A stretch of DNA of 64,000 bases from an uncultured Candidatus Nemicrothrix sp. (GCA_964504305.1 CAZDEB010000011.1:1753-65752); one strand, 5' to 3'. Positions 1-64,000 are shown, numbered from the stretch's first letter. Program-made: numbers and translations. The notes: generated from the sequence alone by a model not told the origin.

Positions 1-42
1 CGAGCAAACGAGCGAGGACGAGATTAGGGGCTTCCGTGTTAC

Positions 43-1068
43 TCATGTTGGTGCTATCCTGCCCGGTAGGACGTTAGTCCACCTTCTACACGGGGAGAGC
101 CGTTCCTTCGGGAGCCGCTCTCCCCAGTCACTTTTCCGCCCGAACACCGCTGCCCCGAACGTAGCAGCGGCTTCCGCTTGCATGCCGGGCATGACGTGCT
201 GATAGACGGTCATGGTGAAGGCGATGCTGCTGTGGCCGAGGCGTTCACTGATGACCTTGGGGTGGATGTTCTCCTGGAGCAGGATCGTGGCGTGGGTGTG
301 GCGCAGGTCGTGGAGTCTGATGCGGGGTAGGTCGATCTGGGTCATGAAGCGTTGGAAGGTTTGGATGATGAGGTCGGGGTGGATGGGGGAGCCGTCGGGT
401 TTGGCGAACACGTAGCCGTCGTCGTCTCGCCGGCCGGTGGCCATGCGTTCCTTGAGTTGGTGGCGGCGGTGGCGGCGCAGCATGACGACGGTCCGCGGGC
501 CGAGGTCGATGGTCCGTCGGCTGGATGCGGTCTTGAGGTCGTCTTCGACGAGTTTGTATTCGACCGACACGATCTGTTGGTTGACGGTGAGCCGTGCGGT
601 GTCGAGGTCGACGTTGCGCCACCGGAGTCCGGCGAGTTCGCCGCGGCGCATGCCGGTTGTGGCGCCGAGGAAGTAGAGCGGGTAGAGCTCGTGGTCGGCG
701 ATGGCTGCGAGGAACGTGCGGAGTTGGTCACCGGTCCACACGTTCATGGACCGCCCGGCGCGGCTGATCAATGGCGGGTCGGCGATGTTGGCTACGTTGC
801 GGAAGACGGTGCCTTTGCGGGCGGCGTCGCTGAGGAGATTCACGTGGAGATCGTCGAGGTCTTCCGGCTGGAGTTTCTGGAGTGGGATCACCCCGATGTT
901 GGGGTTGATGTGGAGCCGGATGATGTGTTGGTAGCAGCTCGCGGTGGGCGTCTTGACCCGGGTCCGTATTGAGGTGAGCCACGGCTCGAGCAAGTAGCTG
1001 TTCAGGGCGACCCAGCCAGGGGCCCGGTAGTTGCCGTCGTGCATGTGCTCCACCATCTCGGCCAACAT
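43..1068 (-). CDS. tyrosine-type site-specific recombinase/integrase (phage integrase family)
   Basis: 341-aa ORF. Catalytic-domain signatures are TGMRRGELAGLRW (box I Arg), HDLRHTHATILL (HxxR) and GHSSIAFTMTVYQHV (catalytic Tyr). The frame upstream of the ATG at 1068 has no alternative start before a stop at 1144-1146. Confidence 0.9.
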   Translation of the reverse strand: MLAEMVEHMHDGNYRAPGWVALNSYLLEPWLTSIRTRVKTPTASCYQHIIRLHINPNIGVIPLQKLQPEDLDDLHVNLLSDAARKGTVFRNVANIADPPLISRAGRSMNVWTGDQLRTFLAAIADHELYPLYFLGATTGMRRGELAGLRWRNVDLDTARLTVNQQIVSVEYKLVEDDLKTASSRRTIDLGPRTVVMLRRHRRHQLKERMATGRRDDDGYVFAKPDGSPIHPDLIIQTFQRFMTQIDLPRIRLHDLRHTHATILLQENIHPKVISERLGHSSIAFTMTVYQHVMPGMQAEAAATFGAAVFGRKSDWGERLPKERLSPCRRWTNVLPGRIAPT

Positions 1069-1371
1069 CTTCTCGGCCCGATTGCGAACGGCGCCGGCGG
1101 CGGCTGGCGATGTTGATGTGGCGAAGGTGTTGTGACGTGCGGGTCATGCTGGCTCATGTCGTCTCGCCCGCACCGCCGCCTGTCTGCCGTCTCTTCGGCG
1201 TGGCGGCACGCGGCGCGGAGCAGTCGTCGTTGAACATCTTCTCCGACAGGATCCCGCGGATGCCGGGATGGGATTGCAAGTGCTTGGTGATCGCGGGGCA
1301 AGTGCTTGACTGCTCGTCCTCCTGGACCGATACTATTCACATATCCCCCCAGTCGCTTCGACGGCTGGGTC

Positions 1372-1397
1372 AAGGCCCACCCGTGAGGGTGGGCCTT
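1372..1397. terminator. GC-rich hairpin, probable terminator of the NYN gene (possibly bidirectional)
   Basis: aaggcccaccc-gtga-gggtgggcctt: 11-bp perfect stem with a GNRA-type tetraloop, 18 nt downstream of the minus-strand stop at 1415. On the plus strand it is followed by tttgtgtt. Confidence 0.45.
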
Positions 1398-1414
1398 TGT
1401 GTTGGCGCGTGACG

Positions 1415-2125
1415 TCACCAAGTCTGTGGTTTATGAATCTGCCTGCCCTTGGAGGTGATGACTGGGTTTGGTAGTTGACAGCTGCCGAGGATTTGGTGGC
1501 GGAGTTGGAGCTTGAAGTTGGCAACTTTCGCAAGATGCCTGCTGGTCTCATTGATGCGGTGAGGGTTGACAACACCGACGGTTACTCCCTCGGCTACTGC
1601 AATGCCAATCGCTCCGGCAAGGTCGGAGTCATTCGAAATGACCAGCGCCTTGGTGCAGTTGCCTTTGAAGGTGTCTCGAAGCAAGTGCGATGCGAGATTC
1701 ACATCCGACCCCTTCTCCTCGGTTTTCATCACCCGAATCGACGGCGGGCGATCAAGTTTCCGTTCAGCCATGCGCTGAACGAGGTCCACGATCCGGCTGG
1801 GTCGGACTCGAGGGCGCGTCAGCTCTGACCATTCTCCGGGAGCGATGGGCAGCCATTTCGGATCGCGCCGGAAGTGGCCCCGATGAATCTCGATCAGGGG
1901 GTTTTCCGCTACTGCTCGTAGGAATGCGTGTTGTCGTTGGACGCCGCTGTCATCGGTTCCGTTTGGCTTGATCGGAGCTGTGAAATAGCGGATCTTCGCA
2001 ATTGAGTCGCGCGGGAGCAGTCGCCTACAAAGTGCTTCGTAGTCAAGCCACTTGTGTGGCGTGCCTTTGACGGCGCCGTAGTAGAAGTTGAAGCCATCGA
2101 TGTAGATGATCGTCGCCATGTTCAT
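1415..2125 (-). CDS. NYN (LabA/PIN-like) domain protein, putative ribonuclease
   Basis: MNMATIIYIDGFNFYY... N-terminus, with EEKGSDVNLA and ISNDSDLAGAI acidic motifs typical of NYN domains. Start moved to the ATG at 2125, because the longer ORF to 2347 would overlap hsdM. Confidence 0.75.
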   Translation of the reverse strand: MNMATIIYIDGFNFYYGAVKGTPHKWLDYEALCRRLLPRDSIAKIRYFTAPIKPNGTDDSGVQRQHAFLRAVAENPLIEIHRGHFRRDPKWLPIAPGEWSELTRPRVRPSRIVDLVQRMAERKLDRPPSIRVMKTEEKGSDVNLASHLLRDTFKGNCTKALVISNDSDLAGAIGIAVAEGVTVGVVNPHRINETSRHLAKVANFKLQLRHQILGSCQLPNPVITSKGRQIHKPQTW

Positions 2126-2149
2126 GTCGATGATAGGGCCGTGTGGCGG

Positions 2150-2165
2150 GAGGCGGAGCCGCCTC
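2150..2165. promoter_or_regulatory. 16-bp near-perfect palindrome in the divergent NYN/hsdM intergenic region (possible operator)
   Basis: gaggcgg-ag-ccgcctc lies between the divergent starts at 2125 and 2232. No function can be assigned from sequence. Confidence 0.2.
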
Positions 2166-2231
2166 TTCCTCTGGATCAGGCGCAGCTCCGTGTAATGGAG
2201 CACAATGTCACGACGCTTGGCTACCAAGCGG

Positions 2232-3794
2232 ATGACGAAAGAGGCGATATTGATTACCGGTGACCTGAAGTCGAAGATCGACGCGGTGTGGAACGACTTC
2301 TGGGCGGGTGGCATCTCGAACCCGTTGGAGGTGATGGAGCAACTCACCTACCTGCTGTTCATCAAGGGTCTCGATGAGCAGCAGACCCTGGCCGAGAACA
2401 AAGCCAACCGCACCGGCGAGCCGATCGAGAATCCGATCTTCCCCGAGGGAGTGTTCACTCCCGACGATGCCGCTGTGGGTCGGCCGTATGAGGATCTGCG
2501 CTGGGACCGGTTCAAGAACACCAGCGCCCAGGAAATGTTCACTGTGGTCGACAAGTACGTTTTCCCTTTCCTTGAGCACCGTGCGGCGAACAGCACTCAC
2601 GCCGAGCACATGCGCGATGCCCGGCTCACGATTCCGACTCCGGCGTTGTTGCAGAAGGCGGTCGATGGGCTCGACGCGGTTCCGATGGGGGACCGCGACA
2701 CCAAGGGCGACGTGTAGGAGTACATGCTCTCGAAGATCGCCACTGCCGGGCAGAACGGCCAGTTCCGCACACCCCGCCACATCATCGAGCTGATGGTCGA
2801 GATGATGGCTCCCACCCCGTCGGACATCATCTGTGATCCGGCCAGCGGCACGTGCGGGTTCCTGGTGGCCGCCGGCGAGTACATCCGCGACAACCATCCG
2901 AGCGCTCTTACTGACCCCGCCAAGTCGAAGCATTTCCACACAGCGATGTTCAGCGGCTACGACTTCGACAACACCATGTTGCGCATCGGTTCCATGAACA
3001 TGCAGCTCCACGGAGTGGCGAACCCGGCTATTACCTACCGCGATTCGCTCGCCCAGGACCACGCCGACGACATCGAGTCCTACAGCCTCGTTCTTGCCAA
3101 CCCGCCCTTTGCCGGGTCGCTCGATTACGAAAGCACGGCCAAGGACCTGCTCTCGGTCGTGAAGACCAAGAAGACCGAATTGTTGTTCCTCGCGCTGTTC
3201 TTGCGGCTGCTCAAGCCGGGTGGGCGTGCCGCGGTGATCGTGCCCGACGGCGTACTGTTCGGCTCCACCAAGGCCCACAAGGAACTTCGCCGCATTCTGG
3301 TGGAGGACCAGAAGCTCGACGGCATCGTGTCGCTTCCGTCGGGGGTGTTCAAGCCCTACGCCGGCGTGTCGACAGCCATCTTGTTGTTCACCAAGACCAA
3401 TTCCGGTGGCACCGACCACGTCTGGTTCTACGACCTGCAGGCCGACGGCCGCAGCCTCGACGACAAACGCACCTCGCTCCTCGACGATGACAAGCTCGGC
3501 GCGAAAGCGACGCTGACCGACGAAGAACACGACGATAACAACCTCCCCGACGCGCTCGCCCGCTGGGCCGACCGAGACGGCGCGGAGCTCGAACGGGCCC
3601 GCACCGACCAGAGCTTCTGCGTCCCCAAGGCCGACATCGCCGCCAACAACTACGACCTCAGCATCAACCGCTACAAGGAAATCGTCTACGAAGAAATCGA
3701 CTACCCCGCCCCCGGCGAGATCCTCGACGAACTCGCCACGCTTGAAGAAGAGATTCAAAAGGGCATCGACGACCTCAAGGCCATGCTCGGATGA
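2232..3794 (+). pseudogene. hsdM: Type I R-M N6-adenine DNA methyltransferase subunit HsdM, interrupted by an in-frame TAG at 2715-2717
   Basis: The HsdM N-terminal domain (GDLKSKIDAVWNDFWAGGISNPLEVMEQLTYLLFIKGLDE) occupies 2232-2714. A TAG then falls inside the conserved block TKGDV[*][22 protein letters not shown]. The same frame continues with [10 protein letters not shown] (motif I) and LANPPF (motif IV). 2724-2205 = 519, so both ORF-track pieces share one frame. Confidence 0.85.
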
Positions 3795-4954
3795 AGATGG
3801 CTGCTCTTTCGCAAGTGTGTGAGATCACGATGGGACAGGCTCCGAAAGGTGACACATATAACGACATTGGCGAAGGTCTCCCGCTAATCGCTGGTGCTGG
3901 AGACTTTGGCGATCTCTACCCATCCCCGAAGAAGTTCACCACGGCGAAGGCGGTCCGAAAGAGCGAGCCAGGTGACGTCATTGTCGGGATCCGAGCGTCA
4001 ATCGGCGACAAGGTGCTCGCTGATGACGTTTATTGCCTCGGCCGGGGAGTGGCCGGTCTCCGTGCGGGACCTGGCCTTGACCAGCGGTACCTGTGGAACT
4101 GGGTGACTCATGCCGCACCGACGCTCGCAGCAAAGGGACGCGGTGCAACGTTCTTGCAGGTAAACAAGGCGGACGTCTCGGAGATGGAGATTCCGTTGCC
4201 GCCGATTGAGGAGCAGCGGCGGATTGCGGCAGTGCTCGATGCGGCCGATGCGCTCCGAGCCAAACGCCGCCAGGCCCTCGCCAAGCTCGACACCCTCACC
4301 CAAGCCATCTTCATCGACATGTTCGGCGACCCCGTGGCCGCAGCGACTCGGTTCGGCTGTCTTGAGATGGGGGAGATGGGCAGGATGACGAACGGCCACA
4401 ATTTCTCAGCCGAGGATCGTGGCGATGGAACCGCGGGCATACTCATGCTCGATGTCAAGAACATGTACACGGCGAACGCCCATCCTGACGTGGAGTCTGC
4501 ATATCGGATCTCTGCCGAAGTGCCCGACTCCAAGCAGCTCCAGCCTGGAGACCTCGTCTTTGTTAGGTCGTCGGTAAAGCGAGAAGGCGTTGCGTGGCCT
4601 GTGCACTTCACCGGGCACAGCGAACCAGTCGCACTCTGTGGTTTCTTGATCCGGTTACGTCTGCATACGGAGATGGCCCGGCTGTACACGCCGGAGTACC
4701 TTGTCCACTATCTGAGACAACCCTCAGTGCGGATGGCGGCAGTAGCGAGTGCGGGCCAAGTGGCAATCACAAATGTCAGCCAGAAGCGGCTAGGCCAGCT
4801 CCGAATTCCCAAAGCTCCAATGGCGACGCAGGTTCGATTCAGCGAGCGAATCTCAAAGATCTACTCCCTGCGGGAGTTCCCTGCCCGATCCTTGGAAGAG
4901 GCCAACAACCTGTTTGCTTCGCTTCAGCAGCGGGCGTTTCGGGGGGAGTTGTGA
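3791..4954 (+). CDS. hsdS: Type I R-M specificity subunit HsdS (two target-recognition domains)
   Basis: 387 aa. The central conserved spacer is [48 protein letters not shown] and the C-terminal conserved helix is ...[18 protein letters not shown] overlap with the hsdM stop. Confidence 0.85.
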
Positions 4955-7900
4955 GTTCGTCTCAGTTCTTGTTTCTCGAGGCTGAGTTTGGTGATCTGTT
5001 TGTCGTGGCGGAGTGGGCGGAGCGTCATGCGTTGTCGGATCCGGGGCCAGCGGTGATTTATGCCCGTAAGGCGCTGGAGTCCGGGGTGAAGTGGGTTTAC
5101 GCCCATGATCGTTCGTTGCCTGCGCCGTATGAGTCGAAGCTCAATGCGTATCTGAATGAGCCGGCGTTCAAAGCCCTGGCTGACGGCCGGGTCTCCAATG
5201 TGGCGAAGAAGGTTCAGTTGGCGGGCAATCGGGCGGTTCATGAGTCGAAACCGCCGACGAAGCTGGAAGCGGTCGAGGTAATCTCGGCGTTGTTCCAGGT
5301 GTGTTTCTGGCTGGCGTTCACCTATGGCCGGGCTGCCAAGCCTGATCCGGGGGTGAAGTTCGACCCGAAGCTGCTGGTGTCTGCGGGCCGGGCTGAAAAG
5401 GCGTCGTTGAAGGAGCGCCAAGAGCTGCAGGAGCAGCTTGAGCGGCAGGTTGAGGAGACTGAACTTGCCCGGCTGCGGGCGGCGGAGGCGTCGCGCACGA
5501 TCGCTGAGCTGGAAGCCGAGCACGCCGCGTTGTTGGCGGATGTGGCGGCGGCGAAGCGGGAGGCTGAGAAGATCCCGGTCGGGGTCCACGATTGGTCGGA
5601 GTGGGAGACCCGCCAGTTTAAGATCGATGCGATGCTGGCCGAAGCAGGCTGGACGCTGAGCGAGGAGCGTGACCGCGAGTTCGAGGTGCACGGGATGCCC
5701 TCGGATTCGGGTGTGGGTTACGCCGACTATGTGCTGTGGGGCGACGATGGCTTGCCGTTGGCGGTGGTTGAGGCCAAGAAGGCGATGGTGTCGCCTACGA
5801 CCGGACAGCAGCAGGCGAAGCTCTACGCGGATTGTCTAGAGAAGATGACCGGGCAGCGGCCCGTCATCTTCTACTCCAACGGCTACGAGCACTGGCTGTG
5901 GGACGACACCCGTTACCCGCCCCGGCCGGTGCAGGGGTTCTTGACCAAGGACGAGTTGGCGCTGTCGATCCAGCGGCGAACCTCCACGGTGTCGCCGGGG
6001 TCGCTCGACATCAACGACAAGGTCGTCGAGCGGTACTACCAGCATCGGGCGATCCGGGCGATCACCGAACATTTCGAGAACGACAAGCAACGCAAGGCGT
6101 TGTTGGTGATGGCTACCGGTGCTGGCAAGACCCGCACCGTCATCGCGTTGGTTGATTTGTTGATGAGGGCCAACCTGGTGAAACGGGTGTTGTTCTTGGC
6201 TGATCGCACTGCATTGGTGAAACAGGCGATCGGGGCGTTCAAGTCTCACTTGCCGGATTCGGCGCCGGTCAATCTGGTGACCGAAGGCAACGAGGACGGC
6301 CGGGTGTACGTGTCGACGTATCAGACGATGGTCGGCAAGATCGATGAGTACCGCAACGACGGCACCCGCCGTTTCGGGGTCGGGCATTTCGATCTGGTGG
6401 TGATCGACGAAGCTCACCGGTCGGTGTACCGCAAGTACCGCGGGATCTTCGAGTATTTCGATTCGTTGCTGGTCGGCTTGACCGCCACGCCGAGGGATGA
6501 AATCGGCCGTGACACCTACGGACTGTTTGATCTCGAGACCGGGGTGCCCACGGATGCCTACTCCCTTGATGAGGCGATCAAGGACGGTTTCTTGGTGCCG
6601 CCCCGTGGTGTGTCGGTGCCGCTCAAGTTCTTGCGAGAGGGGATCCGCTACGACGACCTTTCCGAGGACGAACAGGCCGACTGGGAGGGGCTTGATTGGG
6701 GAGAGGACGAGGATGGCCACGAACTCGACCCACCTGACGAGGTCGGCGCCGCTGCCCTCAACAAGTTCCTGTTCAACGAAGACACCGTGGACAAGGTCCT
6801 CGAACGGCTGATGGTTGACGGCATCAAGGTCGCCGGCGGCGACCGGCTCGGCAAGACCATCATCTTCGCCAAGAATCAGCGCCACGCCGAGTTCATCTAC
6901 CAGCGGTTCATCGCCAATTACCCGCATCTCGACAACGGCAATTTCGCCCGGGTGATCACCCACGACGTGAAATACGCGCAGAGCCTGATCGACGACTTCT
7001 CGATCAAAGACAAGGCACCCCACATAGCGATTTCAGTCGACATGCTCGACACCGGGATCGATGTGCCTGAATGCGCAAACTTGGTGTTCTTCAAGCTGGT
7101 GCGATCAAAGACCAAGTTCTGGCAGATGCTCGGCCGCGGCACCCGCCTGTGCCCCGACCTGTTCGGCCCCGGTGACGACAAGACCTGTTTCAATGTCTTC
7201 GACTTCTGCCAGAACCTCGAATACTTCAGCCAACCGCTCGTACCCGCAGACAAGGCGGGCTCAGCGCCGATCGGCGAACAGATCTTCAAAGCCCGTCTGG
7301 AGCTGATCCAGACATTCGACTCGATCCAGAACCACGGCAACGAGCGGGCCGAAATCGCCGGTTTGCTGCACGACGCGATCGCGTCGATGAACGAGAGCAA
7401 CTTTCTCGTACGTCCCCACCTGCAGTTGGTTGAGAAATTCCGCGATGCTGATGCATGGGAGTCGGTGTCGGTCGGCGATCTCGCCGCACTGGCCGACCGG
7501 GTCGCTGCGCTTCCCGCACAGCTCGAACCTGAGCCGGAAGAAACGAAGCGGTTCGACATGTTGCTGCTCAGCTCTCAGCTCGGGGTGCTGCGTGGTGAAC
7601 CATTCGAGCGTCAGCGTCGCAAGGTGATTGCCATCGCCGGCGCGTTGGATGACCAGCAGGCGATCCCGGCGATCAAACAGCAGCTCGAACTCATCATCGA
7701 CATCCAATCCGACGAATGGTGGGTGGACGTCAATTATCAGATGCTCGAAGACGTGCGAAAGAAGCTGCGTCTTCTGGTCCCGCTCATCGAACGGTCCAAG
7801 AAGAGCATCATCTACTCCGACTTCGAAGACCAGATCGGCACTGGCAAAGTGATCGATATACCCGGCACCAGCGGGGAAGCCGGCAGCACCGAGTTCGTTC

Positions 7901-8364
7901 AGTTCCGTAGGAAGGCCGAGCGCTTCCTCCAAGAGAACCTGGGTGAGGCGGCGATCGCCAAGGTCCGATCCGGTGCGCCGCTGACGCCCGACGACATCGC
8001 TGACCTTCAGCGGATCCTCGTCGCGGCGGGTATAGGCGACGAGGGTTCCTTCGCCGAAGCCAGCAAGAAGGCAGGCAACTTCGGTCTATTCATCCGATCG
8101 CTCGTTGGCCTCGATCGTGGCGCCGCCAAGGCCGCGTTCGCTGGTTTCCTCGACGAGAAACGCTACGGCCGCAACCAGATCGAGTTCGTCAACATGATCA
8201 TCGACGAACTCACCGACCGAGGCGTGGTTAAAGCCCGCCGAGTCTACGAGACGCCTTACATCGGTCTGGCCCCCGAAGGCCCCGAGAAGATCTTCGTGAA
8301 AGCGGACCTTGACCGGCTATTCGAGACGATCAAGTCGCTGTCTGCTGTTGGGTCGGAATCGTGA
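4951..8364 (+). CDS. hsdR: Type I restriction endonuclease subunit HsdR (EcoEI-like) with N-terminal DUF4145 domain and coiled coil
   Basis: GTG at 4951 overlaps the hsdS stop (GTGA). DUF4145-like N-terminus (..AGNRAVHESKPP..), nuclease core GYADYVLWGDDGLPLAVVEAKK, and SF2 motifs LVMATGAGKTRT, VVIDEAHRS and GLTATP. Long C-terminal EcoEI-R-type tail. The 4594-4950 part of the track ORF lies inside hsdS and was trimmed. Confidence 0.85.
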   Translation: MSSSQFLFLEAEFGDLFVVAEWAERHALSDPGPAVIYARKALESGVKWVYAHDRSLPAPYESKLNAYLNEPAFKALADGRVSNVAKKVQLAGNRAVHESKPPTKLEAVEVISALFQVCFWLAFTYGRAAKPDPGVKFDPKLLVSAGRAEKASLKERQELQEQLERQVEETELARLRAAEASRTIAELEAEHAALLADVAAAKREAEKIPVGVHDWSEWETRQFKIDAMLAEAGWTLSEERDREFEVHGMPSDSGVGYADYVLWGDDGLPLAVVEAKKAMVSPTTGQQQAKLYADCLEKMTGQRPVIFYSNGYEHWLWDDTRYPPRPVQGFLTKDELALSIQRRTSTVSPGSLDINDKVVERYYQHRAIRAITEHFENDKQRKALLVMATGAGKTRTVIALVDLLMRANLVKRVLFLADRTALVKQAIGAFKSHLPDSAPVNLVTEGNEDGRVYVSTYQTMVGKIDEYRNDGTRRFGVGHFDLVVIDEAHRSVYRKYRGIFEYFDSLLVGLTATPRDEIGRDTYGLFDLETGVPTDAYSLDEAIKDGFLVPPRGVSVPLKFLREGIRYDDLSEDEQADWEGLDWGEDEDGHELDPPDEVGAAALNKFLFNEDTVDKVLERLMVDGIKVAGGDRLGKTIIFAKNQRHAEFIYQRFIANYPHLDNGNFARVITHDVKYAQSLIDDFSIKDKAPHIAISVDMLDTGIDVPECANLVFFKLVRSKTKFWQMLGRGTRLCPDLFGPGDDKTCFNVFDFCQNLEYFSQPLVPADKAGSAPIGEQIFKARLELIQTFDSIQNHGNERAEIAGLLHDAIASMNESNFLVRPHLQLVEKFRDADAWESVSVGDLAALADRVAALPAQLEPEPEETKRFDMLLLSSQLGVLRGEPFERQRRKVIAIAGALDDQQAIPAIKQQLELIIDIQSDEWWVDVNYQMLEDVRKKLRLLVPLIERSKKSIIYSDFEDQIGTGKVIDIPGTSGEAGSTEFVQFRRKAERFLQENLGEAAIAKVRSGAPLTPDDIADLQRILVAAGIGDEGSFAEASKKAGNFGLFIRSLVGLDRGAAKAAFAGFLDEKRYGRNQIEFVNMIIDELTDRGVVKARRVYETPYIGLAPEGPEKIFVKADLDRLFETIKSLSAVGSES

Positions 8365-9248
8365 CTGTCTCGCAGAAGCCGCTTGGTACGTCGATCCGCA
8401 TTTTCCTTGCCGATGGTGAGGCGGACGGAGTGTGGGTGGTTGAGAAGAGCAACTGGACTGGCAAGGCGCTGATGGCCCCTCGCACGCGTTACCGCGATCT
8501 TCGCTCCCGGCCTGATCTTGACGGCCCGGGGGTGTACGTGCTCGTCGGCCCGACCGATTCTGGGTACCCGCCCCAGCGGGTCTACATCGGCGAGACGGAC
8601 GATCTCCCGGGCCGACTCGACAGCCACAACAAGAACAAGGACTTCTGGAACCGCGCCGTCGTTTTCACCAGCAAAGACGCGAACCTCAACAAGGCGCACA
8701 TCCGATACCTCGAACACAGACTCATCGGCTTGGCAACGGCAGCAAAGCGAGCCGAGATCGAGAACGGCAACCTCGGGTCGATGCCGCCGCTCTCCGAAGC
8801 CGACACTGCGGAGGCAGAGTCGTTCCTGGCCGAGATGCTGCTGATCTACCCCGTCCTCGGCATCCACCTGTTCAAGAAGCCGGACGAACAGCCATCGAGT
8901 TCTGTTCGTCTCGGCCTAGCGGGAAAAGGCGCGAATGCTGAGGGCACCGAGACCGCCGACGGTTTTGTCGTCCACGCCGGATCTCTGGCCCGTCTCGACG
9001 AAGTCCCATCGATACATGCCTACGCAATAGAGATGCGCAAAGCCATGAAGGAGAGGGGGTTGCTGGTCGAGGAGAACGGCCATCTTCGCTTCACCGATGA
9101 CCACCTGTTCGGTTCGCCGTCGACCGCGGCGACGGTGGTGCTCGGACGAAGTGCCAACGGAAGGGTTGAGTGGAAGACGGCCGCTGGTCAGACCCTCAAG
9201 CAACTCCAGACAGACCTGACCGGCGAGGTCAGCCCAGAGGATGGATGA
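8361..9248 (+). CDS. GIY-YIG nuclease-family protein with DUF4357-like C-terminal domain
   Basis: GVYVLVG...RVYIGETDDLPGRLDSH...IRYLEHRLI gives the GIY / YIG / Arg / Glu pattern. The C-terminal part (FVVHAGS...LFGSPSTAATVVLGRSANGRVEWK) resembles DUF4357. The GTG start overlaps the hsdR stop (GTGA). Confidence 0.7.
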   Translation: MTVSQKPLGTSIRIFLADGEADGVWVVEKSNWTGKALMAPRTRYRDLRSRPDLDGPGVYVLVGPTDSGYPPQRVYIGETDDLPGRLDSHNKNKDFWNRAVVFTSKDANLNKAHIRYLEHRLIGLATAAKRAEIENGNLGSMPPLSEADTAEAESFLAEMLLIYPVLGIHLFKKPDEQPSSSVRLGLAGKGANAEGTETADGFVVHAGSLARLDEVPSIHAYAIEMRKAMKERGLLVEENGHLRFTDDHLFGSPSTAATVVLGRSANGRVEWKTAAGQTLKQLQTDLTGEVSPEDG

Positions 9249-10489
9249 GCCGGGGGATGGATGAGTATGCGGCGGCTTCGTCGTTCGGCTGGCTTGATTT
9301 CGATTCTGCGGCGTCGGAGCGGGTCAGCACGCTGCTGAGAGCGCTCGAACAACCGGGAACGCTCGACCCGCTCGGCTTCTCGGTGATTAGGGATCCCATC
9401 TCGGGGATGCTCGCCCCTGGTACTTCCACCATCCAGACACGGCTGCGCTATTTCATGTTTCTGCCATGGATCTTCCAGGGGATCGACCGCGACAGGGTCG
9501 CGCCGTCTCGGTTCGCCCGCCGGCTACGTGACGACGAGGCGAAGCTCATCGAGTGTCTCCGTCACCTTGGCCCCAGCCATGGCGTGCAGGGCTACTCGGC
9601 GGGTCGGAATCTCCAGCGGATGCCCAGCGAGGCCTATTGGAGCGGGCTTCTCTCATGGGGGATCCGACGAGTTGACGTTTCTATAGCGGACTACGGCCGT
9701 CGGCTCGGAGCGATGGGCCGACTGTCCACCCAGCGAGATGACGACGGCAACCCAACCGAGCGTGCCGTGCAAACCTGGGCGTCGATCCCCGACCCGCCGG
9801 ATCGTTTCCTCTCGGAGGAGATTGCGTTCGATCTGACACAGGCTGAGGCGACTCTGATCATTGATCAGATCCGACGACATCACCCATCATCGTTACTTGC
9901 CTCAGGGTGTAGAAATCCGGCCGCGACCGCGCAGGCACGGATGCCATGGGACATCGACCGGTCTTTGTTGAGCGGCGAGCTGCAATCTGTCATCCGTCAC
10001 GCGCGGGCGGCATCGGAGCTCACGATTGGGCCTCAACTTCTCTACAACCTCCTCCTCGCTGAACGGGCAAGGGCTGAACTCGGATGGGACACATCAGAGC
10101 TCCGCGACGACGTGCATGCTCAGCTCGACGACTGGGCGGTGCTTGTCGAAAACCGCCACATCGGCCTTCAGTCCTGGGCGTCAGACATCGGGGAGTTCTG
10201 GGCGATCCTCGACGCTCGGGCGCCGGTCAATAAGTGGAGTCGTGACTTCATCACTGAGATCATTGTGCGGGCGGCGCAAGACCCGCGCGGGTTCGTTCGC
10301 GACAAAGTCGTGCATCAGCTCATCCGAGATCGCGAGATTCGCCTGAAATCGAATCGGGCCCGGCTTGGGCCTCTGAGCGCGTTGGAGAACTGGAATCAGC
10401 AGCCCTTCGGCGGTCAACTGGTCTACCGCTGGCCGATCTGTCGGACCTACCTGGAGGACCTGGCCGTAGCGCTCGGGTCGGCGGGTTGA
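9245..10489 (+). CDS. conserved hypothetical protein, DUF6361-like (family assignment from memory)
   Basis: 414 aa from the ATG at 9245 (ATGA overlap with the upstream stop). The N-terminal block SSFGWLDFDSAASERV...PGTSTIQTRLRYFMFLPWIF resembles the family usually annotated DUF6361. No catalytic motif recognised. Confidence 0.55.
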   Translation: MSRGMDEYAAASSFGWLDFDSAASERVSTLLRALEQPGTLDPLGFSVIRDPISGMLAPGTSTIQTRLRYFMFLPWIFQGIDRDRVAPSRFARRLRDDEAKLIECLRHLGPSHGVQGYSAGRNLQRMPSEAYWSGLLSWGIRRVDVSIADYGRRLGAMGRLSTQRDDDGNPTERAVQTWASIPDPPDRFLSEEIAFDLTQAEATLIIDQIRRHHPSSLLASGCRNPAATAQARMPWDIDRSLLSGELQSVIRHARAASELTIGPQLLYNLLLAERARAELGWDTSELRDDVHAQLDDWAVLVENRHIGLQSWASDIGEFWAILDARAPVNKWSRDFITEIIVRAAQDPRGFVRDKVVHQLIRDREIRLKSNRARLGPLSALENWNQQPFGGQLVYRWPICRTYLEDLAVALGSAG

Positions 10490-12291
10490 TGCTCCAGCCA
10501 TCCAACCGCCTCACTCTCATAGACGCCATGCGCCCACCGCCCGGCTACGGCTTCGGCGAGGCAATGGCGGTGACATTCACGCTCGACCTGCGGGCCTTGC
10601 TCGCAGCGCCCGCTGCATTTGTGTTCGGTCAGGCCGGCGCCGACGTCCAATCTGATGACCAAACAGCGGAACCGATCGAGCTGCTTCATGCGATCCGATC
10701 CCACTCTGATCACATCACGGTGTTCTGCCAAGCCGGCGAGATCGGGCTACCACCATCGAAACGAGTCTTCGCCTTCCTCGAGCAGTCGGTCGTGCCCGTC
10801 ACCGCACCCCGCGGCGGAGTCGTCCATCCGAAGATCTGGGTGCTGCGCTACGAGTCCATCAGCGACCCGGGGGTTTCGACGCTCCGGGTTCTGTGCTCCA
10901 GCCGCAATCTCACCTTCGACGCAAGCTGGGACACTTTGCTGCGGCTCGATCAAACAGACTCACCGTCGGGGTGTGATCTGACACCGTTGGTCGCGTTGTT
11001 CGACGGTCTCACCGAGCGCGCAACATCGCCGATCAGCGAGGCCCACGCCGCACGGGTAAACCGCTTGGGCATGATGCTCCAGGCGGCCAAGTTCGCCCGG
11101 CCACCCGGCACGGATGACCTGCGTTTCCATGTGATGGGGTTCGACGATCCAGAACCTCTGTTGCCCTCTGGCGCCGACCGGTCGCTGATCATTTCGCCTT
11201 TCGTGAGCAACGGCTTCTTCACCCGGATACACAGCGGCGGTGTCAGTGAGCTGGTGAGCCGTCCTGAGAGTCTCGATCAGCTCGAGCCTGCGGTGCGTGA
11301 AGCGATCGGCTCCATTTACGCGTTCGATGATGGCAGCAACCCCGACTTGACCGATGGGGAGGATTCTCTTTCGTTTGGTGACCCCGGCCGTCCACTGAGA
11401 GGGCTCCACGCCAAGGTCTTCGCATTCGAGACCGGCAACCGCGCGGCTGTGTTCGTTGGTTCGGCGAATGCAACCGGGGCGGCGTTTCGGAACAACGTCG
11501 AGGTGCTCGTGGAGATGACCGGCCCCAAGACCACCCTCGGGATCGATCGACTGTGCGGCGGAACCGACGACGAGGTCGGTCTACGGGCACTGTTCCAGAC
11601 ATACATGGGCGGATCAGTCGCGGTCGATCCGGACGACTCGACGCTCGACGGGGCGAGACGCCGGCTGGCACAGCTGGTGCTCGACGGTTTCGTGGCCGAG
11701 ACGACCAGTGGTTGGGAGGTCACCTACAAGTCGGACTCGCTCGTCGAACTACCAGACGGCATCACGGCGACCTGCTGGCCGCTGTCCAACGCCGGGAACC
11801 TCCAGCCAGTGGATTCCGGCAAGTCCCTATGTGTCACATTCCAGACCACGCTCGAATCGATGAGTGGTTTCCTGGCGATGAAACTGACCCGTGACGAAAC
11901 GGAGGCCACAACCGGGTTTGTGCTGCCGGTGACGTTGCACGGGGTTCCTGCTGATCGCGACCGCATGCTTCTCAAGGCGCTTGTCGGCAACGCCGAGCGG
12001 TTCTTCCGCTACCTCCTGTCGCTTCTCGACGAAAACCCCGCCGGCATGGAATTGGTCGACGCGATCGATCAGATGACGAGCGACACCGGCCACTCCGATC
12101 GACAAAGCGGCTTTTACCTTCCGGTGTTGGAGAATCTTCTGCGGAGCCTGCGCCGCGACCCGGCGAAGCTCATCTCCGTGCATCCGTTGGTGATGGACCT
12201 CCACGGCGACGACGCTCTGCCCGAGGGTTTTATGGAACTCTGGGCTCCAATCCATCAGATTGCCGTCGAAGCGATGAGGGCCGAGACGTGA
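10489..12291 (+). CDS. phospholipase D (HKD) superfamily protein with two HKD-like motifs, putative nuclease
   Basis: First motif is VVHPKIWVLRY...LCSSRNLT. Second motif is GLHAKVFAFETGNRAAVFVGSANATGAAF. The ATG at 10489 shares one nt with the upstream TGA (10487-10489); a TTG at 10486 is also possible. Confidence 0.75.
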   Translation: MLQPSNRLTLIDAMRPPPGYGFGEAMAVTFTLDLRALLAAPAAFVFGQAGADVQSDDQTAEPIELLHAIRSHSDHITVFCQAGEIGLPPSKRVFAFLEQSVVPVTAPRGGVVHPKIWVLRYESISDPGVSTLRVLCSSRNLTFDASWDTLLRLDQTDSPSGCDLTPLVALFDGLTERATSPISEAHAARVNRLGMMLQAAKFARPPGTDDLRFHVMGFDDPEPLLPSGADRSLIISPFVSNGFFTRIHSGGVSELVSRPESLDQLEPAVREAIGSIYAFDDGSNPDLTDGEDSLSFGDPGRPLRGLHAKVFAFETGNRAAVFVGSANATGAAFRNNVEVLVEMTGPKTTLGIDRLCGGTDDEVGLRALFQTYMGGSVAVDPDDSTLDGARRRLAQLVLDGFVAETTSGWEVTYKSDSLVELPDGITATCWPLSNAGNLQPVDSGKSLCVTFQTTLESMSGFLAMKLTRDETEATTGFVLPVTLHGVPADRDRMLLKALVGNAERFFRYLLSLLDENPAGMELVDAIDQMTSDTGHSDRQSGFYLPVLENLLRSLRRDPAKLISVHPLVMDLHGDDALPEGFMELWAPIHQIAVEAMRAET

Positions 12292-15200
12292 ACCCGCCAA
12301 TCGACATGGAGGAGGTTCTGTCGGGCCTGAAGGACTTCCAACGATGCAGTGCGGAGTGGGTGTTCGAAAGAATGTTCGATCAACAAGACGCCGCGGTGCG
12401 TTTCCTGGTCGCCGACGAAGTCGGGCTGGGAAAAACCCACGTTGCCAAAGGTGTGATTGCCCGGGTCATCGATTATCTCGAGCGCACCGGCGACGAGCGT
12501 CACGACATCGTCTACGTCTGCTCCAACGGTGCCATCGCCCGTCAGAACCTGAGGAAGCTCGCACCCAACGGTGTTCAGCCGATCGACAGCGTCGAACGTC
12601 TAACGATGCTTCCCCTCGCGCAACTCAATGAAGGGGGCTCTGGCACTCACGGCATGAACCTGTTGGCTATCACCCCGGGCACATCGCTTGCCTTCGGGAG
12701 GAGCACCGGCCGGTTCGAGGAGCGAGTGCTCGCCTACACGTTCTTACGGGAGGTCTGGGGCCCCGAAGCGTTCCCCGAACGCGCCCGCTGGATCTTTTGG
12801 GAAGGGGTCAACAAAGAAAAAGGGGATCGGAGGCTACGAGATCACTCCAGACGACAGAGGGACAAGATCCAAGCCCATGTTGCCGCCTTTCGCCGGACGC
12901 TGAAGGAGATCGATCGGCAGCGTCGAGAACTCGGCGAACCAACTAGTCGAATCATGTTCAACCGTCTCGTCAAGGGACTGAAATGGCAGCGGAACTTTCC
13001 CAAAGAACTGGGCGCTTCTAGAAGAGAGTTCATCGGCGAGATTCGCCGGGTGATGGCGATGGTCGGAATCGCCATGCTCGAACCCGACCTTGTGATACTC
13101 GACGAGTTTCAACGGTTCAAGAACCTGCTCGATCCCGACGCCGAAGACTGGTCCGCCGATCTCGCCCGCAGGCTCTTCACCCACCTTGATAGCGAAACTG
13201 GCCGGCCCACCCGAACGCTGTTGTTGTCGGCGACGCCGTATCGCATGTTCACGACCTCCGATGAGACCGACGGCGACCACTACGCCGACTTCGTCGACAC
13301 CTGTTCGTTCCTCTTCGACGACAAAGCGAAGGTAGTCAAACTCGAGAACCAGTTTCGTCTGCTTCGGTTGGCGCTCACCGACGGCACCGGCGATTCGGCA
13401 GCCGAGACAGTCTGTAAGAGCATCGAGTCGCTGCTGCGTACCGTGATGGTTCGAACCGAACGCCTTGCAGCCACGCCAGATCGAGACGGCATGTTGAGCG
13501 AGACCGACACCACAGTGCCGGTCAAAGAAATCGATCTGCGTTCCTACATGCGGCTCAGCGACCTCGCCGAATCGATCGGCCAGCACCAACCAACCGAGTT
13601 CTGGAAATCAAGCCCGTTCCTGTTCAACTTCATGGAGAAGTACCAACTCAAGGAAGCCCTCGAACAAGCCATCATCGGCGGCGATCTCCATGATTCCGAA
13701 GCGCTCGAACCCGGGCCTGGATTGCTCAAATGGGATGAGATCGAACGGTACGAACACCTCGACCCCCAGAACGGCAGGCTGCGCTGGCTCATCGATGATC
13801 TCGAACAGCATCACGCGTTCGATCTGCTTTGGATGCCTCCTTCGCTGCCCTACTACCGCGCCGACACTGTGTACGAGCAAGAGAGCTCGATGAAGTTCAC
13901 CAAGCGTCTGCTCTTCTCGGGGTGGGCGGTCGTGCCCAAAGTTGTGTCGACCGTCGTCAGCTACGAAGCCGAACGTCACGCCTTCGCTCTGGGACGCCGT
14001 CACCAGTACTCCGACGACTACAGCAAACGCGGGGGACGAAGACTCGACTTCCGGCTCGAAAATCGGCGACCCGCCGCAATGACGGCTTTCCTGTTCATCT
14101 GGCCCAGCCCTACGCTCGCGGCACTCGGAGACCCGAGGCCGTCACCAAGTGAAACAGCAACAGCGGAGTCGGTGCTGACACGAGCACGTGACCGTCTCAG
14201 GGAACCTCTTCGCGAGATCACTTCTGGAGCGCCGACAGATGGACCCGTCGATCAACGCTGGTATTGGGCCGCGCCCCTCTTGCTCGACCGCATCCATCAT
14301 CCCAGAGTGATCAACGACTGGTTCGTCACGAGCGGCTCGGAGTTGACCTGGGGCGAAGACCTGGACGGCTCAGGATTCGAGCGGCATGCACGTGAGGCAC
14401 GGGATCTCCTCCGAGACAAGGTGGAGGCGCTTGGCCGGTGCCCTGAAGATCTGTTGGAGGTTCTCGCCGAGGCGGCGGTGGGAGGGCCCGCTCAATGTGC
14501 ATTGAGGGCGCTGTCAACGGTGACCGGCGTCGAACTCGGTGATCCCGAATTGCAACCGGGGGCAGCGAGGGTGTCGTGGGGTTTTCGTAGTTTCTTCAAC
14601 GCCCCCGACGTCACGGCGATAGTCGTCGGCCAATCCAGTGTTGATGATGGGAGCACCGGCAGCCGGACCCCATTCTGGCGAGAAGCGATACGGCACAGCA
14701 TCGGCGGCAACCTGCAATCGGTTCTCGACGAACACGTTCACATCCTTCGAGACTGGCTCGGGTTCATCGACATTGAACATTCCGGTCGCCGTACCGAGGC
14801 AGCTCAGGCCATCGCCAACCGGTTGACCGGCTCGTTGCAGGTACGCACATCTACGTTTCGTGTCGACCTGCCAAGCGGAAGCTCGAACCACTACAAACTC
14901 GACTATCGACGGATGCGCAGCAGATTCGCGGTGGCGTTCGGCAACCAAAAACTGGAGACAGGTGGCCAAGCGCGGGTGGAGTCGGTTTCTGCAGCATTCA
15001 ACTCGCCGTTCTGGCCGTTCGTTCTCACGACGACATCGATCGGTCAAGAAGGCCTCGACTTCCACCTCTGGTGCCACGCAGTAGTCCACTGGAACCTGCC
15101 GAGCAATCCGGTGGATCTCGAGCAGCGCGAAGGCCGAGTTCACAGGTTCAAGGGCCACGCTGTCCGAAAAAACATCGCCGCGACAATCGGACCCGACGCA

Positions 15201-15539
15201 AGCTCATCTGACTCAGCGGACATTTGGGAGCAGATGTTCAACACGGCTGCCGACGGCCGAAGTCCCTCAGAGTCAGAGATGATGCCCTACTGGGTCTTCA
15301 ACAAGGGGCCGGCCAAGATAGAGCGTCACGTGCCGGTGCTCCCCTTCAGCCGAGACTCTGCCGTGCTGCCGCGCCTACGGAAATCGCTGGCCACCTATCG
15401 CCTTGCATTCGGGCAACCACGACAAGAAGAGCTGTTGGAGTTCCTCGGTGAGCACCACGGTCCCGACGAGCTGCAAGCCCTGAGCGCCAAACTTCGTATC
15501 GACCTGTCGCCCCCCGACGGGTTCCGTTCCTCCGTGTGA
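12288..15539 (+). CDS. SNF2-like superfamily-2 helicase-related protein (1083 aa)
   Basis: FLVADEVGLGKTHVAKG (motif I), LVILDEFQRFKNLL (motif II, SNF2-like DExx..KN), LLLSATPYR (III), TTSIGQEGLDFH (V) and LEQREGRVHRFKGH (VI). A long insertion lies between the two RecA lobes. The GTG start overlaps the PLD stop (GTGA). Confidence 0.8.
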   Translation: MNPPIDMEEVLSGLKDFQRCSAEWVFERMFDQQDAAVRFLVADEVGLGKTHVAKGVIARVIDYLERTGDERHDIVYVCSNGAIARQNLRKLAPNGVQPIDSVERLTMLPLAQLNEGGSGTHGMNLLAITPGTSLAFGRSTGRFEERVLAYTFLREVWGPEAFPERARWIFWEGVNKEKGDRRLRDHSRRQRDKIQAHVAAFRRTLKEIDRQRRELGEPTSRIMFNRLVKGLKWQRNFPKELGASRREFIGEIRRVMAMVGIAMLEPDLVILDEFQRFKNLLDPDAEDWSADLARRLFTHLDSETGRPTRTLLLSATPYRMFTTSDETDGDHYADFVDTCSFLFDDKAKVVKLENQFRLLRLALTDGTGDSAAETVCKSIESLLRTVMVRTERLAATPDRDGMLSETDTTVPVKEIDLRSYMRLSDLAESIGQHQPTEFWKSSPFLFNFMEKYQLKEALEQAIIGGDLHDSEALEPGPGLLKWDEIERYEHLDPQNGRLRWLIDDLEQHHAFDLLWMPPSLPYYRADTVYEQESSMKFTKRLLFSGWAVVPKVVSTVVSYEAERHAFALGRRHQYSDDYSKRGGRRLDFRLENRRPAAMTAFLFIWPSPTLAALGDPRPSPSETATAESVLTRARDRLREPLREITSGAPTDGPVDQRWYWAAPLLLDRIHHPRVINDWFVTSGSELTWGEDLDGSGFERHAREARDLLRDKVEALGRCPEDLLEVLAEAAVGGPAQCALRALSTVTGVELGDPELQPGAARVSWGFRSFFNAPDVTAIVVGQSSVDDGSTGSRTPFWREAIRHSIGGNLQSVLDEHVHILRDWLGFIDIEHSGRRTEAAQAIANRLTGSLQVRTSTFRVDLPSGSSNHYKLDYRRMRSRFAVAFGNQKLETGGQARVESVSAAFNSPFWPFVLTTTSIGQEGLDFHLWCHAVVHWNLPSNPVDLEQREGRVHRFKGHAVRKNIAATIGPDASSSDSADIWEQMFNTAADGRSPSESEMMPYWVFNKGPAKIERHVPVLPFSRDSAVLPRLRKSLATYRLAFGQPRQEELLEFLGEHHGPDELQALSAKLRIDLSPPDGFRSSV

Positions 15540-15566
15540 ACCCCGGCCAGGAACTACGGTCGGGGG

Positions 15567-16793
15567 ATGGCGTTTCGCAGGCGTAACCGAGATCAGAAAT
15601 CGGACAACGTTGAGATCGTGGCTAACGGGCAGGGGCTCATGGTTCACGGTTCGTCTGGAGCTGTTTCCACTTTTGCGGCCGGGTTGGCCAACGCGGTGGG
15701 CGAGTCGTCGGGGCAGGCCCGTCGAATGGCAGCTGACGGGCTGGCGGTGGCTGGTGGTCTGGGTGCCCAGATAAAGACCCACCGCGAATACTTCGAGTTC
15801 TCGCCGCGCACGGCCGAGCTGCTGCGCAAGCACGGAGCCATACCGACAGGAGACGGCCATTTCCACACGTTCGTGCGGTCGCCGGACGGGCGCATCGCCG
15901 GCAATCTCGAATGGAATAACGTTGACCTCAACCCGGAGCAGGCGCTCGCCTTCCAGACCGCAACCGCGCAGCTCGCTCTGCGTGCCGCCACCAAGGATCT
16001 GGCTGCCGCCATCGAACGGGTCGAGGGCAAGGTCGACAAGCTCATATTGCTCACTCGTGCCGAACGGCTCGGCGCGGCGTTGGGTGACCGTGTCACCCTG
16101 CAGGCTCTCGCCGAGCACTCACGAGAACGCGGCACCATGTCCATGACCGATTGGTCGACCGTCGACAGTCTTGGGGCGCTGATCCCGCGTGATATCGCGG
16201 CTCTGTGTGCTTATGTCCAGCAAGAGATCAACGAGCTCGATAGCAAAGCGTTCGTGCGAACCAGGTCCTCTGAGCTCAAGAAGCTGACGGATGATCTTCT
16301 GAGCGAGTCACTCGAATTGCTGCTGGTGGTCGAGCAGAACTACATGCTGTGGCAGGAGATTCGGATAGCGCAGGTCGCCACCAACGAGCCCGCGGCACTC
16401 GCGGCGACCGTCGCGGATGCGCGGGCCCAACTCGACGCGGTCGCCATGGAAGACCAGTGGCTCATCGATTCGATTCAAACCGCAGCGGCAGAGCTGTTGG
16501 AACCGACCGGGATGGAGGGATTCTTGCCGCTGGAACGGCGGCGGCTTCGTCAGCGTGGCGAGGAGCTCAATGAGTTAATCGGGTGGTTCGCCGGGCAACG
16601 CCAGCTCGATGCCGACGAACTCGTAGCCAGATATCCGACGCTGACGGAGTCCCTCTCCAAGGTCGGCGATGTCGCTGCCGAGCGCGCTAAGGATGTGGGC
16701 GGCGCCATCCAGTCCGTCGTTAGACGCAACCAGGGGCACAGGGAATCTTCACCGGGGTCCGATGAGCCCGATGACGACCGCGATGATTCCTGA
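15567..16793 (+). CDS. hypothetical protein (408 aa, helical/coiled-coil-looking, acidic C-terminal tail)
   Basis: Long ORF on the operon strand, 27 nt after the helicase stop, preceded by a gggg purine run. No motif recognised. Ends ...SPGSDEPDDDRDDS. Confidence 0.55.
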   Translation: MAFRRRNRDQKSDNVEIVANGQGLMVHGSSGAVSTFAAGLANAVGESSGQARRMAADGLAVAGGLGAQIKTHREYFEFSPRTAELLRKHGAIPTGDGHFHTFVRSPDGRIAGNLEWNNVDLNPEQALAFQTATAQLALRAATKDLAAAIERVEGKVDKLILLTRAERLGAALGDRVTLQALAEHSRERGTMSMTDWSTVDSLGALIPRDIAALCAYVQQEINELDSKAFVRTRSSELKKLTDDLLSESLELLLVVEQNYMLWQEIRIAQVATNEPAALAATVADARAQLDAVAMEDQWLIDSIQTAAAELLEPTGMEGFLPLERRRLRQRGEELNELIGWFAGQRQLDADELVARYPTLTESLSKVGDVAAERAKDVGGAIQSVVRRNQGHRESSPGSDEPDDDRDDS

Positions 16794-17107
16794 ACTCGAC
16801 GTGGCCCGAGTCCGCCGATGGGCGGACGGTCGCACGCCAGCTGAGTACCTCCCCGAGATGCGCCTAGAGGTTGATGAGACACCCCGCAGCCTCACAGTGT
16901 CTCGATTGTCGGCCCCCGTGGAGCGACTCGATCGGCCCGGAGTGGATCCGAACGCCGGTCGCACGCCTGCGGTATGTGATGAAACGCCGCGAGTGGACGC
17001 TCTACCGGCCCGACCGCAACAGCAGGTTCCACGTCTACGAGCGGACCAAACGCCGAAGTGCGGCCACGCCCACCACATCCAACACCACCGCCACGGCGGA
17101 CCCATAG
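16783..17107 (+). pseudogene. DUF3024-family gene disrupted by a 1-nt frameshift near 16893-16897
   Basis: Frame A reads MIPELDVARVRRWADGRTPAEYLPEMRLEVDETPRSLTV. Frame B continues LDCRPPWSDSIGPEWIRTPVARLRYVMKRREWTLYRPDRNSRFHVYE. Joined, they match the usual DUF3024 layout (recalled from memory). Removing one nt in ctcacagtg-t-ctcgattgt restores a single frame. Confidence 0.65.
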
Positions 17108-17163
17108 ACCCCACGCCGCCCAGGGCGTCCGAAGAGAACCACGGTGCCGCTGTTTGCGAAAAG

Positions 17164-17247
17164 TGCGGACGGGGGGACTTGAACCCCCACACCCTTCCGG
17201 GCACCAGGACCTAAACCTGGCGTGTCTGCCAATTCCACCACGTCCGC
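17164..17247 (-). tRNA. tRNA-Leu (anticodon UAG), class II with long variable arm
   Basis: Folded by hand. Acceptor GCGGACG/CGTCCGC plus discriminator A, 3-bp D stem GTG/CAC, anticodon stem CCAGG/CCTGG with loop TTTAGGT, variable arm GCCC-GGAA-GGGT, and T arm GGGGG-TTCAAGT-CCCCC. CCA is not encoded. Confidence 0.9.
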
Positions 17248-17293
17248 TTAACTTGCCGCAAGGGTAGCGACCGTGGACGATATCCTCGCAACT

Positions 17294-17917
17294 ATGACTT
17301 CGACTCCGAATCACCTGCCTTCGCAGAATGTTTCCCCCCGGCTCAATTCATCAACGATGGCGGGCAATCCCCAGACCGACATTTTCCATCGGCTTCTTCA
17401 GGACCGGATCGTGGTGCTCGGCACCGACGTCAACGACGACATCGCCAACTACATCACCGCGCAGTTGCTGTACCTCGAAGGCCAAGATAGCGAAAAGCCA
17501 ATTTGGCTCTACATCAACAGCCCTGGTGGTTCGGTAACCGCCGGCATGGCCATCTACGACACGATGCAGTTCGTGGAGCCCGAAGTCGGAACTATCTGCA
17601 TGGGCCTTGGCGCCTCGATGGGCCAGTTCTTGTTGTGCGCGGGCGCCCCCGGTAAGCGTTATGCGCTACCCCACGCTCGCATCATGATGCACCAGCCGTT
17701 GGGCGGAGTGCAGGGGCAAGCAACCGATATTGCCATCCAAGCCGAACAAATGGCCTACACCAAGCGACTGCTCCAAGAACGAATCGCTCAACACACCGGC
17801 CAGACCTACGAACAGATCGAAGCCGACTCCGACCGCGATCGCTGGTTCACCGCCGAAGAAGCGAAAGATTACGGCATCATCGACCACGTCATTGTTCGAC
17901 GTGGCGAAATGATCTGA
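17294..17917 (+). CDS. clpP: ATP-dependent Clp protease proteolytic subunit
   Basis: [13 protein letters not shown]..., [18 protein letters not shown] (catalytic Ser), MMHQPLGG (His), and [18 protein letters not shown]. Start uncertain (GTG 17273, ATG 17294, or a later Met). Confidence 0.9.
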
Positions 17918-17926
17918 CCCAGCGCC

Positions 17927-18598
17927 TCAAGAACGGGCTGCTTCGGCGATCGATCTCAGTTCGGTAACGCCAGCCGCTCGGTCTTCGTAGCGAAACAGCG
18001 CCGACCCGCTCACAAACACGTTGGCGCCTGCCGCCGCGCATTCGCCGATTGTTTCGGCGCTGATTCCGCCGTCGATTTCGATATCGATATCGAAACCGCC
18101 ATCGTCGACCATGGCTTTGAGTTCGGCGATCTTGTCGAGCAACCGGATGTATTTTTGGCCGCCGAAGCCCGGGTTCACTGTCATCACCAAAATGTGATCG
18201 GTCTGATCAAGCACGTGACGAACCGTCGAAGCCGGAGTGTGCGGGTTGAGCACAACGCCCGATCGTGCGCCCAGAGTGCGGATGTTGGCGAGCGAGCGAT
18301 GCAGATGCACACACGCCTCGGCGTGAACCATCACCGTCTCGCATCCGGCATCGACATAGAGGCGAGCCATCTCGTCGGCGTTCACCACCATCAAGTGCGC
18401 TTCGAAGTGAATATCGAGGAGAGGACGAACGCTCTTCACGATGTCGGGCCCGATGGTTAGGTTCGGCACAAACACGCCATCCATGACGTCCCAATGGATG
18501 CGGTCGGCGCCCGCGGCTTGCAGGTTGACGCACTCTTCGCCGAGGCGAGCAAAGTCGGCGGGAAGCACGGATGGGGAGATCTCGATACGGCGGTTCAC
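17927..18598 (-). CDS. rpe: ribulose-phosphate 3-epimerase
   Basis: ISPSVLPADFARLGEE..., HWDVMDGVFVPNLT, MTVNPGFGGQKY and DGGI. Start placed at the GTG at 18598 (another GTG at 18607), because the track start at 18670 overlaps the divergent gene. Confidence 0.9.
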   Translation of the reverse strand: MNRRIEISPSVLPADFARLGEECVNLQAAGADRIHWDVMDGVFVPNLTIGPDIVKSVRPLLDIHFEAHLMVVNADEMARLYVDAGCETVMVHAEACVHLHRSLANIRTLGARSGVVLNPHTPASTVRHVLDQTDHILVMTVNPGFGGQKYIRLLDKIAELKAMVDDGGFDIDIEIDGGISAETIGECAAAGANVFVSGSALFRYEDRAAGVTELRSIAEAARS

Positions 18599-18633
18599 GC
18601 CGGGCACCCTAATCGGGCGGCCTCGCCGATACC

Positions 18634-19806
18634 GTGCTGCGGGTGGAACTCCGGGTAACGGCGACCGCACGCGACGGGGCCGGGGTGGCCCGAGGCGATG
18701 ACGGACGGGTCATCTTTGTCGAAGGCGCGCTCGCGGGCGAAACCGTGAGTGTCGAGATCGTGCGTACCGATCGCCGGTGGTCCAGAGCCCGCGTCGTCAC
18801 CGTCATCGAGAAATCACCCGACCGAATACAAGTGCCGTGCGCCCATCAACTCGAAGGCTGCGGCGGTTGCGACATGTTGCACGTTCGCCCGTCGGCGCAG
18901 CTCACCATCAAAACGTCGATGGCCATCGACCAGCTCTCGCGCGCTGGAGTGCAAGCCCCCGACCCACAAATGCGTGGCCTCGACAACGACACCGGCCGCA
19001 CTACGATACGCGCCGCGGTCCACGACGACCGCGCCGGGTACCGGGCCCGCGGCTCTCACGAAGTTGTGGTTCCCGACGAGTGCGACGCCGTCGACGCACT
19101 AGCCGAAGAGCTGCTGGTCGACGGCCGGTTCCCGGGCGCCTCCACGGTCACGATCCGTGTCGGCAACCGCACGGGCGAACGGCTCGTAGTGGTCGATCGA
19201 GCGCCCTTCGATGTCGAAGTTCCCGACGATGTGTTGGTTGCGGGCAAGGCCGACCTTGCATCGGGCAAACGGGTTTGGATTCACGAAGAGATCGGCGGCG
19301 CCCGTCTGCGGGTGTCGGCCAACTCGTTTTTTCAGAACCGGCCGGCCGGCGCCGACGCCCTGGTCGACGAGGTGGCGAGGATGATCCAACACGCCGATGG
19401 CGCTTTCGTTGATGCCTACGCCGGTGTCGGCTTGTTCTCCGCGGTTGTGGCCAAGGGGCGACCAGTGGTTGCCATCGAACGAGCCCGTGACTCCGTTGCT
19501 GATGCCAGAGTCAACCTTGTTGGTCGCGACGCCAAAATCGTGCGGGCCGGGGTCGAGAAATGGCGCCCATCTCCAGCGTCGGTAGTGGTCGCTGACCCGG
19601 CGCGTGAAGGACTGGGCCGTCGAGCCGTCGATGTGTTGCTGCGGGCCAAACCATCAACGTTCGTGCTCGTTAGCTGTGACCCGTCGTCGTTTGCCCGCGA
19701 TGCGAAGCTGCTCGTCGACGCGGGGATGACGATCGACGAATGGACCGTGCTCGACATGTTCCCGGCCACGACCCACGTCGAGACGGTCGCCAAGTTCAGT
19801 CGTTGA
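18634..19806 (+). CDS. class I SAM-dependent RNA (uracil-5) methyltransferase, TrmA/RlmD family with TRAM domain
   Basis: TRAM-like N-terminus (GAGVARGDDGRVIFVEGALAGETVSVEIV), Cys cluster CAHQLEGCGGCDMLH, and C-terminal MTase fold (VDAYAGVGLFS ... VSCDPSSFARD). Confidence 0.8.
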   Translation: MLRVELRVTATARDGAGVARGDDGRVIFVEGALAGETVSVEIVRTDRRWSRARVVTVIEKSPDRIQVPCAHQLEGCGGCDMLHVRPSAQLTIKTSMAIDQLSRAGVQAPDPQMRGLDNDTGRTTIRAAVHDDRAGYRARGSHEVVVPDECDAVDALAEELLVDGRFPGASTVTIRVGNRTGERLVVVDRAPFDVEVPDDVLVAGKADLASGKRVWIHEEIGGARLRVSANSFFQNRPAGADALVDEVARMIQHADGAFVDAYAGVGLFSAVVAKGRPVVAIERARDSVADARVNLVGRDAKIVRAGVEKWRPSPASVVVADPAREGLGRRAVDVLLRAKPSTFVLVSCDPSSFARDAKLLVDAGMTIDEWTVLDMFPATTHVETVAKFSR

Positions 19807-21129
19807 TCATCCGGTTTTGGTGATCGCCGGCGCGTACCACTCGCTCCATGCAGGGATCGTTGCCAGAACTTCGGGGTGGAAGGTTCGGATCGTTTCTCGC
19901 GTCAGCCACCAACCTCGGTAGATCAAATCGCGGCAAATGTAGTCCTCGAACCGTCCCGCCGACATCGGGACGTTGGCAGTGTGGGCGCGAAAAGCGGCGG
20001 CGCTGAACGTGCCGTCACGCCACGGCGGAACTTCGGGCGCTTGGGGGTCGTCTTCATAGCGGGTGTGACGACTCTCGTGATACGCGGCGTGGGACGGCTT
20101 GGCGTCCATCGACGTGTCGAGCCTAAATATCACTCCCCAATGGGCGCCCGCGGGCGGCATCGGTGGGGGAGTTTCGCCTGGCTTTGTTTCGGCGTTGGCT
20201 TGGCGGAGTCGCCAACTGGCAATGGCTGCATCGCTGTGGGCCTGATCGGCCATGTAAGACCTGTGTTGGTCGGGATTCTGGTCCGCCCAGTGTTCCCATG
20301 CCCGCAGCGATGCAACGAACCAACGTTCGCGCACTGCGGTTAGTTGGTTCATGCCGACGGCCGACGATCTACGGAGCGTGTCGATGATTCCGAGATCGCG
20401 GTTGAGGCGGTGCAGCGGCGCGCCGGCATCAAGGACCACCATCAGGGGGTGGGTGTCGAGATCTCGTAGCGGTTCGATCCCAAGGTTGTCGTATACGGCG
20501 CCGTCTACCAGCAGCGGCCGCGACGGCCGGGGCGGGCGAGCGACACTGCGAGGCAGACGCTGCGCCGATAGCGCACCGGGCAACGCCGCTGATGCCGCGA
20601 GGGCGTCGGCGACGCGCATCTTTTCGCTGGGAAGGCTGTCGGCGCCGCGCTCGCCGAGATGCTGCTGATCGAAGCTGAAGCGCCGACCGGTCGTGAGGTT
20701 GGTTGCGTTGAAGATGAATCGTGCGTCAGCGCTGAGATCACCGAGGGTTCGGCCATGGCCAAACCAGTCGTCGAAGGCATCGGCTAGTAGGTCGGTGCGG
20801 GTTCGTGGGCCGATGACCTTCCACAGTCGCAGCGTCATCCGACGCGACAACGAAGTGGTGGTGATGCGTTTGACGAACGGTTCTACGAGCAGTTGGTCAA
20901 CCGCTTCGGTTTCGAAATTGCGCTCCTTCAAGTCGTCCCAGTTGAGCGCCAGCAAGGCGTTGGCCCACGAACCGCCGCTTACCGATGAGGTAAATCGGAC
21001 GTTGCCGAGCAGGCCCAGGTCGGCCAGCGCCCGGGTCATGCCGAGTCCGGCCAGGCTGGCCCGAAATCCACCGCCGGAGAACGAAACCGCCAACTGGGGG
21101 CCGCGGTCGGGCCAACTGGGTGCTGTCAT
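19807..21129 (-). CDS. patatin-like phospholipase family protein with ~200-aa uncharacterised C-terminal region
   Basis: FSGGGFRASL (oxyanion GGGxR), SVSGGSW (GxSxG nucleophile) and LVDGAVYDNLG (catalytic Asp). Confidence 0.8.
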   Translation of the reverse strand: MTAPSWPDRGPQLAVSFSGGGFRASLAGLGMTRALADLGLLGNVRFTSSVSGGSWANALLALNWDDLKERNFETEAVDQLLVEPFVKRITTTSLSRRMTLRLWKVIGPRTRTDLLADAFDDWFGHGRTLGDLSADARFIFNATNLTTGRRFSFDQQHLGERGADSLPSEKMRVADALAASAALPGALSAQRLPRSVARPPRPSRPLLVDGAVYDNLGIEPLRDLDTHPLMVVLDAGAPLHRLNRDLGIIDTLRRSSAVGMNQLTAVRERWFVASLRAWEHWADQNPDQHRSYMADQAHSDAAIASWRLRQANAETKPGETPPPMPPAGAHWGVIFRLDTSMDAKPSHAAYHESRHTRYEDDPQAPEVPPWRDGTFSAAAFRAHTANVPMSAGRFEDYICRDLIYRGWWLTRETIRTFHPEVLATIPAWSEWYAPAITKTG

Positions 21130-21191
21130 GGGGGCGACCGTAGCCGGATTGCTCGCCTGCTGATGTGAGACTTGGCGCCAGACCTGAGAAG

Positions 21192-23876
21192 ATGTCTTGG
21201 GTGAGCGCTCTTCAAGGCGGCCTGAGGGTCTTCAAGTTTACCGACATCGAGGGAAGCACCCGTCTCTGGGAGCTTTACCCCGACGAGATGGGGCCTGCGC
21301 TTGCCCGTCACGACGTGATCGTCAGGAGCTGCATCGAAACAAATGGCGGGTCGGTGTTTGGACTGGCCGGCGATGGCTTCAAGGCCGTCTTTGATCTGCC
21401 TTCGGCATCGCTGAGCGCCGCCGACGCAATTCAGAGGGAACTGGCCGCCGAGGGGTGGCCGGACGGCGTCGAGATTCGGGTCCGCATTGGCGTCCACGTC
21501 GGGCGAGCCGAGAGTCGAGACGGCGAATTTTTCGGATCGGCGGTCAACCGCGCCTCTCGGGTGATGTCAGCGGGACATGGTGGGCAGGTGTTGATCAGCG
21601 ATACCGCCAAGAAGCTGGCCGACCAGCCCCGCGTAACCGACCTCGGGGTGCATCGGCTGAAGGACTTGTCGGCGCCCGAGCACATTTGGCAGCTCGACAT
21701 CGAAGGGGCGAGTTCGTCGTTTCCGGCTTTGCGCACGCTCGAAGAGAGTCGCTCCAATTTGCCGGTGCGGCCCCGCCGTATGATCGGGCGCGAAGCAGAA
21801 CTCGAACGGATCGTGGGGCTGGTCGAGAGCCATTCGATTGTCACCGTGTGCGGACCGGGCGGGGTGGGCAAGACCACCTTGGCCGAACAGGCCGCGGCCG
21901 CAGTTGCCCATGGATATCCCGACGGCGTTTGGTTGGTGGAGCTAGCAGGAGTCGAAGACCCGTCGGCCATCGCGTTTCAGTTTCTTGACGCGATGCGGTT
22001 GGGCGTAACCGAGGGGCGAACCGCGGCCGAAGCCGTTGTCGATGCCATTGCCGACCGGCAGGTGATGCTCGTGGTTGACAACTGCGAACATCTTCGCTCG
22101 AGAGTCGGTCGCCTTCTGGCGGAGATCATGGCCGGATGCCCCAACGTTCGCGTAATCGCATCGAGTCGCGAACCCCTGGTTGTTCGAGGCGAGGCGGCGA
22201 TGTTCATCGAACCGCTCCCCGTCGAGAGCCCGGGGCAACCGGCGATCACCTTGTTCGTTGAACGGGCCCTCGAAGCCAATCCCGAGCTGGTGTTTTCCCA
22301 ATCCGATAGGACCACCGTCGCTCACATCTGTGAGCGGCTCGACGGTTTGCCCTTGGCTATCGAGCTTGCGGCTGGCCGAATGCGAGCGTCCACGCTGGGC
22401 GACATTTCCGAACGTCTCAACGCCCGGTTCAGCTTGTTGCGGGGCCGCGGGGTGCAAAACGATCGGCACGCAACTCTTTACGACACGATCTCGTTTTCTC
22501 ACCAGCTTCTCGAACCCGACGAGCGAATACTTTTTGATCGACTTTCGGTATTTGTTGGCTCGTTCAGTGTTGCTCAAGCCGAGGCGGTTTGCAGCGACGA
22601 GAGCCTTGACAGATACGAGATTTACGATCTCTTGAATCGGCTGGTCGAGAGGTCGATGGTTGTTGCCGATCTCCACGGACCCAAGGCTTCGTATCGTCTA
22701 TTGCAGTCGTTGCGGGACTTCGCGGCGACGGAACTGTTGGACTCCGGGCCGTGGCGCGAGCGCCACGCAATCGAGTTCTCCCGCTGGGTAAGCGAGATCG
22801 CACCGGCCTTGGTGGGGCCCGAGGAAGAGGTTCTGCTGGCCGAGTTGGAAGCCGGATGGGACAACCTCCGCGCCGCGGTCTCGTTCGCTCGCGAGGAAGG
22901 CAACCTCGGATTGCTCGAGGCGCTTATTGCTCCGCTCAGCTCCGAGGCGCTCTACCGAGGTCGCACCGAGATTCGAGAGTGGTCACAAGCGGCATTGTTG
23001 ATGGGTGACGACCCCAAACCGTCGACGCTTGCCGTCGACACCGCGTGTGCGTCGGTGCAGGGCGCTCAGGAATCGGTAGTTCGTACCGGCTCCGCCTATC
23101 ACGCCATAGCTACCGGGGACCCAACAAGCGTCGATCCGTTCGCCACGTTGATGGTCGGGTTGGCGTTGCACCTGGCCGGCGAGCCCGAATTGGCTTTGGA
23201 TCTCTACACCCTGGTCGAGACCCAGGCCCGAGGTCCTTTCGAGGTCGAGATCAGGGCGTGGGGACTGCTACAGCAGGCGCTGCTTCATACCTACTCCGAA
23301 CGGCCCAACGAGGCCGCGGCCGCGGTAGAGCGGTGCCGAGCGCTCATTGAGGATCGCCAGACCGGCGCCACTGTGACGATTGGCTTTGAGCTCGTCGATA
23401 CCCTTCGGGGCCTTGACTCGCCGGTGCGCACCGTTGAGCGCATGTCCGCTTCGGTCGAGATCGCCGAGCGGGTTCGCTGCATGCTGATCGGCTCGGTCAG
23501 CGCGATGGTGATGGCCAACGCAAGGGCCGCGCTCGGCGATGTTGGCCAGGCTTACCTGGACGCCGCGGGGGTTCTACGTCGTCATGCCTCGAGTCGAAAC
23601 TTCACCGCCCTTACCCAACAGCTTCGGCGGGCCGCAACGATGCTTCTGCGAGTAGACGACCACGCGGTCGCGGTCACGATTCTCGACTATCTGGAGTACC
23701 AGCGCGCCGCCGAGCCGAACCCGGGCACGGCTCGCGACCTGGCGTTCTTGCTGCCCGTGGCGTTCGACAATCTGACCTCCGAGCAGCGCGAGACTGCCCG
23801 CGAGCAAGCTCGTGAACTCTCGCAGCAATCAGTCGTCGAGATTGCTGCAGCGGCGTTGGTTGCTGCCGCCGCTTAG
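21192..23876 (+). CDS. class III adenylate/guanylate cyclase domain fused to a STAND/AAA-type NTPase and a helical (TPR-like) C-terminal region
   Basis: Cyclase motifs are FKFTDIEGSTRLW, LAGDGFKAVF and IGVHVGRAESRDGEFFGSAVNRASRVMSAGHGGQVLIS. P-loop is VCGPGGVGKTTLAEQ, followed by MLVVDNCEH (Walker B-like). No C-terminal HTH recognised. An alternative GTG start lies at 21165. Confidence 0.8.
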   Translation: MSWVSALQGGLRVFKFTDIEGSTRLWELYPDEMGPALARHDVIVRSCIETNGGSVFGLAGDGFKAVFDLPSASLSAADAIQRELAAEGWPDGVEIRVRIGVHVGRAESRDGEFFGSAVNRASRVMSAGHGGQVLISDTAKKLADQPRVTDLGVHRLKDLSAPEHIWQLDIEGASSSFPALRTLEESRSNLPVRPRRMIGREAELERIVGLVESHSIVTVCGPGGVGKTTLAEQAAAAVAHGYPDGVWLVELAGVEDPSAIAFQFLDAMRLGVTEGRTAAEAVVDAIADRQVMLVVDNCEHLRSRVGRLLAEIMAGCPNVRVIASSREPLVVRGEAAMFIEPLPVESPGQPAITLFVERALEANPELVFSQSDRTTVAHICERLDGLPLAIELAAGRMRASTLGDISERLNARFSLLRGRGVQNDRHATLYDTISFSHQLLEPDERILFDRLSVFVGSFSVAQAEAVCSDESLDRYEIYDLLNRLVERSMVVADLHGPKASYRLLQSLRDFAATELLDSGPWRERHAIEFSRWVSEIAPALVGPEEEVLLAELEAGWDNLRAAVSFAREEGNLGLLEALIAPLSSEALYRGRTEIREWSQAALLMGDDPKPSTLAVDTACASVQGAQESVVRTGSAYHAIATGDPTSVDPFATLMVGLALHLAGEPELALDLYTLVETQARGPFEVEIRAWGLLQQALLHTYSERPNEAAAAVERCRALIEDRQTGATVTIGFELVDTLRGLDSPVRTVERMSASVEIAERVRCMLIGSVSAMVMANARAALGDVGQAYLDAAGVLRRHASSRNFTALTQQLRRAATMLLRVDDHAVAVTILDYLEYQRAAEPNPGTARDLAFLLPVAFDNLTSEQRETAREQARELSQQSVVEIAAAALVAAAA

Positions 23877-24997
23877 CCAAACGCCGCTACGAAGTTGTCG
23901 GCCAGGTTCTCGAGGGCCAACGGCTCGATTCTCCCCCGAAACGTCAGCGACACTTGTTTGTCAATCGTGGCTACCCCGACGCTGATCAGGTCGTGGGCCG
24001 GCGGCGCAAAACGAACGTCAACGACTTGTTGCCAATGCGGTGTTGTGGGCACGATGCCCAGGTTCGACAGTACGGCGGTCTCGGCGCCGCGTCCGGCCCG
24101 GCGGGGCGCGCTTTGGCGAGGTTGGCCGGGCCTGGTCACGGCCCGGATCAGTCCCAGTCGCCCCCCGATCGCTCGAGCTGAGGCTTGGCGCCGAATTGAC
24201 GAACGCACGGCCTTCGCGGTTGCGCTCAGTGATTGGTCGCGGTGGGTAACGGTGTTGGCATTGACCACTGCGTTACCCAAGCCCCGCCCGAACTCACCAC
24301 GTCGGCGTAGGTCGATGGGGACGCCGACGGCGACGGCGCGACGCGACCAAGTGCAGGACCGCAGTGATCTGTGGAGTTGAGCTACGAGCAGGTCGTTGAT
24401 CGAACAACCAGAGCCATCTCGGGTGCTTTGGATCGCATCGGTTGAGATGTGACGCGTGCACAACGCCGTCTTCGCCAATACCGGCGGCCGACTCAGCAAC
24501 GGCCGGGGAACGAGGTCGAAACTCGAACGCAGCCGCCCACTCGAGCGGGCCATGCCGTCGAGATCGTCGTCGGTAACCGGGTTTTGCGCCGGGGGCGCGG
24601 CTCCGCCAAGAACGCAAAGGAAATCATCGACGCACTGCAGAAGTCCCACCCCGTCAGTGAAGGCGTGGTTCGCTACCCACGAGACCGTCCGAGAGTCCTG
24701 GGACCTATTGACTCTGACGGGACACTGTGTTGACAGGTCGAGATCACGATCCAAGTCGGCACTGACCGGATCGGAGAGTAGATGGGTCGTTGGCGACCAC
24801 TCGAGGCGTTCAGCCGTTGCAAGTACGGCAACAAGCTCGGGTCTTGAGTCAGTGAGGGTCGCGAGTGAGCGTCTGAAGCGCTCGGCCGATATGGGCGTGG
24901 CGAGGTCGATCTCGATCAGAACTGACCACGGCCTGGTTGGTCGTTGAAGCTTCAGCAGTCGGCCATCGAGCCAGTTGAGCGACCGGGCAGAGTTCAA
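23873..24997 (-). CDS. HxxxDG acyltransferase (condensation / WS-DGAT / PapA5-like superfamily)
   Basis: WVANHAFTDGVGLL (HxxxDG active-site motif) and CSINDLLVAQL (the ND motif seen in WS/DGAT-type enzymes). The start overlaps the upstream stop by 4 nt. Confidence 0.5.
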   Translation of the reverse strand: MNSARSLNWLDGRLLKLQRPTRPWSVLIEIDLATPISAERFRRSLATLTDSRPELVAVLATAERLEWSPTTHLLSDPVSADLDRDLDLSTQCPVRVNRSQDSRTVSWVANHAFTDGVGLLQCVDDFLCVLGGAAPPAQNPVTDDDLDGMARSSGRLRSSFDLVPRPLLSRPPVLAKTALCTRHISTDAIQSTRDGSGCSINDLLVAQLHRSLRSCTWSRRAVAVGVPIDLRRRGEFGRGLGNAVVNANTVTHRDQSLSATAKAVRSSIRRQASARAIGGRLGLIRAVTRPGQPRQSAPRRAGRGAETAVLSNLGIVPTTPHWQQVVDVRFAPPAHDLISVGVATIDKQVSLTFRGRIEPLALENLADNFVAAFG

Positions 24998-25674
24998 CGC
25001 CGAGCCGAAGACGGCTCTAGGCCGAGAATAATTTCTGAGATGGCATCCATCACCGCTTCGACGTTTGCTCGATGCAAGCCCGGTGCCATCTCGACTGGAT
25101 CACCAAACTGCATCGTGATGGTGGGCCGGTCCCATGGCCGCACGATTGGTCTGGGGTCGTCTCGGGGCCAAACCTTGTCGGTGCCGATCAGAGCGCCCGG
25201 TACTACGTCTACTCCGGCTCCGCAGGCGATCTTCGACATGATCTTGTGGCCGCTGCCAACCCCTGTCGGCCGATCCTCGGGGGGCACAACGCGGCCCTCA
25301 GGGGTGATGAGGAGATGATGGCCGGCGTCGAGGCATTCGATGGCTTCGGCCACCGTATCGATCGCGCCGCGGCCGCTGCGTAGACGGATTGCTCCGATGC
25401 TGTCGAGCAAGCGAGCCAACCGAGGGTCGTCCCAGAGCCATTCGGCCGATAGGACTCGTGCCGAGTGCCCGACCGCAGCGAGAGCCCGTATCCCGACCGC
25501 AACATCCATGACGCTTCGGTGGTTGGCGGCGATTAGACAGGGCTCGCCGAAAGCCTTGATGGCTCGTTCGGTGGCCGGACGACTGTCCCAGCGGATGAGA
25601 GGCGCGCTGAGAAAGCGGGTGGCACGGTCGGCGCGGCGAAAGTTGCGAGCGAAATCTGGCGGCGGTCCACTCAA
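24994..25674 (-). CDS. lysophospholipid (1-acyl-sn-glycerol-3-phosphate) acyltransferase, PlsC family
   Basis: LIAANHRSVMDV (NHxxxxD motif) and LLITPEGRV (PEG motif). Confidence 0.75.
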   Translation of the reverse strand: MSGPPPDFARNFRRADRATRFLSAPLIRWDSRPATERAIKAFGEPCLIAANHRSVMDVAVGIRALAAVGHSARVLSAEWLWDDPRLARLLDSIGAIRLRSGRGAIDTVAEAIECLDAGHHLLITPEGRVVPPEDRPTGVGSGHKIMSKIACGAGVDVVPGALIGTDKVWPRDDPRPIVRPWDRPTITMQFGDPVEMAPGLHRANVEAVMDAISEIILGLEPSSARR

Positions 25675-26291
25675 CTCGCGACGCGCCGGTCGGTGCGAAG
25701 GCGGGTGATGATCTCGTCGGCGACGCTGCCGTACTGTTCGTCGATAGCGACGATCCGGTCGGCCAGCGAACGAAACGGTTCAACGAACTGGTCGTGCATC
25801 GGCGCAACAGTGGCCCGGAATTGGCGCACAACGTCCTCGGCGTCTCGGCCCCGCTCGGCGACGTCGCGTTTGATGCGGCGGGCCAGTCGCACGTCTTCGG
25901 GGACGTCGATGAACGCAGAGAGGTCGAGGTGGCTCTGCACGGCGGGGAAACTCAACAACAAGATGCCTTCGACGATAACGATGGGGCGAGGCTCGACCCG
26001 GACTCGCGCAGCGGTGCGGGTGTGCGTCGCAAAGTCGTACACCGGAGCTTCGATGGTTTGGCCGGACCGGAGCAGCTCCAGATCGGCGGCGAATAAGGCA
26101 TGGTCGAGCGAATCCGGATGGTCGTAGTTGACCATGGCCCGCTCGGGCGGCGTCAGGTGACTTTGGTCGCGGTAATAGGAGTCGAAGGCCAGCACGCTCA
26201 CCTGATCAGCACCGAGACGATCGAGGAGATGACGGGTAAGGGTGGTTTTGCCAGCGCCCGAGCCGCCACAGATTCCGCAAGTCTTGACCAC
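25671..26291 (-). CDS. udk: uridine kinase
   Basis: GICGGSGAGKTTL P-loop, FDSYYRD, NYDHPDSLD, PVYDFATHTR, IVEGILLL and RRIKRDVAERGR. Confidence 0.9.
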   Translation of the reverse strand: MVKTCGICGGSGAGKTTLTRHLLDRLGADQVSVLAFDSYYRDQSHLTPPERAMVNYDHPDSLDHALFAADLELLRSGQTIEAPVYDFATHTRTAARVRVEPRPIVIVEGILLLSFPAVQSHLDLSAFIDVPEDVRLARRIKRDVAERGRDAEDVVRQFRATVAPMHDQFVEPFRSLADRIVAIDEQYGSVADEIITRLRTDRRVAS

Positions 26292-26361
26292 GGGATGGCA
26301 CCGTAGCGTTAACCGGCTCGTGATATCGAGGTGACGGCGCGATCCATGTCAGGATCGGCTC

Positions 26362-27522
26362 ATGCGAACCCCGGCTACCAGAGCAAGCATCTCGCCGTTT
26401 TACGTGATGGAGGTGATGCGGGCGGCCGAGGAACGCGAAAATGCGGGCGTCGAAGTTCTTCATCTCGAGGTTGGTCAGCCCAGCACCCCTGCCCCCGCTG
26501 GAGTGCTCGCGGCGGCTCATAGCGCCCTTGATGACGACGCCCTCGGCTACACGACCGCGGCAGGGTTGGAGAGTCTGCGAGTCCGCGTCGCCCAGCACTA
26601 CAAGCACTGGTACGACGTCAGCGTTTCTCCGGCATCCCTGATGTTCACCGTTGGGGCGTCAGGGGCGTTTGTGGCCGCGTTCTTGGCCGCCTTCGAACCC
26701 GGCGACCGGGTGGCGGTCCCGTCGCCGGGATACCCCTGCTACCGCAACGCTCTGGCGGCGCTCGGGGTGGAAGTAGTCGACGTCCCCACCTCGATGCAGA
26801 CTCGTTTCCAACCAACCATTGACCAACTTGAGGCTCTGGGAGATCTTGATGGCCTGGTTCTCAGCTCGCCGTCGAATCCGACCGGCACGATGCTCGACGC
26901 GTTGGGAATGGAAGAGATCACGACGTGGTGTCGCAACAACGATGTGTGGTTCGTTTCCGACGAGATTTACCACGGGATCACTTACGCCGACCCGGCACCG
27001 ACCGCGCTTCAATTCGATCAGGACGCGATCGTGGTGAACAGCTTTTCAAAATACTTTTCGATGACCGGCTGGCGCTTGGGGTGGATCGTCATGCCCGAGG
27101 TATTGAGCGTTCCGCTGACCCGAATTGGTCAGAACTTTACGATTGCTGCACCAACGCTTTCCCAGCTTGGAGCGGTCGCAGCATTTGATTGTCACGACGA
27201 GCTCCAAGGCCACATTGTTCGTTACAGCGAGAACCGATCGGTTATCATCGACGGCCTACGAGCGGCCGGGATCACCGAATTGGCACCGGCCGATGGCGCC
27301 TTTTACATCTGGGCCAACGTCAGCCACCTCGGCGCCGACAGCCAAGAACTTTGTGCCCGCTGGCTCGACGAATTGGCAATTGCTGCGACCCCCGGAGTCG
27401 ATTTCGATCCAACCAACGGCCACCGGTTCGTGCGGTTCTCATTTGCGGGCTTGACCAAGGATTGCACCGAAGCGATGGCTCGCCTGAAAGAATGGACCGA
27501 GTCCGCAACGAGGAAGCTATGA
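26362..27522 (+). CDS. pyridoxal-phosphate-dependent aminotransferase, class I/II
   Basis: VNSFSKYFSMTGWRLGW (PLP-Lys motif), SPSNPTG and RFSFAG. Confidence 0.85.
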   Translation: MRTPATRASISPFYVMEVMRAAEERENAGVEVLHLEVGQPSTPAPAGVLAAAHSALDDDALGYTTAAGLESLRVRVAQHYKHWYDVSVSPASLMFTVGASGAFVAAFLAAFEPGDRVAVPSPGYPCYRNALAALGVEVVDVPTSMQTRFQPTIDQLEALGDLDGLVLSSPSNPTGTMLDALGMEEITTWCRNNDVWFVSDEIYHGITYADPAPTALQFDQDAIVVNSFSKYFSMTGWRLGWIVMPEVLSVPLTRIGQNFTIAAPTLSQLGAVAAFDCHDELQGHIVRYSENRSVIIDGLRAAGITELAPADGAFYIWANVSHLGADSQELCARWLDELAIAATPGVDFDPTNGHRFVRFSFAGLTKDCTEAMARLKEWTESATRKL

Positions 27523-28334
27523 CCGAATACGAAAGCATCAGCGTTGAGTACGACGGCCACGTGGCTTGGGTGACGCTCAATCGGCCCGCTGCCTACAACG
27601 CCTTCAATCCCACTATGCAAGCCGATTTGAAGGCCGCGTGGCGCAGCTTTCGGACCGACGACAATGTCAGAGCGATTGTTTTGACGGCCGCTGGCTCCAA
27701 AGCGTTTTGTGTGGGGATCGACCGTAACGAGGCCGAGTTCACGAACCTGTCGGGAAGCGAACAGCTTTACGGCACGTCGAACAACTTCATGTACGACGAT
27801 CCCGGCGACGATCTGGGGCCCAAATCCTGCGATCTTTGGAAGCCGGTTATTTGCGCAGTGAACGGCATGGCCTGCGGCGGAGCGTTCTACATGTTGGCCG
27901 AGGCCGACATCATCATCTCGGCGGACCACGCCACGTTCTTTGACCCTCACGTCACCTACGGCATGGCCGCGGTCTACGAGCCGATCAAAATGCTGCAACG
28001 TATGCCGTTGGGCGAAGTGCTGCGGATGTCGCTGCTGGGCAATCACGAACGGATGTCGGCCCAGACCGCTCACCGCATCGGCCTGGTGAGCGAGGTTTGT
28101 GATGGCGACGAACTATTGGCGAGAGCAAAGTGGCTGGCCGACTCGATTGCGTCGCAGCCGCCCATTGGGGTGCAGGCAACGATGCGAGCAGTGTGGGCGG
28201 CCAGCGACCTGGGGCCCAAGAACGCACTGTCGATGGGCCCAGCACTGCTCACCACCGGGTTTGACCGGGCCGCGATAGAGGCCGGGGGAGAGGCATTCTC
28301 GACCGGCGCTCGGATCGAACCCGAGGTGCGCTGA
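27519..28334 (+). CDS. enoyl-CoA hydratase/isomerase (crotonase) family protein
   Basis: MTEYESISVEYDGHVAWVTLNRPAAYNAFN ..., and AVNGMACGGAFYMLAEADI. The ATG at 27519 overlaps the upstream stop (ATGA); the track extension back to 27189 was trimmed. Confidence 0.85.
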   Translation: MTEYESISVEYDGHVAWVTLNRPAAYNAFNPTMQADLKAAWRSFRTDDNVRAIVLTAAGSKAFCVGIDRNEAEFTNLSGSEQLYGTSNNFMYDDPGDDLGPKSCDLWKPVICAVNGMACGGAFYMLAEADIIISADHATFFDPHVTYGMAAVYEPIKMLQRMPLGEVLRMSLLGNHERMSAQTAHRIGLVSEVCDGDELLARAKWLADSIASQPPIGVQATMRAVWAASDLGPKNALSMGPALLTTGFDRAAIEAGGEAFSTGARIEPEVR

Positions 28335-28387
28335 GTCGCCTCGGCCAACCCAGCACCGCAGGGTAGAGATCGAGATCGTTGTCGAGA

Positions 28388-28801
28388 TCAGGCGCCGAGT
28401 CGGGCGCGGGCGGCGGCGCTCATGTCGAGCAGGCGCTGAGGGATTGCCACGCCGTTGACCGTTGCTCCGCCGCTGGCCGCTGAACTACCAGAAGCGGCGT
28501 CGTCGGGCGCGTTGGATGCCGCCTCGGCTGCTGCCTCGGCTGCAGCGGCTGCTGCTATTGCTTCGCGGTCTCGCAACACGAGGAAGGTGTCGTAGTCCTT
28601 CAGCCCAACAAGTGATTGATGGCTGATGTGGCCTGCCGACGAGCCGTCGGCGAAACGAACCCAGTAGCGCTTCCAGGTGACCCCGTTGGCCAGGGCAACC
28701 TTGCCGCTGGTGCCTGCTGGGTAACCGGGGATGTCGTCTACGAGCCTGACTTTTTGTCCCGGCTTGAAGAGGCGGCCTTGAAGTTCTGCGGTGGTGGACA
28801 C
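28388..28801 (-). CDS. hypothetical protein (137 aa) with an Ala-rich linker
   Basis: ORF with plausible composition (KPGQKVRLVDDIPGYPAGTSGKVALANGVTWKRYWVRF). No family recognised. Confidence 0.5.
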   Translation of the reverse strand: MSTTAELQGRLFKPGQKVRLVDDIPGYPAGTSGKVALANGVTWKRYWVRFADGSSAGHISHQSLVGLKDYDTFLVLRDREAIAAAAAAEAAAEAASNAPDDAASGSSAASGGATVNGVAIPQRLLDMSAAARARLGA

Positions 28802-28874
28802 GAGGCGAAAATCTAGCCGTTTCGCGCCGCCAACGCCGACATCGGTACTATTCGGTCATAACCGGAGGTCCACC

Positions 28875-30065
28875 ATGACAGCTGAGCAGCTCGATTTTGT
28901 CCCCTTTGACGCCGACAACCACTACTACGAAGCGCTCGACGCATTCACTCGACACGTACCGGCCGCTATGCAGCCAAGAGTCGTCCAGTGGATCGACATT
29001 GGTGGACGTCAACACCATCTGGTGGGCGGAAAGCTGTGCAAAGCGGTAGCCAATCCGACGTGGGATCCGATTGCCAAACCCGGAGCGTTACGCCCCTATT
29101 TCGAAGGAAACCCCGAACGTCTCAACCCTCTCGACATGCTGAAAGATCGAGAGCCGTTGCCCGCCTATTACATGGACCCGGCCGAGCGGGTGAAGGTCGT
29201 CGAGCAGCAGGGCCTGCAAGCAGTGTGGCTATTCCCGACGTTGGGCGTGCTGTACGAAGAACTCATCAAACACGACACTGCCGCGGTTGTCACCCTGATG
29301 CAGGCTTTCAACCAGTGGATGCACGACGACTGGACCTACAACTTCGACAACAAGATTTTTGCCGCTCCCTACATCACGTTTGCCGATGTCGATGCGGCCG
29401 TTGCCGAGGTCGACAAAGTTCTGGGCCTTGGCGCCCAGGTTTTGGTGATGCGCCCCGCTCCGGTCACCACGGCCACTGGCGTGTTGTCGCCGTTCAACGA
29501 AGCGTTTGACCCGGTCTGGGCTCGCATCAACGAAGCGGGAGTCACGGTGGTGATCCACGCATCGGACGCCGGCTATTCGTCCAATGGCTACGCCGACGAC
29601 CGGTTTTCTTCGGTCGGTATGGGCAGCGGTGCCGGCCCCAACTTGCGGGGTTTCGCCATCGAACGAGCCGCTCAGGACTGGCTCATCCAAGCGATCTTCG
29701 AAAAACTTTTCGACCGATTCCCGAACCTGCGGGTTGGTTCGGTCGAGAACGGATCAGACTTTTTGGCGCCAATGTTTCGCAAGTTCGATCAAACGGCCAA
29801 GAAGTCGTACTGGTGGTTCAAGGATCATCCGATCGACACCTTCAAGAAACATGTCTGGATGAATCCGTTTTGGGAGGATGACGTCAACGAGGTTGTCGAA
29901 TTGATGGGCTCGGATCGGGTCATCTTCGGTTCGGATTGGCCTCACATCGAAGGCATGCCGTCTCCGCTCGACTACGTGGTCGAGTTGAAGAACTTCGACC
30001 CCGAGCAAAAGCGGCAGATCTTGCTCGACAACGTGAGCTTTCTCAACACCCCCCAGCCCCTCTAG
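28875..30065 (+). CDS. amidohydrolase-2 (ACMSD-like) family metal-dependent hydrolase
   Basis: FDADNHYYE N-terminus and FGSDWPHIEG near the C-terminus. ggagg RBS 6 nt upstream of the ATG at 28875. Confidence 0.75.
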   Translation: MTAEQLDFVPFDADNHYYEALDAFTRHVPAAMQPRVVQWIDIGGRQHHLVGGKLCKAVANPTWDPIAKPGALRPYFEGNPERLNPLDMLKDREPLPAYYMDPAERVKVVEQQGLQAVWLFPTLGVLYEELIKHDTAAVVTLMQAFNQWMHDDWTYNFDNKIFAAPYITFADVDAAVAEVDKVLGLGAQVLVMRPAPVTTATGVLSPFNEAFDPVWARINEAGVTVVIHASDAGYSSNGYADDRFSSVGMGSGAGPNLRGFAIERAAQDWLIQAIFEKLFDRFPNLRVGSVENGSDFLAPMFRKFDQTAKKSYWWFKDHPIDTFKKHVWMNPFWEDDVNEVVELMGSDRVIFGSDWPHIEGMPSPLDYVVELKNFDPEQKRQILLDNVSFLNTPQPL

Positions 30066-30083
30066 CTCGACGGTGAAGCGGCC

Positions 30084-30965
30084 ATGACCGATCAACATCA
30101 GGACCACTCGGGGTCGGGTCGGGCTCTTTGGGGCGCAACCGCGGCCAACTCGGTCTTGTTGGTGGTTCAAGTCGTGGGGGCGGTCACCTTCGGCTCGGTC
30201 GCGTTACTCGCCGACTCGGTCCATCAGGCATCCGATGTCGTGTCGCTGTTATTGGCGGTGGTCATCGCCTCGCTTGTCGCCCGACCGGCGTCGAGTCGCT
30301 ACACGTTCGGGTTCCGGCGCGCCGATGCTCTGGGTGGACTGGTTCATGCCGCGCTGTTGATCGCTGGCGCGGCCTTTGTCGGTCTCGAATCGGTCGACCG
30401 ATTCAGTGGCGACCACCAAATCGACGGTCTCGGAGTCATCATTGTTGCCATCGGCGGCCTGATCGTGAACGGCGCGACGGCCCGCTGGTTGCACGGTGCC
30501 CATGGCCATTCCCTCAACGTCGAAGGGGCGGTGCTGCATTTGGTCGCCGACGCTCTCGGTTCGTTGGCGGTGCTGATCGGCGGCATTGCCTTTGTGATCA
30601 CCGACGAGCCGCTGGTCGATGCATTGGCGTCGCTGGTGGTGGTGGTTTTGATCATCGGCTCGGCGATACAGCTCACGCGGTCGTCTCTGCACGTTTTGTT
30701 GGACGGCGTGCCCCGCGGGGTGGACGTGGACGAACTCCGCCTGCTGCTCCTCGACGACCCGATGGTCACCGAAGCTCATCACCTGCACGTGCGCACACTT
30801 GACGGCTCGACGCTGAGCCTCACCGCCCACGTTCAAGTCGACACCGAAGACCTTCACCAAGCTCAGGTTGTAACCGATCGTCTTGGGGTAGCCCTCGCCG
30901 TGGCGGGCATCGGCCACGTCACCCTGCAGGCCGAATGCCATCCATGTGACGACGCCGACTGCTGA
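30084..30965 (+). CDS. cation diffusion facilitator (CDF) family metal efflux transporter
   Basis: LLADSVHQASDV and HLVADALGS (the HxxxD pairs of TM2/TM5), six hydrophobic segments, and a His/Cys-containing C-terminus. Confidence 0.85.
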   Translation: MTDQHQDHSGSGRALWGATAANSVLLVVQVVGAVTFGSVALLADSVHQASDVVSLLLAVVIASLVARPASSRYTFGFRRADALGGLVHAALLIAGAAFVGLESVDRFSGDHQIDGLGVIIVAIGGLIVNGATARWLHGAHGHSLNVEGAVLHLVADALGSLAVLIGGIAFVITDEPLVDALASLVVVVLIIGSAIQLTRSSLHVLLDGVPRGVDVDELRLLLLDDPMVTEAHHLHVRTLDGSTLSLTAHVQVDTEDLHQAQVVTDRLGVALAVAGIGHVTLQAECHPCDDADC

Positions 30966-31021
30966 GCACCTGATAGCTCGCTCGGCTTTTACTACATGTG
31001 AACGCTCGCTAACATAGGAAC

Positions 31022-32272
31022 ATGTCGGAGATGAGCGCTGAAGAAGTCCGGGCCGAAGTAGAAGCGTGGCTCGACGCCAACTGGGATGAAGATCTCACAG
31101 TGGGCGATTGGTGGGACCGCTTGGGTCCGTCGGGTTACGCCCACCCGATTTTGGCCGAGAATGCCTATGGCAAAGGCTGGGGCCGGACTCAAGCTGCGGC
31201 CGTCATGGCCACGATGGCCGATCGGGGAGTTATGGGTCCGCCGAGCGGTCTCGGCCGCATGCTGGCCGCACCAACCATCGCCACCCACGGGACCCAAGAA
31301 CAAATCGACGAGTTCATCCCGCCGATCCTTGATGGATCGGTCGGATGGTGCCAGCTGTTCTCTGAGCCGGGCGCCGGTTCAGACCTGGCGGGGCTCAGCA
31401 CCAAGGCCGAAAAAGACGGTGACGAATGGGTCATCACTGGCCAAAAGGTCTGGACTTCAGGCGGTCAGATAGCCGATATGGGCATGCTCATCGCCCGAAC
31501 CGATCCCAACGCTCCCAAACATCGGGGCATTACCTGGTTTGCCTTCGACATGCATCAGCCCGGGGTTGTTGTGCGCCCTTTGGTTGAGATGACCGGCTCC
31601 GCGATGTTCAACGAAGTGTTCATAGACGAAGCTCGCGTGCCTGATGCCAACATCATCGGGGGGCTCAACCAGGGATGGGCCGCGGCCAATACGACCTTGA
31701 TGTTCGAGCGAGCATCGCTTGGCTCGGCGGGCAAGACTCCGCCCAGTGCTTCAGGTTCGGGGATGCGAAGCGTTCGCCACCGTCAGGTGAAGGAGTTCAT
31801 CAACAAGGTTGGTGGCGAGGCCGGTTTGCCCCCGATAGGGATAAGGCTCTGGCAACGATTCGTGGACGTCGCCAGAAAGTCGGGACGCCTCGACGACGCC
31901 GTGCTGCGACAAGAACTCACCAAGCTCTACACCCTCATCGAGGTCAACCGCATGTCTGGTCTGCGAGCCAAAGACCCGGGGCAGCGCACCGGCGCCGAAC
32001 CCAACATTGGCAAGCTGGTAATGAGCGACCTCTTTCGAACGTTCCGCGAGGTCGGCAATCAGATCATCGGCGCCGACGGCATGCTCAAGGGGCCGGATGA
32101 GCCTCAGACCGACGGGGTCATTGCCGAGCTCACCATGTTCTCGCCCGGCCCGTCGATTTACGGCGGCACCGACCAGATCCAGCGAAACATCATTGGCGAA
32201 CGAATCCTCGGTTTGCCCCGCGAACCGGGGCCGGGCAAGGACACGCCATTTCGGGACCTGCCGAAGAACTAA
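31022..32272 (+). CDS. acyl-CoA dehydrogenase family protein
   Basis: WCQLFSEPGAGSDLAGLSTKAEKDGDEWVITGQKVWTSGG and IYGGTDQIQRNIIGERILGLP. Confidence 0.9.
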   Translation: MSEMSAEEVRAEVEAWLDANWDEDLTVGDWWDRLGPSGYAHPILAENAYGKGWGRTQAAAVMATMADRGVMGPPSGLGRMLAAPTIATHGTQEQIDEFIPPILDGSVGWCQLFSEPGAGSDLAGLSTKAEKDGDEWVITGQKVWTSGGQIADMGMLIARTDPNAPKHRGITWFAFDMHQPGVVVRPLVEMTGSAMFNEVFIDEARVPDANIIGGLNQGWAAANTTLMFERASLGSAGKTPPSASGSGMRSVRHRQVKEFINKVGGEAGLPPIGIRLWQRFVDVARKSGRLDDAVLRQELTKLYTLIEVNRMSGLRAKDPGQRTGAEPNIGKLVMSDLFRTFREVGNQIIGADGMLKGPDEPQTDGVIAELTMFSPGPSIYGGTDQIQRNIIGERILGLPREPGPGKDTPFRDLPKN

Positions 32273-32317
32273 AGCCAGTAGGCGCGCGTTGTGGCGTAGC
32301 TGGGGCACAATCGTGCC

Positions 32318-33436
32318 ATGGCCAAGCCGGAACCGATCGTTGCGATTACCGCCGATGGGGTAGATCTCACCGCGTCGAGTTATGGCGCGAAGGCGGTTGG
32401 GCTTCAGAAGCTGATGCGGCTCGGCTTGCGCGTTCCGCCGGCCTTCGTCGTGTCGGTCGAGGCCGCGCCGGCGGTCGCCAGCGGTGATCATCGCCCTTTG
32501 CTGCAATCGACCGTGGCGGCGCTCGCGGCGAGCAAGGACGATCGGTTGGCAGTTCGATCCGGAGCCGAGTTCTCTCTGCCCGGTGCCTTCGAGACGATGC
32601 TCGACGTGGTGCCCGAAGTAACTCAAGCCGCGGTTGCCGCAGTCGTCGAGTCGAGTCACGGTTTACGGGTGTCCACTATTGCCGCGGCTATGGGCCACGA
32701 CCGCGTGCCGGAAACTGCGGTGGTTATTCAGCGCCAAGTTGACGCCACCCTGGATAGCCGTTCGGGGTCGGGCGCCGCCAGTTCGCGTCATCCGGTAACC
32801 GGCGTGCGGGGTGTGAACGGCTCGTTTGTTTGGCAAACCAGCGGCGACGCGGTGATGGCGGGCACGGTGCCGGTGATGGCGCTCGATGCGATGGCGAGCC
32901 GTCTGCCGGATGTGTTCGAGGAGCTCTCGCAAGCCCTGGCTCGCTTGGACCGTGAGTTGGATTCGGCGGTCGAGCTCGAGTTCACCGTCGAGTCGGGGGT
33001 GCTGTGGCATCTCCAGCTGCGTCAGTTCGTGGTCACGCCACCAGATGCCGATCAGCTTCCGGGCCGAGCCGAAGTGCTGGCCTCGGGATTGGCAGCGTCG
33101 GCGGGGATCGGTTACGGATTTCTACACGTCGACGTTGACGATGCGCTCGACGCCATCGAGGCCGGTCAGCCGGTGGTGCTCGCGATCGAGACCAGCTCGC
33201 CTGCCGATGTCGGAGCGATGACCAAGGTCGCCGGGGTGATGACGGTTCTGGGTGGTCGGGAGAGCCATGCAGCGGTCGTAACCCGATCGGCAGGTGTTCC
33301 GGCGGTGTTGGCTGTTCAAGGGCTCGAGATCGGCGCCGATCATATTGTGTTGGGAGGCCGTCGGGTTGATGCCGGGACCGAGCTTTGGGTGGACGGCACA
33401 ACCGGCCGAGTCGCGGGACTGAGGTCGAGACCGTGA
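32318..33436 (+). CDS. small PEP/pyruvate-binding (PPDK_N-like) plus PEP-utilising swivel-domain protein
   Basis: N-terminal SSYGAKAVGLQKLMRLGLRVPPAFVV and C-terminal phosphohistidine swivel motif GVMTVLGGRESHAAVVTRSAGVPAV. Only 372 aa, with no recognisable C-terminal substrate domain. Confidence 0.6.
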   Translation: MAKPEPIVAITADGVDLTASSYGAKAVGLQKLMRLGLRVPPAFVVSVEAAPAVASGDHRPLLQSTVAALAASKDDRLAVRSGAEFSLPGAFETMLDVVPEVTQAAVAAVVESSHGLRVSTIAAAMGHDRVPETAVVIQRQVDATLDSRSGSGAASSRHPVTGVRGVNGSFVWQTSGDAVMAGTVPVMALDAMASRLPDVFEELSQALARLDRELDSAVELEFTVESGVLWHLQLRQFVVTPPDADQLPGRAEVLASGLAASAGIGYGFLHVDVDDALDAIEAGQPVVLAIETSSPADVGAMTKVAGVMTVLGGRESHAAVVTRSAGVPAVLAVQGLEIGADHIVLGGRRVDAGTELWVDGTTGRVAGLRSRP

Positions 33437-34098
33437 CCAGTCCCGCAGAGCAATCGCCCAATCTTCGAGCGGCTTATTCGCTCCAGACCCCCGACGACAA
33501 TCGTCGCTTGTACGCCGAGTGGGCCGACAACTACGATGAAACGTTCGTGGCGGCAACCGGCTACGTCTACCACCAACAGGTTGCGCAGATATTTTCGGCG
33601 GCGGCGGCGGCCGTCGCTAGCCCGGCCGGCCCGGTACTCGATGTCGGCTGCGGTACCGGACTAGTGGGCGTCGCTCTCGCGGCCCAACTCAAAGATGGTG
33701 TCACCGCTGTTGACGGGGTGGACATCTCGCCGGAAATGCTCGAGCAGGCCGCGACCACCGGCGTTTATCGGCGATTGTTCGAAGCCGACCTCACGGTCGG
33801 CATCGATATTGGCGACAGCACCTACGCCGGGCTGGTGTCGGCCGGCACGTTTACTCATGGCCATCTCAGCGCCGACCCTCTAAGCGAGTTGATCAGAGTC
33901 GGCCGGCCCGGAGCAGTAGCGGTGATTGGCGTGAACGCCGCTCACTGGGAAGATCACGGCTTTGCCGATTGGTTCGAGGACGCCGCGGCGCGTTCGGTAG
34001 TGTCGGAGATCTCGATACGCAAAGTGCCGGTTTACGCTCGGTCCGATCCCGACGATCCTGATCAGAACTCCAACGTCGTCACCTTTGTGATCGGGTAA
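33433..34098 (+). CDS. class I SAM-dependent methyltransferase
   Basis: VLDVGCGTGLVGVAL (motif I) and GVDISPEML. The GTG at 33433 overlaps the upstream stop (GTGA). Confidence 0.8.
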   Translation: MTSPAEQSPNLRAAYSLQTPDDNRRLYAEWADNYDETFVAATGYVYHQQVAQIFSAAAAAVASPAGPVLDVGCGTGLVGVALAAQLKDGVTAVDGVDISPEMLEQAATTGVYRRLFEADLTVGIDIGDSTYAGLVSAGTFTHGHLSADPLSELIRVGRPGAVAVIGVNAAHWEDHGFADWFEDAAARSVVSEISIRKVPVYARSDPDDPDQNSNVVTFVIG

Positions 34099-34119
34099 GC
34101 CAGCCGACCAACTGCGACT

Positions 34120-34530
34120 CTACGAGCGCGGCTCGAGCACCATGAAACTCCCGGTGGCGCTGGCCAACAGCCGCTGCTCGCGGTCGCGTGCTTCGGCCTG
34201 AAGGTGCACGATCTTTTTGCCGGCGTTGATAACCGCCGCGTGAGCAGTCACCAAACCATCGATTGCGGGGCGCATGAATCGGGTGTGGATCTCGATCGTG
34301 GTGCAGAGCTGACCAGGATCAACGACGGCCATTGTTGCTGCGCCCATGGCAGTGTCCATCAGCGCGAACAACACCGACCCGTGGGCGACCCCGTTGGGGT
34401 TCGTGTGACGATGCCCAAGATCAAGGCGGACCCAAGCTTCTTGATCGCCGTGCTCAATTTCGAACCCGAGAAGGTCCTGCAGCGGGAACTCGGCGGGCGA
34501 GGTTTCTTCTGCTTCTTCTTCTGGGGTCAA
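34120..34530 (-). CDS. PaaI-family hotdog-fold thioesterase
   Basis: TNPNGVAHGSVLFALMDTAMGAA motif. 136 aa. Confidence 0.8.
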   Translation of the reverse strand: MTPEEEAEETSPAEFPLQDLLGFEIEHGDQEAWVRLDLGHRHTNPNGVAHGSVLFALMDTAMGAATMAVVDPGQLCTTIEIHTRFMRPAIDGLVTAHAAVINAGKKIVHLQAEARDREQRLLASATGSFMVLEPRS

Positions 34531-35576
34531 GACGTTGCCGATGGATTGGGGATCTCCATCACTTCATCACCGGCCGGCGAATCTTCCCACTTGATGATGT
34601 CGATCTCTTCGAACTTGGTTCGCAGCCAGCCATCGCCCGCGTCGAGTAGGCCCAGTTTTTTGCAGTTGGGCACGATCTTGGAAAACAGCAGGCCCTGTAG
34701 TTCTTTTTGCGGGGGCAACGAGAGGATCGTGTCCATTACCCACTTGTGGTCGACGCCCAGGGCGCTCCACATTTCTTCGTTGATGGTTCTGCGACGCATG
34801 TGTTGCACCGCGGCAAAGCAGAACTCTTGACGGTCGCGGATCTCGGCGGCGCTCATGTCGGCGTAGTGCTCTTGGAGCGACATGATCCCGAAAGCTACAT
34901 GGCGGGCCTCGTCGGCCATCACGTAACGCAGCAGGTCGGCCAGGAGCGGTTCGCGGGTCGAATGACGCATCATGCCGAAGGCCGAGAGGGCCAACCCCTC
35001 GATCACGACCTGCATTCCGAGATAGACGATGTCCCAGCGGTCGTCGGTGAGAACTTCGGCCAGGAGTTGATTGAGGTCCGGGTTGATGGGGTAGGTGCCT
35101 TCGAGTTTCTCGTGCGCGTATTTGGCGAAGACCTCGACGTGACGGGCTTCGTCGACTACCTGGGTCGACGCGTAGTACTTGGCTTCGATCCACGGCACAC
35201 TCTCGACGAGGCGGCTCGTACACAACAGTGCGCCTTGCTCGCCATGGAGGAATTGGCTCATCGATGCCTTTTGGCTTTCGATGGCGAAGTTGAGGAACTC
35301 CTTTTCGCCCCAGCTGGCGATGGGTGAGTTGGGTACGTCCTTTAGCCGTCGGGCTTGCCAACCAATGGGGAAGTTTGTTGCCTGCGCGCCCTCGACCACC
35401 TCTTTTTCGGGATCGACATCGATCGACCAATCGAGATCGGTGGTGGCGTTCCACTGGTTGGCTTTGGCCTTTTCGTAGAGCCGATCGAGGCCGTCGCGCC
35501 CCCGCTCGTAGTCCCACGTGAAGGTTGTTTCGAACGCCGCGTCAAGCGATGCCGATGGTGTGTCGATCGTCAACAT
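34527..35576 (-). CDS. ferritin-like di-iron oxygenase family protein (AurF-like / DUF-type di-iron carboxylate protein)
   Basis: Two ExxH motifs, VVDEARHVEVF and VMADEARHVAFG, with further carboxylates (VVIEGLAL). Start set at the ATG at 35576, because the track ORF to 35891 overlaps the upstream gene. Confidence 0.6.
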   Translation of the reverse strand: MLTIDTPSASLDAAFETTFTWDYERGRDGLDRLYEKAKANQWNATTDLDWSIDVDPEKEVVEGAQATNFPIGWQARRLKDVPNSPIASWGEKEFLNFAIESQKASMSQFLHGEQGALLCTSRLVESVPWIEAKYYASTQVVDEARHVEVFAKYAHEKLEGTYPINPDLNQLLAEVLTDDRWDIVYLGMQVVIEGLALSAFGMMRHSTREPLLADLLRYVMADEARHVAFGIMSLQEHYADMSAAEIRDRQEFCFAAVQHMRRRTINEEMWSALGVDHKWVMDTILSLPPQKELQGLLFSKIVPNCKKLGLLDAGDGWLRTKFEEIDIIKWEDSPAGDEVMEIPNPSATS

Positions 35577-35634
35577 GACTGACACTGTAAGCCAGCGCCT
35601 GGAGAAAGGGTAAACCCCTATGGCAAAGCGCTGT

Positions 35635-37377
35635 TCACCAAGACCCGCCGCCGCCTCCGCCTCCTCCTCCACCAACGCTACCTCCGAAGCCGCCGCCCGA
35701 AGATCCTGGGGAGGTCGATGCTCCTGTCGAAGCGGCCGAGACGTGAGAACCAACTGCGACAAACAGCAGGTCGTTTCGGTAGGAGTGAGCGAACGACGGA
35801 TTGGCCGCCTCGTGGGCCCGAACCGCTTTGGTCCATGCGTCTGATTCGCCGAGAGCAACGGCCCAGGCGGTGTACTGGCGTAGCACCCCACGCGTGGCGG
35901 CCTCGTCTACGTGGCGGGCTTCGGACGTCGCGAGAAAGCGGCGGAACGATTCGACTCGTAGCCACAGAGCGCTTCCAAGCTCGGTCCGCCTCAGCAACTC
36001 GAAGGAAGTAGCGGCCAACGCGACGGCGGCCCCGAACACCGCTGCGCCAATGCCAACGAGAATCAGCCAACTTGGGTCGGTGCGATTAGCGAGCGCCGCG
36101 CCCGTGAGGGTCGACGCGATTCCCAAGATCACGCCCACCGCGGCCAGCCATCGGGCCCGTCGCCGGTTCTTGCGACCACGAGGATCCCAGTGCGCTGACC
36201 CGTGGAGCCAATCGGAGAGGTCATCCTTTAGACGCTCCCAGCCCTTCGAGAACTTGGAGTCGTACCCATCGAGTTGGAACTCGGCTCGGTTCTCGAACAT
36301 AGCGCTCAGAATCGGCGCCACGGCTGGATCAGCGACCGCCGTCCCGCGCCGCAAGGTTGGACTTTGGTCGCCTTCTATCTCGATCTCCTGGCGGATCGCC
36401 GACTCGAGAAGCCACGCCGACAAGTGTTGGTCGAGCACCTTTTCTTCGATCAGGATTCCCCCTTCTACTGAACTCATATCTCGGGGCGGTTCGAACTCGA
36501 GGGTTGCCATTTGCGCCAGATCTTTTTCGTCGACACGAGAACTGGTCAGGCCTTCGGTTGTTTCGGCAAACGCCGCGTCGGCCGCGCCGCCGTCCCACAC
36601 CCGGTCGCGACCGGCTCGGCGGGCGAAGAGGGTGGCGGCGATTGCCGCCAAGAGAGCCGAAATCAGAGCGACCAAGAACGGGGACAGAAGCCCAGAACCT
36701 GGATCGACCATCTCGCCGCTCGGCGCAACGAGGGGCTGGCCGGTAGCGCTGGGTGCGGACAGTCGTCCCGAGAGGGTCACGCCGTCGCCCGTAGCAAGCC
36801 CGTCGATCGTTGTAGTCCACTGCCCGCTACCGTGTTGGTCGATTGCGCACGGTTCTGCGTCCCCTCGGGTGCCGGTCGCGCACTGAGGCATGGTCAACGC
36901 GCCGGCGCCGGCCAGTTCGATGTGAACGTTGGAGATCCCGACGTCGAAGCGGGTGCCGATGGCGTCCCAAGCGAACGTGCCATCGCGCAACACGGCCTCG
37001 CGGTTGACGACGTAGTCGATGCGGTAACGGTGTCGCCCCGAGATGGTCCGATTGGGATCGCCGATTCGGATTTTGGTTTCGACGGAGCCTTCGGTGATCT
37101 CGGTGTCGACGGGCGCAGTTGGCGAACTGACCTCGACACTGTTGGCCGAAACATCCGGAATATCTCGGAATATGCCGTGCCGTTGCGAAGGTCCGAAGTC
37201 GTAGTCGATTACCTCGGTGACATGCAGACCCGAGTCGGTGAGCACCCCGCCGACCCAATAGCTGGTGATGCGCTCGGAGTCGCCACCAGCGGCGGCGGCG
37301 AGCGATAGCAGGCCGGCCAAAACGGCGGCCCCGATCGAGATGATCCAAGCGATTCTTCGGCGGCGAGAAATTGACAT
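35635..37377 (-). CDS. DUF2207 domain-containing membrane protein
   Basis: N-terminal signal/TM, the block VTEVIDYDFGPSQRHGIFRDIP, internal TM segments and the typical Gly-rich tail GSSGGGFGGSVGGGGGGGGGGSW. Confidence 0.75.
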   Translation of the reverse strand: MSISRRRRIAWIISIGAAVLAGLLSLAAAAGGDSERITSYWVGGVLTDSGLHVTEVIDYDFGPSQRHGIFRDIPDVSANSVEVSSPTAPVDTEITEGSVETKIRIGDPNRTISGRHRYRIDYVVNREAVLRDGTFAWDAIGTRFDVGISNVHIELAGAGALTMPQCATGTRGDAEPCAIDQHGSGQWTTTIDGLATGDGVTLSGRLSAPSATGQPLVAPSGEMVDPGSGLLSPFLVALISALLAAIAATLFARRAGRDRVWDGGAADAAFAETTEGLTSSRVDEKDLAQMATLEFEPPRDMSSVEGGILIEEKVLDQHLSAWLLESAIRQEIEIEGDQSPTLRRGTAVADPAVAPILSAMFENRAEFQLDGYDSKFSKGWERLKDDLSDWLHGSAHWDPRGRKNRRRARWLAAVGVILGIASTLTGAALANRTDPSWLILVGIGAAVFGAAVALAATSFELLRRTELGSALWLRVESFRRFLATSEARHVDEAATRGVLRQYTAWAVALGESDAWTKAVRAHEAANPSFAHSYRNDLLFVAVGSHVSAASTGASTSPGSSGGGFGGSVGGGGGGGGGGSW

Positions 37378-37433
37378 GGGTTCACGCTAGAGGGTCGCGA
37401 GTCGCCCGCGGGGTAACGTCGGCGGCCGTGGAT

Positions 37434-38168
37434 ATGTCCGACACTTTTCTATTGTTGATAGGCGGTTTTGTGGCCGCGGTGATCAACACGCTCGCGGGCG
37501 GTGGTTCGCTAATTACCGTGCCGCTGCTTGTTGTGGCCGGCGCGCCAGGCACGGTGGCCAACGGCACCAACCGGGTCGGAGTGCTGGCCGGTACTTTCAA
37601 CGCGTCTCGAATGTTTCAGAAACTTGGCGTTGAGGGCATGAAGGGCATCGGCGGGATCCTCGGCCCGGCGGTCGCCGGAAGCATCCTCGGTTCGGTCGTC
37701 GTGAGCCGGTTGGCCGACGACGCGTTTGAGCAGGTCTTCGGGGTCTTGATGATCCCGATCTTGTTGCTGTCTCTACGCAAACCCAATGCGGCCTCGCTTG
37801 CCGAGCGACCGCCCTGGCCGCGGTGGCTCTCGACTGGCGTGTTTTTCGCGGTCGGTCTGTATGGCGGCGCCTTCCAGGCTGGCGTTGGCTTGCTTCTAAT
37901 AGTCGCCTTGGCCCGATCCGGCGTCGACCTGGTTCTGGCCAATCACATAAAGGTCATCACCACCTTCGTGTTCACCTGCTTTGCTCTGCCGGTGTTTCTC
38001 CTCGATGGCCGCATCGATTGGAACCTTGCACTGCCTCTGTCGGTGGGGTTTGCCGGCGGCGCATGGGTAGGCGCCCACATCACTGTTGCCGGAGGCGAAC
38101 GGGTAGTACGCCCGGTGCTGATTCTCGCGGTGGTCGCTCTCTCGGGCCGTTTGGTCGGCTTGTATTAG
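37434..38168 (+). CDS. sulfite exporter TauE/SafE family membrane protein
   Basis: FVAAVINTLAGGGSLITVPLLV and multiple TM segments. Start set at the ATG at 37434. Confidence 0.8.
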   Translation: MSDTFLLLIGGFVAAVINTLAGGGSLITVPLLVVAGAPGTVANGTNRVGVLAGTFNASRMFQKLGVEGMKGIGGILGPAVAGSILGSVVVSRLADDAFEQVFGVLMIPILLLSLRKPNAASLAERPPWPRWLSTGVFFAVGLYGGAFQAGVGLLLIVALARSGVDLVLANHIKVITTFVFTCFALPVFLLDGRIDWNLALPLSVGFAGGAWVGAHITVAGGERVVRPVLILAVVALSGRLVGLY

Positions 38169-38172
38169 CACT

Positions 38173-39168
38173 ATGACGACGTTCTCTCGCGAATTTGCCC
38201 GCTCGTTACCCAAAGCCGAACTACATGTTCATCTCGAAGGCTCGGTCGATCCAGCCACGATGCTTGCTTTGTCACAGTCCCACGGCGTGACGCCGCCGTC
38301 CGACACCGAGGACGGGATCCGACAGTGGCTGAAATTTGACGGCTTCCCGAGCTTCCTCGAGCGTTACTTCTTTGTGTGTGGCTTGCTGCGGTCCGGTGAG
38401 GACTTCAAGACCATCACCGAGTCGTACTTGATGGCGGCTCACCAACAGGGATGTGTGCACGTCGAGTTCCACGTCTCCGCGAGCTATCACATTGTCGAGA
38501 GTGGCTCGGATTGGTCCGAGATCCTTCAAGGCGTGGTTGCGGGCTGCGACCAAGCCGAAGCTGATTTTGGGATCTCGTCGTTGCTCTTGCCGGATCTATC
38601 GCCCCATCTCGGCGCGGACGCGGCCCATAAGGCCCTCGACGTTGTGCTGGCCGACCCTCACCCTCGTATTACCGGGATCGGTATGGGCGGCCCGGCCGAC
38701 AATTGGCGCACCGAAGACTTCGGCTCGGCCTTTCGACGGGCCCGTAACGCGGGGCTGCATTGCGTGAGCCACGCCGGCGAGCATGGCCCGGCCTGGGAAG
38801 TCGATCACGCCATCGACGAGTTCGGGGCCGAACGCATTCAGCACGGGATCGGAGCGGTCACCGATCCCGCCACGTTGGCACGACTTGTTGACCAGGGGAT
38901 TGCCTGCGACGTTTGCCCGGCCAGCAACGTGGCTCTCGCTGCCGTGCCTTCCCTCGAGGCCCATCCGTTGCCCGAGATGCTCGCCGCCGGCGTCACAGTG
39001 ACGCTTGGGTCCGACGATCCACCCTTGTTCTCCACGAATCTGCTCAACGAGTACGAACACGCGTGGAACCTGGCCGGGTTGAGCGAGGAAGGGTTGGCTG
39101 AGTTGGCCGAAAATTCTTTGGTCGAATCGTTCGCGGCTCCGGAGCGTGTCGAAGAATGGCTCACGTAA
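38173..39168 (+). CDS. add: adenosine deaminase
   Basis: LPKAELHVHLEGS, SHAGE, and TLGSDDPPLF. Confidence 0.9.
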   Translation: MTTFSREFARSLPKAELHVHLEGSVDPATMLALSQSHGVTPPSDTEDGIRQWLKFDGFPSFLERYFFVCGLLRSGEDFKTITESYLMAAHQQGCVHVEFHVSASYHIVESGSDWSEILQGVVAGCDQAEADFGISSLLLPDLSPHLGADAAHKALDVVLADPHPRITGIGMGGPADNWRTEDFGSAFRRARNAGLHCVSHAGEHGPAWEVDHAIDEFGAERIQHGIGAVTDPATLARLVDQGIACDVCPASNVALAAVPSLEAHPLPEMLAAGVTVTLGSDDPPLFSTNLLNEYEHAWNLAGLSEEGLAELAENSLVESFAAPERVEEWLT

Positions 39169-39205
39169 TCCACGCCGGCCAGTCGAGTTGGGCCACACTG
39201 TTGCG

Positions 39206-39754
39206 ATGGAGCACCTCACCACAGAACAGCTTGAGGCCGGGCTAGGCCACGTTCGGGCATCGCCGGCGGACAACGGCACTCTCGAGCTGATCGTGCAACG
39301 CCCCGAGGTCGAAGCGAGGGTTGTGCTCGACGAAGCCGAACTCAACCAGGCCGAAGGACTCGCCGGCGACAACTGGAACCAGCGGGCGTCCAAACGGACC
39401 GAAGACGGCGGACCGCACCCCGACATGCAGCTCAACCTCATGAATTCGCGGATCCTGAGCCTGATTGCGCAGTCACCCGAACGCATGGCCTTGTCTGGTG
39501 ATCAACTCGTTGTTGATCTCGACCTCAGCGATGCCAACTTGGCGCCGTGGACCAAGCTGGCCATCGGGTCGGCGGTCATCGAGATCACCGATCAACCTCA
39601 TAGGGGCTGCGCAAAGTTCACTAAGCGGTTCGGGCTCGACGCCCATCGCTTCGTCAATTCGGAGCTGGGCGAAGAGCTGCATTTACGAGGCGTGAATGCG
39701 CGGGTGATTACGCCGGGCACGATTCGTCGCGGCGACACCATCACCAAACTTTGA
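39206..39754 (+). CDS. MOSC domain-containing protein
   Basis: IEITDQPHRGCAKFTKRFG...LRGVNARVITPGTIRRGD is a typical MOSC C-terminus. Start set at the ATG at 39206. Confidence 0.75.
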   Translation: MEHLTTEQLEAGLGHVRASPADNGTLELIVQRPEVEARVVLDEAELNQAEGLAGDNWNQRASKRTEDGGPHPDMQLNLMNSRILSLIAQSPERMALSGDQLVVDLDLSDANLAPWTKLAIGSAVIEITDQPHRGCAKFTKRFGLDAHRFVNSELGEELHLRGVNARVITPGTIRRGDTITKL

Positions 39755-40641
39755 GCGAACTCTCGCGAGCCCCCGGAGCGATGCTCGTTCTCGGGACGGG
39801 CGTAGTGTTCAGTTTCGGGGCGTTGTTTTTCCGCGCTACTGACGACATAGGTCCGTGGCAATACCTCACGTTTCGGGGTCTCGGGGCTGCGGCAGTGGCC
39901 GTGCCGTTCTTCTTGTTCAAGAACCGTCGAAATCTGCGCGCTTCGGTCGCGGCGATCGAGCGCGTGCATCTGGGTGCCGGAGTGATGCTCGGGGCGATGT
40001 TGTGTGTCTTCATCGTTGCTCTTTCTCAGGTCGACACGGCGTTCATCTTGTTCTTCCAGACTCTGGCGCCGATCGGGTCCGGAATCTTCTCGTGGCTGAT
40101 CCTGGGCGAGCGGATGTCGCGCCAAGCCCGGATCGCGACCGCCATATCGTTGGCCGGCGTCACCGTCATGGTCGCCGGCGGGCTCGACGCCGGGGTCGGT
40201 TGGTCGATCGTGCTCGTGCTTTCTCTTCCCACGATGCTTGGCCTGTTCCCGGTTCTGATCAGGTCAGGGTCCTCGATGGACCCGATAGTTCCGGTGATGA
40301 TCGGTGGCACGGTCGCCGCGACGATCAGTTTCTTCGTGAGCGTCGCCGGACCAGGGCTCGACGTGTCGGCGCACGACATGTGGCTCGGGCTGATCGCTGG
40401 CGCCGCGCTCGTTGGTATCCCTGTGCCGTTCCTCAACCTCGGCCAGCGGGCGGTGCTGGCACCCGAAGCAAACCTGCTGTTGATGACCGAGATCGTCCTT
40501 GCTCCGATATGGGTGTGGCTTGCCTACAACGAGCAGCCCACGGCCGCCACCATGGCGGGCGGCTTGGTCATCTTGCTAGCGGTCGTGTGGCTGACGTTGG
40601 AGGCCATCAAGTCGGCCCGGGCGCCTAGGACGAGCAGCTAA
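39751..40641 (+). CDS. DMT-superfamily (EamA-like) transporter
   Basis: About 10 hydrophobic segments and a duplicated EamA-type layout. The start codon is uncertain (TTG 39751 or the ATG about 10 codons downstream). Confidence 0.7.
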   Translation: MSELSRAPGAMLVLGTGVVFSFGALFFRATDDIGPWQYLTFRGLGAAAVAVPFFLFKNRRNLRASVAAIERVHLGAGVMLGAMLCVFIVALSQVDTAFILFFQTLAPIGSGIFSWLILGERMSRQARIATAISLAGVTVMVAGGLDAGVGWSIVLVLSLPTMLGLFPVLIRSGSSMDPIVPVMIGGTVAATISFFVSVAGPGLDVSAHDMWLGLIAGAALVGIPVPFLNLGQRAVLAPEANLLLMTEIVLAPIWVWLAYNEQPTAATMAGGLVILLAVVWLTLEAIKSARAPRTSS

Positions 40642-42223
40642 GCATCGAACAACCGGGTCGGGTGCGGGCCCAGTCGGGCCGTTTCTGAGCGAAGCGCTCC
40701 TTGCCCGGCTGCTGTTCGTATGGACTGCGCAACACGTCGAGTAGTTCGCTGATCATCGCCGCGTCGCCGTTGGCGGCATCGTCAATAGCGAGTTGGGCCA
40801 GATAGTTGCGCAACACATACAACGGGTTGACGGCGTTCATCGAGACGCGCCGGTCGCCATCCGTTCGTCCGCTTTCGGTTATGCGCTTGCGGTAGTCGCG
40901 CAACCATGTTGTGGTTGCGGCGCGGATGTCGCCGACAAGTTGTTGGGGCTGGTAATAGGCATCGGCTAGCGGGGCCAGAAGATCTTCGTCGAGGGGCTCG
41001 TCTACCGAGTCGGACACGGCAACGTCGGCGAGCCCCCGAAAGAACAGCGTCATGTCGGTCTCGATCGTGGCCAAAATTTCGAGCAGCGACGTGACAAGCT
41101 GCGGGTCGCGTTCGGCATCGAAGTCGGGGATGCCCAACTTGGCCACCATCATTTCGATCCACTTTGTGTTGAAGGCCGCACCGTAACTGTCGAGGGCGTC
41201 CTGTAGCGGTTCGACCTCGCCAACGAGTGGGTAGATAGCGTTGGCCAGTTGAGTCAGGTTCCACTGGCCTATGTGGGGCTGAGCGCCAAATCGGTATCGC
41301 TTGTGTTGACGGTCGGTGGTATTGGGGGTCCACCCTGGGTCGTAGTCCTCGAGCCAGCCGTACGGTCCGTAGTCGATTGTGAGCCCGTGGATCGACATGT
41401 TGTCGGTGTTCATCACGCCATGGACGAAACCGACTCGTTGCCAGTGCACGATCATTTCGGCGGTACGGCGGGCGATCTCGGCCAACCACCGAACGTAGGT
41501 CTCCGGCGATGGTTGGCCGAGCTCTGGGAAGTGGGTGCTGATGGTGTGGTCGGCGAGCGCCTTGAGAGTGCTGGTGTCGTCACGGGCGGCAAAGATCTCG
41601 AAGCTGCCGAAACGAATGAACGACGGAGCGACCCGACACACAACCGCACCCGGCTCGTAGGCCGCGTTGCCGTCGTAGAACATGTCGCGCATCACCTGGT
41701 CGCCAGTGGTGGCCAAACTCAGCGCGCGGGTGGTCGGAACACCGAGGTGATGCATTGCTTCGCTACAGAGGAACTCTCGCACCGAGCTTCGCAGCACGGC
41801 GAGACCGTCGGCCGAGCGCGAGTACGGAGTTGGTCCCGCGCCCTTGAGTTGCAGCATGTGGCGATCGCCTTGGGCTATGACCTCGCCGAGGGTGATGGCG
41901 CGGCCGTCGCCGAGTTGGCCGGCCCAGTTACCGAACTGATGGCCGCCGTAACAAGCGGCGTGAGGGTCCATGGCGTCGAGGGTCTGGTTGCCCGAGAAAA
42001 CCTGCACGAACTCGTCGCGGTCGACCACGGCGGAATCGAGACCCAGCATTTCGAGGACCTCAGAGGAGTAAGCAAGGAGCCGAGGAGAGTGGGTCTGAAC
42101 GGGCCGGACGCGGCTGAACGCGGCATCCCTGACCTGCCTTGGTCGGTTGAGGTCGCTGGGGTCGGCAGGCAACGAGGCGGTGAAGCTGTTGTCGAAGGTC
42201 AGGTCTTGGAGAGTCTGAGCCAT
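40625..42223 (-). CDS. selO: protein adenylyltransferase SelO (YdiU/UPF0061 family)
   Basis: YGGHQFGNWAGQLGDGRAI, GVMNTDNMSIHGLTIDYGPYGWLE, and a 532-aa length. Confidence 0.9.
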   Translation of the reverse strand: MAQTLQDLTFDNSFTASLPADPSDLNRPRQVRDAAFSRVRPVQTHSPRLLAYSSEVLEMLGLDSAVVDRDEFVQVFSGNQTLDAMDPHAACYGGHQFGNWAGQLGDGRAITLGEVIAQGDRHMLQLKGAGPTPYSRSADGLAVLRSSVREFLCSEAMHHLGVPTTRALSLATTGDQVMRDMFYDGNAAYEPGAVVCRVAPSFIRFGSFEIFAARDDTSTLKALADHTISTHFPELGQPSPETYVRWLAEIARRTAEMIVHWQRVGFVHGVMNTDNMSIHGLTIDYGPYGWLEDYDPGWTPNTTDRQHKRYRFGAQPHIGQWNLTQLANAIYPLVGEVEPLQDALDSYGAAFNTKWIEMMVAKLGIPDFDAERDPQLVTSLLEILATIETDMTLFFRGLADVAVSDSVDEPLDEDLLAPLADAYYQPQQLVGDIRAATTTWLRDYRKRITESGRTDGDRRVSMNAVNPLYVLRNYLAQLAIDDAANGDAAMISELLDVLRSPYEQQPGKERFAQKRPDWARTRPGCSMLSCSS

Positions 42224-42279
42224 CCGTCCAGACTACGGCCACCGCGCCGCCGAGGCGATGGCACGTGACACTATTGGGG

Positions 42280-42657
42280 ATGCGCAAACCATTAGCGAGT
42301 GACTCGGCGACGGCCGTGGGACCTTATAGCCATGGAATCGTTGCCGATCCGTTCGTGTATCTGTCGGGCCAGACTCCGCTCGATCCCAACACCGGCGAAC
42401 TGGCATTGGGCGGGATCGGGGCCCAAACCAACCAATGTCTCGACAACCTGTTTGGTGTCTTGGCCGCCGACGGACTTGACGAGTCCGACGTGATCAAGTG
42501 CAACGTGTATCTCACCGACATGGCCGACTTTGCCGACCTGAACGCCGCCTATCTTGGCCGTTTTGTTGCGCCGTACCCGGCCCGGACCACGGTGGGCGTT
42601 GCGGCCCTGCCTTTGGGGGCCAGCGTCGAGATCGAGATCGTGGCCCGACGGCGATGA
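42280..42657 (+). CDS. ridA: RidA family reactive-intermediate deaminase
   Basis: AVGPYSHGIV..., VYLSGQTPLDPNTGEL and PARTTVGVAALPLGASVEIE. An alternative GTG start lies at 42265. Confidence 0.85.
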   Translation: MRKPLASDSATAVGPYSHGIVADPFVYLSGQTPLDPNTGELALGGIGAQTNQCLDNLFGVLAADGLDESDVIKCNVYLTDMADFADLNAAYLGRFVAPYPARTTVGVAALPLGASVEIEIVARRR

Positions 42658-43805
42658 CAACGCTCGACGCTCGACCCAGCCCGCTATCGGCCGAATTGGC
42701 GCAAGGCCTGCGCCGGTCGGGTGCGCTGAGCCTGCCCCCGGCTTGTTACCACGACCCGGCGGTTGCCGAATTTGAGGCTGACGTGATATTTCGGCGCGGG
42801 TGGGTCGGGGTTGGCCGTCGTGACCGATGGTTGGCCCGCGGCGATTTCTCAGCTGTTGAGGTCGGCGGGGTCGCGGTGCTGATCGCGCTCGACGACCAAG
42901 GCGAGCTTCGGGCATTCAGCAACACGTGTCGTCACCGAGGGTCACAACTGGTCGAGGGAGACGGCAACTGCTCTCGGATCCGGTGCCCTTTCCACGCGTG
43001 GACCTACGCGCTTGATGGTCGACTCGTGGGTGCGGCGAGCATGGCCGAGACACCCAACTTCGACAAGGCCGACTATCCGCTCCACGAGTTCGCTCTTGGC
43101 GAGCACGACGGCTTCGTCTTTGTTTGTCTCGCTTCTGATCCGCCGCCCTTTGGTGACTGGGTTGGAACGTTTTCGCAGGTCCACGAGTCTTGGCCGTTGG
43201 CCGATCTGGTGACGGTCCGACGTCGAGAATTCTCTGTTGAATGCAACTGGAAGGCCTTCGCCGAGGTGTTCAACGAGTACTACCACCTGCCCTACGTGCA
43301 CTCGAGCAGCATCGACGGACTCTACGGTGAGCCCGATGACACCGACGACGTCTCCGGGGCGTTCACAACCCAGTTCGGCGTCACCGCCGGTACCGCAGGG
43401 CTGCTCCAAGACGATCAACGTCAGGCTCTGCCGGCAATGCCGGGCCTGTCGGGTCGCGATGCGACCGGCGTTCGTTACTCGTGGCTGTATCCCAACATCG
43501 TCACGGCGATCGGCGTTGATGCCATGTGGATGTACGAGATTTATCCCTCCGGACCCGACCGGTGCGATTGTGCCCAAGTGGTGTGCTTCCCGCAAAGCAC
43601 CATCGATAGTGCCGGATTTTCTGATAAAGCCACGACCTATCTAGAGCGAATGGATGTGGCGATCAACGAAGATATTCCGGTGCTCGAGCGTCAACATCGC
43701 GGCTTGAGGTCGCCGTTCGCAGCTCAAGGACCGTTCTCTCATCTCGAACCCAGCGTGGCCAACTTTGCCCGCTGGTACGCCGAGCAGCTGCTGGGTACTG
43801 GCTGA
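42654..43805 (+). CDS. aromatic ring-hydroxylating oxygenase alpha subunit (Rieske 2Fe-2S)
   Basis: Rieske motif CRHRGSQL...CPFHAWTY, with a downstream mononuclear-iron region (NEYYHLPYVH). The ATG at 42654 overlaps the ridA stop (ATGA). Confidence 0.8.
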   Translation: MTTLDARPSPLSAELAQGLRRSGALSLPPACYHDPAVAEFEADVIFRRGWVGVGRRDRWLARGDFSAVEVGGVAVLIALDDQGELRAFSNTCRHRGSQLVEGDGNCSRIRCPFHAWTYALDGRLVGAASMAETPNFDKADYPLHEFALGEHDGFVFVCLASDPPPFGDWVGTFSQVHESWPLADLVTVRRREFSVECNWKAFAEVFNEYYHLPYVHSSSIDGLYGEPDDTDDVSGAFTTQFGVTAGTAGLLQDDQRQALPAMPGLSGRDATGVRYSWLYPNIVTAIGVDAMWMYEIYPSGPDRCDCAQVVCFPQSTIDSAGFSDKATTYLERMDVAINEDIPVLERQHRGLRSPFAAQGPFSHLEPSVANFARWYAEQLLGTG

Positions 43806-43830
43806 ACCGAAGCGCGGTCGGTTCAGCCAG
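43798..43830. terminator. 13-bp perfect hairpin between convergent genes (bidirectional terminator candidate)
   Basis: ctggctgaaccga-agcgcgg-tcggttcagccag. The stop codons of both convergent genes (43803-43805 and 43823-43825) sit inside the two stem arms. Confidence 0.55.
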
Positions 43831-45094
43831 GGACCGACATCTTGAACCGGTGCAAGAAGGCGGCGATTTGGGCTCGCGTCGCGGTGTCGTCTGGAGAGAA
43901 CATACGGGCAGCAGTGCCCTTCGTGATTCCGCTCTCGGTGGCCCACTTGATGGCGTGGATCGCGAAACCATCGGGTTCGACGTCGTCAAATTTGAGTGGC
44001 GTGGTCATTGCGGGACGGCCCACCGCTCGCCATAGGAACGTAACGAATTCGGCTCGGGTCAGTGGAGTGTCGGGGGAGAAGGTAGTAGTCGATGTGCCGG
44101 TGGTGATCGCTCGTCCGGTCATCCACCTGACCGGTTCGAAATAGAACGAGCCGGGAGGTACGTCGTCGAAGGGAACTATGGAGTTTGATGGTGGCTTGTT
44201 GAAGAGTCGCCAGAGGAAAGTTGCGGCTTGGCCGCGGGTCACTGTTTCGTTGGTGCAGAAGCGCACCGCATCACAGCCGGTGGTGATTCCCTCGGCCGCC
44301 AACCACTCGATGTCGCTCGCGAGGCCGGTGTTCAAGGTGTCGCAGAATCGACGCCCGGGCGTGGGTGTGAAGTCGCCACAAACAATGTTTTGGGCGCCGA
44401 CCCACACGAACTCCCAAGGTTCTGGCTCGGGCCCTCCAGGGGGCGCGCCGGCCGGGTAGCTCGGTAACCAGCCAAAGGTCTTGGCATTGGCCCAGTCGTT
44501 GGCGGCAAGCCATGCGTAGGCGTCGGTGGTGGCGAAATCGTGAAGGACCGACGAGCCCGAGCGGACATCGATCGCGTACCCGGTGTGGTGCTTTGAGTAT
44601 CCAGGAGCGGCCGACAACTTTAGGAGTTCGTCGATGGCCGCGTCGGTTGTGTCGGTCATGAGACCAAGGAAGATTCGAGTTTGATGGCCAACGTCGCGGT
44701 AGCCGGACGTGAGCGAGATCGAGTGACCGGCCGCCGCGGCCGCTGCTTGCAGCTCCTCCCATGCAGCCGAGGCCCCGGCTTGGAGGAGGTATCCGTCGGT
44801 ACGAACAAGCGGCCCGGACGCCTCGGGGCGTTGGCGATAGCCACGAGCCTCGGCTAGGTCTCTGATTCGGGCGTCGAGGACCGGGTCCGCGGTGATAGGC
44901 GGCGGGTCGCCAACGGGGAGCAGCCCCGGCAGGCGAGCGAAGTCGAACGAGGCGACGAGCTCGTCAGGGGTGTGACGGGTCGCGGCAACTGCGTCGCCAA
45001 GTGGATCAGCGGCCGAGGCGGGAGCGGCAGTGAGCGCGAAAGCAACGACAATCGCAAGTAGCGCTCGCCCGCGGAAGAGTTGATTCGTCAACAT
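43823..45094 (-). CDS. secreted D-alanyl-D-alanine carboxypeptidase (VanY / peptidase M15B) with three C-terminal SLH repeats
   Basis: Signal peptide MLTNQLFRGRALLAIVVAFALTAAPASA. M15 motifs are SGYRDVGHQ, GYSKHHTGYAIDV and EPWEF. Three SLH-like repeats (..TRGQAATFLWRLF, ..TRAEFVTFLWRAV, ..TRAQIAAFLHRF). Confidence 0.75.
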   Translation of the reverse strand: MLTNQLFRGRALLAIVVAFALTAAPASAADPLGDAVAATRHTPDELVASFDFARLPGLLPVGDPPPITADPVLDARIRDLAEARGYRQRPEASGPLVRTDGYLLQAGASAAWEELQAAAAAAGHSISLTSGYRDVGHQTRIFLGLMTDTTDAAIDELLKLSAAPGYSKHHTGYAIDVRSGSSVLHDFATTDAYAWLAANDWANAKTFGWLPSYPAGAPPGGPEPEPWEFVWVGAQNIVCGDFTPTPGRRFCDTLNTGLASDIEWLAAEGITTGCDAVRFCTNETVTRGQAATFLWRLFNKPPSNSIVPFDDVPPGSFYFEPVRWMTGRAITTGTSTTTFSPDTPLTRAEFVTFLWRAVGRPAMTTPLKFDDVEPDGFAIHAIKWATESGITKGTAARMFSPDDTATRAQIAAFLHRFKMSVPG

Positions 45095-45105
45095 CGGCGC
45101 TGACG

Positions 45106-46437
45106 TTACCGAGTTTGGGCCCGGTCGCCGGGTACATCGTGGCGAGCGGCCTCGATCTTGGCGGTGGTCAACTTGGGAGCCGCGAAGACAAACAGCAGAA
45201 TCTGCAGTCCGCCGGCGATGAGCCATGGTAGGCGCAGCGCTGTTTCGCGGCTGAGGGTCGTGTCGCCAACGGCCACGATCAGTCCGCCGGCGATGGCCCC
45301 GATAGGCATCATTCCCCAGGCAAAGAAGCGGTAGACACTGTTGACGCGGCCGAGCAGTTCGTCAGGGATGATGGTTTGGCGCAAGCTGACGGTGATGACA
45401 TTCCACAAAACGCCCAGCAGCATGTAAACGGCAAACATCATCCAAACGAAAGGCCACCAGTTGGCGAACCCGATCGCCGCGGTGGATATCCCGCCGACTA
45501 TCAACGTGAGCCATAGCGAAGGTCCGGTCCCGATCCGACGCGAGATTGACGAAGCCGACCAGCCGCCGATGATCCCACCCACCGCGCCGCCGGTACTGAC
45601 CAGCGCGAACTCGGTGGCCGAGGTGTCGAGAACTTCTTGGGCGAACAGCACAAAGACCGAAGCCGTCATCATCCCGATGGCGTTGAGCAAACCCAAGATG
45701 ATTGCCATGGGACGCAAAAGGTCGTGGCGCCACAACCAACCGAACCCCTCGGCTAGTTCGGTGCGCCACGGTTTGCGGTCTTGTACTCGAGGCGGGGGAG
45801 TGCGGGTTGCGGTCGGTATCAGCGCGATCAGCACGGCCGCCACCGCGAACGTGACGGCGTCCACAAAGAATGGGAGCGAGAAAGTCACGGCGATGAGCAA
45901 AGCGCCGAGCGGCGGGCCGGCGAAGGTGTTGGCAATTTGCTCGGTGCTCCATAACCGACCGTTGGCTTTCTCGAGCTGGTCGGACTCGACGATCGACGGC
46001 ATGAAGGTTTGCGCCGCGTTGTCGTACAAGACCTCGCCGATGCCGAGAAGGGCGGTGGCGGCGAGCACTACGAGGTACAGCCCAACCCTCGTGTCGAAAC
46101 CAAGATCGGCGTTGCTCAAAACGTCGGGACCCGGCAGCGAGTCCTGGGCGCCGAGCACGACCATCGCCACTCCAAGAGTAAGCGCCGCTCGGACCGCGCT
46201 GGCCGACATCATCAGCGTGCGACGGTTGTAGCGATCGGTTATTACGCCGGCCGGGAGGCTGAACAGAAGCCACGGGAGGCGTTGCACGACGCCGACCAAC
46301 GCGATCAACAGCGGGTTGCGGGTCAGAGCGGTAGCGAGCCACGGATAAGCAATCATGGCCACGCCGTCGCCAAGGTTGGAGATGGTGCTGGCGCTGAACA
46401 GTTTGCGGTAGTTCGGGCCCAGCGCCGTGTTACTCAT
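45106..46437 (-). CDS. MFS transporter
   Basis: MSNTALGPNYRKLFSASTISNLGDGV..., 12 or more hydrophobic segments, and the VITDRYNRR loop motif. Start set at the ATG at 46437. Confidence 0.8.
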   Translation of the reverse strand: MSNTALGPNYRKLFSASTISNLGDGVAMIAYPWLATALTRNPLLIALVGVVQRLPWLLFSLPAGVITDRYNRRTLMMSASAVRAALTLGVAMVVLGAQDSLPGPDVLSNADLGFDTRVGLYLVVLAATALLGIGEVLYDNAAQTFMPSIVESDQLEKANGRLWSTEQIANTFAGPPLGALLIAVTFSLPFFVDAVTFAVAAVLIALIPTATRTPPPRVQDRKPWRTELAEGFGWLWRHDLLRPMAIILGLLNAIGMMTASVFVLFAQEVLDTSATEFALVSTGGAVGGIIGGWSASSISRRIGTGPSLWLTLIVGGISTAAIGFANWWPFVWMMFAVYMLLGVLWNVITVSLRQTIIPDELLGRVNSVYRFFAWGMMPIGAIAGGLIVAVGDTTLSRETALRLPWLIAGGLQILLFVFAAPKLTTAKIEAARHDVPGDRAQTR

Positions 46438-47432
46438 CCAACGATTGTGCCCTGCATTGCGACGGAGTCGCCGAGCTTTATCAGCCCCGGGAAGTGACGC
46501 ATGGCCAGGATGCCGTCGATAGTGGCGTGATAGTCGACCGGTTCGCGGCCAAGATGGACCGGATCGTGGACTCGAGCAATGACCTGCCCAACCGAGATCG
46601 GGTCGCCGAGGGCCACGACCCACTCGATTAGGCCCTCGCTGTCACTGGTGATGTAGGCACCGTCGAGGGGAATGTCGAGAAATCGGGTGGGAGCCGGCTC
46701 GATATCGCCGGCGAGCACGCCGGCGTGCTTCAACACGTTGCGCACTCCTCGCAGAGTTATTTCGGCCCAATCGGGCCTGGTGGTACCGGTGCCGCCCAGT
46801 TCGGTGGTGATGAAAACCTTGCCGCTTTCTTCGACGAGCGTGTCCCACATGCCGAGCGTGTCGATCTCGACCAGCTTGCATGTGTAGGGCGCGGCGAAGG
46901 CCTTGGCGTACTCCCAGCCGCGGGCCTCGCTGGCTTTGTCGTCGAGGACGTGCGTGCAGGCCATCGGCACGAACTCGAGTGTCTTGCCTCCGTCGTGAAT
47001 GTCCATCACGACATCGGCGAGCGGCAGGACGTAGCGGCCCATGAAATCGGCGATCTTTTCGGTCACGCTTCCGTCGGGACGGCCCGGGAAGGCCCGGTTG
47101 AGATTGACCTTGTCGATAGGAGAGGTGCGGGTGGCCGCCGCGAACGCCGGTTGGTTCATAGTGGGAACGGCGATAATGCGGCCGTTCACATCGGCGGCGT
47201 CGATCGTGCTGAGCATCCTCATCAGCGCCAGTGGCCCTTGGTATTCGTCTCCGTGGTTACCGCCGGTGAGTAGCACCGTTGGGCCTTCGCCGTTGGCGAC
47301 CACCGATATGGGGATCATCACCGCGCCATACGCTGATCCGTCGTGGCTGTGGGGCAGCTTCAAGAACCCGTGTTGGATCCCCGCAGCATCAAAATCGACG
47401 GTTGGCGAGATGGGCGAGGCGATGTCGGTCAC
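46434..47432 (-). CDS. succinylglutamate desuccinylase/aspartoacylase (M14-like) family deacylase, DoeB-like
   Basis: LLTGGNHGDEYQGPLAL zinc-binding motif. 332 aa. Confidence 0.7.
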   Translation of the reverse strand: MTDIASPISPTVDFDAAGIQHGFLKLPHSHDGSAYGAVMIPISVVANGEGPTVLLTGGNHGDEYQGPLALMRMLSTIDAADVNGRIIAVPTMNQPAFAAATRTSPIDKVNLNRAFPGRPDGSVTEKIADFMGRYVLPLADVVMDIHDGGKTLEFVPMACTHVLDDKASEARGWEYAKAFAAPYTCKLVEIDTLGMWDTLVEESGKVFITTELGGTGTTRPDWAEITLRGVRNVLKHAGVLAGDIEPAPTRFLDIPLDGAYITSDSEGLIEWVVALGDPISVGQVIARVHDPVHLGREPVDYHATIDGILAMRHFPGLIKLGDSVAMQGTIVG

Positions 47433-47433
47433 T

Positions 47434-48615
47434 TCAGTCCTTCACGAAGAGCTGTCGGGGAACGTTGGCCAGCGGTTCGCAGCCCGACTCGGTGATCAGG
47501 ATCGACTCGGTGATTTCGAGGCCCCACGTTTCTTGCCAGAGCGCGGGCATGAAGTGAATTGTCATGCCCGGTTCGAACACCGTGGTGTCGCCGGGTCGGA
47601 TGCTGATGTTGCGCTCGCCCCAGTCGGGGGGATAGCTGCACCCGATGCTGTAGCCGGCTCGGCTTTCTTTGTCGTAGCCGTGAGACCGCAGTTCGTCGAT
47701 GAACGCTTTGTGCATGTCTTCGCACGTGTTGCCCGGTTTGGCGGCCGCCATCCCGGTCTGCATTGATGAAAGCAGCGCCGCTTCGGCATCGAACCATTCC
47801 TGAGCTGGTGTTCCCAGATGCACGGTGCGACACAACGGCACGTGATAGCGCTTGTGGACCCCGGCGATCTCGAAGAAGGTGCCGGTGCCGGTCTCGAATG
47901 GTTTGTCGTCCCACGTGAGGTGAGCGGCGGTGGCGTCGAGGCCGGTTGGCACTAGCGGCACGATCGCTGGATAGTCGCCCCCGTCGGTGTCGGTGCCAGA
48001 AATAGCGGCGTGATAGATCTCGGCGACCAGCTCGTTCTTGCGTAAACCCGGTTCGATCCGTTCGAGAATCCGCTCGTGCATCTTCTCGACAATCTGGGCC
48101 GCGACACGCATGTAGGCGATCTCTTGGGGCGACTTAACAAGTCGCTGCCAATTGACCAAGCTGGTCGCGTCGATGATCGAGGCGTTGGGTAGACCGGCCA
48201 CGAGGCAGCCATGGGCCCGAGCCGAGTAGTAGTAGTTGTCGAGTTCGACGCCCGTGCGGTGAGCGGCCCAGCCCCGCGCCGTCAAGATTTCGGCGAGGTT
48301 CTCCATGGCGTGGCGTTCGGTCGACATCACGTAGTGATCGGCATATCCGATGATGTCGTCCGCTGGGAGATAAGTAGTGCGGGCAGCGCCGGGCGCGTCC
48401 ATATTGCGACCGAACCACAATGGCGTGCCGGTCGGGCCGACTACGACGCACTGAGGGGTGTAGAACGACCAGCCGTCGTAGCCGGTGAGCCACGCCATGT
48501 TGGACGGATCGTGCACGATTAGCACTTCGAGCCCTTGAGCCTGCATCGCCGCTCTGGTCTTGGCGAGGCGGGCGGCGAACTCGTCGCGACTGAAATGAAG
48601 GTTTGGTTCGGTCAT
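47434..48615 (-). CDS. M24 family metallopeptidase with creatinase-type N-terminal domain (ectoine hydrolase DoeA-like)
   Basis: Creatinase-N-like N-terminus followed by the pita-bread fold (…FEIAGVHKRYH…, …FEPGMTIH…). It lies directly upstream of a DoeB-like deacylase. Confidence 0.65.
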   Translation of the reverse strand: MTEPNLHFSRDEFAARLAKTRAAMQAQGLEVLIVHDPSNMAWLTGYDGWSFYTPQCVVVGPTGTPLWFGRNMDAPGAARTTYLPADDIIGYADHYVMSTERHAMENLAEILTARGWAAHRTGVELDNYYYSARAHGCLVAGLPNASIIDATSLVNWQRLVKSPQEIAYMRVAAQIVEKMHERILERIEPGLRKNELVAEIYHAAISGTDTDGGDYPAIVPLVPTGLDATAAHLTWDDKPFETGTGTFFEIAGVHKRYHVPLCRTVHLGTPAQEWFDAEAALLSSMQTGMAAAKPGNTCEDMHKAFIDELRSHGYDKESRAGYSIGCSYPPDWGERNISIRPGDTTVFEPGMTIHFMPALWQETWGLEITESILITESGCEPLANVPRQLFVKD

Positions 48616-49793
48616 CAGATGTGGGCCAGCGCTTGGTCGAGATCAGACAGTAGGTCGTCAATGTTCTCGATGCCCGCGCTGTAACGAATCAGACCTTCGG
48701 GAATCCCTAGAGCGGCTCGTTCTTCGGCGGTGCATTCGACGTGGCTGGTGGTGGCCGGAGGGCCAATGATGGTTTCGACCGCGCCAAGATTGGCCGCGGC
48801 GTGAGCGAATCGGAGGTTGGGCAGGAACCTTCGTACCGCTTCGAGATCATCGCCGAGCCCGAAGCTGAGCATCGCGCCGAACCCTGACATCTGCGCGGCC
48901 GCGATTTCGTGGCCGAGATGGCTAGAGAGGCCGGGGTAGTTGACGACCGTTACTGCCGGATGTTCCGAGAGGTAGGCGGCGACGCGCCCGGCGTTGGCGT
49001 TTTGTCGTTCGATCCGCAGGTCGAGTGTCTTCATGCCTCGCAGAAGCAAATAGGCAGCCATTGGGTGCAGCGTGGCGCCGTTGATCTCGCGGTAGCCGTA
49101 CACCTTGTCGATCAAGTCTTTTCGACCGACCGCTACACCACCAAGAGCGTCGGCATGGCCGCCAAGGAACTTGGTCGCGGAGTGCACGACCAGGTCGGCA
49201 CCGAGTGAAAGTGGTTGCTGGTTGATCGGGGTCGCGAAGGTGTTGTCGACAACGACGATCGCCCCCGCGGCGTGACCGGCCGCGGTGAGCCTCGCAAGAT
49301 CGAGCACCTTGAGCGTCGGGTTGGTTGGTGTCTCCAGGTACAGGAGGTCGCAGCCTTGACCGACGGCCGCCTCGATTGCCTCGGTGTCGCTGGTGTCGCA
49401 CAGCACACACTCGATGCCGATCGCCGGCAAAAAGTCGCTGAATACCTTGCTGGTGCCCCCGTAAGTGTCTTTGACGCTCACTATGCGCTGACCGGGGCGA
49501 ACCAGAGCATGCAAGGTGTTGCTAATGATCGCCATTCCGGTCGAGGCCGATGTGGCGGCCTCGCCGCCTTCGAGCAGACGAACCTTCTCCTCGAACACGG
49601 CCACCGTCGGGTTGGTGTTGCGGCCATAGATATGGCCCGGGGTTTTTCCGAGAGCGACATCGAGCCACGAGTCGAGATCGGGATAACCGAACGACACGCT
49701 GTGCACGACCGGCACTTGCGTCGCTCCGTCGCTGAACGTCTGGTTTTCGCCACCCCAAACTGCGAGCGTGGCACGTGAAGGTTGTTGAGTCAT
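48615..49793 (-). CDS. Cys/Met-metabolism PLP-dependent enzyme (cystathionine gamma-synthase/lyase family)
   Basis: [16 protein letters not shown] (PLP-Lys), YGRNTNPT and VDNTFATP. Confidence 0.85.
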
Positions 49794-49803
49794 TCCGCCG
49801 AAG

Positions 49804-50781
49804 CTAGCGGGATGTCGCGGCCTTGATGAGCATCAACGTGTCGTACTCGAGTTCGGGCACCCGGCGACCGCTTGCTGCGAGGACGATCGAGTCGCTATGG
49901 CCGCGTTCGAAGGCCGCCGATTGACTGGCTAATCCCAGCGCCCACATTGCTGATCGGGCGATCGACCACCACAAAAACGCGGTTTCGTCCCACTTGCCGC
50001 CGGCCGTCTCATAACCGTCGCGCAGGGCTTCGAGGGACCCGAATCCTCCCACCAGCCGATCGTCGTTACCGAAACGCCACGTGCGAAGGCAAAGCCACGC
50101 CGGGTCGGCCATGGGGTCGCTCAGTTGGCACAGCTCCCAATCGAGCACCCCGGCCAGGCCGTTGGTGTCGACCACGAGGTTGCCGTTGCGAAAATCGCCG
50201 TGGATCAGAGCCACACGGGCGCGGTCAGGAGCATGGCGTCGCAGCCAGTTGAGGGCCAGTTGCACAGCCGGGCGCGGCTGGTCGAGTTCGTGCATGAGTC
50301 GTTCAAGCGAGTCGCAGTATGTGGAGGCCTCGAATCGGTCCAGTGGGGACGTGAGGCCTTCGACCGGAGCTTGATGGAGGCGGGCCAGCACCGCTCCACA
50401 TTCGGCGGCGAGCGCTTCGCCGGCGGATTGGTCGAGAGATCGCAATACCTGGCGGGGGATGGTCAGCCCGTCCACGACCGATGTGACCATGGCCGGGGCG
50501 CCGATGCCGTCGAGTTCGTCGGTCCAGGCAATCACCGTCGGCACTGGCAGCCCGTGGGCGGCGGCGAGGCGGATAACGTCGGCCTCACGCGAGACCGGCG
50601 AGGCGGCGACGACGCTGGTGCTGATTTGGGCGACCGCCGCTGATCGGCCCCGAGGTCGGTCGATGTCGACGAACAAGGTGTGGCGTTGAGCGCCGAGCGA
50701 AGCTGCTCCGGCAATGGTTACTGGATCGCCGACGAGAACGCTGAGACCTCGCTCGATGGCGGCCGGGTCAAGCGTCGCCAT
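49804..50781 (-). CDS. phosphotransferase (APH/choline-kinase-like) family protein
   Basis: LIHGDFRNGNLVVD (Brenner motif) and VLDWELCQLSDP. Start set at the ATG at 50781. Confidence 0.8.
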   Translation of the reverse strand: MATLDPAAIERGLSVLVGDPVTIAGAASLGAQRHTLFVDIDRPRGRSAAVAQISTSVVAASPVSREADVIRLAAAHGLPVPTVIAWTDELDGIGAPAMVTSVVDGLTIPRQVLRSLDQSAGEALAAECGAVLARLHQAPVEGLTSPLDRFEASTYCDSLERLMHELDQPRPAVQLALNWLRRHAPDRARVALIHGDFRNGNLVVDTNGLAGVLDWELCQLSDPMADPAWLCLRTWRFGNDDRLVGGFGSLEALRDGYETAGGKWDETAFLWWSIARSAMWALGLASQSAAFERGHSDSIVLAASGRRVPELEYDTLMLIKAATSR

Positions 50782-51109
50782 AGCCGGGTTTGGCCACGTT
50801 GGCCCGACGGGATGCATCGGCCAGCAAAACTTCGAGCGCGGCCTGTTCGAATTGTTCGTCCGGTCGGGTGAGTTGGGCCGCCAGTTCGTTGGCTAGAGCG
50901 GCCAAATCGCCGTCGTGGCCCACTAGTTGCGCGAGGTCGCGGCGCGTTTGGTCCGAGTCGGCCGCAAGATCACGGGCAATAATCCCGCACAGGTTGGCGA
51001 CGACGCGAACTTGGTACTGAGCCGGACCGTTCGTGGCCGAGACGACGTCGTGGCGAAGGGTGTGAGCCATGGCTTCCAACAACGCGATAGGGCCAGGCGA
51101 ATCGATCAC
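50768..51109 (-). CDS. small helical protein, DUF6285-like (assignment from memory)
   Basis: 113 aa. ALLEAMAHTLRHDVV...YQVRVVANLCGIIARDLA. Lies in the usual position upstream of an APH-like phosphotransferase. Confidence 0.5.
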   Translation of the reverse strand: MIDSPGPIALLEAMAHTLRHDVVSATNGPAQYQVRVVANLCGIIARDLAADSDQTRRDLAQLVGHDGDLAALANELAAQLTRPDEQFEQAALEVLLADASRRANVAKPGYGDA

Positions 51110-51111
51110 GC

Positions 51112-51882
51112 TCAGTCGATGCCTTCGAAGTTTGGTGCTCGCTTCTCGGCAAAGGCGGTCATCGCCTCGATATTAGCGGGCCCGCCCATCAAGATTCTGA
51201 ACGCTTCGTTTTCGCGGGCATGAGCGGCCAGCAGCGCCGGCCGTAGCGGTTCGACGATCGTTCGTTTGGTCTCGACCAGCGAACTGATCGGTTTGGACGC
51301 AAGGGTGTGAGCGGCTTTCATAACCGCCTCGATTAGCTCGTCGGGTTCACACAGGCGAAACACCAGCCCCATGTCGGCGCACTCTTGAGCACTGATCCAC
51401 TCCGAACTCATGAGCAGCCACGAAGCGTTCTGGCGGCCAACCAACGAAGGCATGGTCGTGCTACTGGCCAGTTCGGGGGCGACACCAAGGCTGGTGAAGG
51501 GGCATTTGAGGCGGGCCGTGGTCGACATGAAAACCAGGTCGGCGAGGCCGAGCACCGTGGCGCCAAAACCCAAACCCATGCCGTTCACCCCGAGGATCAG
51601 TGGCTTGGGAAAGTCGATGAGGGCTTTGGTCAGCCCGGGAAACCCGTGCACCGCACGATCGGGCTCGCCCATTGCTAGGTGCCCCATCTCGATTACGTCT
51701 TGACCAGCCGAGAAAGCGTCGCCGGTGCCGGTCAGCACAACGACGGCAACTCCTGGGTCGACGGCGGCCTCGAGGAATGCCTCGGTTGTGGCATCCCACA
51801 TAGCGGCGTTCATGGCGTTCTTGGCCTCGGGTCGGTTGATTCGAACAGTACGAACCCGGCCATCGTTGCTGATGTCGATCAT
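51112..51882 (-). CDS. enoyl-CoA hydratase/isomerase family protein
   Basis: MIDISNDGRVRTVRINRPEAKNAMN and LTGTGDAFSAGQD. Start set at the ATG at 51882. Confidence 0.85.
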   Translation of the reverse strand: MIDISNDGRVRTVRINRPEAKNAMNAAMWDATTEAFLEAAVDPGVAVVVLTGTGDAFSAGQDVIEMGHLAMGEPDRAVHGFPGLTKALIDFPKPLILGVNGMGLGFGATVLGLADLVFMSTTARLKCPFTSLGVAPELASSTTMPSLVGRQNASWLLMSSEWISAQECADMGLVFRLCEPDELIEAVMKAAHTLASKPISSLVETKRTIVEPLRPALLAAHARENEAFRILMGGPANIEAMTAFAEKRAPNFEGID

Positions 51883-51884
51883 CT

Positions 51885-52739
51885 CTACTCGTGTCCGCCG
51901 ATCGCCCGCACGTGCTCGAGCCAAAGCCCGCCCCCGGGCGCTGGCGCCGGGTTGTAGGAACGGTGACCGAGCAGCCGCTGCACCCGCGGGGACTGGTCTT
52001 TGAGTTCGTCGGTGGTGTAATCGATGGCGCTGGCTTCTTCGGGGGTGAGCCAACCGGCTACGAAACTCAAATGCATGGCCCTTCGCCAACGGTCAGCAGT
52101 GGTGTTGGCGCCGCCGCCATGAAGTACGAATCCGGAGTAGAGCAGCGCGTCGCCTGGTCCTAGCTCGGCGGCCACCGACGGAAGTTCGTTGGAAAAGCGA
52201 TCGAGATCGGCCCAACGATGACTGCCAGGCACGACCCGAGTGGCGCCCATCTCCTCGGTGACTTGGTCTAGCCCAACCATGACGCTCACCGTTACCTCGG
52301 GAGTGTCCGGCCAGGTGGCTTTGAGGTACTCCCACCAGTTGTTGGCATCGCGATGCAAGACTTGGGCCGGTTCGCCTGGCCCGATGTACATCACTTGGCC
52401 GGTGTTTACCCAGTAGTGGCCCGGGCAGTCCTTCAGTACTGCGTCGGCCAGTGTGGCGTGCAACGGATTGTCGAGCATCTTGAAGAAGGCAGGGGAGACC
52501 TTGCCGAGACTCGAGAACCGCACCGTGTTGGTGCCGGCGAACGATCGGCCAACCTCCCCGAAACCTTGGGTCGCCGACCCCGGAACGACGCCTGATGCGT
52601 ACTCTTGGGCATCAGCGGCCATCTCGCTTATGACATCGACCGGGAAGAGCTGTTCGATGATCACCCCGCCGTCGCGGTCAAAGGCCGCGAGGATCGCCTC
52701 GACATCGGCGGTGTTGGGGAAACGTTCGAGCTCATCCAT
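51885..52739 (-). CDS. phytanoyl-CoA dioxygenase (PhyH) family Fe(II)/2-oxoglutarate oxygenase
   Basis: QVLHRDANNW (HxD) and FVLHGGGANTT (distal His). 284 aa. Confidence 0.75.
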   Translation of the reverse strand: MDELERFPNTADVEAILAAFDRDGGVIIEQLFPVDVISEMAADAQEYASGVVPGSATQGFGEVGRSFAGTNTVRFSSLGKVSPAFFKMLDNPLHATLADAVLKDCPGHYWVNTGQVMYIGPGEPAQVLHRDANNWWEYLKATWPDTPEVTVSVMVGLDQVTEEMGATRVVPGSHRWADLDRFSNELPSVAAELGPGDALLYSGFVLHGGGANTTADRWRRAMHLSFVAGWLTPEEASAIDYTTDELKDQSPRVQRLLGHRSYNPAPAPGGGLWLEHVRAIGGHE

Positions 52740-52751
52740 GATCGCTGGCCG

Positions 52752-54488
52752 TCAGTCTACGTATTTGCGGGCCCTGGCCTTCTTGCCCCGAATGCTCGAC
52801 GCGTTGATGGCTCCGATGGTTGAGTCGACCGCCTTTTCGGGCACGCCCACCACCGAATAGTTGTCGGTGATTCGGATCGGGCCGATCTCTCGGCCGGTGA
52901 GATCGGTTTCGTTGGCGATACACCCGACCAGATCGCCCGGCCTCAGGCCCGCTTTGCGACCCAACGCAACAAATATCAGGCCGGTGCCAGGGCCAACATT
53001 GCCTCGCGGCTTTTTGTTTTTGTCGAAGCCTGGCTTGCCGCCCCGTTCGCCCTTGTCGAACTTGCCCTTGCCTTTTCCTTTGCCCGGACGGTCGTCTCGC
53101 AGCATGCGTTCGGACGCGTCGGGAATCTCGACCTCGTCGGTCGTGGCACCGCGAGCTTGGTGAAACAGTTTGATCGCGGCCAGTGCGATGTTGCGTTCGC
53201 CGCCGTCGGCGGTAAGCCCGAACAGCACCGAATTGTAGTCTTCGAGGTCGTCGCTCATGATTGCTTCTCGTATCGCGACCACCGTGGTTTCGATCTGCTT
53301 TTCTCGCAGGTCGCCAACGGTCGGAACCTTCTCGATGGCAATGGTTTGTTTGGTGAGCCGTTCGATGTTTTGCAGCAACCGCCGTTGCTTGGGTTCGACC
53401 AGAGTGATCGCGACCCCTTCTCGACCGGCGCGACCAACCCGGCCAATGCGGTGCACGTAGCTTTCGGGAGCGTTGGGGACGTCGTAGTTGACAACGTGGG
53501 TGAGCGTGTCGACGTCGAGGCCTCGAGCGGCGACGTCGGTGGCCACCAGCAGCTCGGCGGTGCCGTCTCGGAGGCGTCCCATGACTCGATCACGTTGTTG
53601 CTGATCCATGCCCCCGTGTAGCGCCTCGGCGCGGTAACCCCGGCCGTTCATAGTTGCCGTCAGTTCGTCGACCTCGCCACGAGTTCGGCAAAACACGATG
53701 GCCGATGTGGGTCCTTCCATATCGAGCACGCGACCCAAGGCCGAAGACTTGTGGTAACGGGTAACGACATACGCGGTTTGGCGGATGAGAGCCTTTGAGG
53801 CGGCGGCTTCGCTGGCGCTGATTTTGATTCGGACCGGATCGCGCTGGTACTTGCGGGCGATCGATTCGATGCGTGGTGGCATCGTTGCCGAGAAAAGTAC
53901 GGTCTGGCGCTCTGACGGCGTGCTCTCGAGGATTGTTTCGATGTCTTCGGTGAAACCCATGTCGAGCATTTCGTCGGCTTCGTCGAGGACAACTGTCGAG
54001 ATGTTGCCGAGCTCGAGCGAACCACGGCGGATGTGATCGATGGCCCGTCCCGGAGTAGCGACAACGACGTGCACGCCGCGGCGCAGGGCCTGAAGTTGAC
54101 GGTGGATTGGCTGACCGCCGTAGATCGGCACGACTCGGACGTGCTGTTGAGAGCCGTACTTGAACATTGCTTCGCTGACCTGAACAGCCAACTCGCGGGT
54201 GGGAACAACTACCAGTGCGGTCGGGACCGCATCGGCGTCGGGATCGATGCCGTTCAGAATGGGAAGGGCAAAAGCCGCGGTCTTGCCGGTGCCGGTAGCG
54301 GCTTGGCCGAGGAGATCTTGCCCAGTCAGCATCAGCGGAATTGCTTCGAGCTGGATAGGGGTCGGCTCTTCGTAGCCTAGGTCGGTGGTGGTTTTGACGA
54401 GTTCGGCTCGTAATCCCAGCGTGGCGAATCCGGTGGTCGACTCGGGTTCGGGGGGCGTTTCGGGGGCGTTCATTGCGGATACTTCCAA
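52752..54488 (-). CDS. DEAD-box ATP-dependent RNA helicase (DeaD/CsdA-like) with DbpA-type C-terminal RNA-binding domain
   Basis: Q-motif region FATLGL..., AATGTGKTAAFALP, VLDEADEMLDMGF, SAT, VATDVAARGLDV and HRIGRVGRAGREG. The C-terminal domain resembles DbpA. Confidence 0.9.
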   Translation of the reverse strand: MEVSAMNAPETPPEPESTTGFATLGLRAELVKTTTDLGYEEPTPIQLEAIPLMLTGQDLLGQAATGTGKTAAFALPILNGIDPDADAVPTALVVVPTRELAVQVSEAMFKYGSQQHVRVVPIYGGQPIHRQLQALRRGVHVVVATPGRAIDHIRRGSLELGNISTVVLDEADEMLDMGFTEDIETILESTPSERQTVLFSATMPPRIESIARKYQRDPVRIKISASEAAASKALIRQTAYVVTRYHKSSALGRVLDMEGPTSAIVFCRTRGEVDELTATMNGRGYRAEALHGGMDQQQRDRVMGRLRDGTAELLVATDVAARGLDVDTLTHVVNYDVPNAPESYVHRIGRVGRAGREGVAITLVEPKQRRLLQNIERLTKQTIAIEKVPTVGDLREKQIETTVVAIREAIMSDDLEDYNSVLFGLTADGGERNIALAAIKLFHQARGATTDEVEIPDASERMLRDDRPGKGKGKGKFDKGERGGKPGFDKNKKPRGNVGPGTGLIFVALGRKAGLRPGDLVGCIANETDLTGREIGPIRITDNYSVVGVPEKAVDSTIGAINASSIRGKKARARKYVD

Positions 54489-54549
54489 GAGGGGGAACAG
54501 GCAATGTTACGGCGTAGACGCGTCGACCACCCGGATCGAGGCCCCAGGG

Positions 54550-54981
54550 TCAGTAAACCAGCGTGCCGTAGGCCAAGAATTCGCTCGCTTGATTAGAAAT
54601 CCGGGATGTCTCGAACCGCACGTTGACAACGGCGACTGCGTTGCGGCTCGCGGCCGCTTCGAGCATGCGGAGCTGCGACTCGGCGCGGGCCTGCTCGAGC
54701 ACGGGGTTGTAGGAGGCCACCTCGCCCCCGACCAGGCTCCGTAAACCGGCCACGATCTGACGGATGTAGTCGGCGCCGACAACGACGGCCCCAACAACCA
54801 ACTCGCCGTGCCGTGGCACGACCCCTGACGGGGCGGTTGGCACCGGGGCCACCTGGATGTGGGCGACGGCTCGTTGTCGCGATTCGATGGCCGAACCGCG
54901 GCGCTGATGGGCGATGCGGCCGCCGACCGCGACGGCGATCAGGATCAGCGGGATCGCCAGGTTGATGACCAACGTGATCAT
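54550..54981 (-). CDS. YbjQ (UPF0145) family protein with an N-terminal transmembrane helix
   Basis: MITLVINLAIPLILIAVAVGG TM segment, then a YbjQ-like core (…GGEVASYNPVLEQARAESQLRMLEAAASRNAVAVVNVRFETS…). Confidence 0.65.
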   Translation of the reverse strand: MITLVINLAIPLILIAVAVGGRIAHQRRGSAIESRQRAVAHIQVAPVPTAPSGVVPRHGELVVGAVVVGADYIRQIVAGLRSLVGGEVASYNPVLEQARAESQLRMLEAAASRNAVAVVNVRFETSRISNQASEFLAYGTLVY

Positions 54982-55295
54982 CCCGCGACAACAACCGCGG
55001 TGCCGTAGGCGTACATCTCGGCCGCGCCACCAGCAACGGTCGAGGTGGTGAAGCGAATATTGACGATGGCGTTGGCGCCGAGAGCCTCGGCCGCCGCGAT
55101 CATTCGTGACGTTGCTTCAGTTCGGGACTCGCTCAAGAGTTCGGTATAGGCCTTGAGTTCCCCGCCTGCGATGTTCTTGAACGCCGCTCCGATATCTCGG
55201 CCGAGGTGCTTGGCGCGGATGGTGTTTCCGCTCACCAGCCCCAAGACTCGCTGGATCTCTTGACCGGGAATTGTTTCGGTGTTGACCAGTTGCAT
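54978..55295 (-). CDS. YbjQ (UPF0145) family protein
   Basis: TETIPGQEIQRVLGLVSGNTIRAKHLGRDIGAAFKNIAGGELKAYTELLSESRTEATSRMIAAAEALGANAIVNIRF. Confidence 0.8.
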   Translation of the reverse strand: MQLVNTETIPGQEIQRVLGLVSGNTIRAKHLGRDIGAAFKNIAGGELKAYTELLSESRTEATSRMIAAAEALGANAIVNIRFTTSTVAGGAAEMYAYGTAVVVAG

Positions 55296-55298
55296 ACT

Positions 55299-55769
55299 TC
55301 AGCTTGTCACACCCAGAGCCGCTTCGATGAAGGCTGCGGGCTTGCTGGCTTTGAGCACCTCGACCGCGATCGACGATTCGTCGGAGAAGGTGAGTTCCAT
55401 AGAGCCTGTTACCTTGCCTGTCTCGGATTTGAGACCGGTTATCTGGTCGTGGGTCCACGTGGCGCTGACCGACTTTGGACCGCCGCTCATCGGAGACTGT
55501 TCGAACACGATCCACCGCTGATTACTGATCGCGAGGATCGACTGCTTCAGCAACGGGAAGCTGGCCGCCAAAGTGTCATCGGAGGCATCTTGGTCGCTGG
55601 TTCCGGCGCGGTTGGCGATCACGGCACCAGCGACCCCGCCGATGGCGCTAAAGGCGACATTTTTCTTGAACTGTCCGGGTTTCATGATGACGGTTGCGGC
55701 CACGACCGTCTCTCCGGCATTCAGATATTCGGCGCCCTTCTTATTGACCTTTTTTGCCATATCGACCAT
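55299..55769 (-). CDS. hypothetical protein (possibly bacterial PH-like fold)
   Basis: 156 aa from the ATG at 55769, with an aaggag RBS 6 nt upstream. No motif recognised. Confidence 0.5.
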   Translation of the reverse strand: MVDMAKKVNKKGAEYLNAGETVVAATVIMKPGQFKKNVAFSAIGGVAGAVIANRAGTSDQDASDDTLAASFPLLKQSILAISNQRWIVFEQSPMSGGPKSVSATWTHDQITGLKSETGKVTGSMELTFSDESSIAVEVLKASKPAAFIEAALGVTS

Positions 55770-55936
55770 TGACTTCTCCTTTGGAGAACTTCGTGGTTCC
55801 ACTATCGGCTAGCGGCGCCAAACTATGAGATGGGACCTAGGTCCCTGTGCCGAGTGCCCCTGGAACCGTCATCGTGCGAGGCGGCGCGAGCGCGCCAACC
55901 CCAAGTCGTACGACCGGGGATGATGTGGAGGCGACG

Positions 55937-57286
55937 ATGACCAAGACCCGTTTGGCTCAGTTGTTGATATTTGTTGCAGGTGCAGTTCTGATCATGGGGG
56001 CCTGCGCCCCTGACGATCCGATCAGCGGAGAGCTCGCCGACTCGGCGTTGATCTCTGATGATGCCGTGGTGCCGTTGATCGACCTGTCAGAGTTCTCGAT
56101 CAAAGGCGATCTGACGGTTCCCGAAGGTCATGTGGTGCTCGATGTGCTCAACGTCGGCAACGCCGAACATACCTTGCAGGTGACCGGCAAATCCGGCACC
56201 AAAAGTTTGTTCAAGGACGACAAGACGCTCCTCGACCTGGGCGAGCTGAGTCCTGGAACCTACGAGTTGTTCTGCGATATCCCCGGTCATCGCGAGTCGG
56301 GCATGAGCGCGACGCTGGAGGTGCTGCCCAAGGCTGAAGCCGGGAACATCACTATTGCCGCTGAGCGCAGCGGCGACGGTCCGGATTGGGCGAGACTTGA
56401 CGCCGCGATGCAGGAGTCGATTCTGAAGTTCCCGGCCGAAACCGAAGGTCGGGGCAATTTGCCTCTCGAACCCACGGTGCTCGCGGACGGCACCAAGGAA
56501 TTCAACTTCACCGTAGCGATCACGCCGTGGGAGGTTGAACCCGGCAAGATCGTCGACGCGTGGACCTATAACGGCCAAGTGCCTGGGCCAGCGATCAGCG
56601 TTGACGTGGGCGACAAAGTTCGAGTGAACGTGCAAAACGATCTCCCGATGGGCACCGACATTCACTGGCACGGCATACGCACCCCCAACGAGATGGACGG
56701 TGTCGCGCCGATCACTCAGCCCCTGATCGAGTCAGGTGACTCCTTCGTTTACGAGTTCGTGGCTGAGCGGGCCGGAATCGGCATGTATCACGCCCATCAT
56801 CACGGTCAGGTCCAGATCCCGAACGGTCTGTTCGGTACGTTCACCATTGGTGAGTTGCCGATCCCGCGGGGTCAAACGATCGGAGGGAACCTGATTCCCG
56901 AGGATCTCGAGGTGGCCCAAACGATTCCGATGGTGCTCAACGACGCCGGCGTAATTGGCTACTCGCTCAACGGCAAGTCGTTCCCCGCCACTGATCCGTA
57001 TGTCGTCAACAAGGACGACTGGGTCGCGATCACCTACTACAACGAGGGCTTGCAGATCCATCCGATGCATCTGCACCAGTTCCCACAGTTGGTATTTGCC
57101 AAAGATGGGTTCCCGCTCGACCATCCGTACTACGCCGACACCGTCAACATCGCGCCGGGCGAGCGCTACACGGTTCTTGTGAACCCCGACACGGTCGGCA
57201 CGTGGGTGTGGCATTGTCACATCCTTACCCACGTCGAACGCGAAGAAGGCATGTTCGGCATGGTTACCGCAATGGTGGTTACCTGA
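55937..57286 (+). CDS. multicopper oxidase with an additional N-terminal single-domain cupredoxin; probable lipoprotein
   Basis: Possible lipobox LIMGAC. N-terminal type-1 Cu pattern is CDIPGHRESGM (C-x4-H-x4-M) with upstream AEH. MCO motifs are HWHG, YHAHHH and WHCHILTHVEREEGM. ggag RBS before the ATG at 55937. Confidence 0.8.
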   Translation: MTKTRLAQLLIFVAGAVLIMGACAPDDPISGELADSALISDDAVVPLIDLSEFSIKGDLTVPEGHVVLDVLNVGNAEHTLQVTGKSGTKSLFKDDKTLLDLGELSPGTYELFCDIPGHRESGMSATLEVLPKAEAGNITIAAERSGDGPDWARLDAAMQESILKFPAETEGRGNLPLEPTVLADGTKEFNFTVAITPWEVEPGKIVDAWTYNGQVPGPAISVDVGDKVRVNVQNDLPMGTDIHWHGIRTPNEMDGVAPITQPLIESGDSFVYEFVAERAGIGMYHAHHHGQVQIPNGLFGTFTIGELPIPRGQTIGGNLIPEDLEVAQTIPMVLNDAGVIGYSLNGKSFPATDPYVVNKDDWVAITYYNEGLQIHPMHLHQFPQLVFAKDGFPLDHPYYADTVNIAPGERYTVLVNPDTVGTWVWHCHILTHVEREEGMFGMVTAMVVT

Positions 57287-57295
57287 GATCAAGGC

Positions 57296-57340
57296 GGTTG
57301 TGACCAAAGGACCGAAATCGGCGGGACTTTGGTCACAACC
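57296..57340 (+). terminator. 14-bp perfect stem hairpin 10 nt after the multicopper oxidase stop
   Basis: ggttgtgaccaaag-(17-nt loop containing ccga-aa-tcgg)-ctttggtcacaacc. No U-tract follows. Confidence 0.5.
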
Positions 57341-57737
57341 CGGACCTTGGTGCTCACCATGATGCGCCAATTGTCGAACGAGTGGTACTGCAGCGGCTAA
57401 CGCCGCCACACTATGGGCGAGAGTCCGGACCACCGTGTGAACGTCAGCCGCTTCTGTCCTAGGGCCGCCGACGATGAAGGGTCCGGCTCTCGCCTAGGAG
57501 TCACCCTTGGGAACTGATTCGGGGTACGACGCGAGTGACGATGGTCCATTCTTTCCGGGACCTTGGTCACTGACGGCTGGCGCGCAAATGATCGGGACCG
57601 AATGGTTCTCATGGAAACATCTCGCTCAACAAAGGGAAAGTGGTCGCCAACCAATCAGTCTCGACGAGCGGCGTTGGCGGCGATTGCCGCGGTCAGAGCC
57701 GACGGGCCGAGGGTGAGCGCCAAGCTTCGAGAGACTC

Positions 57738-58796
57738 TCATCGATCTCGCTGAGTCGCCGGCGATCCGAGCGAAAGACCGAGAAGTCCGGCGATGGCCGG
57801 AGCCCACGATTTGGCTGCCGGAGGCGACTCGCTAATCGCCAGGCCAAGGGCGGACGCCGCAGGGTGGCCGCCACCCACCACTGCGACCTGGCTGGCGCAG
57901 CGGGGGCTGCCGTGCGAACCGTGTAAATCGTCGAGCCACGGACCGAACACGTGGCCCGGTGGTCCCCAAACCAGCGTGTGGAGGTTGTCGAGTTGCTGGG
58001 CCCCTTCGATCTCGTCGAGTTGGCGCAGACTCTCGACGCCTGGTCCGTCGAAGACAACTGCGGCGGTTCCCTCGTTGGCTACCGTCCCCGGTAGACCGCT
58101 GGTGTCGAGGCGGGCTTGAAGGTCGAAACCGTGGCTCATGACCTCTTCTTGGTCATGATCGCTCACCACGACCAACACCGTGTCGTCCCAACCGGGTCGT
58201 AGTTGTTCGACCAACTGTCCGAAGGCTCGGTCGGTGGCCTTGATCCGAGTCCCGGTTTCGGGAGAGTTCGGTCCGTGGAGGTGACAGGCGGTGTCGGGAT
58301 CGTTGAAGTGAACCACGGCGAGGTCCCCGTCGAGTGCCGCGGTCTTGTCGACCGCGTCGAGCACCGACTGGTCGGTCGCGTACCGGAACTCGTCGAGTGC
58401 GACGCCAGGGCGTGCTCCACCCGGTGGCCAGTGTCGGTAGGCGTCTTCGCCCCCCATAACCCCGATCAGTTTGTGATCCCCGACCACTATGCGGGCATCG
58501 ATGTCGTGGCGGTCGGCGGCAAGGAAGATCGTGTCGCCCTTGGGACCATGTTTGGCCGCCGAGACGAACTCTGAGCCGTCCCAGACCCGATTCACGAATA
58601 TGCCGTGCTCAGCGGGTTGCGTGCCGGTCACAAATGTCGCGTGATTCGGGTAGGTCGCGGTGGACAGGACGGCCCGACCACCGTGTGGGTTGTGGTGGCC
58701 GTTTTGAATGACGTCCCACAGACACGGTGTCCACTCCGCGCTCACCCACCGGTTCGGGAGGGCATCGATGACAACGAAAACGACTCGCATCGCCAC
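57738..58796 (-). CDS. alkaline-phosphatase superfamily protein (nucleotide pyrophosphatase/phosphodiesterase type)
   Basis: VVFVVIDALPNRW (metal-binding Asp), STATYPNHATFVTG (nucleophile Thr region) and VVSDHD. Confidence 0.75.
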   Translation of the reverse strand: MAMRVVFVVIDALPNRWVSAEWTPCLWDVIQNGHHNPHGGRAVLSTATYPNHATFVTGTQPAEHGIFVNRVWDGSEFVSAAKHGPKGDTIFLAADRHDIDARIVVGDHKLIGVMGGEDAYRHWPPGGARPGVALDEFRYATDQSVLDAVDKTAALDGDLAVVHFNDPDTACHLHGPNSPETGTRIKATDRAFGQLVEQLRPGWDDTVLVVVSDHDQEEVMSHGFDLQARLDTSGLPGTVANEGTAAVVFDGPGVESLRQLDEIEGAQQLDNLHTLVWGPPGHVFGPWLDDLHGSHGSPRCASQVAVVGGGHPAASALGLAISESPPAAKSWAPAIAGLLGLSLGSPATQRDR

Positions 58797-58797
58797 T

Positions 58798-59832
58798 TCA
58801 GCCGAGCGGTTTGATGGCGTGGATCTCGCCGTCGTCGATCAAACCCGACGGTTCGTAGCCTCGAGCGAGGTACATGGGGGCCGGTGAGCCGGGCCCTTCG
58901 GCCCACGACACTTCGATGGCGACCGCGCCCTGGTCGCGGCACCACTGCTCGAACCGGTCGAGCGCCGCTGAACCCACCCCACGCCGCTGATGCATACGAT
59001 CGATGAGCAAACGCCACAGGTAGGGATTGGCGTGATGTTCGGTGATCTCTGACGCCATGATGAAACCGGCGATTTCGCCGTCGGCCTCGATTGCCCGATA
59101 CCAAGGCACGAGGGTCGCCCCGTTCTCCGACGGCGGTAACAGGGCATCGCGGAAGTTGCCGATCATCGGCGCTACGAAACGCTCCTGAGACCTATGCGTC
59201 ACGAGATTGCCTACCCGGCGCCGATTGTCGGCGGTGAGCGGTACCAACTCGACGCGGTCGGGGCGGTGCCGAGGTCGGCCACGCCAAGCTTCCCAAGCAG
59301 GGCGCGGCATGCCGTACAAAATGTCGTCCGAGCACTGGTCGCCAACCCAGAACGACTGGCGGGTCAGACCCTCATAGACCAACCCGCACGCTTCCATCAC
59401 CCGATGGGACGGCCAGTTGTCCGGATGTGCCGATGACTCGATGCGGTTAACACCGTACTCATCAAACAAGTACCGGATGATTGCCTCGGCGGACTCGGTG
59501 GCGTAACCCAGTCCCCAATAATCGGGGTGGAAGGTGTAGCCGACGAGAGCGGCGCGACCACCCCAGCGGATTTCGACCGCGAGGTCTCCGACGATTTGCT
59601 CCGGTTGGGCGGCGTCGACGACAGTAAGCGACCAGTTGGCGTCGTCTTGGGGCCCGTCCATGGCCACCAATTCGGCCATTCGCTTCTGGGCCCGCTCCAA
59701 CGAGTATGGCGTCTCCCAGTCCTGGTAGCGGGCAACGTCGGGCCGATTCCGACGCTCGAACGCGGCCTGCGCATCGCTGAGCTTGGATTGCCGAAGAATC
59801 AGCCGGTCGGTGCGAATCGCTTCGAAGGCCAT
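58798..59832 (-). CDS. tandem GNAT-domain N-acetyltransferase (RimJ/RimL-like)
   Basis: Two acetyltransferase halves: RTDRLILRQSKLSD...GYTFHPDYWGLGYATE, and a second half with ...IDRMHQRRGVGSAAL. Confidence 0.75.
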   Translation of the reverse strand: MAFEAIRTDRLILRQSKLSDAQAAFERRNRPDVARYQDWETPYSLERAQKRMAELVAMDGPQDDANWSLTVVDAAQPEQIVGDLAVEIRWGGRAALVGYTFHPDYWGLGYATESAEAIIRYLFDEYGVNRIESSAHPDNWPSHRVMEACGLVYEGLTRQSFWVGDQCSDDILYGMPRPAWEAWRGRPRHRPDRVELVPLTADNRRRVGNLVTHRSQERFVAPMIGNFRDALLPPSENGATLVPWYRAIEADGEIAGFIMASEITEHHANPYLWRLLIDRMHQRRGVGSAALDRFEQWCRDQGAVAIEVSWAEGPGSPAPMYLARGYEPSGLIDDGEIHAIKPLG

Positions 59833-59842
59833 GGCAAACGTG

Positions 59843-60310
59843 TCAGATCGCTATGGCCCGCAGCACTTGGGCCATCTCGATGGCGGCCTCGGCGGTGTCG
59901 GATCCCTTGTTGCCGGCCTTGGTGCCCGCCCGTTCGATGGCTTGTTCGATCGTGTCGGTGGTGAGCACGCCGAAAATTGTAGGAACGCCGGTCTCGAAAC
60001 CGGCCTTGGCGCAACCAGCCGCCGCCTGGCCAGCAACATGGTCAAAGTGCGGGGTTGCGCCCCGGATCACGGCACCGAGACACAAAACGGCGTCGAAGCG
60101 GCCGGTTTGTGCGAGTGCTCGAGCAGCCAGAGGTATCTCGAACGCGCCAGGTACCCACGCGATTTCGATCTCGTCATCGTCGACGCCCAGTCGGAGTAGC
60201 CGGTCGTGGGCTCCGCTGACGAGGTTCGTGACGATGGCGTCGTTGAACCGCGCCGCCACGATTGCTATATGTAGCCCCGCTCCGTTGAGCATGCCGTTAT
60301 GGGTTTTCAT
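59843..60310 (-). CDS. ribH: 6,7-dimethyl-8-ribityllumazine synthase
   Basis: [41 protein letters not shown] and [16 protein letters not shown]. The start ATG at 60308-60310 shares 1 nt with the ribB stop. Confidence 0.9.
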
Positions 60311-60948
60311 CAGGCGGTCTCCAGTAATGGCTTTGCGAGCTCGCCCTGTCGGTAGGCGATCAGGTCGGCGATGGTGATGACAAGCAGTTCGTGTTCGTGG
60401 GCGAACGAGAGCAGCGTCGGTAAACGAGCCATCGTGCCGTCGTCGTTCACTATCTCGCACAACGCACCTACTTCTGAGCGTCCGGACAAACGACCGAGGT
60501 CGACAGCCGCCTCGGTGTGTCCGGGGCGCTCGAGCACACCGCCGTTGCGGGCTCGCAACGGAAAGATGTGACCGGGCCGGGCCAGGTCGCTGGGACGGGT
60601 TTCGGGGTTGGCGAGGCCTTGTAGCGTCGTGGCGCGATCAGATGCCGAGATGCCGGTTGTGGTCCCGTGCAGATAGTCGACGGTAATGGTGAACGCGGTG
60701 CGCATCGATTCGGTGTTGTTGGCAACCATCAGCGGTAAGTCAAGTTGGTCGGCCCTGTGGTTGGGCATCGGCGCGCATAGCACCCCGCTGGTGTGACGAA
60801 TCATGAACGCCAATTTTTGGTGGTCGACGGCATCGGCGGAGATAATGAGGTCGCCTTCGTTCTCGCGGTTTTCGTCGTCGACGACCACCAAAAAACTGCC
60901 CCGAGCGTAGGCCTCCAACGCGTCTTCAATGCCAGCCAGTCGGCCCAT
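60310..60948 (-). CDS. ribB: 3,4-dihydroxy-2-butanone-4-phosphate synthase (monofunctional; no GTP cyclohydrolase II domain)
   Basis: [27 protein letters not shown] and HTEAAVDL. Only 212 aa. aaggag RBS 6 nt upstream. Confidence 0.9.
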
Positions 60949-60966
60949 CGGTACTCCTTAGATAAT

Positions 60967-60986
60967 AACTAGAACACGATCTAGTT
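60967..60986. promoter_or_regulatory. 7-6-7 inverted repeat in an AT-rich patch just upstream of ribB (operator/promoter candidate)
   Basis: aactaga-acacga-tctagtt lies 19-38 nt upstream of the ribB start, inside an unusually AT-rich stretch (ttagataataactagaacacgatctagtttat) for this GC-rich window. Confidence 0.3.
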
Positions 60987-61037
60987 TATGCGATTGGCCC
61001 ACCTAACCCAAGCTGGCCGACCTTAGTTCTTGGCGCG

Positions 61038-61514
61038 CTATCGGTCAGCGTATTCCACTCGGGCAAACGGCCAATCGGATTTGAGCCAAATCGAGATTGC
61101 CCGCCAAGTGATCACGTCCATTTCGGCGCGACTCGCCCGTACCCACGAACCAACTGCGGCGTCAGCGGTCTTTGACGGATAGATGTAAACGCAACCAATC
61201 ACGTCCTCGCCATCGAGGATTGAGTAGGTGAAGCCCGTTCGACTCGTGAAGTCGTTCGCATGCTGCACCAGATCGGCAAGATTCTGTTCGAGGGTCATCG
61301 CGGTCGGCCACGACCCTCGCGGAAAGCCGGGCGTGCCACGGATGTGGTCGATGCTCGACATCCAAGCATCGTGGTCGCGGTCGTTGTGTTTGGGTCCCAA
61401 CGGCTCCAACCAAAAACCGGGCCCCGCAAGTTCGAGCGGTACAACAAAGTCGTCGGGAACAAAGTCGTCGGGAACAAAGTCGTCGGGAACAAAATCGTCG
61501 GAAACAGAGCTCAT
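61038..61514 (-). CDS. GNAT-like N-acetyltransferase with an N-terminal (DDFVP)n repeat
   Basis: 158 aa. The core (…FTYSILDGEDVIGCVYIYPSK…VGSWVRASRAEMD…) resembles small actinobacterial GNAT proteins. The N-terminus is MSSVSDDFVPDDFVPDDFVPDDFVVP. Confidence 0.6.
   Translation of the reverse strand: MSSVSDDFVPDDFVPDDFVPDDFVVPLELAGPGFWLEPLGPKHNDRDHDAWMSSIDHIRGTPGFPRGSWPTAMTLEQNLADLVQHANDFTSRTGFTYSILDGEDVIGCVYIYPSKTADAAVGSWVRASRAEMDVITWRAISIWLKSDWPFARVEYADR
61443..61508 (-). repeat. in-frame 15-bp tandem repeat (3 perfect copies plus degenerate flanking copies)
   Basis: gtcgtcgggaacaaa occurs 3 times (61449-61493), with degenerate copies on either side. It encodes DDFVP pentapeptide repeats on the minus strand. 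Confidence 0.9.
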
Positions 61515-61764
61515 GGGTCATCGTAAACAGACTCAGTCGAGATGTTCTGTACGGTCGAGACAACGCCGCGAGCGGAAACCGACTCGCTTAGTGGCGGATC
61601 AGGAGAATAGTTGCGCGAGGAGTGATCCCTTGTCACAATGACGCTCTCTTAGACAAAGCCAACGTGGCTGCACAGAGCGAGCGCGGCAATCGGGCACGAG
61701 TGAAACGTCAGCTACCAGCGCGGACAAGGACGAGAAGTCAAAAGTCTGGCTCTATATCCTCGGC

Positions 61765-62607
61765 GTGCTTTTGTTTCTGCTCGGGGTTGTCGGGCTCCTG
61801 AAGTTCTTGAGCGGCGGCGAAGAAACCACCGAGGCCGGAGGGTTAGACCCGGCGCTGTTGCTTCAGCTTCAGACGGCATGCTTCCAAAGCAACCCGCCAC
61901 TTTTCTACGACGATCAAGGATTCTGCTACGCGGTCGATCCGGCGACGCTCACCGAAGCAGACCGAATCGTACAACGAGTTCCGCCGACGCCGCCGGTAGC
62001 GACAACTGACGATGCCGCGGCGCCCGCCGCGCCCGCGGCTCCTGCTGACCCAGCGGCTCCCACCACCGCACCGGCGGCCCCCACGACGGCCGCACCAGCC
62101 GCGCCCACGACGGCCGTTCCCGCGGCACCGACCACTGCTGCTCCAACGTCGGCGCCAACCACAACCGAAGCGTCAACCACAACCGCACCGACCACAACCG
62201 AAGCGCCGCCGATCAATATCAACGTCCGTGGTGGTTGGACATGGGATGTTGGGTTCCCCGACACGTTGAACGGCGTGCCTTGCGTGAAGGATGCCCAAGG
62301 CAAGTATCCGCCCGGTTGTCAAGACGCCATCATGGGTAACTACAGCGTCACCGTCAACGTCGTTGATGGCGTGGTGAGCGGGTCGCGGACGATAGCTCAG
62401 CTCGGATCCAAGACAGCTACGTTCTCCGGTTCGATCTCACCGGCTGGCGCGGTGTCGATGTCGGTAGATGTCGGCAACCTTGGCACGTTCGCCCTCAACG
62501 GCACCCTTACCGGCACGTGCAACATCAGCGGTGGCTACACCCACACCAGCCAGAATGGCTCGTCCACCGCGACCGGGTCCTTCACGCTCGTAGGCTCGAG
62601 TTGCTGA
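61765..62607 (+). CDS. membrane-anchored/secreted protein with a Pro/Ala/Thr-rich linker and a Cys-containing C-terminal domain
   Basis: Hydrophobic N-terminus LLFLLGVVGLLKFL, linker AAPAAPAAPADPAAPTTAPAAPTTAAPAAPTTAVPAAPTTAAPTSAPTTTEASTTTAPTTTEAPP, then a ~130-aa globular part. The start is uncertain (see findings). Confidence 0.55.
   Translation: MLLFLLGVVGLLKFLSGGEETTEAGGLDPALLLQLQTACFQSNPPLFYDDQGFCYAVDPATLTEADRIVQRVPPTPPVATTDDAAAPAAPAAPADPAAPTTAPAAPTTAAPAAPTTAVPAAPTTAAPTSAPTTTEASTTTAPTTTEAPPININVRGGWTWDVGFPDTLNGVPCVKDAQGKYPPGCQDAIMGNYSVTVNVVDGVVSGSRTIAQLGSKTATFSGSISPAGAVSMSVDVGNLGTFALNGTLTGTCNISGGYTHTSQNGSSTATGSFTLVGSSC
61981..62215 (+). repeat. low-complexity coding repeat (PAAPTTA-type)
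   Basis: Imperfect repeats of gcaccg/gcggcc/acgacg codons encoding (A/P)APTT units. Confidence 0.7.
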
Positions 62608-62674
62608 TGCAGCCGCGATAGCTGGGCACAGGGCGGTTCGGCGTCAGTCGCCGAATCGACAGGAGATCCACAAA

Positions 62675-63469
62675 ATGGCCGCAGAACCCAATCAGCCGTC
62701 CGCCAACTACGCCTCATATCCATCGCTCGTCGACCGCACCGTGCTGGTGACGGGCGGCGCTGATGGTATTGGCCGCGCCATCGTCAACCAGTTCGCGAGC
62801 CAAGGCAGCAGGGTGGCCTTTGTCGACATCCAAGCCGACAAGGCCGAGGAGGTTGTCGAGCGGTGTCGGGCCGAAAGCACCCGCCACACGCCGGTCTTTC
62901 GCGAGCTCAACCTGGTCGACATCGAAGCACTCAAGTCGACGATTCACTCGCTTGAGGCGGAGATCGGCCCAATCGAAGTTCTGGTCAACAACGCCGCCAG
63001 CGACGATCGCCATGATTGGCAAGAGATGACCGCCGACTATTGGGACAATCGGCTCAACACCAATCTTCGACACTACTTTTTTGCTATTCAGGCCGTGGCC
63101 CCGGCCATGATCGCCGCCGGCTCAGGGTCGATCATCAACATTGGTAGCAGCAGCTACATGATGCAGGAGGATTTCTTCCCCGGCTACGCCATCGCAAAGT
63201 CGGGGGTAGAGGGCATCACGCGCACGATGGCGCGCACCTTCGGGCCCGACAACGTGCGGGTCAACACCGTTTTGCCAGGATGGTGCGCCACTGAGAAGCA
63301 GCTCGAAATGTGGTGGACCGCCGAAGGCGAATCTCAGACGCTCGAGGACCAAGCGCTCAAGCGCCGCATTTATCCCGACGAGTTCGCTCAGATGGTTTTG
63401 TGGCTGGCGGCCGACGACGGTGCTGCTTGCACCGCCCAGAGCTTCATGATCGATGCCGGCCGCTACTGA
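62675..63469 (+). CDS. SDR-family short-chain dehydrogenase/reductase
   Basis: VLVTGGADGIGRAI (TGxxxGxG), NNAA, and YAIAKSGVEG (YxxxK). aggag RBS. Confidence 0.9.
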   Translation: MAAEPNQPSANYASYPSLVDRTVLVTGGADGIGRAIVNQFASQGSRVAFVDIQADKAEEVVERCRAESTRHTPVFRELNLVDIEALKSTIHSLEAEIGPIEVLVNNAASDDRHDWQEMTADYWDNRLNTNLRHYFFAIQAVAPAMIAAGSGSIINIGSSSYMMQEDFFPGYAIAKSGVEGITRTMARTFGPDNVRVNTVLPGWCATEKQLEMWWTAEGESQTLEDQALKRRIYPDEFAQMVLWLAADDGAACTAQSFMIDAGRY

Positions 63470-63471
63470 GA

Positions 63472-64000
63472 TCATCCTGTCGATTCAGGGAACGGCGTGT
63501 GGGTCGATTCGAGATCAAGCAAAGCAGTCGGGCAGGTATCGGTGCCTTGGGTGACCTCGTCGAGCCCTTCTGGCGTGGTGACCTGCGCGTAGTCCTGCAA
63601 GTTGGGCTCCGAACCTGGCGTAACCACCGCTGACGATGGCCCGTACACGTTGTAGATCGAGAGAATGTCACCCAGGTTGAACAGGAAGAACCAAGCTTCG
63701 AAGAAGCTGGCCTCGGCGTGGGTGGCCACCGCCATCTGCTCATCCCATCGGCCGGTTGCGCTCTGGAACGAGTCACCGCCGGCGGTGAGGAGCTGATCGA
63801 CCGTCATCTGGCCGTTCAAGAACAAGACGATGCGCAGGAACACGGCGTAGTCCCCGCATGGCCCTCCCACCCGGGCCGAGATCTCATAGGTCCCAGCATT
63901 GGCCGGTGTGGACTCAGGCTCGGGTTCAGGCTCGGGCTCGGGCTCGGATTCGGGCTCGGACTGAGGTTCCGGGTCGATCTCGGGCGCAGCCTCTGGCTGG
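63472..64000 (-). CDS. hypothetical protein, 5'-partial (runs off the window) with a (E/S)P acidic repeat linker
   Basis: The frame stays open upstream of the track start (63870) to the window edge. It reads ...QPEAAPEIDPEPQSEPESEPEPEPEPEPESTPANAGTYEISARVGGPCGDYAV... Confidence 0.5.
   Translation of the reverse strand, partial: QPEAAPEIDPEPQSEPESEPEPEPEPEPESTPANAGTYEISARVGGPCGDYAVFLRIVLFLNGQMTVDQLLTAGGDSFQSATGRWDEQMAVATHAEASFFEAWFFLFNLGDILSIYNVYGPSSAVVTPGSEPNLQDYAQVTTPEGLDEVTQGTDTCPTALLDLESTHTPFPESTG

Follow-up and report, generated by a model that had tools for sequence, protein, structure and literature searches.

Seven genes on the same strand, from hsdM to an SF2 helicase gene, follow one another without gaps in the window, a 64,000-nt stretch of DNA from an uncultured Candidatus Nemicrothrix sp., which raises the question of whether they encode a single defence machine or several systems packed together. 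An earlier note on this DNA was right about the gap-free array but read it as one composite machine, much more than a canonical Type I restriction-modification (R-M) system. Our analysis does not bear out this reading, since the four accessory genes constitute two known modules, PDC-S14 and Azaca, and the array is therefore a compact but ordinary defence island and no new composite machine. The chain probably comprises three independent defence modules, Type I R-M, PDC-S14 and Azaca, placed head to tail (Table 1).

Gene content of the array

The seven genes have full-length, very strong PADLOC matches (MTase_I, Specificity_I, REase_I, PDC-S14, ZacA, ZacB and ZacC) with which the Pfam domains agree, and the domain calls made previously (HsdM/S/R, GIY-YIG, DUF6361, PLD-like and SF2 helicase) are confirmed. 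By both PADLOC and Pfam, hsdM, hsdS and hsdR are present together, and in this order they would form an EcoAI/EcoEI-like Type I system. HsdR contains the Pfam domains ResIII, HSDR_N, Helicase_C, EcoEI_R_C and DUF4145, and its translation holds the nuclease (ADYVLW...VVEAKK, PD-(D/E)xK) and SF2 ATPase motifs (ATGAGKT and VIDEAH); against models of Type IB, EcoEI_R_C scores above its cut-off (E 2e-16) and NCBIfam restrict_EcoAI below it (264.6 bits, cut-off 550). Only the central 147 nt of hsdS resembles hsdS of the sister lineage L087 (94%), so the target-recognition domains have been swapped. In Type I systems, HsdM2S1(R2) methylates or restricts at a bipartite site, and the first module would be expected to act in this way.

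PDC-S14, a candidate single-gene defence, would be the second module; nucleases of this GIY-YIG/DUF4357 kind are typically found inside Type I R-M operons. The model is matched over its full length and the gene is attached to a defence system, lying directly 3' of hsdR both in the window and in L087; Pfam recognises DUF4357 (E 2.7e-21) and, weakly, GIY-YIG (E 6.9e-4, 20.3 bits, below the 22.6 cut-off). Of four plasmid contexts sampled for S14 homologues, three place the gene within or next to a Type I R-M gene cluster without Azaca. The definition of the PDC families started from genes lying inside BREX, DISARM and Type I R-M systems (bioRxiv 10.1101/2024.01.29.577857; PMC10855318). Type I operons with embedded genes, be they PDCs found through this guilt-by-embedding concept (bioRxiv 10.1101/2024.01.29.577857) or EcoprrI-PrrC, likewise have a small extra nuclease tightly packed with hsdM-hsdS-hsdR; here, however, S14 stands behind hsdR and not between hsd genes, and hsdM is interrupted. 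A PADLOC profile scan found no PrrC-like anticodon nuclease in the array. While the accessory nuclease of EcoprrI-PrrC is held or regulated by the Type I complex, the association seen here is one of gene adjacency alone.

The third module would be Azaca, reportedly first described by Millman et al. in 2022. Its genes zacA, zacB and zacC are adjacent on one strand, in an order that is identical in all 80 genome loci surveyed. The ZacB residues H113-P-K115, R139-N140, H307-A-K309 and G324-S-A-N327, invariant across 10 homologues, are present, with both HxK motifs intact, and the ZacC translation has an intact Walker A (GLGKT) and a DEFQ motif. The locus shares with the Azaca family its three genes and their order, full-length HMM matches, the HxK/GSxN PLD motifs, Walker A/B, and the 1-nt and 4-nt overlaps. 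Most members, in contrast, have an upstream gap of their own and other neighbours, whereas here the genes run on behind Type I R-M and PDC-S14 with no intergenic gap. ZacABC would work as an ATP-dependent PLD-nuclease complex, so that each of the three modules would have its own mechanism. Purified BmZacABC cleaves phage T4 DNA by itself, and the reaction depends on each of the three Zac proteins as well as on the nuclease site of ZacB and Walker A of ZacC; the homologue studied prefers T4 DNA, which is hypermodified (bioRxiv 10.1101/2025.07.10.664194).

DISARM (DrmA/B/C/D/M), which likewise brings together in a single cluster a PLD-like protein, an SNF2/SF2-type helicase and a methyltransferase, was rejected as an identity. 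None of ten proteins scanned matched DrmB (DUF1998), and the sole DrmA match is weak and local, in the C-terminal motif region of the ZacC helicase (E 5.1e-9, residues 911-957). The DrmC/DrmD matches are local (ZacB E 1e-4, ZacC E 3e-12) in contrast to the full-length ZacB and ZacC matches (E 8e-144 and E 0), and the methylase here belongs to Type I, being an HsdM accompanied by HsdS and HsdR of its own.

Table 1. Features of the array and its flanks, in window coordinates
Feature	Position	Strand	Evidence or remark
Tyrosine recombinase/integrase, far left end of variable region	43..1068	-	Partial NCBIfam XerA/XerC/XerD-type matches, E 2e-15 to 4e-11, far below curated cut-offs
NYN-domain gene, HEC-09 candidate, divergent from hsdM	1415..2125	-	Pfam NYN E 4.2e-7; PADLOC HEC-09 E 6.4e-36
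Divergent intergenic region, presumed promoter region	2126..2249	.	Only non-coding gap upstream of chain; fold z-score -2.3
hsdM 5' part, HsdM_N	2250..2717	+	Pfam HsdM_N E 2.9e-15; PADLOC MTase_I PDLC03021 positions 3-149 of 491
hsdM 3' part, N6_Mtase	2724..3794	+	Pfam N6_Mtase E 2.3e-54; MTase_I PDLC03021 positions 153-489 of 491, E 1e-144
hsdS, specificity subunit	3791..4954	+	PADLOC Specificity_I PDLC03107 full length, E 9.5e-76
hsdR, restriction/translocase subunit, EcoAI/EcoEI-like, N-terminal DUF4145	4951..8364	+	PADLOC REase_I PDLC03047 E 1.2e-166
PDC-S14, GIY-YIG nuclease with C-terminal DUF4357/RAMA	8361..9248	+	PADLOC PDC-S14 PDLC04923 E 1.7e-102, residues 8-286
16-nt tandem duplication, S14/zacA junction	9234-9249 / 9250-9265	+	CCAGAGGATGGATGAG / CCGGGGGATGGATGAG
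zacA, DUF6361	9257..10489	+	PADLOC ZacA E 5.8e-100; Pfam DUF6361 E 3.3e-54; ATG 9245 is an in-frame alternative start
zacB, PLD-like nuclease, two HxK motifs	10489..12291	+	PADLOC ZacB E 7.7e-144, full length
zacC, SF2 helicase-type ATPase	12288..15539	+	PADLOC ZacC 1041 bits, residues 6-1075 against model 5-1016 of 1019
orf408	15567..16793	+	No Pfam, PADLOC or NCBIfam match; marginal PHROG match E 0.0089
Small DUF3024-like ORF, 77 aa	16874..17107	+	PF11225; weak PADLOC PDC-S43 match E 2.7e-7
tRNA-Leu	17163..17247	-	ARAGORN; Rfam tRNA 55.8 bits

Junctions and transcription

The six stop/start motifs on which the composite reading had been built (ATGA 3791-3794, GTGA 4951-4954, GTGA 8361-8364, ATGA 9245-9248, TGATG 10487-10491 and GTGA 12288-12291) are all present, and five of them are credible overlaps; the ATGA at 9245 is doubtful. 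The overlap of hsdM and hsdS is plausible, with an alternative hsdS start (ATG 3797) that would leave a 2-nt gap. Support for the overlap of hsdS and hsdR is strong: its Shine-Dalgarno pairing is the best in the array (-9.4 kcal), the REase_I model alignment begins at residue 3 and the same GTGA occurs in L087. GTGA is likewise found in L087 at the hsdR/S14 junction, where the ORF has no start codon earlier than 8361 and later ones do not fit the HMM alignment. Within Azaca, the 1-nt zacA/zacB arrangement recurs in 57 of 78 loci and the 4-nt zacB/zacC overlap in 63 of 73; a Shine-Dalgarno sequence precedes GTG 12288, the zacC start, but not ATG 12306.

The S14/ZacA overlap is doubtful because the ZacA start implied by homologues is ATG 9257, which is separated from the S14 stop by a 16-nt tandem duplication that sets this locus apart from the Azaca family. 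In an alignment of 23 ZacA homologues, 20 begin at MxxYAPASS, which aligns with ATG 9257, or 1-5 residues upstream, and the remaining three are called with long N-terminal extensions. The corresponding junction of L087 has a single copy of the unit and an 8-nt overlap (ATGGATGA). As judged from the sequence, an 8-nt gap is the likelier arrangement of this junction in the window, and a 4-nt overlap the alternative.

A start giving a 1- or 4-nt overlap is also available at 9 of 28 same-strand junctions (32%) elsewhere in the window, and such overlaps are the ordinary operon style of this high-GC genome; the chance of six in a row is ~1e-3 if the junctions are assumed to be independent. Overlaps imply coupling and not stoichiometry, contrary to the stoichiometric co-production that had been suggested. 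Those within modules (M/S, S/R, ZacA/B and ZacB/C) would represent the usual translational coupling of the subunits of one complex, while the hsdR-S14 and S14-zacA junctions may reflect lineage-specific compaction.

Co-transcription of the chain is plausible from its layout, and the array is probably one transcription unit starting from 2126-2249. A search with an E. coli-type consensus, which may not suit the host's phylum, found no promoter in that region, and the same type of scan found no terminator-like site at any junction and no promoter or terminator at the junctions between the R-M and accessory genes. Terminator- and promoter-like sites are fewer than in shuffled sequence, with one promoter-like match (9833-9861, inside zacA) against 3.0 expected; because the consensus is of E. 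coli type, these scans say little for this phylum. The hairpin after zacC was not significant in a fold test, and the chain continues past 15539 with orf408, on the same strand and 27 nt downstream, which is probably the last large gene of the unit. This gene has relatives in 266 cluster representatives (E<=1e-3) and is present in all near-identical contigs that reach its position; it is absent from the 80 Azaca loci.

An in-frame stop codon in hsdM

The gene that had been taken for one intact hsdM is not a single ORF. An in-frame TAG at 2715-2717 (GDV*EYML), overlooked by the earlier note and aligned with Tyr in homologues, divides it, so that the N-terminal, catalytic and C-terminal regions do not lie in one chain; in L087 hsdM is intact. 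Translation likely starts at TTG 2250, preceded by the Shine-Dalgarno sequence AAGAGG, with ATG 2232 and ATG 2205 also in frame; HsdM homologues begin M-I/L-T-G-E-L-K. In this population the nonsense codon lies at the boundary of the N-terminal and catalytic domains. The TAC>TAG change creates an AGGAG ahead of ATG 2724, which lies 6 nt after the TAG and has a Shine-Dalgarno pairing of -6.8 kcal. We propose that a restart of translation at this ATG keeps S14 and Azaca expressed.

On balance, the R-M module appears to be inactive or impaired (r-m-), a state that would be harmless because HsdR needs the methylase core. Selection on the hsdM halves, hsdS and hsdR shows no sign of being relaxed, however, so the R-M system may still work as a split enzyme, contrary to impairment. 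We regard it as possible, although doubtful, that the N-terminal domain (~155-170 aa) and the catalytic part (356 aa) are made separately and still methylate and restrict, or that the system works with an N-terminally truncated HsdM. The stop falls exactly between HsdM_N and N6_Mtase, costing only model positions 150-152, and TAGGAGTACATG combines stop, Shine-Dalgarno sequence and ATG; dN/dS relative to L087 (0.15 for the 5' half and 0.065 for the 3' half) is similar to that of other genes, and all haplotypes have an intact hsdS and hsdR, in which SNPs are mostly synonymous. Moreover, the same Tyr codon is a stop in several independent lineages, namely L099, where the rest of the gene is intact, L115, L116 and L117, and P0180 ends there too. 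Several of these cases, however, are damaged elsewhere as well (L115 has a second stop, L116 a frameshift and L103 a truncation), the L126/L103 haplotype has an additional frameshift in the N-terminal half, the stop in L116 is a TAA that creates no Shine-Dalgarno sequence, and the AGGAG-ATG spacing is short (2-3 nt).

That the chain or the TAG arose from chimeric metagenome assembly across a conserved hsdM segment is very improbable. Four near-identical contigs all end within hsdM (window 2768, 2786 or 2879), and many unrelated metagenome contigs show DNA-level conservation of the hsdM motif region, but the contigs end there because a second haplotype (L103/L126) shares the sequence from 2258 onwards with a different left flank. 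L087, L126 and L127 span the region independently, L087 with the same NYN-hsdM synteny, and four independent assemblies (the window, L103, L126 and L127), two haplotypes differing by a neighbouring SNP among them, carry the identical TAG.

The array in other genomes

We searched the 10-kb neighbourhoods of 80 species-level Azaca loci for an HsdM-like gene. Only three loci had such a gene, with Type I R-M, so linkage of Azaca to R-M is rare. REase_I matched 3 of 107 large ORFs upstream of Azaca, all three of other R-M families, and Azaca is a stand-alone cassette without R-M on the two plasmids examined (Cronobacter pESA3 and one from Halomarina). Elsewhere its neighbours belong to mixed defence families (PDC-S01, PbeA, AbiLi, GajB, AriA and BrxH), which indicates defence-island behaviour. 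The adjacency is not unique to one genome, as the complete seven-gene chain recurs, but only in one sister lineage, L087 (~82% nucleotide identity). There the whole array is collinear, and dN/dS of 0.07-0.18 for every gene at dS of 0.55-0.94 demonstrates purifying selection. The order R-M, S14, Azaca is also found in a very distant locus, the archaeal L077 (Methanotrichaceae), with a ZacA 33% identical and a different R-M family. Adjacency of R-M and Azaca arose at least three further times, a recurrence that could be a sign that the combination itself is selected, over and above generic island clustering.

An integrated machine, with HsdMSR, S14 and ZacABC produced together and cooperating by physical contact or a common signal, is nevertheless quite unlikely. 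For example, blocking of the Type I complex might trigger Azaca or S14, in the way that PrrC responds to the blocking of EcoprrI, a precedent for a nuclease functionally tied to Type I R-M. In its favour, the chain is conserved under purifying selection in two lineages, and its persistence without gaps across dS ~0.6-0.9 counts against mere packing of modules; independent adjacencies (L009, L077 and L086) point the same way, and PrrC is almost exclusively R-M-embedded (bioRxiv 10.1101/2024.01.29.577857). Against it, an HsdM-like gene is missing from the 10-kb surroundings of 77 of the 80 Azaca loci, ZacABC is biochemically self-sufficient (bioRxiv 10.1101/2025.07.10.664194), S14 occurs with R-M and without Azaca, and in L009, L077 and L086 the modules lie 1-3 kb apart with R-M families that differ. 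With hsdM carrying a premature stop and all other genes, Azaca included, intact, independent modules fit better than one obligate complex. Also unlikely is a selected, co-regulated three-layer unit with the hsdM stop as a reversible or tolerated switch, which we keep in view because the module order is the same in L077 and same-codon stops occur in several lineages. Were it true, Type I would take unmodified DNA, Azaca the hypermodified DNA that escapes it, and S14 would be an R-M-linked backup; a stop with its own restart signal would change the R-M layer without silencing the layers downstream.

As three separate modules, the array resembles the immigration-control region of E. coli, where hsdRMS with mcrBC and mrr combines restriction of unmodified DNA with modification-dependent nucleases. 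Here, too, a Type I system directed against unmethylated DNA would stand beside one that may prefer modified DNA, a preference taken from an Azaca homologue, and the region is similarly variable, lying beside a tRNA gene with an integrase at its far end; in contrast to the separate operons of E. coli, the modules form one overlap-linked array. Alternative haplotypes lack the left part of the region. The NYN neighbour diverges from hsdM in L087 as well; HEC-09, for which this gene is a candidate, gave no defence against the phages tested (bioRxiv 10.1101/2024.01.29.577857). From the names of homologues, the nearest ZacA and HsdM relatives appear to be mostly Acidimicrobiia. The variable region probably ends on the right at the tRNA-Leu gene, which would also be its insertion site.

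Gene content and junctions of the array

The genes of the array all lie on the plus strand and follow one another with zero intergenic space from ~2250 to 15539. They comprise a Type I restriction-modification (R-M) system, PDC-S14 (S14) and the three genes of the anti-phage system Azaca, so that the three nuclease folds and two motors listed in the earlier note are correct as an inventory of parts. HsdR combines an EcoEI_R_C domain with an N-terminal DUF4145, scores below the cut-off of the NCBIfam EcoAI model, and carries the motifs D...EAK, GAGKT and DEAH in its translation. ZacB retains both HxK motifs and the GSxN motif, which do not vary among 10 homologues with identities as low as 31%, and the ZacC translation carries GLGKT and DEFQ; a PDB sequence search with ZacC returned no match. 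Azaca was reported to give >1e6-fold protection against T4, and purified Bacillus ZacABC degrades T4 DNA preferentially, an activity that requires all three proteins, the ZacB nuclease site and the ZacC Walker A, and no further factor (10.1101/2025.07.10.664194). The PDC families have candidate status and were derived from genes lying inside BREX, DISARM and Type I R-M systems (10.1101/2024.01.29.577857; PMC10855318), and DUF4357 also occurs fused to GmrSD- and McrB-type enzymes (PMC4619093, PMC11090510). A DISARM-like composite was considered and rejected: DrmB is missing, and the matches to DrmA, DrmC and DrmD are weak and local only.

Features of the array and its flanks, in window coordinates
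Feature	Coordinates	Strand	Evidence or position
Tyrosine recombinase/integrase	43-1068	-	left of array
NYN/HEC-09 gene	1415-2125	-	left of array
hsdM (Type I R-M)		+	PADLOC, Pfam
hsdS (Type I R-M)	3791-4954	+	PADLOC, Pfam
hsdR (Type I R-M)		+	PADLOC, Pfam
PDC-S14 (GIY-YIG/DUF4357 protein)	8361-9248	+	E 1.7e-102
ZacA	9257-10489	+	E 5.8e-100
ZacB	10489-12291	+	E 7.7e-144
ZacC	12288-15539	+	E 0
orf408	15567-16793	+	after zacC
DUF3024/PDC-S43-like ORF, 77 aa	16874-17107		between orf408 and tRNA-Leu; weak PADLOC PDC-S43, E 2.7e-7
tRNA-Leu	17163-17247	-	right of array, then ClpP

The six stop/start motifs from which a coupled chain had been proposed are all present in the ORF map and junction sequences (ATGA at 3791, GTGA at 4951, GTGA at 8361, ATGA at 9245, TGATG at 10487 and GTGA at 12288). 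As overlaps between genes, five of them are credible, whereas ATGA 9245 is doubtful and probably represents an 8-nt gap; the chain itself exists, although one of its junctions is doubtful and one of its genes is broken. The hsdR start at GTG 4951 has the strongest Shine-Dalgarno pairing within the array (-9.4 kcal), and its GTGA is also kept in the sister locus L087. Position 8361 is the first start codon of the S14 ORF, later starts being incompatible with the HMM alignment, and GTG 12288 of zacC has a Shine-Dalgarno sequence while the alternative ATG 12306, picked by some gene callers, has none. For hsdS, the start may be either 3791 or 3797. Both overlaps within Azaca recur across the family, with the 1-nt zacA/zacB overlap (TGATG) found in 57 of 78 Azaca loci (and an 8-nt overlap in 8 further loci) and the 4-nt zacB/zacC overlap in 63 of 73.

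The doubt about the S14/zacA junction comes from the ZacA homologues, 20 of 23 of which begin at MxxYAPASS or 1-5 residues earlier, the remaining three having been called with long N-terminal extensions; this start aligns with ATG 9257 of the window. Between the S14 stop and ATG 9257 lies a 16-nt tandem duplication, 9234-9249 / 9250-9265 (CCAGAGGATGGATGAG / CCGGGGGATGGATGAG). As the same junction in L087 has a single repeat copy and an 8-nt overlap, ATGGATGA, we conclude that the duplication uncoupled S14 from zacA and produced the apparent ATGA at 9245.

It should be noted that a start with a 1- or 4-nt overlap is also available at 9 of the 28 same-strand junctions elsewhere in the window, a baseline that comes from crude GC3-based gene calling with hsdS added by hand and with some minus-strand junctions approximate. 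The chance of a run of six is ~1e-3 for random junctions. Dense overlap packing is the normal operon style of this genome, though a run of six is improbable by chance. The overlaps within modules are best read as reflecting subunit coupling, family-wide in the case of Azaca, and the two junctions between modules as lineage-specific compaction.

The array probably forms one transcription unit. Promoter and terminator scans, whose E. coli-type consensus is a weak guide for this phylum, gave nothing at any array junction. Its end had been placed at 15539, but a 408-codon ORF on the same strand, orf408, begins 27 nt later. The intervening hairpin (15541-15565) was rejected as a terminator, its stability being no greater than that of shuffled sequences (z -0.86). 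Scans of orf408 with Pfam, PADLOC, NCBIfam and PHROG gave nothing usable and it was not found in the 80 other Azaca loci, while its family has 266 cluster representatives at E<=1e-3 and 77 at 1e-30; it may be an unrecognised defence-island gene.

The array is flanked by the tyrosine recombinase and the NYN/HEC-09 gene on one side and by tRNA-Leu on the other, an arrangement suggestive of an integrated island. A search within the window for an att repeat of the tRNA-Leu 3' end found none, the direct repeats being short chance matches, and the left edge of the island is probably beyond position 1. An alternative haplotype joins to EamA, RNase PH and Ham1 genes. An Rfam scan of 1-18000 found nothing besides the tRNA.

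Association of the modules in other genomes

The earlier note asked whether the accessory genes always follow a Type I R-M system, and the answer differs between them. In three of four plasmid contexts sampled, the S14 homologue sits within or next to a Type I R-M gene cluster, without Azaca, while Azaca occurs with R-M in only 3 of 80 loci. These 80 loci came from a scan for ZacA in one genome per species, with up to 10 kb on each side, and the gene order is ZacA-ZacB-ZacC in every locus that reaches far enough. A tblastn search with the HsdM of the window, reasonably sensitive since it also picked up members of other HsdM families at 29-32% identity, placed an HsdM-like gene within 10 kb of Azaca only in L009, L077 and L086. 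The same three loci alone have a REase_I upstream of ZacA (PADLOC, 107 large ORFs within 5 kb), the other PADLOC matches being to a range of further defence families (PDC-S01, PbeA, AbiLi, GajB, AriA and BrxH). In these three loci the R-M genes are from other families (MTase_I PDLC03031 and 03019, REase_I PDLC03040) and lie 1-3 kb from ZacA; S14 is near Azaca only in L077. Where Azaca is carried on plasmids it is a solitary cassette, for instance on Cronobacter pESA3 and on a Halomarina plasmid. Together, the plasmid contexts and the 80-locus survey indicate that S14 travels with R-M and that Azaca is an independent cassette usually found elsewhere.

The adjacency is nevertheless not unique to this genome, since the fused array is also present in L087, the contig with the closest relative of ZacA (87% identity). 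Its order is NYN (minus strand), hsdM, orf311, hsdS, hsdR, S14, ZacA, ZacB and ZacC, and its junctions all overlap, by 4, 4, 4, 4, 8, 1 and 4 nt. The two loci share ~82% nucleotide identity, with a pairwise dN/dS of 0.07-0.18 per gene and a dS of 0.55-0.94. Only the central 147 nt of hsdS (94%) are common to the window gene and that of L087 (L087 3171-4280), so both target-recognition domains have been exchanged. Between hsdM and hsdS, L087 has an extra unannotated gene of 311 aa (2239-3174), which starts with ATGAAG like hsdS of the window. In the locus with the next closest ZacA (L088, 61%), the upstream genes encode a DrmC-like PLD protein and a GIY_YIG_2 protein, and R-M genes are missing. 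Judged from these sequences, only a narrow clade has the fused array.

A physically integrated R-M/Azaca machine, as had been proposed, is not supported. One hint in its favour comes from L077, a locus of a Methanotrichaceae archaeon MAG, in which a Type I R-M system (M, S and R, of other families), a 229-aa ORF, PDC-S14 (E 1.8e-101), ~1 kb and ZacABC follow one another at 210-16457, thus repeating the module order of the window despite a ZacA only 33% identical. We best read the array as three known or candidate defence modules, each with its own mechanism, packed in a variable region beside a tRNA gene.

The novelty of this arrangement is low, being a new combination of known kinds: it adds one more example of defence systems that cluster and can compact into a single operon-like array, which will not surprise specialists. 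For annotation, the labels of the 'accessory genes' become PDC-S14 and Azaca, and the interruption of hsdM needs to be flagged. As a natural test case, the array could show whether unrelated defence modules that share a transcript are also co-regulated or synergistic, and whether Azaca complements Type I restriction when the phage is modified.

The interrupted hsdM and its relatives

The hsdM gene, previously described as one ORF, is split by an in-frame TAG at 2715-2717, which takes the place of the conserved Tyr in DTKGDV-Y-EYML, where the HsdM_N and N6_Mtase domains meet. The two pieces abut on the PADLOC model MTase_I PDLC03021 (positions 3-149 and 153-489 of 491), in agreement with Pfam, while hsdM of L087 is intact (514 aa) and reads GDVYEYML. 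Copies of the TAG occur in the window, L103, L126 and L127, some of them set apart by a neighbouring synonymous SNP, which shows that the stop is genuine and has become fixed in this population. The population is represented in the samples ERZ27251151/2 and JGI 3300009703, 3300009481 and 3300011013. Chimeric assembly was rejected as a source of the chain or the TAG: L087, L126 and L127 each run across the region, and four assemblies carry the TAG. The TAC>TAG change creates TAGGAGTACATG, which contains the stop, an AGGAG and, 3 nt after the latter, ATG 2724 (the Met of EYML), with a Shine-Dalgarno pairing of -6.8 kcal. Translation could plausibly restart at ATG 2724, in which case little polar effect on the genes downstream is expected. 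A quasi-palindrome or repeat-templated origin of the change was rejected by eye, as the change appears to break the TGTAC..GTACA symmetry, not to complete it. Antisense to hsdM lies a 516-codon ORF (2208-3758, minus strand). Shadow ORFs are common in GC-rich DNA, and we take this one as such, the plus frame having the domain matches and a GC3 of 0.81-0.86.

Within hsdM, at window positions 2768, 2786 or 2879, four near-identical metagenome contigs break off. This at first pointed to a chimeric join, but the cause is a second haplotype in the same metagenomes (L103 1-2087, L126 1-3020). It is common with the window from 2258 and has another left flank, with EamA, Ham1 and RNase PH genes, an NYN gene cut to 16 codons and no integrase in the flank shown. 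In L103 hsdM is truncated at 2911. The second haplotype has an extra frameshift in the N-terminal half of hsdM, which speaks for decay in progress; the low dN/dS in both hsdM halves and the mostly synonymous SNPs in hsdR speak against old decay.

A stop at the same Tyr codon was also observed in independent lineages only 60-75% identical to the window, as TAG in three and TAA in one. In L099 (TAG, ~1194-1196 in hsdM orientation, 74% nucleotide identity) the remaining gene is intact; L115 has the TAG (3730-3732) plus a second stop, L116 has TAA (3402-3404) plus a frameshift, and L117 has TAG (3872-3874). A protein fragment, P0180, ends at KGDV, as known from the protein alone. In L124 (3698-3700 and 5979-6799), a related R-M locus adjoining an integrase, a TAG lies nine codons upstream of the Tyr site (IPM*DRDTKGDVYEYML) and hsdR is frameshifted. 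Decay of this hsdM subfamily seems common. The recurrence at the Tyr codon could reflect a mutational hotspot, a tolerated split or an ascertainment effect; the searches were biased to fragments holding the whole N-terminal domain, and the recurrence may be partly due to this. The protein search with the N-terminal fragment of hsdM returned nothing but fragments <280 aa and so yields no unbiased rate of truncation sites, and the search with the C-terminal part gave 6 N-truncated forms among 119 non-self matches. The recurrent stop may be a more original lead than the array itself, and if repeated nonsense mutation with a built-in restart were a tolerated split or switch, it would bear on the safe turn-down of Type I systems. 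In two further protein fragments, P0147 and P0152, the hsdM N-terminus is fused in frame to a sequence like the extreme C-terminus of HsdR (APEGP...LF...), which points to deletion of the whole R-M core in other lineages.

What the first reader, a model, noticed from the sequence alone, without database searches (positions are those of the whole stretch)
9245..15539. DUF6361-like / double-HKD PLD / SNF2-like helicase triad: candidate uncharacterised nuclease-helicase defence module
Three consecutive genes are joined by 1-4 nt stop/start overlaps.
- A 414-aa protein with no catalytic motif (N-terminal SSFGWLDFDS...PGTSTIQTRLRYFMFLPW).
- A 600-aa protein with two HKD-type motifs (HPKIWVLRY...SSRNLT and HAKVFAFE...GSANAT), the layout of PLD-family nucleases.
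- A 1083-aa SF2 ATPase whose motifs are SNF2-like (DEVGLGKT, DEFQRFKN, LLLSATP, QREGRVHR).

PLD nuclease plus SNF2/SF2 helicase pairings occur in known anti-phage systems: DISARM DrmC/DrmD, the Dpd restriction module, and Mokosh. This locus lacks their signature partners. I see no DUF1998/DrmA-B, no dedicated methylase of its own, and no DpdA/B. It carries instead a distinct third protein.

The triad sits in an integrase/tRNA-flanked island fused to a Type I R-M operon, which is typical defence-island context. It does not match any named system I know. I cannot exclude that it is already listed as a candidate in PADLOC/DefenseFinder-type catalogues.
Basis: partly seen in the sequence, partly recalled or inferred. 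Interest (0 to 1): 0.85.

Follow-up and report, generated by a model that had tools for sequence, protein, structure and literature searches.

The report
Azaca (ZacABC) anti-phage defence operon
The three overlapping genes are a textbook copy of Azaca, a bacterial anti-phage system named in 2022 and already listed in the defence-system catalogues, so the locus is real and probably active but it is not a new kind of system.

Summary
Three co-directional genes (414/410, 600 and 1083/1077 aa) lie at 9245-15539, joined by 1-4 nt overlaps, and every quoted motif is present.

The interpretation "matches no named system" does not hold. All three proteins match the PADLOC models ZacA, ZacB and ZacC over their full lengths (E = 6e-100, 8e-144, and 0 at 1041 bits). 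ZacA is Pfam DUF6361. This is Azaca, attributed in the literature to Millman et al. 2022.

A 2025 preprint reports that Bacillus massilioglaciei ZacABC protects more than 10^6-fold against T4. It cleaves T4 dsDNA in vitro only when all three proteins are present, and needs both the PLD active site and the ZacC Walker A motif.

In 87 other genome loci, every locus with enough downstream DNA keeps the order zacA-zacB-zacC. These span Actinomycetota, Chloroflexota, Proteobacteria, Planctomycetota, Bacillota and archaea. The flanking genes vary.

The copy here looks functional. Catalytic residues sit at family-invariant columns, and dN/dS is 0.11-0.18 against a sister lineage. DISARM, Dpd and Mokosh membership fail.

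ZacA has no detectable fold relative, and its role remains open.

Side findings:
- The adjacent Type I hsdM carries a real TAG nonsense mutation.
- An unannotated 408-aa island gene recurs next to Azaca.

Novelty: already known. Interest: low.

The parts
9245..10489 (+). zacA: DUF6361 protein (414 aa from the ATG at 9245; 410 aa if it starts at the ATG at 9257). It is the third, non-enzymatic subunit of Azaca.
   Evidence: Pfam PF19888 DUF6361, E = 3.3e-54, covering 3-387 of 388 profile positions. PADLOC ZacA, E = 5.8e-100, covering 2-394 of 396. 2506 cluster representatives at E <= 1e-3. The AF2 model is all-alpha (pLDDT 75, pTM 0.75) with no fold match in PDB or BFVD; the best E is about 0.9.
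9416..9469 (+). Most conserved ZacA block, PGTSTIQTRLRYFMFLPW (residues 58-75).
   Evidence: P58, Y69 and W75 are invariant, and G59, T60, S61, T62, T65, R66, F72 and P74 are at least 90% conserved, across 30 representatives at 30-46% identity.
10489..12291 (+). zacB: PLD-superfamily nuclease (600 aa). It has two HxK...N lobes, a beta-sandwich at about residues 398-484, and a C-terminal helical region.
   Evidence: PADLOC ZacB, E = 7.7e-144, covering 1-581 of 586. Pfam PLDc_2 scores only 22.6 bits, below the cutoff of 27. Foldseek of the AF2 model (pLDDT 72.8) hits human PLD4 8v08 at 5e-6, Tdp1 3sq7 at 1e-5, R.NgoAVII 4rct at 5e-4 and SauUSI 7clg at 6e-3.
10825..10914 (+). ZacB HKD-type motif 1: H113-P-K115 ... 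S-R139-N140-L-T142.
   Evidence: H113, P114, K115, R139, N140 and T142 are invariant in the 32-sequence alignment. In the 77-sequence alignment, H113, P114, K115, R139, N140 and T142 are at least 95% conserved.
11407..11475 (+). ZacB HKD-type motif 2: H307-A-K309 ... G324-S-A-N327-A-T329.
   Evidence: Invariant columns. Conserved across 77 loci. The profile aligns this block to the PLD motif of SauUSI and NucT.
12288..15539 (+). zacC: SF2 (SNF2/RapA-like) ATPase (1083 aa from the GTG at 12288; 1077 aa if it starts at the ATG at 12306).
   Evidence: PADLOC ZacC, E = 0, 1041 bits, covering 5-1016 of 1019. Pfam Helicase_C matches residues 899-954. The family profile hits only RapA in the PDB, at motifs V-VI, E = 6e-6.
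12414..12437 (+). ZacC motif I / Walker A, DEVGLGKT (residues 43-50).
   Evidence: All eight residues are invariant in 17 sequences at 36-64% identity. The Walker A mutant of the B. massilioglaciei ZacC abolishes DNA cleavage.
13101..13124 (+). ZacC motif II / Walker B, DEFQRFKN (residues 272-279).
   Evidence: D272 to F277 are invariant.
15123..15146 (+). ZacC motif VI, QREGRVHR (residues 946-953).
   Evidence: Q946 to R950 and R953 are invariant.

Best explanation
The triad is a canonical Azaca system (zacA-zacB-zacC), a three-gene anti-phage defence operon already named and catalogued.

The mechanism I commit to has these steps:
1. ZacA, ZacB and ZacC assemble into one complex. This is reported for the Bacillus massilioglaciei homologue and inferred here.
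2. ZacC is an SF2/SNF2-like ATPase. It uses ATP to load on or translocate along dsDNA and licenses the nuclease. The Walker A requirement is reported for the homologue; translocation is inferred from the family.
3. ZacB is a single-chain, two-lobed PLD-superfamily (HxK...N) phosphodiesterase. It degrades the invading dsDNA through a phosphohistidine intermediate. The fold and motifs are shown here; the chemistry follows from established PLD-nuclease knowledge.
4. Self versus non-self is decided by a property of the phage DNA, not by host methylation, because the system has no methyltransferase. The best current candidate is hypermodified bases such as glucosyl-hmC. That would make Azaca a multi-subunit, ATP-dependent, Type IV-like restriction complex, analogous to single-chain SauUSI. 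This step is inferred and is the least secure.
5. ZacA (DUF6361, all-alpha, no known fold relative) is a required structural or specificity subunit without catalytic residues. Its requirement is reported for the homologue; its role is inferred.

In this genome the operon is intact, under purifying selection, and probably co-transcribed with an upstream Type I R-M/PDC-S14 block.

Confidence in the identity is about 0.97. Confidence in the modification-dependent step is about 0.5. The single confidence value given (0.9) refers to the identity plus the nuclease/ATPase/complex core of the mechanism.
For: Identity:
- PADLOC ZacA, ZacB and ZacC match full-length at E = 5.8e-100, 7.7e-144 and 0. Pfam gives DUF6361 at 3.3e-54.
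- The literature defines Azaca as helicase + PLD nuclease + DUF6361 and attributes it to Millman et al. 2022. It is reported as enriched in Actinobacteria, which fits the Acidimicrobiia-like relatives found here.

Synteny:
- In 87 loci found through ZacA, every locus with enough downstream DNA has ZacB and then ZacC in the same order and on the same strand. All 10 exceptions are contig-end truncations.
- There is no conserved fourth gene among the neighbours.

Intactness:
- ZacB H113/K115/N140 and H307/K309/N327 lie at invariant family columns. So do ZacC Walker A, DEFQ, SAT and motif VI.
- dN/dS is 0.11, 0.18 and 0.12 against lineage L088.
- The identical locus was recovered at 99.7-100% identity in 8 contigs from at least six public samples (ERZ27251151, ERZ27251152, JGI 3300009481, 3300009703, 3300011013, SRR5211068).

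Fold:
- The ZacB model matches two-lobed PLD enzymes that act on nucleic acid (PLD4, Tdp1) and the PLD restriction enzymes R.NgoAVII and SauUSI.

Mechanism, from bioRxiv 10.1101/2025.07.10.664194:
- BmAzaca gives more than 10^6-fold protection against T4.
- It degrades T4 dsDNA preferentially.
- Only the full ZacABC set cleaves.
- Nuclease active-site and ZacC Walker A mutants are dead.
- Glucosyl-hmC is proposed as the cue.
Against: - No experiment exists for this orthologue. Identity to Bacillota members of the family is only about 32-35% for ZacA. I could not retrieve the validated B. massilioglaciei sequences for a direct comparison.
- The modification-dependent step rests on one preprint's substrate preference. 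In the passages of the preprint that mention Azaca there is no comparison of glc-hmC, hmC and C versions of T4 DNA; I did not read the rest of the paper.
- Mutating conserved ZacA residues had no effect in vitro, so ZacA's role is unexplained.
- Mass photometry could not define the Azaca complex stoichiometry.
- Pfam PLDc_2 is below its gathering threshold (22.6 versus 27). Foldseek TM-scores are low (0.28/0.39) because the multi-domain model is only moderately confident.
- The natural phages of this uncultured host, and whether they modify their DNA, are unknown.
Confidence: 0.9

Rival explanations
1. It is Azaca, but it does not read DNA modification. The helicase senses something else, such as DNA ends, damage, replication or recombination intermediates, or a phage protein. 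It then releases a nuclease that degrades DNA indiscriminately, as Hachiman HamAB does, giving abortive infection.
For: A survey preprint explicitly hypothesises Hachiman-like behaviour for other nuclease-helicase systems including Azaca. The Hachiman precedent is described in the abstracts listed (PMC12278908). Azaca has no recognisable modified-base reader domain (SRA, YTH, EVE, Mrr_N and similar): Pfam finds only DUF6361, weak PLDc_2 and Helicase_C. ZacA shows no fold similarity to any known reader.
Against: BmAzaca showed a clear preference for T4 dsDNA over other substrates in vitro, and a narrow T-even-centred defence range in vivo. A damage or end sensor would be expected to act broadly, as Hachiman does. 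Unlike Hachiman, the Azaca Walker A motif is required for cleavage in vitro.
Confidence: 0.3
2. One reading: a new, unnamed PLD-nuclease/SNF2-helicase defence system distinct from everything catalogued.
For: NCBIfam has no model that reaches its cutoff for any of the three proteins. Most public copies are annotated as hypothetical, DUF6361 family or phospholipase D family protein. A reader without defence-specific HMMs would therefore see no name.
Against: Full-length, very strong matches to the three Azaca models in PADLOC-DB v2.0.0 of 2023. Azaca's published composition is exactly DUF6361 + PLD + helicase.
Confidence: 0.02
3. It is a divergent DISARM, Dpd or Mokosh module that has lost its partner genes.
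For: Weak local hits of ZacB to DrmC models (E = 1e-4 to 8e-3), and of the ZacC C-terminal helicase motif to DrmD, DpdE and BrxH models.
Against: The hits cover only 40-90 residues around the HKD motif or helicase motifs V-VI. They lie far below the NCBIfam cutoffs: 22.9 versus 133, 49.4 versus 610, and 57.3 versus 500. No DrmA/DrmB/DUF1998, DpdA/B or Mko hit was found among the ORFs of 1-17 kb. The triad is self-contained in more than 70 genomes.
Confidence: 0.01
4. Composite system. Here Azaca works as one functional unit with the upstream Type I R-M and the PDC-S14 (GIY-YIG/DUF4357) gene, as a seven-gene, translationally coupled operon. For example, Type I R-M would act on unmodified DNA and Azaca on hypermodified DNA, with shared regulation.
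For: 4-nt stop/start overlaps link hsdM-hsdS-hsdR-PDC-S14-zacA. No promoter-like or terminator-like signal above chance lies between them. The same arrangement is kept in a sister lineage at 82% nucleotide identity (L088).
Against: Among 87 Azaca loci, Type I R-M or PDC-S14 neighbours are rare and never in this arrangement. Only L071 has a PDC-S14 homologue, about 6.4 kb upstream. L108 has a near-identical Type I R-M (HsdR 74%, HsdM 83% identity) followed by the orf408 homologue, with no homologue of Azaca or PDC-S14 detected in the locus and only about 600 nt between them. This suggests cassette insertion rather than co-evolution. hsdM is a nonsense pseudogene here while zacABC stay intact, which argues the two are functionally independent.
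Confidence: 0.08
5. The locus is a decaying remnant and no longer functional in this population.
For: Two neighbouring genes are damaged. hsdM has an in-frame TAG. The DUF3024 gene appears frameshifted.
Against: zacA, zacB and zacC are full-length with all invariant residues retained. dN/dS is 0.11-0.18. There are at most 18 SNPs, and no indel inside the triad (9245-15539), across the independent assemblies; the single gap, in L098, lies upstream in hsdM near 2425.
Confidence: 0.07

Closest known systems
Azaca (ZacA/ZacB/ZacC), attributed to Millman et al. 2022; biochemistry of the Bacillus massilioglaciei system in bioRxiv 10.1101/2025.07.10.664194
   Same: The same three families, in the same order and on the same strand: DUF6361 protein, double-HxK PLD nuclease, SF2 ATPase. 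All three PADLOC models match full-length. No methyltransferase. Defence-island context.
   Different: This is an uncultured Acidimicrobiia-type, high-GC orthologue. Its nearest genome relatives are 49-57% identical (ZacA), mostly in sponge-symbiont MAGs. Bacillota members are about 32-35% identical. It is embedded behind a Type I R-M/PDC-S14 block by overlapping stop/start codons. It is untested experimentally.
SauUSI-type ATP-dependent Type IV restriction enzymes (PDB 7clg)
   Same: A PLD-family nuclease combined with an SF2 ATPase and a third specificity element. It acts on modified (5mC/5hmC) foreign DNA without a cognate methylase (my knowledge of SauUSI). The ZacB profile and model hit the SauUSI PLD domain (E = 0.04 by sequence; Foldseek 5.9e-3, prob 1.00). 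This is the best 'works like' analogue if Azaca reads T4 hypermodification.
   Different: SauUSI is a single polypeptide with one HKD motif per chain that dimerises. ZacB carries two HxK lobes in one chain, and the ATPase and third component are separate proteins. No sequence-level family membership.
DISARM (DrmC PLD + DrmD SNF2 helicase, with DrmA/DrmB and a methylase)
   Same: It pairs a PLD-family protein with an SNF2-like ATPase in a defence operon. There are weak local HMM hits.
   Different: No DrmA, DrmB/DUF1998 or DrmMI/MII. The hits lie far below cutoffs. DISARM is methylation-based, and DrmC is dispensable there (my knowledge). Azaca has ZacA instead.
Mokosh (MkoA/MkoB or MkoC)
   Same: A PLD nuclease plus a helicase, discovered in the same screen.
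   Different: The Mokosh helicase is an SF1, Upf1-like COG1112 RNA helicase, and Mokosh II cleaves ssDNA only. ZacC is SF2 and Azaca cleaves dsDNA. No Mko HMM hit for any of the three proteins.
Hachiman (HamAB) and other nuclease-NTPase systems
   Same: A nuclease effector that needs its SF2 helicase partner in a complex.
   Different: The Hachiman nuclease is a DUF1837/PD-(D/E)xK enzyme. Its helicase ATPase motifs are not needed for cleavage in vitro, and it is broad-spectrum. Azaca needs Walker A, is narrow-spectrum and has a third subunit.

Membership tests
Azaca (ZacABC) | ZacA: a DUF6361-family protein of about 400 aa | tested here: met
   Pfam PF19888, E = 3.3e-54, 184.8 bits against a cutoff of 25, covering 3-387 of 388. 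PADLOC ZacA, E = 5.8e-100, covering 2-394 of 396.
Azaca (ZacABC) | ZacB: a PLD-family nuclease with HKD-type active-site motifs | tested here: met
   PADLOC ZacB, E = 7.7e-144, covering 1-581 of 586. Two HxK...N motifs sit at invariant columns. Foldseek hits PLD4, Tdp1 and R.NgoAVII at 5e-6 to 5e-4. Caveat: Pfam PLDc_2 alone is below its threshold.
Azaca (ZacABC) | ZacC: an SF2 helicase/ATPase of about 1000-1100 aa with Walker A and B motifs | tested here: met
   PADLOC ZacC, 1041 bits, covering 5-1016 of 1019. Motifs I, II, III and VI are invariant. Pfam Helicase_C matches.
Azaca (ZacABC) | All three genes adjacent, on the same strand, in the order A-B-C | tested here: met
   In the window they span 9245-15539 with overlapping junctions. 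The same order is kept in all testable loci of 87.
Azaca (ZacABC) | Protects against phage; the ZacABC complex degrades phage dsDNA in an ATPase- and HKD-dependent way | not testable with these tools
   Reported only for the B. massilioglaciei system and another tested operon. Expression and phage challenge of this orthologue are needed.
DISARM | DrmA helicase plus DrmB (DUF1998), with DrmC/DrmD and a DrmM methylase | tested here: not met
   ZacB scores 22.9 bits against DISARM_DrmC_I (cutoff 133). ZacC scores 49.4 bits against DISARM_DrmD (cutoff 610). No DUF1998 or DrmB hit in any ORF of 1-17 kb. The only DrmA hit is a 47-residue helicase motif match.
Dpd (7-deazaguanine DNA modification/restriction) | DpdA transglycosylase and DpdB, with the DpdE helicase among others | tested here: not met
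   ZacC scores 57.3 bits against DpdE (cutoff 500), with local matches only. No DpdA/B hit among the island ORFs.
Mokosh | An SF1 COG1112 (Upf1-like) RNA helicase paired or fused with a PLD nuclease | tested here: not met
   No MkoA/B/C model hits any of the three proteins at E <= 0.01. ZacC has SF2 motifs and its only solved relative is RapA.
SauUSI-like Type IV restriction enzymes | A single polypeptide with an N-terminal PLD nuclease, an SF2 helicase and a C-terminal target-recognition domain | tested here: not met
   The functions are split over three proteins. Only the PLD motif region aligns (E = 0.04; Foldseek 5.9e-3 over 136 columns). It is a functional analogue, not a member.

The most novel reading that the evidence does not exclude
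The most novel reading not excluded concerns the locus rather than the triad, and comes in two forms. (a) The overlapping seven-gene array hsdM*-hsdS-hsdR-PDC-S14-zacABC, conserved in two lineages, could be a functionally integrated layered system. (b) The unannotated 408-aa gene at 15567-16793 could be a new Azaca-associated accessory or a stand-alone defence gene. It has no Pfam, PADLOC or NCBIfam match and only 38 homologues, all Actinomycetota. It abuts Azaca in three independent contexts (the window, L102/L103 and L124) and abuts a near-identical Type I R-M in L108. Separately, ZacA's fold has no relative in PDB or BFVD, so its role, possibly a new kind of DNA-modification reader or scaffold, is still open for the whole Azaca family.
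Probability: 0.1. Interest if true: 0.45.

Novelty: already known. Interest (0 to 1): 0.15.

Why it matters
For discovery it matters little. The finding rediscovers Azaca, which PADLOC and DefenseFinder already detect. It should therefore be removed from a list of candidate new systems.

It has modest value as data:
- It adds a well-supported, apparently functional Azaca orthologue from an uncultured high-GC Acidimicrobiia-type lineage. The closest relatives are spread across several phyla of sponge-associated MAGs, which suggests horizontal spread within that community.
- It shows that Azaca is strictly a three-gene unit with variable neighbours.
- It documents that ZacA (DUF6361) has no detectable structural relative. 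That is the main open question for the family.

Azaca's self/non-self rule is still unproven, so diverse orthologues like this one are useful material for testing whether modified-DNA recognition is general.

Tried and rejected
1. A search for att-type direct repeats between the tRNA-Leu and the integrase end found only three short two-copy matches. These look like chance, so the island borders are not defined inside the window.
2. The promoter/terminator scan of 1-17.5 kb found counts at or below shuffle expectation. It is uninformative for a high-GC actinobacterial-type genome.
3. PDB sequence searches found no hits for ZacA (profile) or ZacB (single sequence). The ZacB profile gave only sub-threshold PLD hits. 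ZacC hit only RapA at motifs V-VI.
4. Foldseek of the ZacA model against PDB and BFVD found nothing below E of about 0.9. No functional lead came from the fold.
5. PHROGs found no phage family for ZacA or ZacB.
6. The main text of the bioRxiv version of Millman et al. does not contain the words Azaca or Zac; the names are probably only in figures. Attribution therefore rests on secondary citations and on the PADLOC model names.
7. I tested whether Type I R-M or PDC-S14 is a conserved partner of Azaca and rejected it.
8. I tested whether orf408 is a conserved fourth Azaca gene and rejected it as a core component. It is absent from all 87 ZacA-seeded loci. Its homologues mostly sit near tRNAs or integrases without Azaca.
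9. I could not obtain the validated B. massilioglaciei Azaca sequences for a direct pairwise comparison.

Full report
**Observation**

The three + strand ORFs exist as described. They are 9245-10489 (414 aa), 10489-12291 (600 aa from the ATG; the mechanical ORF list starts one codon earlier at a TTG) and 12288-15539 (1083 aa, GTG).

The junctions read from the sequence are:
- ATGA at 9245-9248, between the upstream gene and zacA.
- TGATG at 10487-10491.
- GTGA at 12288-12291.

Public gene calls on identical DNA use either 9245 or 9257 for zacA, and either 12288 or 12306 for zacC. Two of the overlaps therefore depend on the choice of start codon.

**Identity**

Against PADLOC-DB the three proteins match ZacA (E = 5.8e-100, profile 2-394 of 396), ZacB (7.7e-144, 1-581 of 586) and ZacC (E = 0, 1041 bits, 5-1016 of 1019).

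Pfam gives DUF6361 for the first protein (3.3e-54). It gives a sub-threshold PLDc_2 hit for the second and Helicase_C for the third. NCBIfam has no model for them. Its DrmC, DrmD and DpdE models hit only locally and far below their cutoffs.

ZacABC is the Azaca system:
- PMC10952713 lists Azaca under PLD-domain systems and attributes it to Millman et al. 2022.
- A survey preprint describes it as helicase + PLD nuclease + DUF6361.
- PMC10482375 reports it as enriched in Actinobacteria.

**What is known about how it works**

The source is Ragucci et al., bioRxiv 10.1101/2025.07.10.664194. They report:
- Azaca gives more than 10^6-fold protection against T4 and has a narrow, T-even-centred range.
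- Purified B. massilioglaciei Azaca preferentially degrades T4 dsDNA.
- Only the full ZacABC set cleaves; single or pairwise subunits do not.
- Nuclease active-site and ZacC Walker A mutants are inactive.
- Mutating conserved ZacA residues changed neither complex formation nor cleavage.
- The complex stoichiometry could not be resolved.

The authors suggest glucosyl-hydroxymethylcytosine as the cue. I adopt this as the most likely model: an ATP-dependent, multi-subunit, Type IV-like restriction complex. The modification-reading step is inferred, at about 0.5 probability.

**Evidence generated here**

*Family size.* ZacA has 2506 50%-identity cluster representatives at E <= 1e-3. At least 586 loci occur in species-representative genomes.

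*Synteny.* In 87 fetched loci, every locus with enough downstream DNA carries ZacB and then ZacC, in the same order and on the same strand. The ten exceptions are all contig-end truncations. Hosts include Actinomycetota, Chloroflexota, Gamma- and other Proteobacteria, Planctomycetota, Acidobacteriota, Bacillota and Methanotrichaceae archaea.

*Nearest relatives.* These are 49-57% identical in ZacA. They are mostly sponge-associated MAGs (Poriferisodalis, Aldehydirespirator, APA/RHO bins). Some are assigned to Dehalococcoidia, Pseudomonadales and Gammaproteobacteria, which suggests horizontal transfer in that habitat.

*Neighbours.* The neighbours vary. A crude scan of 108 flanking ORFs from 62 loci hit many different defence families: PDC-S01, AriA, MkoA, NsnB, mad3, BnzB, Type I REase, AbiEii, PD-T4-6 and PDC-S41. 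It also hit HNH/DUF222 genes, transposases and housekeeping genes. There is no recurrent fourth gene.

*Catalytic residues.* These are intact and lie at invariant columns:
- ZacB H113/K115/N140 and H307/K309/N327.
- ZacC DEVGLGKT (43-50), DEFQ (272-275), SAT (314-316) and QREGRVHR (946-953).

*Selection.* dN/dS against the sister lineage L088 is 0.11, 0.18 and 0.12 for zacA, zacB and zacC.

*ZacB structure.* An AlphaFold2 model (pLDDT 72.8) shows two alpha/beta lobes, a beta-sandwich and a helical tail. It matches human PLD4 (5e-6), yeast Tdp1 (1e-5), PPK1 (2e-5), R.NgoAVII (5e-4) and the PLD domain of SauUSI (6e-3). This confirms a single-chain, two-lobed PLD phosphodiesterase.

*ZacC.* Its only solved sequence relative is RapA, a bacterial Swi2/Snf2 ATPase, at motifs V-VI. 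This gives modest support to the label "SNF2-like".

*ZacA structure.* The model (pLDDT 75, pTM 0.75) is all-alpha. It has no match in PDB or BFVD and no PDB sequence relative. Its role stays open.

**Context**

Upstream, all on the + strand and joined by 4-nt overlaps, lie:
- hsdM (2205-3794)
- hsdS (3791-4954)
- hsdR (4951-8364, with an N-terminal DUF4145)
- a PDC-S14 gene (8361-9248; GIY-YIG + DUF4357)

The same array occurs in a sister lineage at 82% nucleotide identity (L088). It does not occur in other Azaca loci.

A related MAG (L108) has a near-identical Type I R-M (HsdM 83%, HsdR 74%) followed by the orf408 homologue. No homologue of PDC-S14 or Azaca was detected there, and only about 600 nt separate the two genes. 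PDC-S14 plus zacABC therefore look like an inserted cassette.

Downstream lie orf408 (15567-16793), a DUF3024 remnant and tRNA-Leu (17163-17247, -), followed by core genes (clpP, rpe). A tyrosine integrase (43-1068, -) and an NYN-domain gene (1415-2347, -) lie at the left end. No att repeat was found inside the window.

**Side findings**

*hsdM nonsense mutation.* hsdM carries an in-frame TAG at 2715-2717 (GDV*EYML), where L088 has TAT (Tyr). The same TAG is present in two independent assemblies, L098 and L099. It is therefore a real nonsense mutation, and the Type I R-M is probably inactive in this population while Azaca is intact.

*Left-edge heterogeneity.* Several public contigs end inside hsdM. 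One (L098) has a different left flank (rph-rdgB-eamA) from window position about 2258 leftwards. This indicates strain heterogeneity at the island's left edge.

*orf408.* It has no family assignment and only 38 homologues. These sit near tRNAs or integrases and are three times adjacent to Azaca.

**Verdict**

The functional guess is right. The novelty claim is wrong, because this is Azaca, already named, catalogued and partly reconstituted. Rating: already known; interest 0.15.

The residual open questions belong to the Azaca family as a whole: ZacA's role and the self/non-self cue.

Noticed in passing
window 2205-3794 (TAG at 2715-2717): The Type I hsdM is split by an in-frame TAG (GDV*EYML). 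The HsdM_N domain lies in 2205-2717 and N6_Mtase in 2724-3794, in the same frame. The sister lineage L088 has TAT (Tyr) and an intact 514-aa HsdM. The same TAG is present in independent assemblies L098 and L099. It is therefore a real nonsense mutation, and the R-M system is probably inactive.
   Followed up: yes
window ~2258 and 2768-2879; loci L089-L092, L098: Four public contigs of the same locus end inside hsdM. L098 diverges from the window left of about 2258. It has rph-rdgB-eamA there instead of the NYN gene and integrase, and it carries an extra 1-nt insertion in hsdM. This indicates strain-level rearrangement or deletion at the island's left edge, or a chimeric join in one of the assemblies.
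   Followed up: partly
window 15567-16793 (+): A 408-aa ORF lies 27 nt downstream of zacC. It has an SD-like GGGGGA before its ATG and no Pfam, PADLOC or NCBIfam hit. Only 38 homologues exist, all Actinomycetota-type. Homologues abut Azaca in L102/L103 (convergent, next to McrBC and NERD genes) and in L124 (Kribbella, just upstream of zacA). One abuts a near-identical Type I R-M without Azaca in L108. Others sit beside tRNA genes or integrases. It is probably island cargo and possibly a defence or accessory gene.
   Followed up: partly
window 8361-9248 (+): A PDC-S14 candidate defence gene (GIY-YIG + DUF4357/RAMA; PADLOC E = 1.7e-102; phrog_12629 E = 4e-72) is wedged between hsdR and zacA, with 4-nt overlaps on both sides.
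   Followed up: partly
window 16790-17107 (+): A DUF3024 gene is called as a 77-aa product in public assemblies. Its expected N-terminal part (IPELDVARVRRW...) reads in a different frame, which suggests a frameshifted remnant next to the tRNA-Leu.
   Followed up: partly
window 43-1068 (-) and 1415-2347 (-): A tyrosine integrase (Phage_integrase + SAM-like N domain) and an NYN-domain protein (phrog_7929, E = 8e-49) lie at the left end of the island. The NYN ORF as listed overlaps the hsdM start by about 140 nt, so its true start is probably further in.
   Followed up: no
loci L018, L021, L024 versus L009-L039: Azaca copies 53% identical (ZacA) to the window's occur in MAGs labelled Dehalococcoidia, Pseudomonadales and Gammaproteobacteria, alongside many sponge-associated Acidimicrobiia. 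This suggests recent cross-phylum transfer within sponge microbiomes, or mis-binning.
   Followed up: no
window 19807-23876: Outside the island lie a patatin-like phospholipase (19807-21129, -) and a 903-aa adenylate/guanylate cyclase-STAND NTPase fusion (21165-23876, +). These are domain combinations sometimes seen in defence or signalling proteins. They were not examined.
   Followed up: no
L088 2239-3174: The sister lineage has an extra 311-aa gene with no Pfam hit between hsdM and hsdS, and a very different HsdS (30% identity). This is typical specificity-subunit turnover.
   Followed up: no
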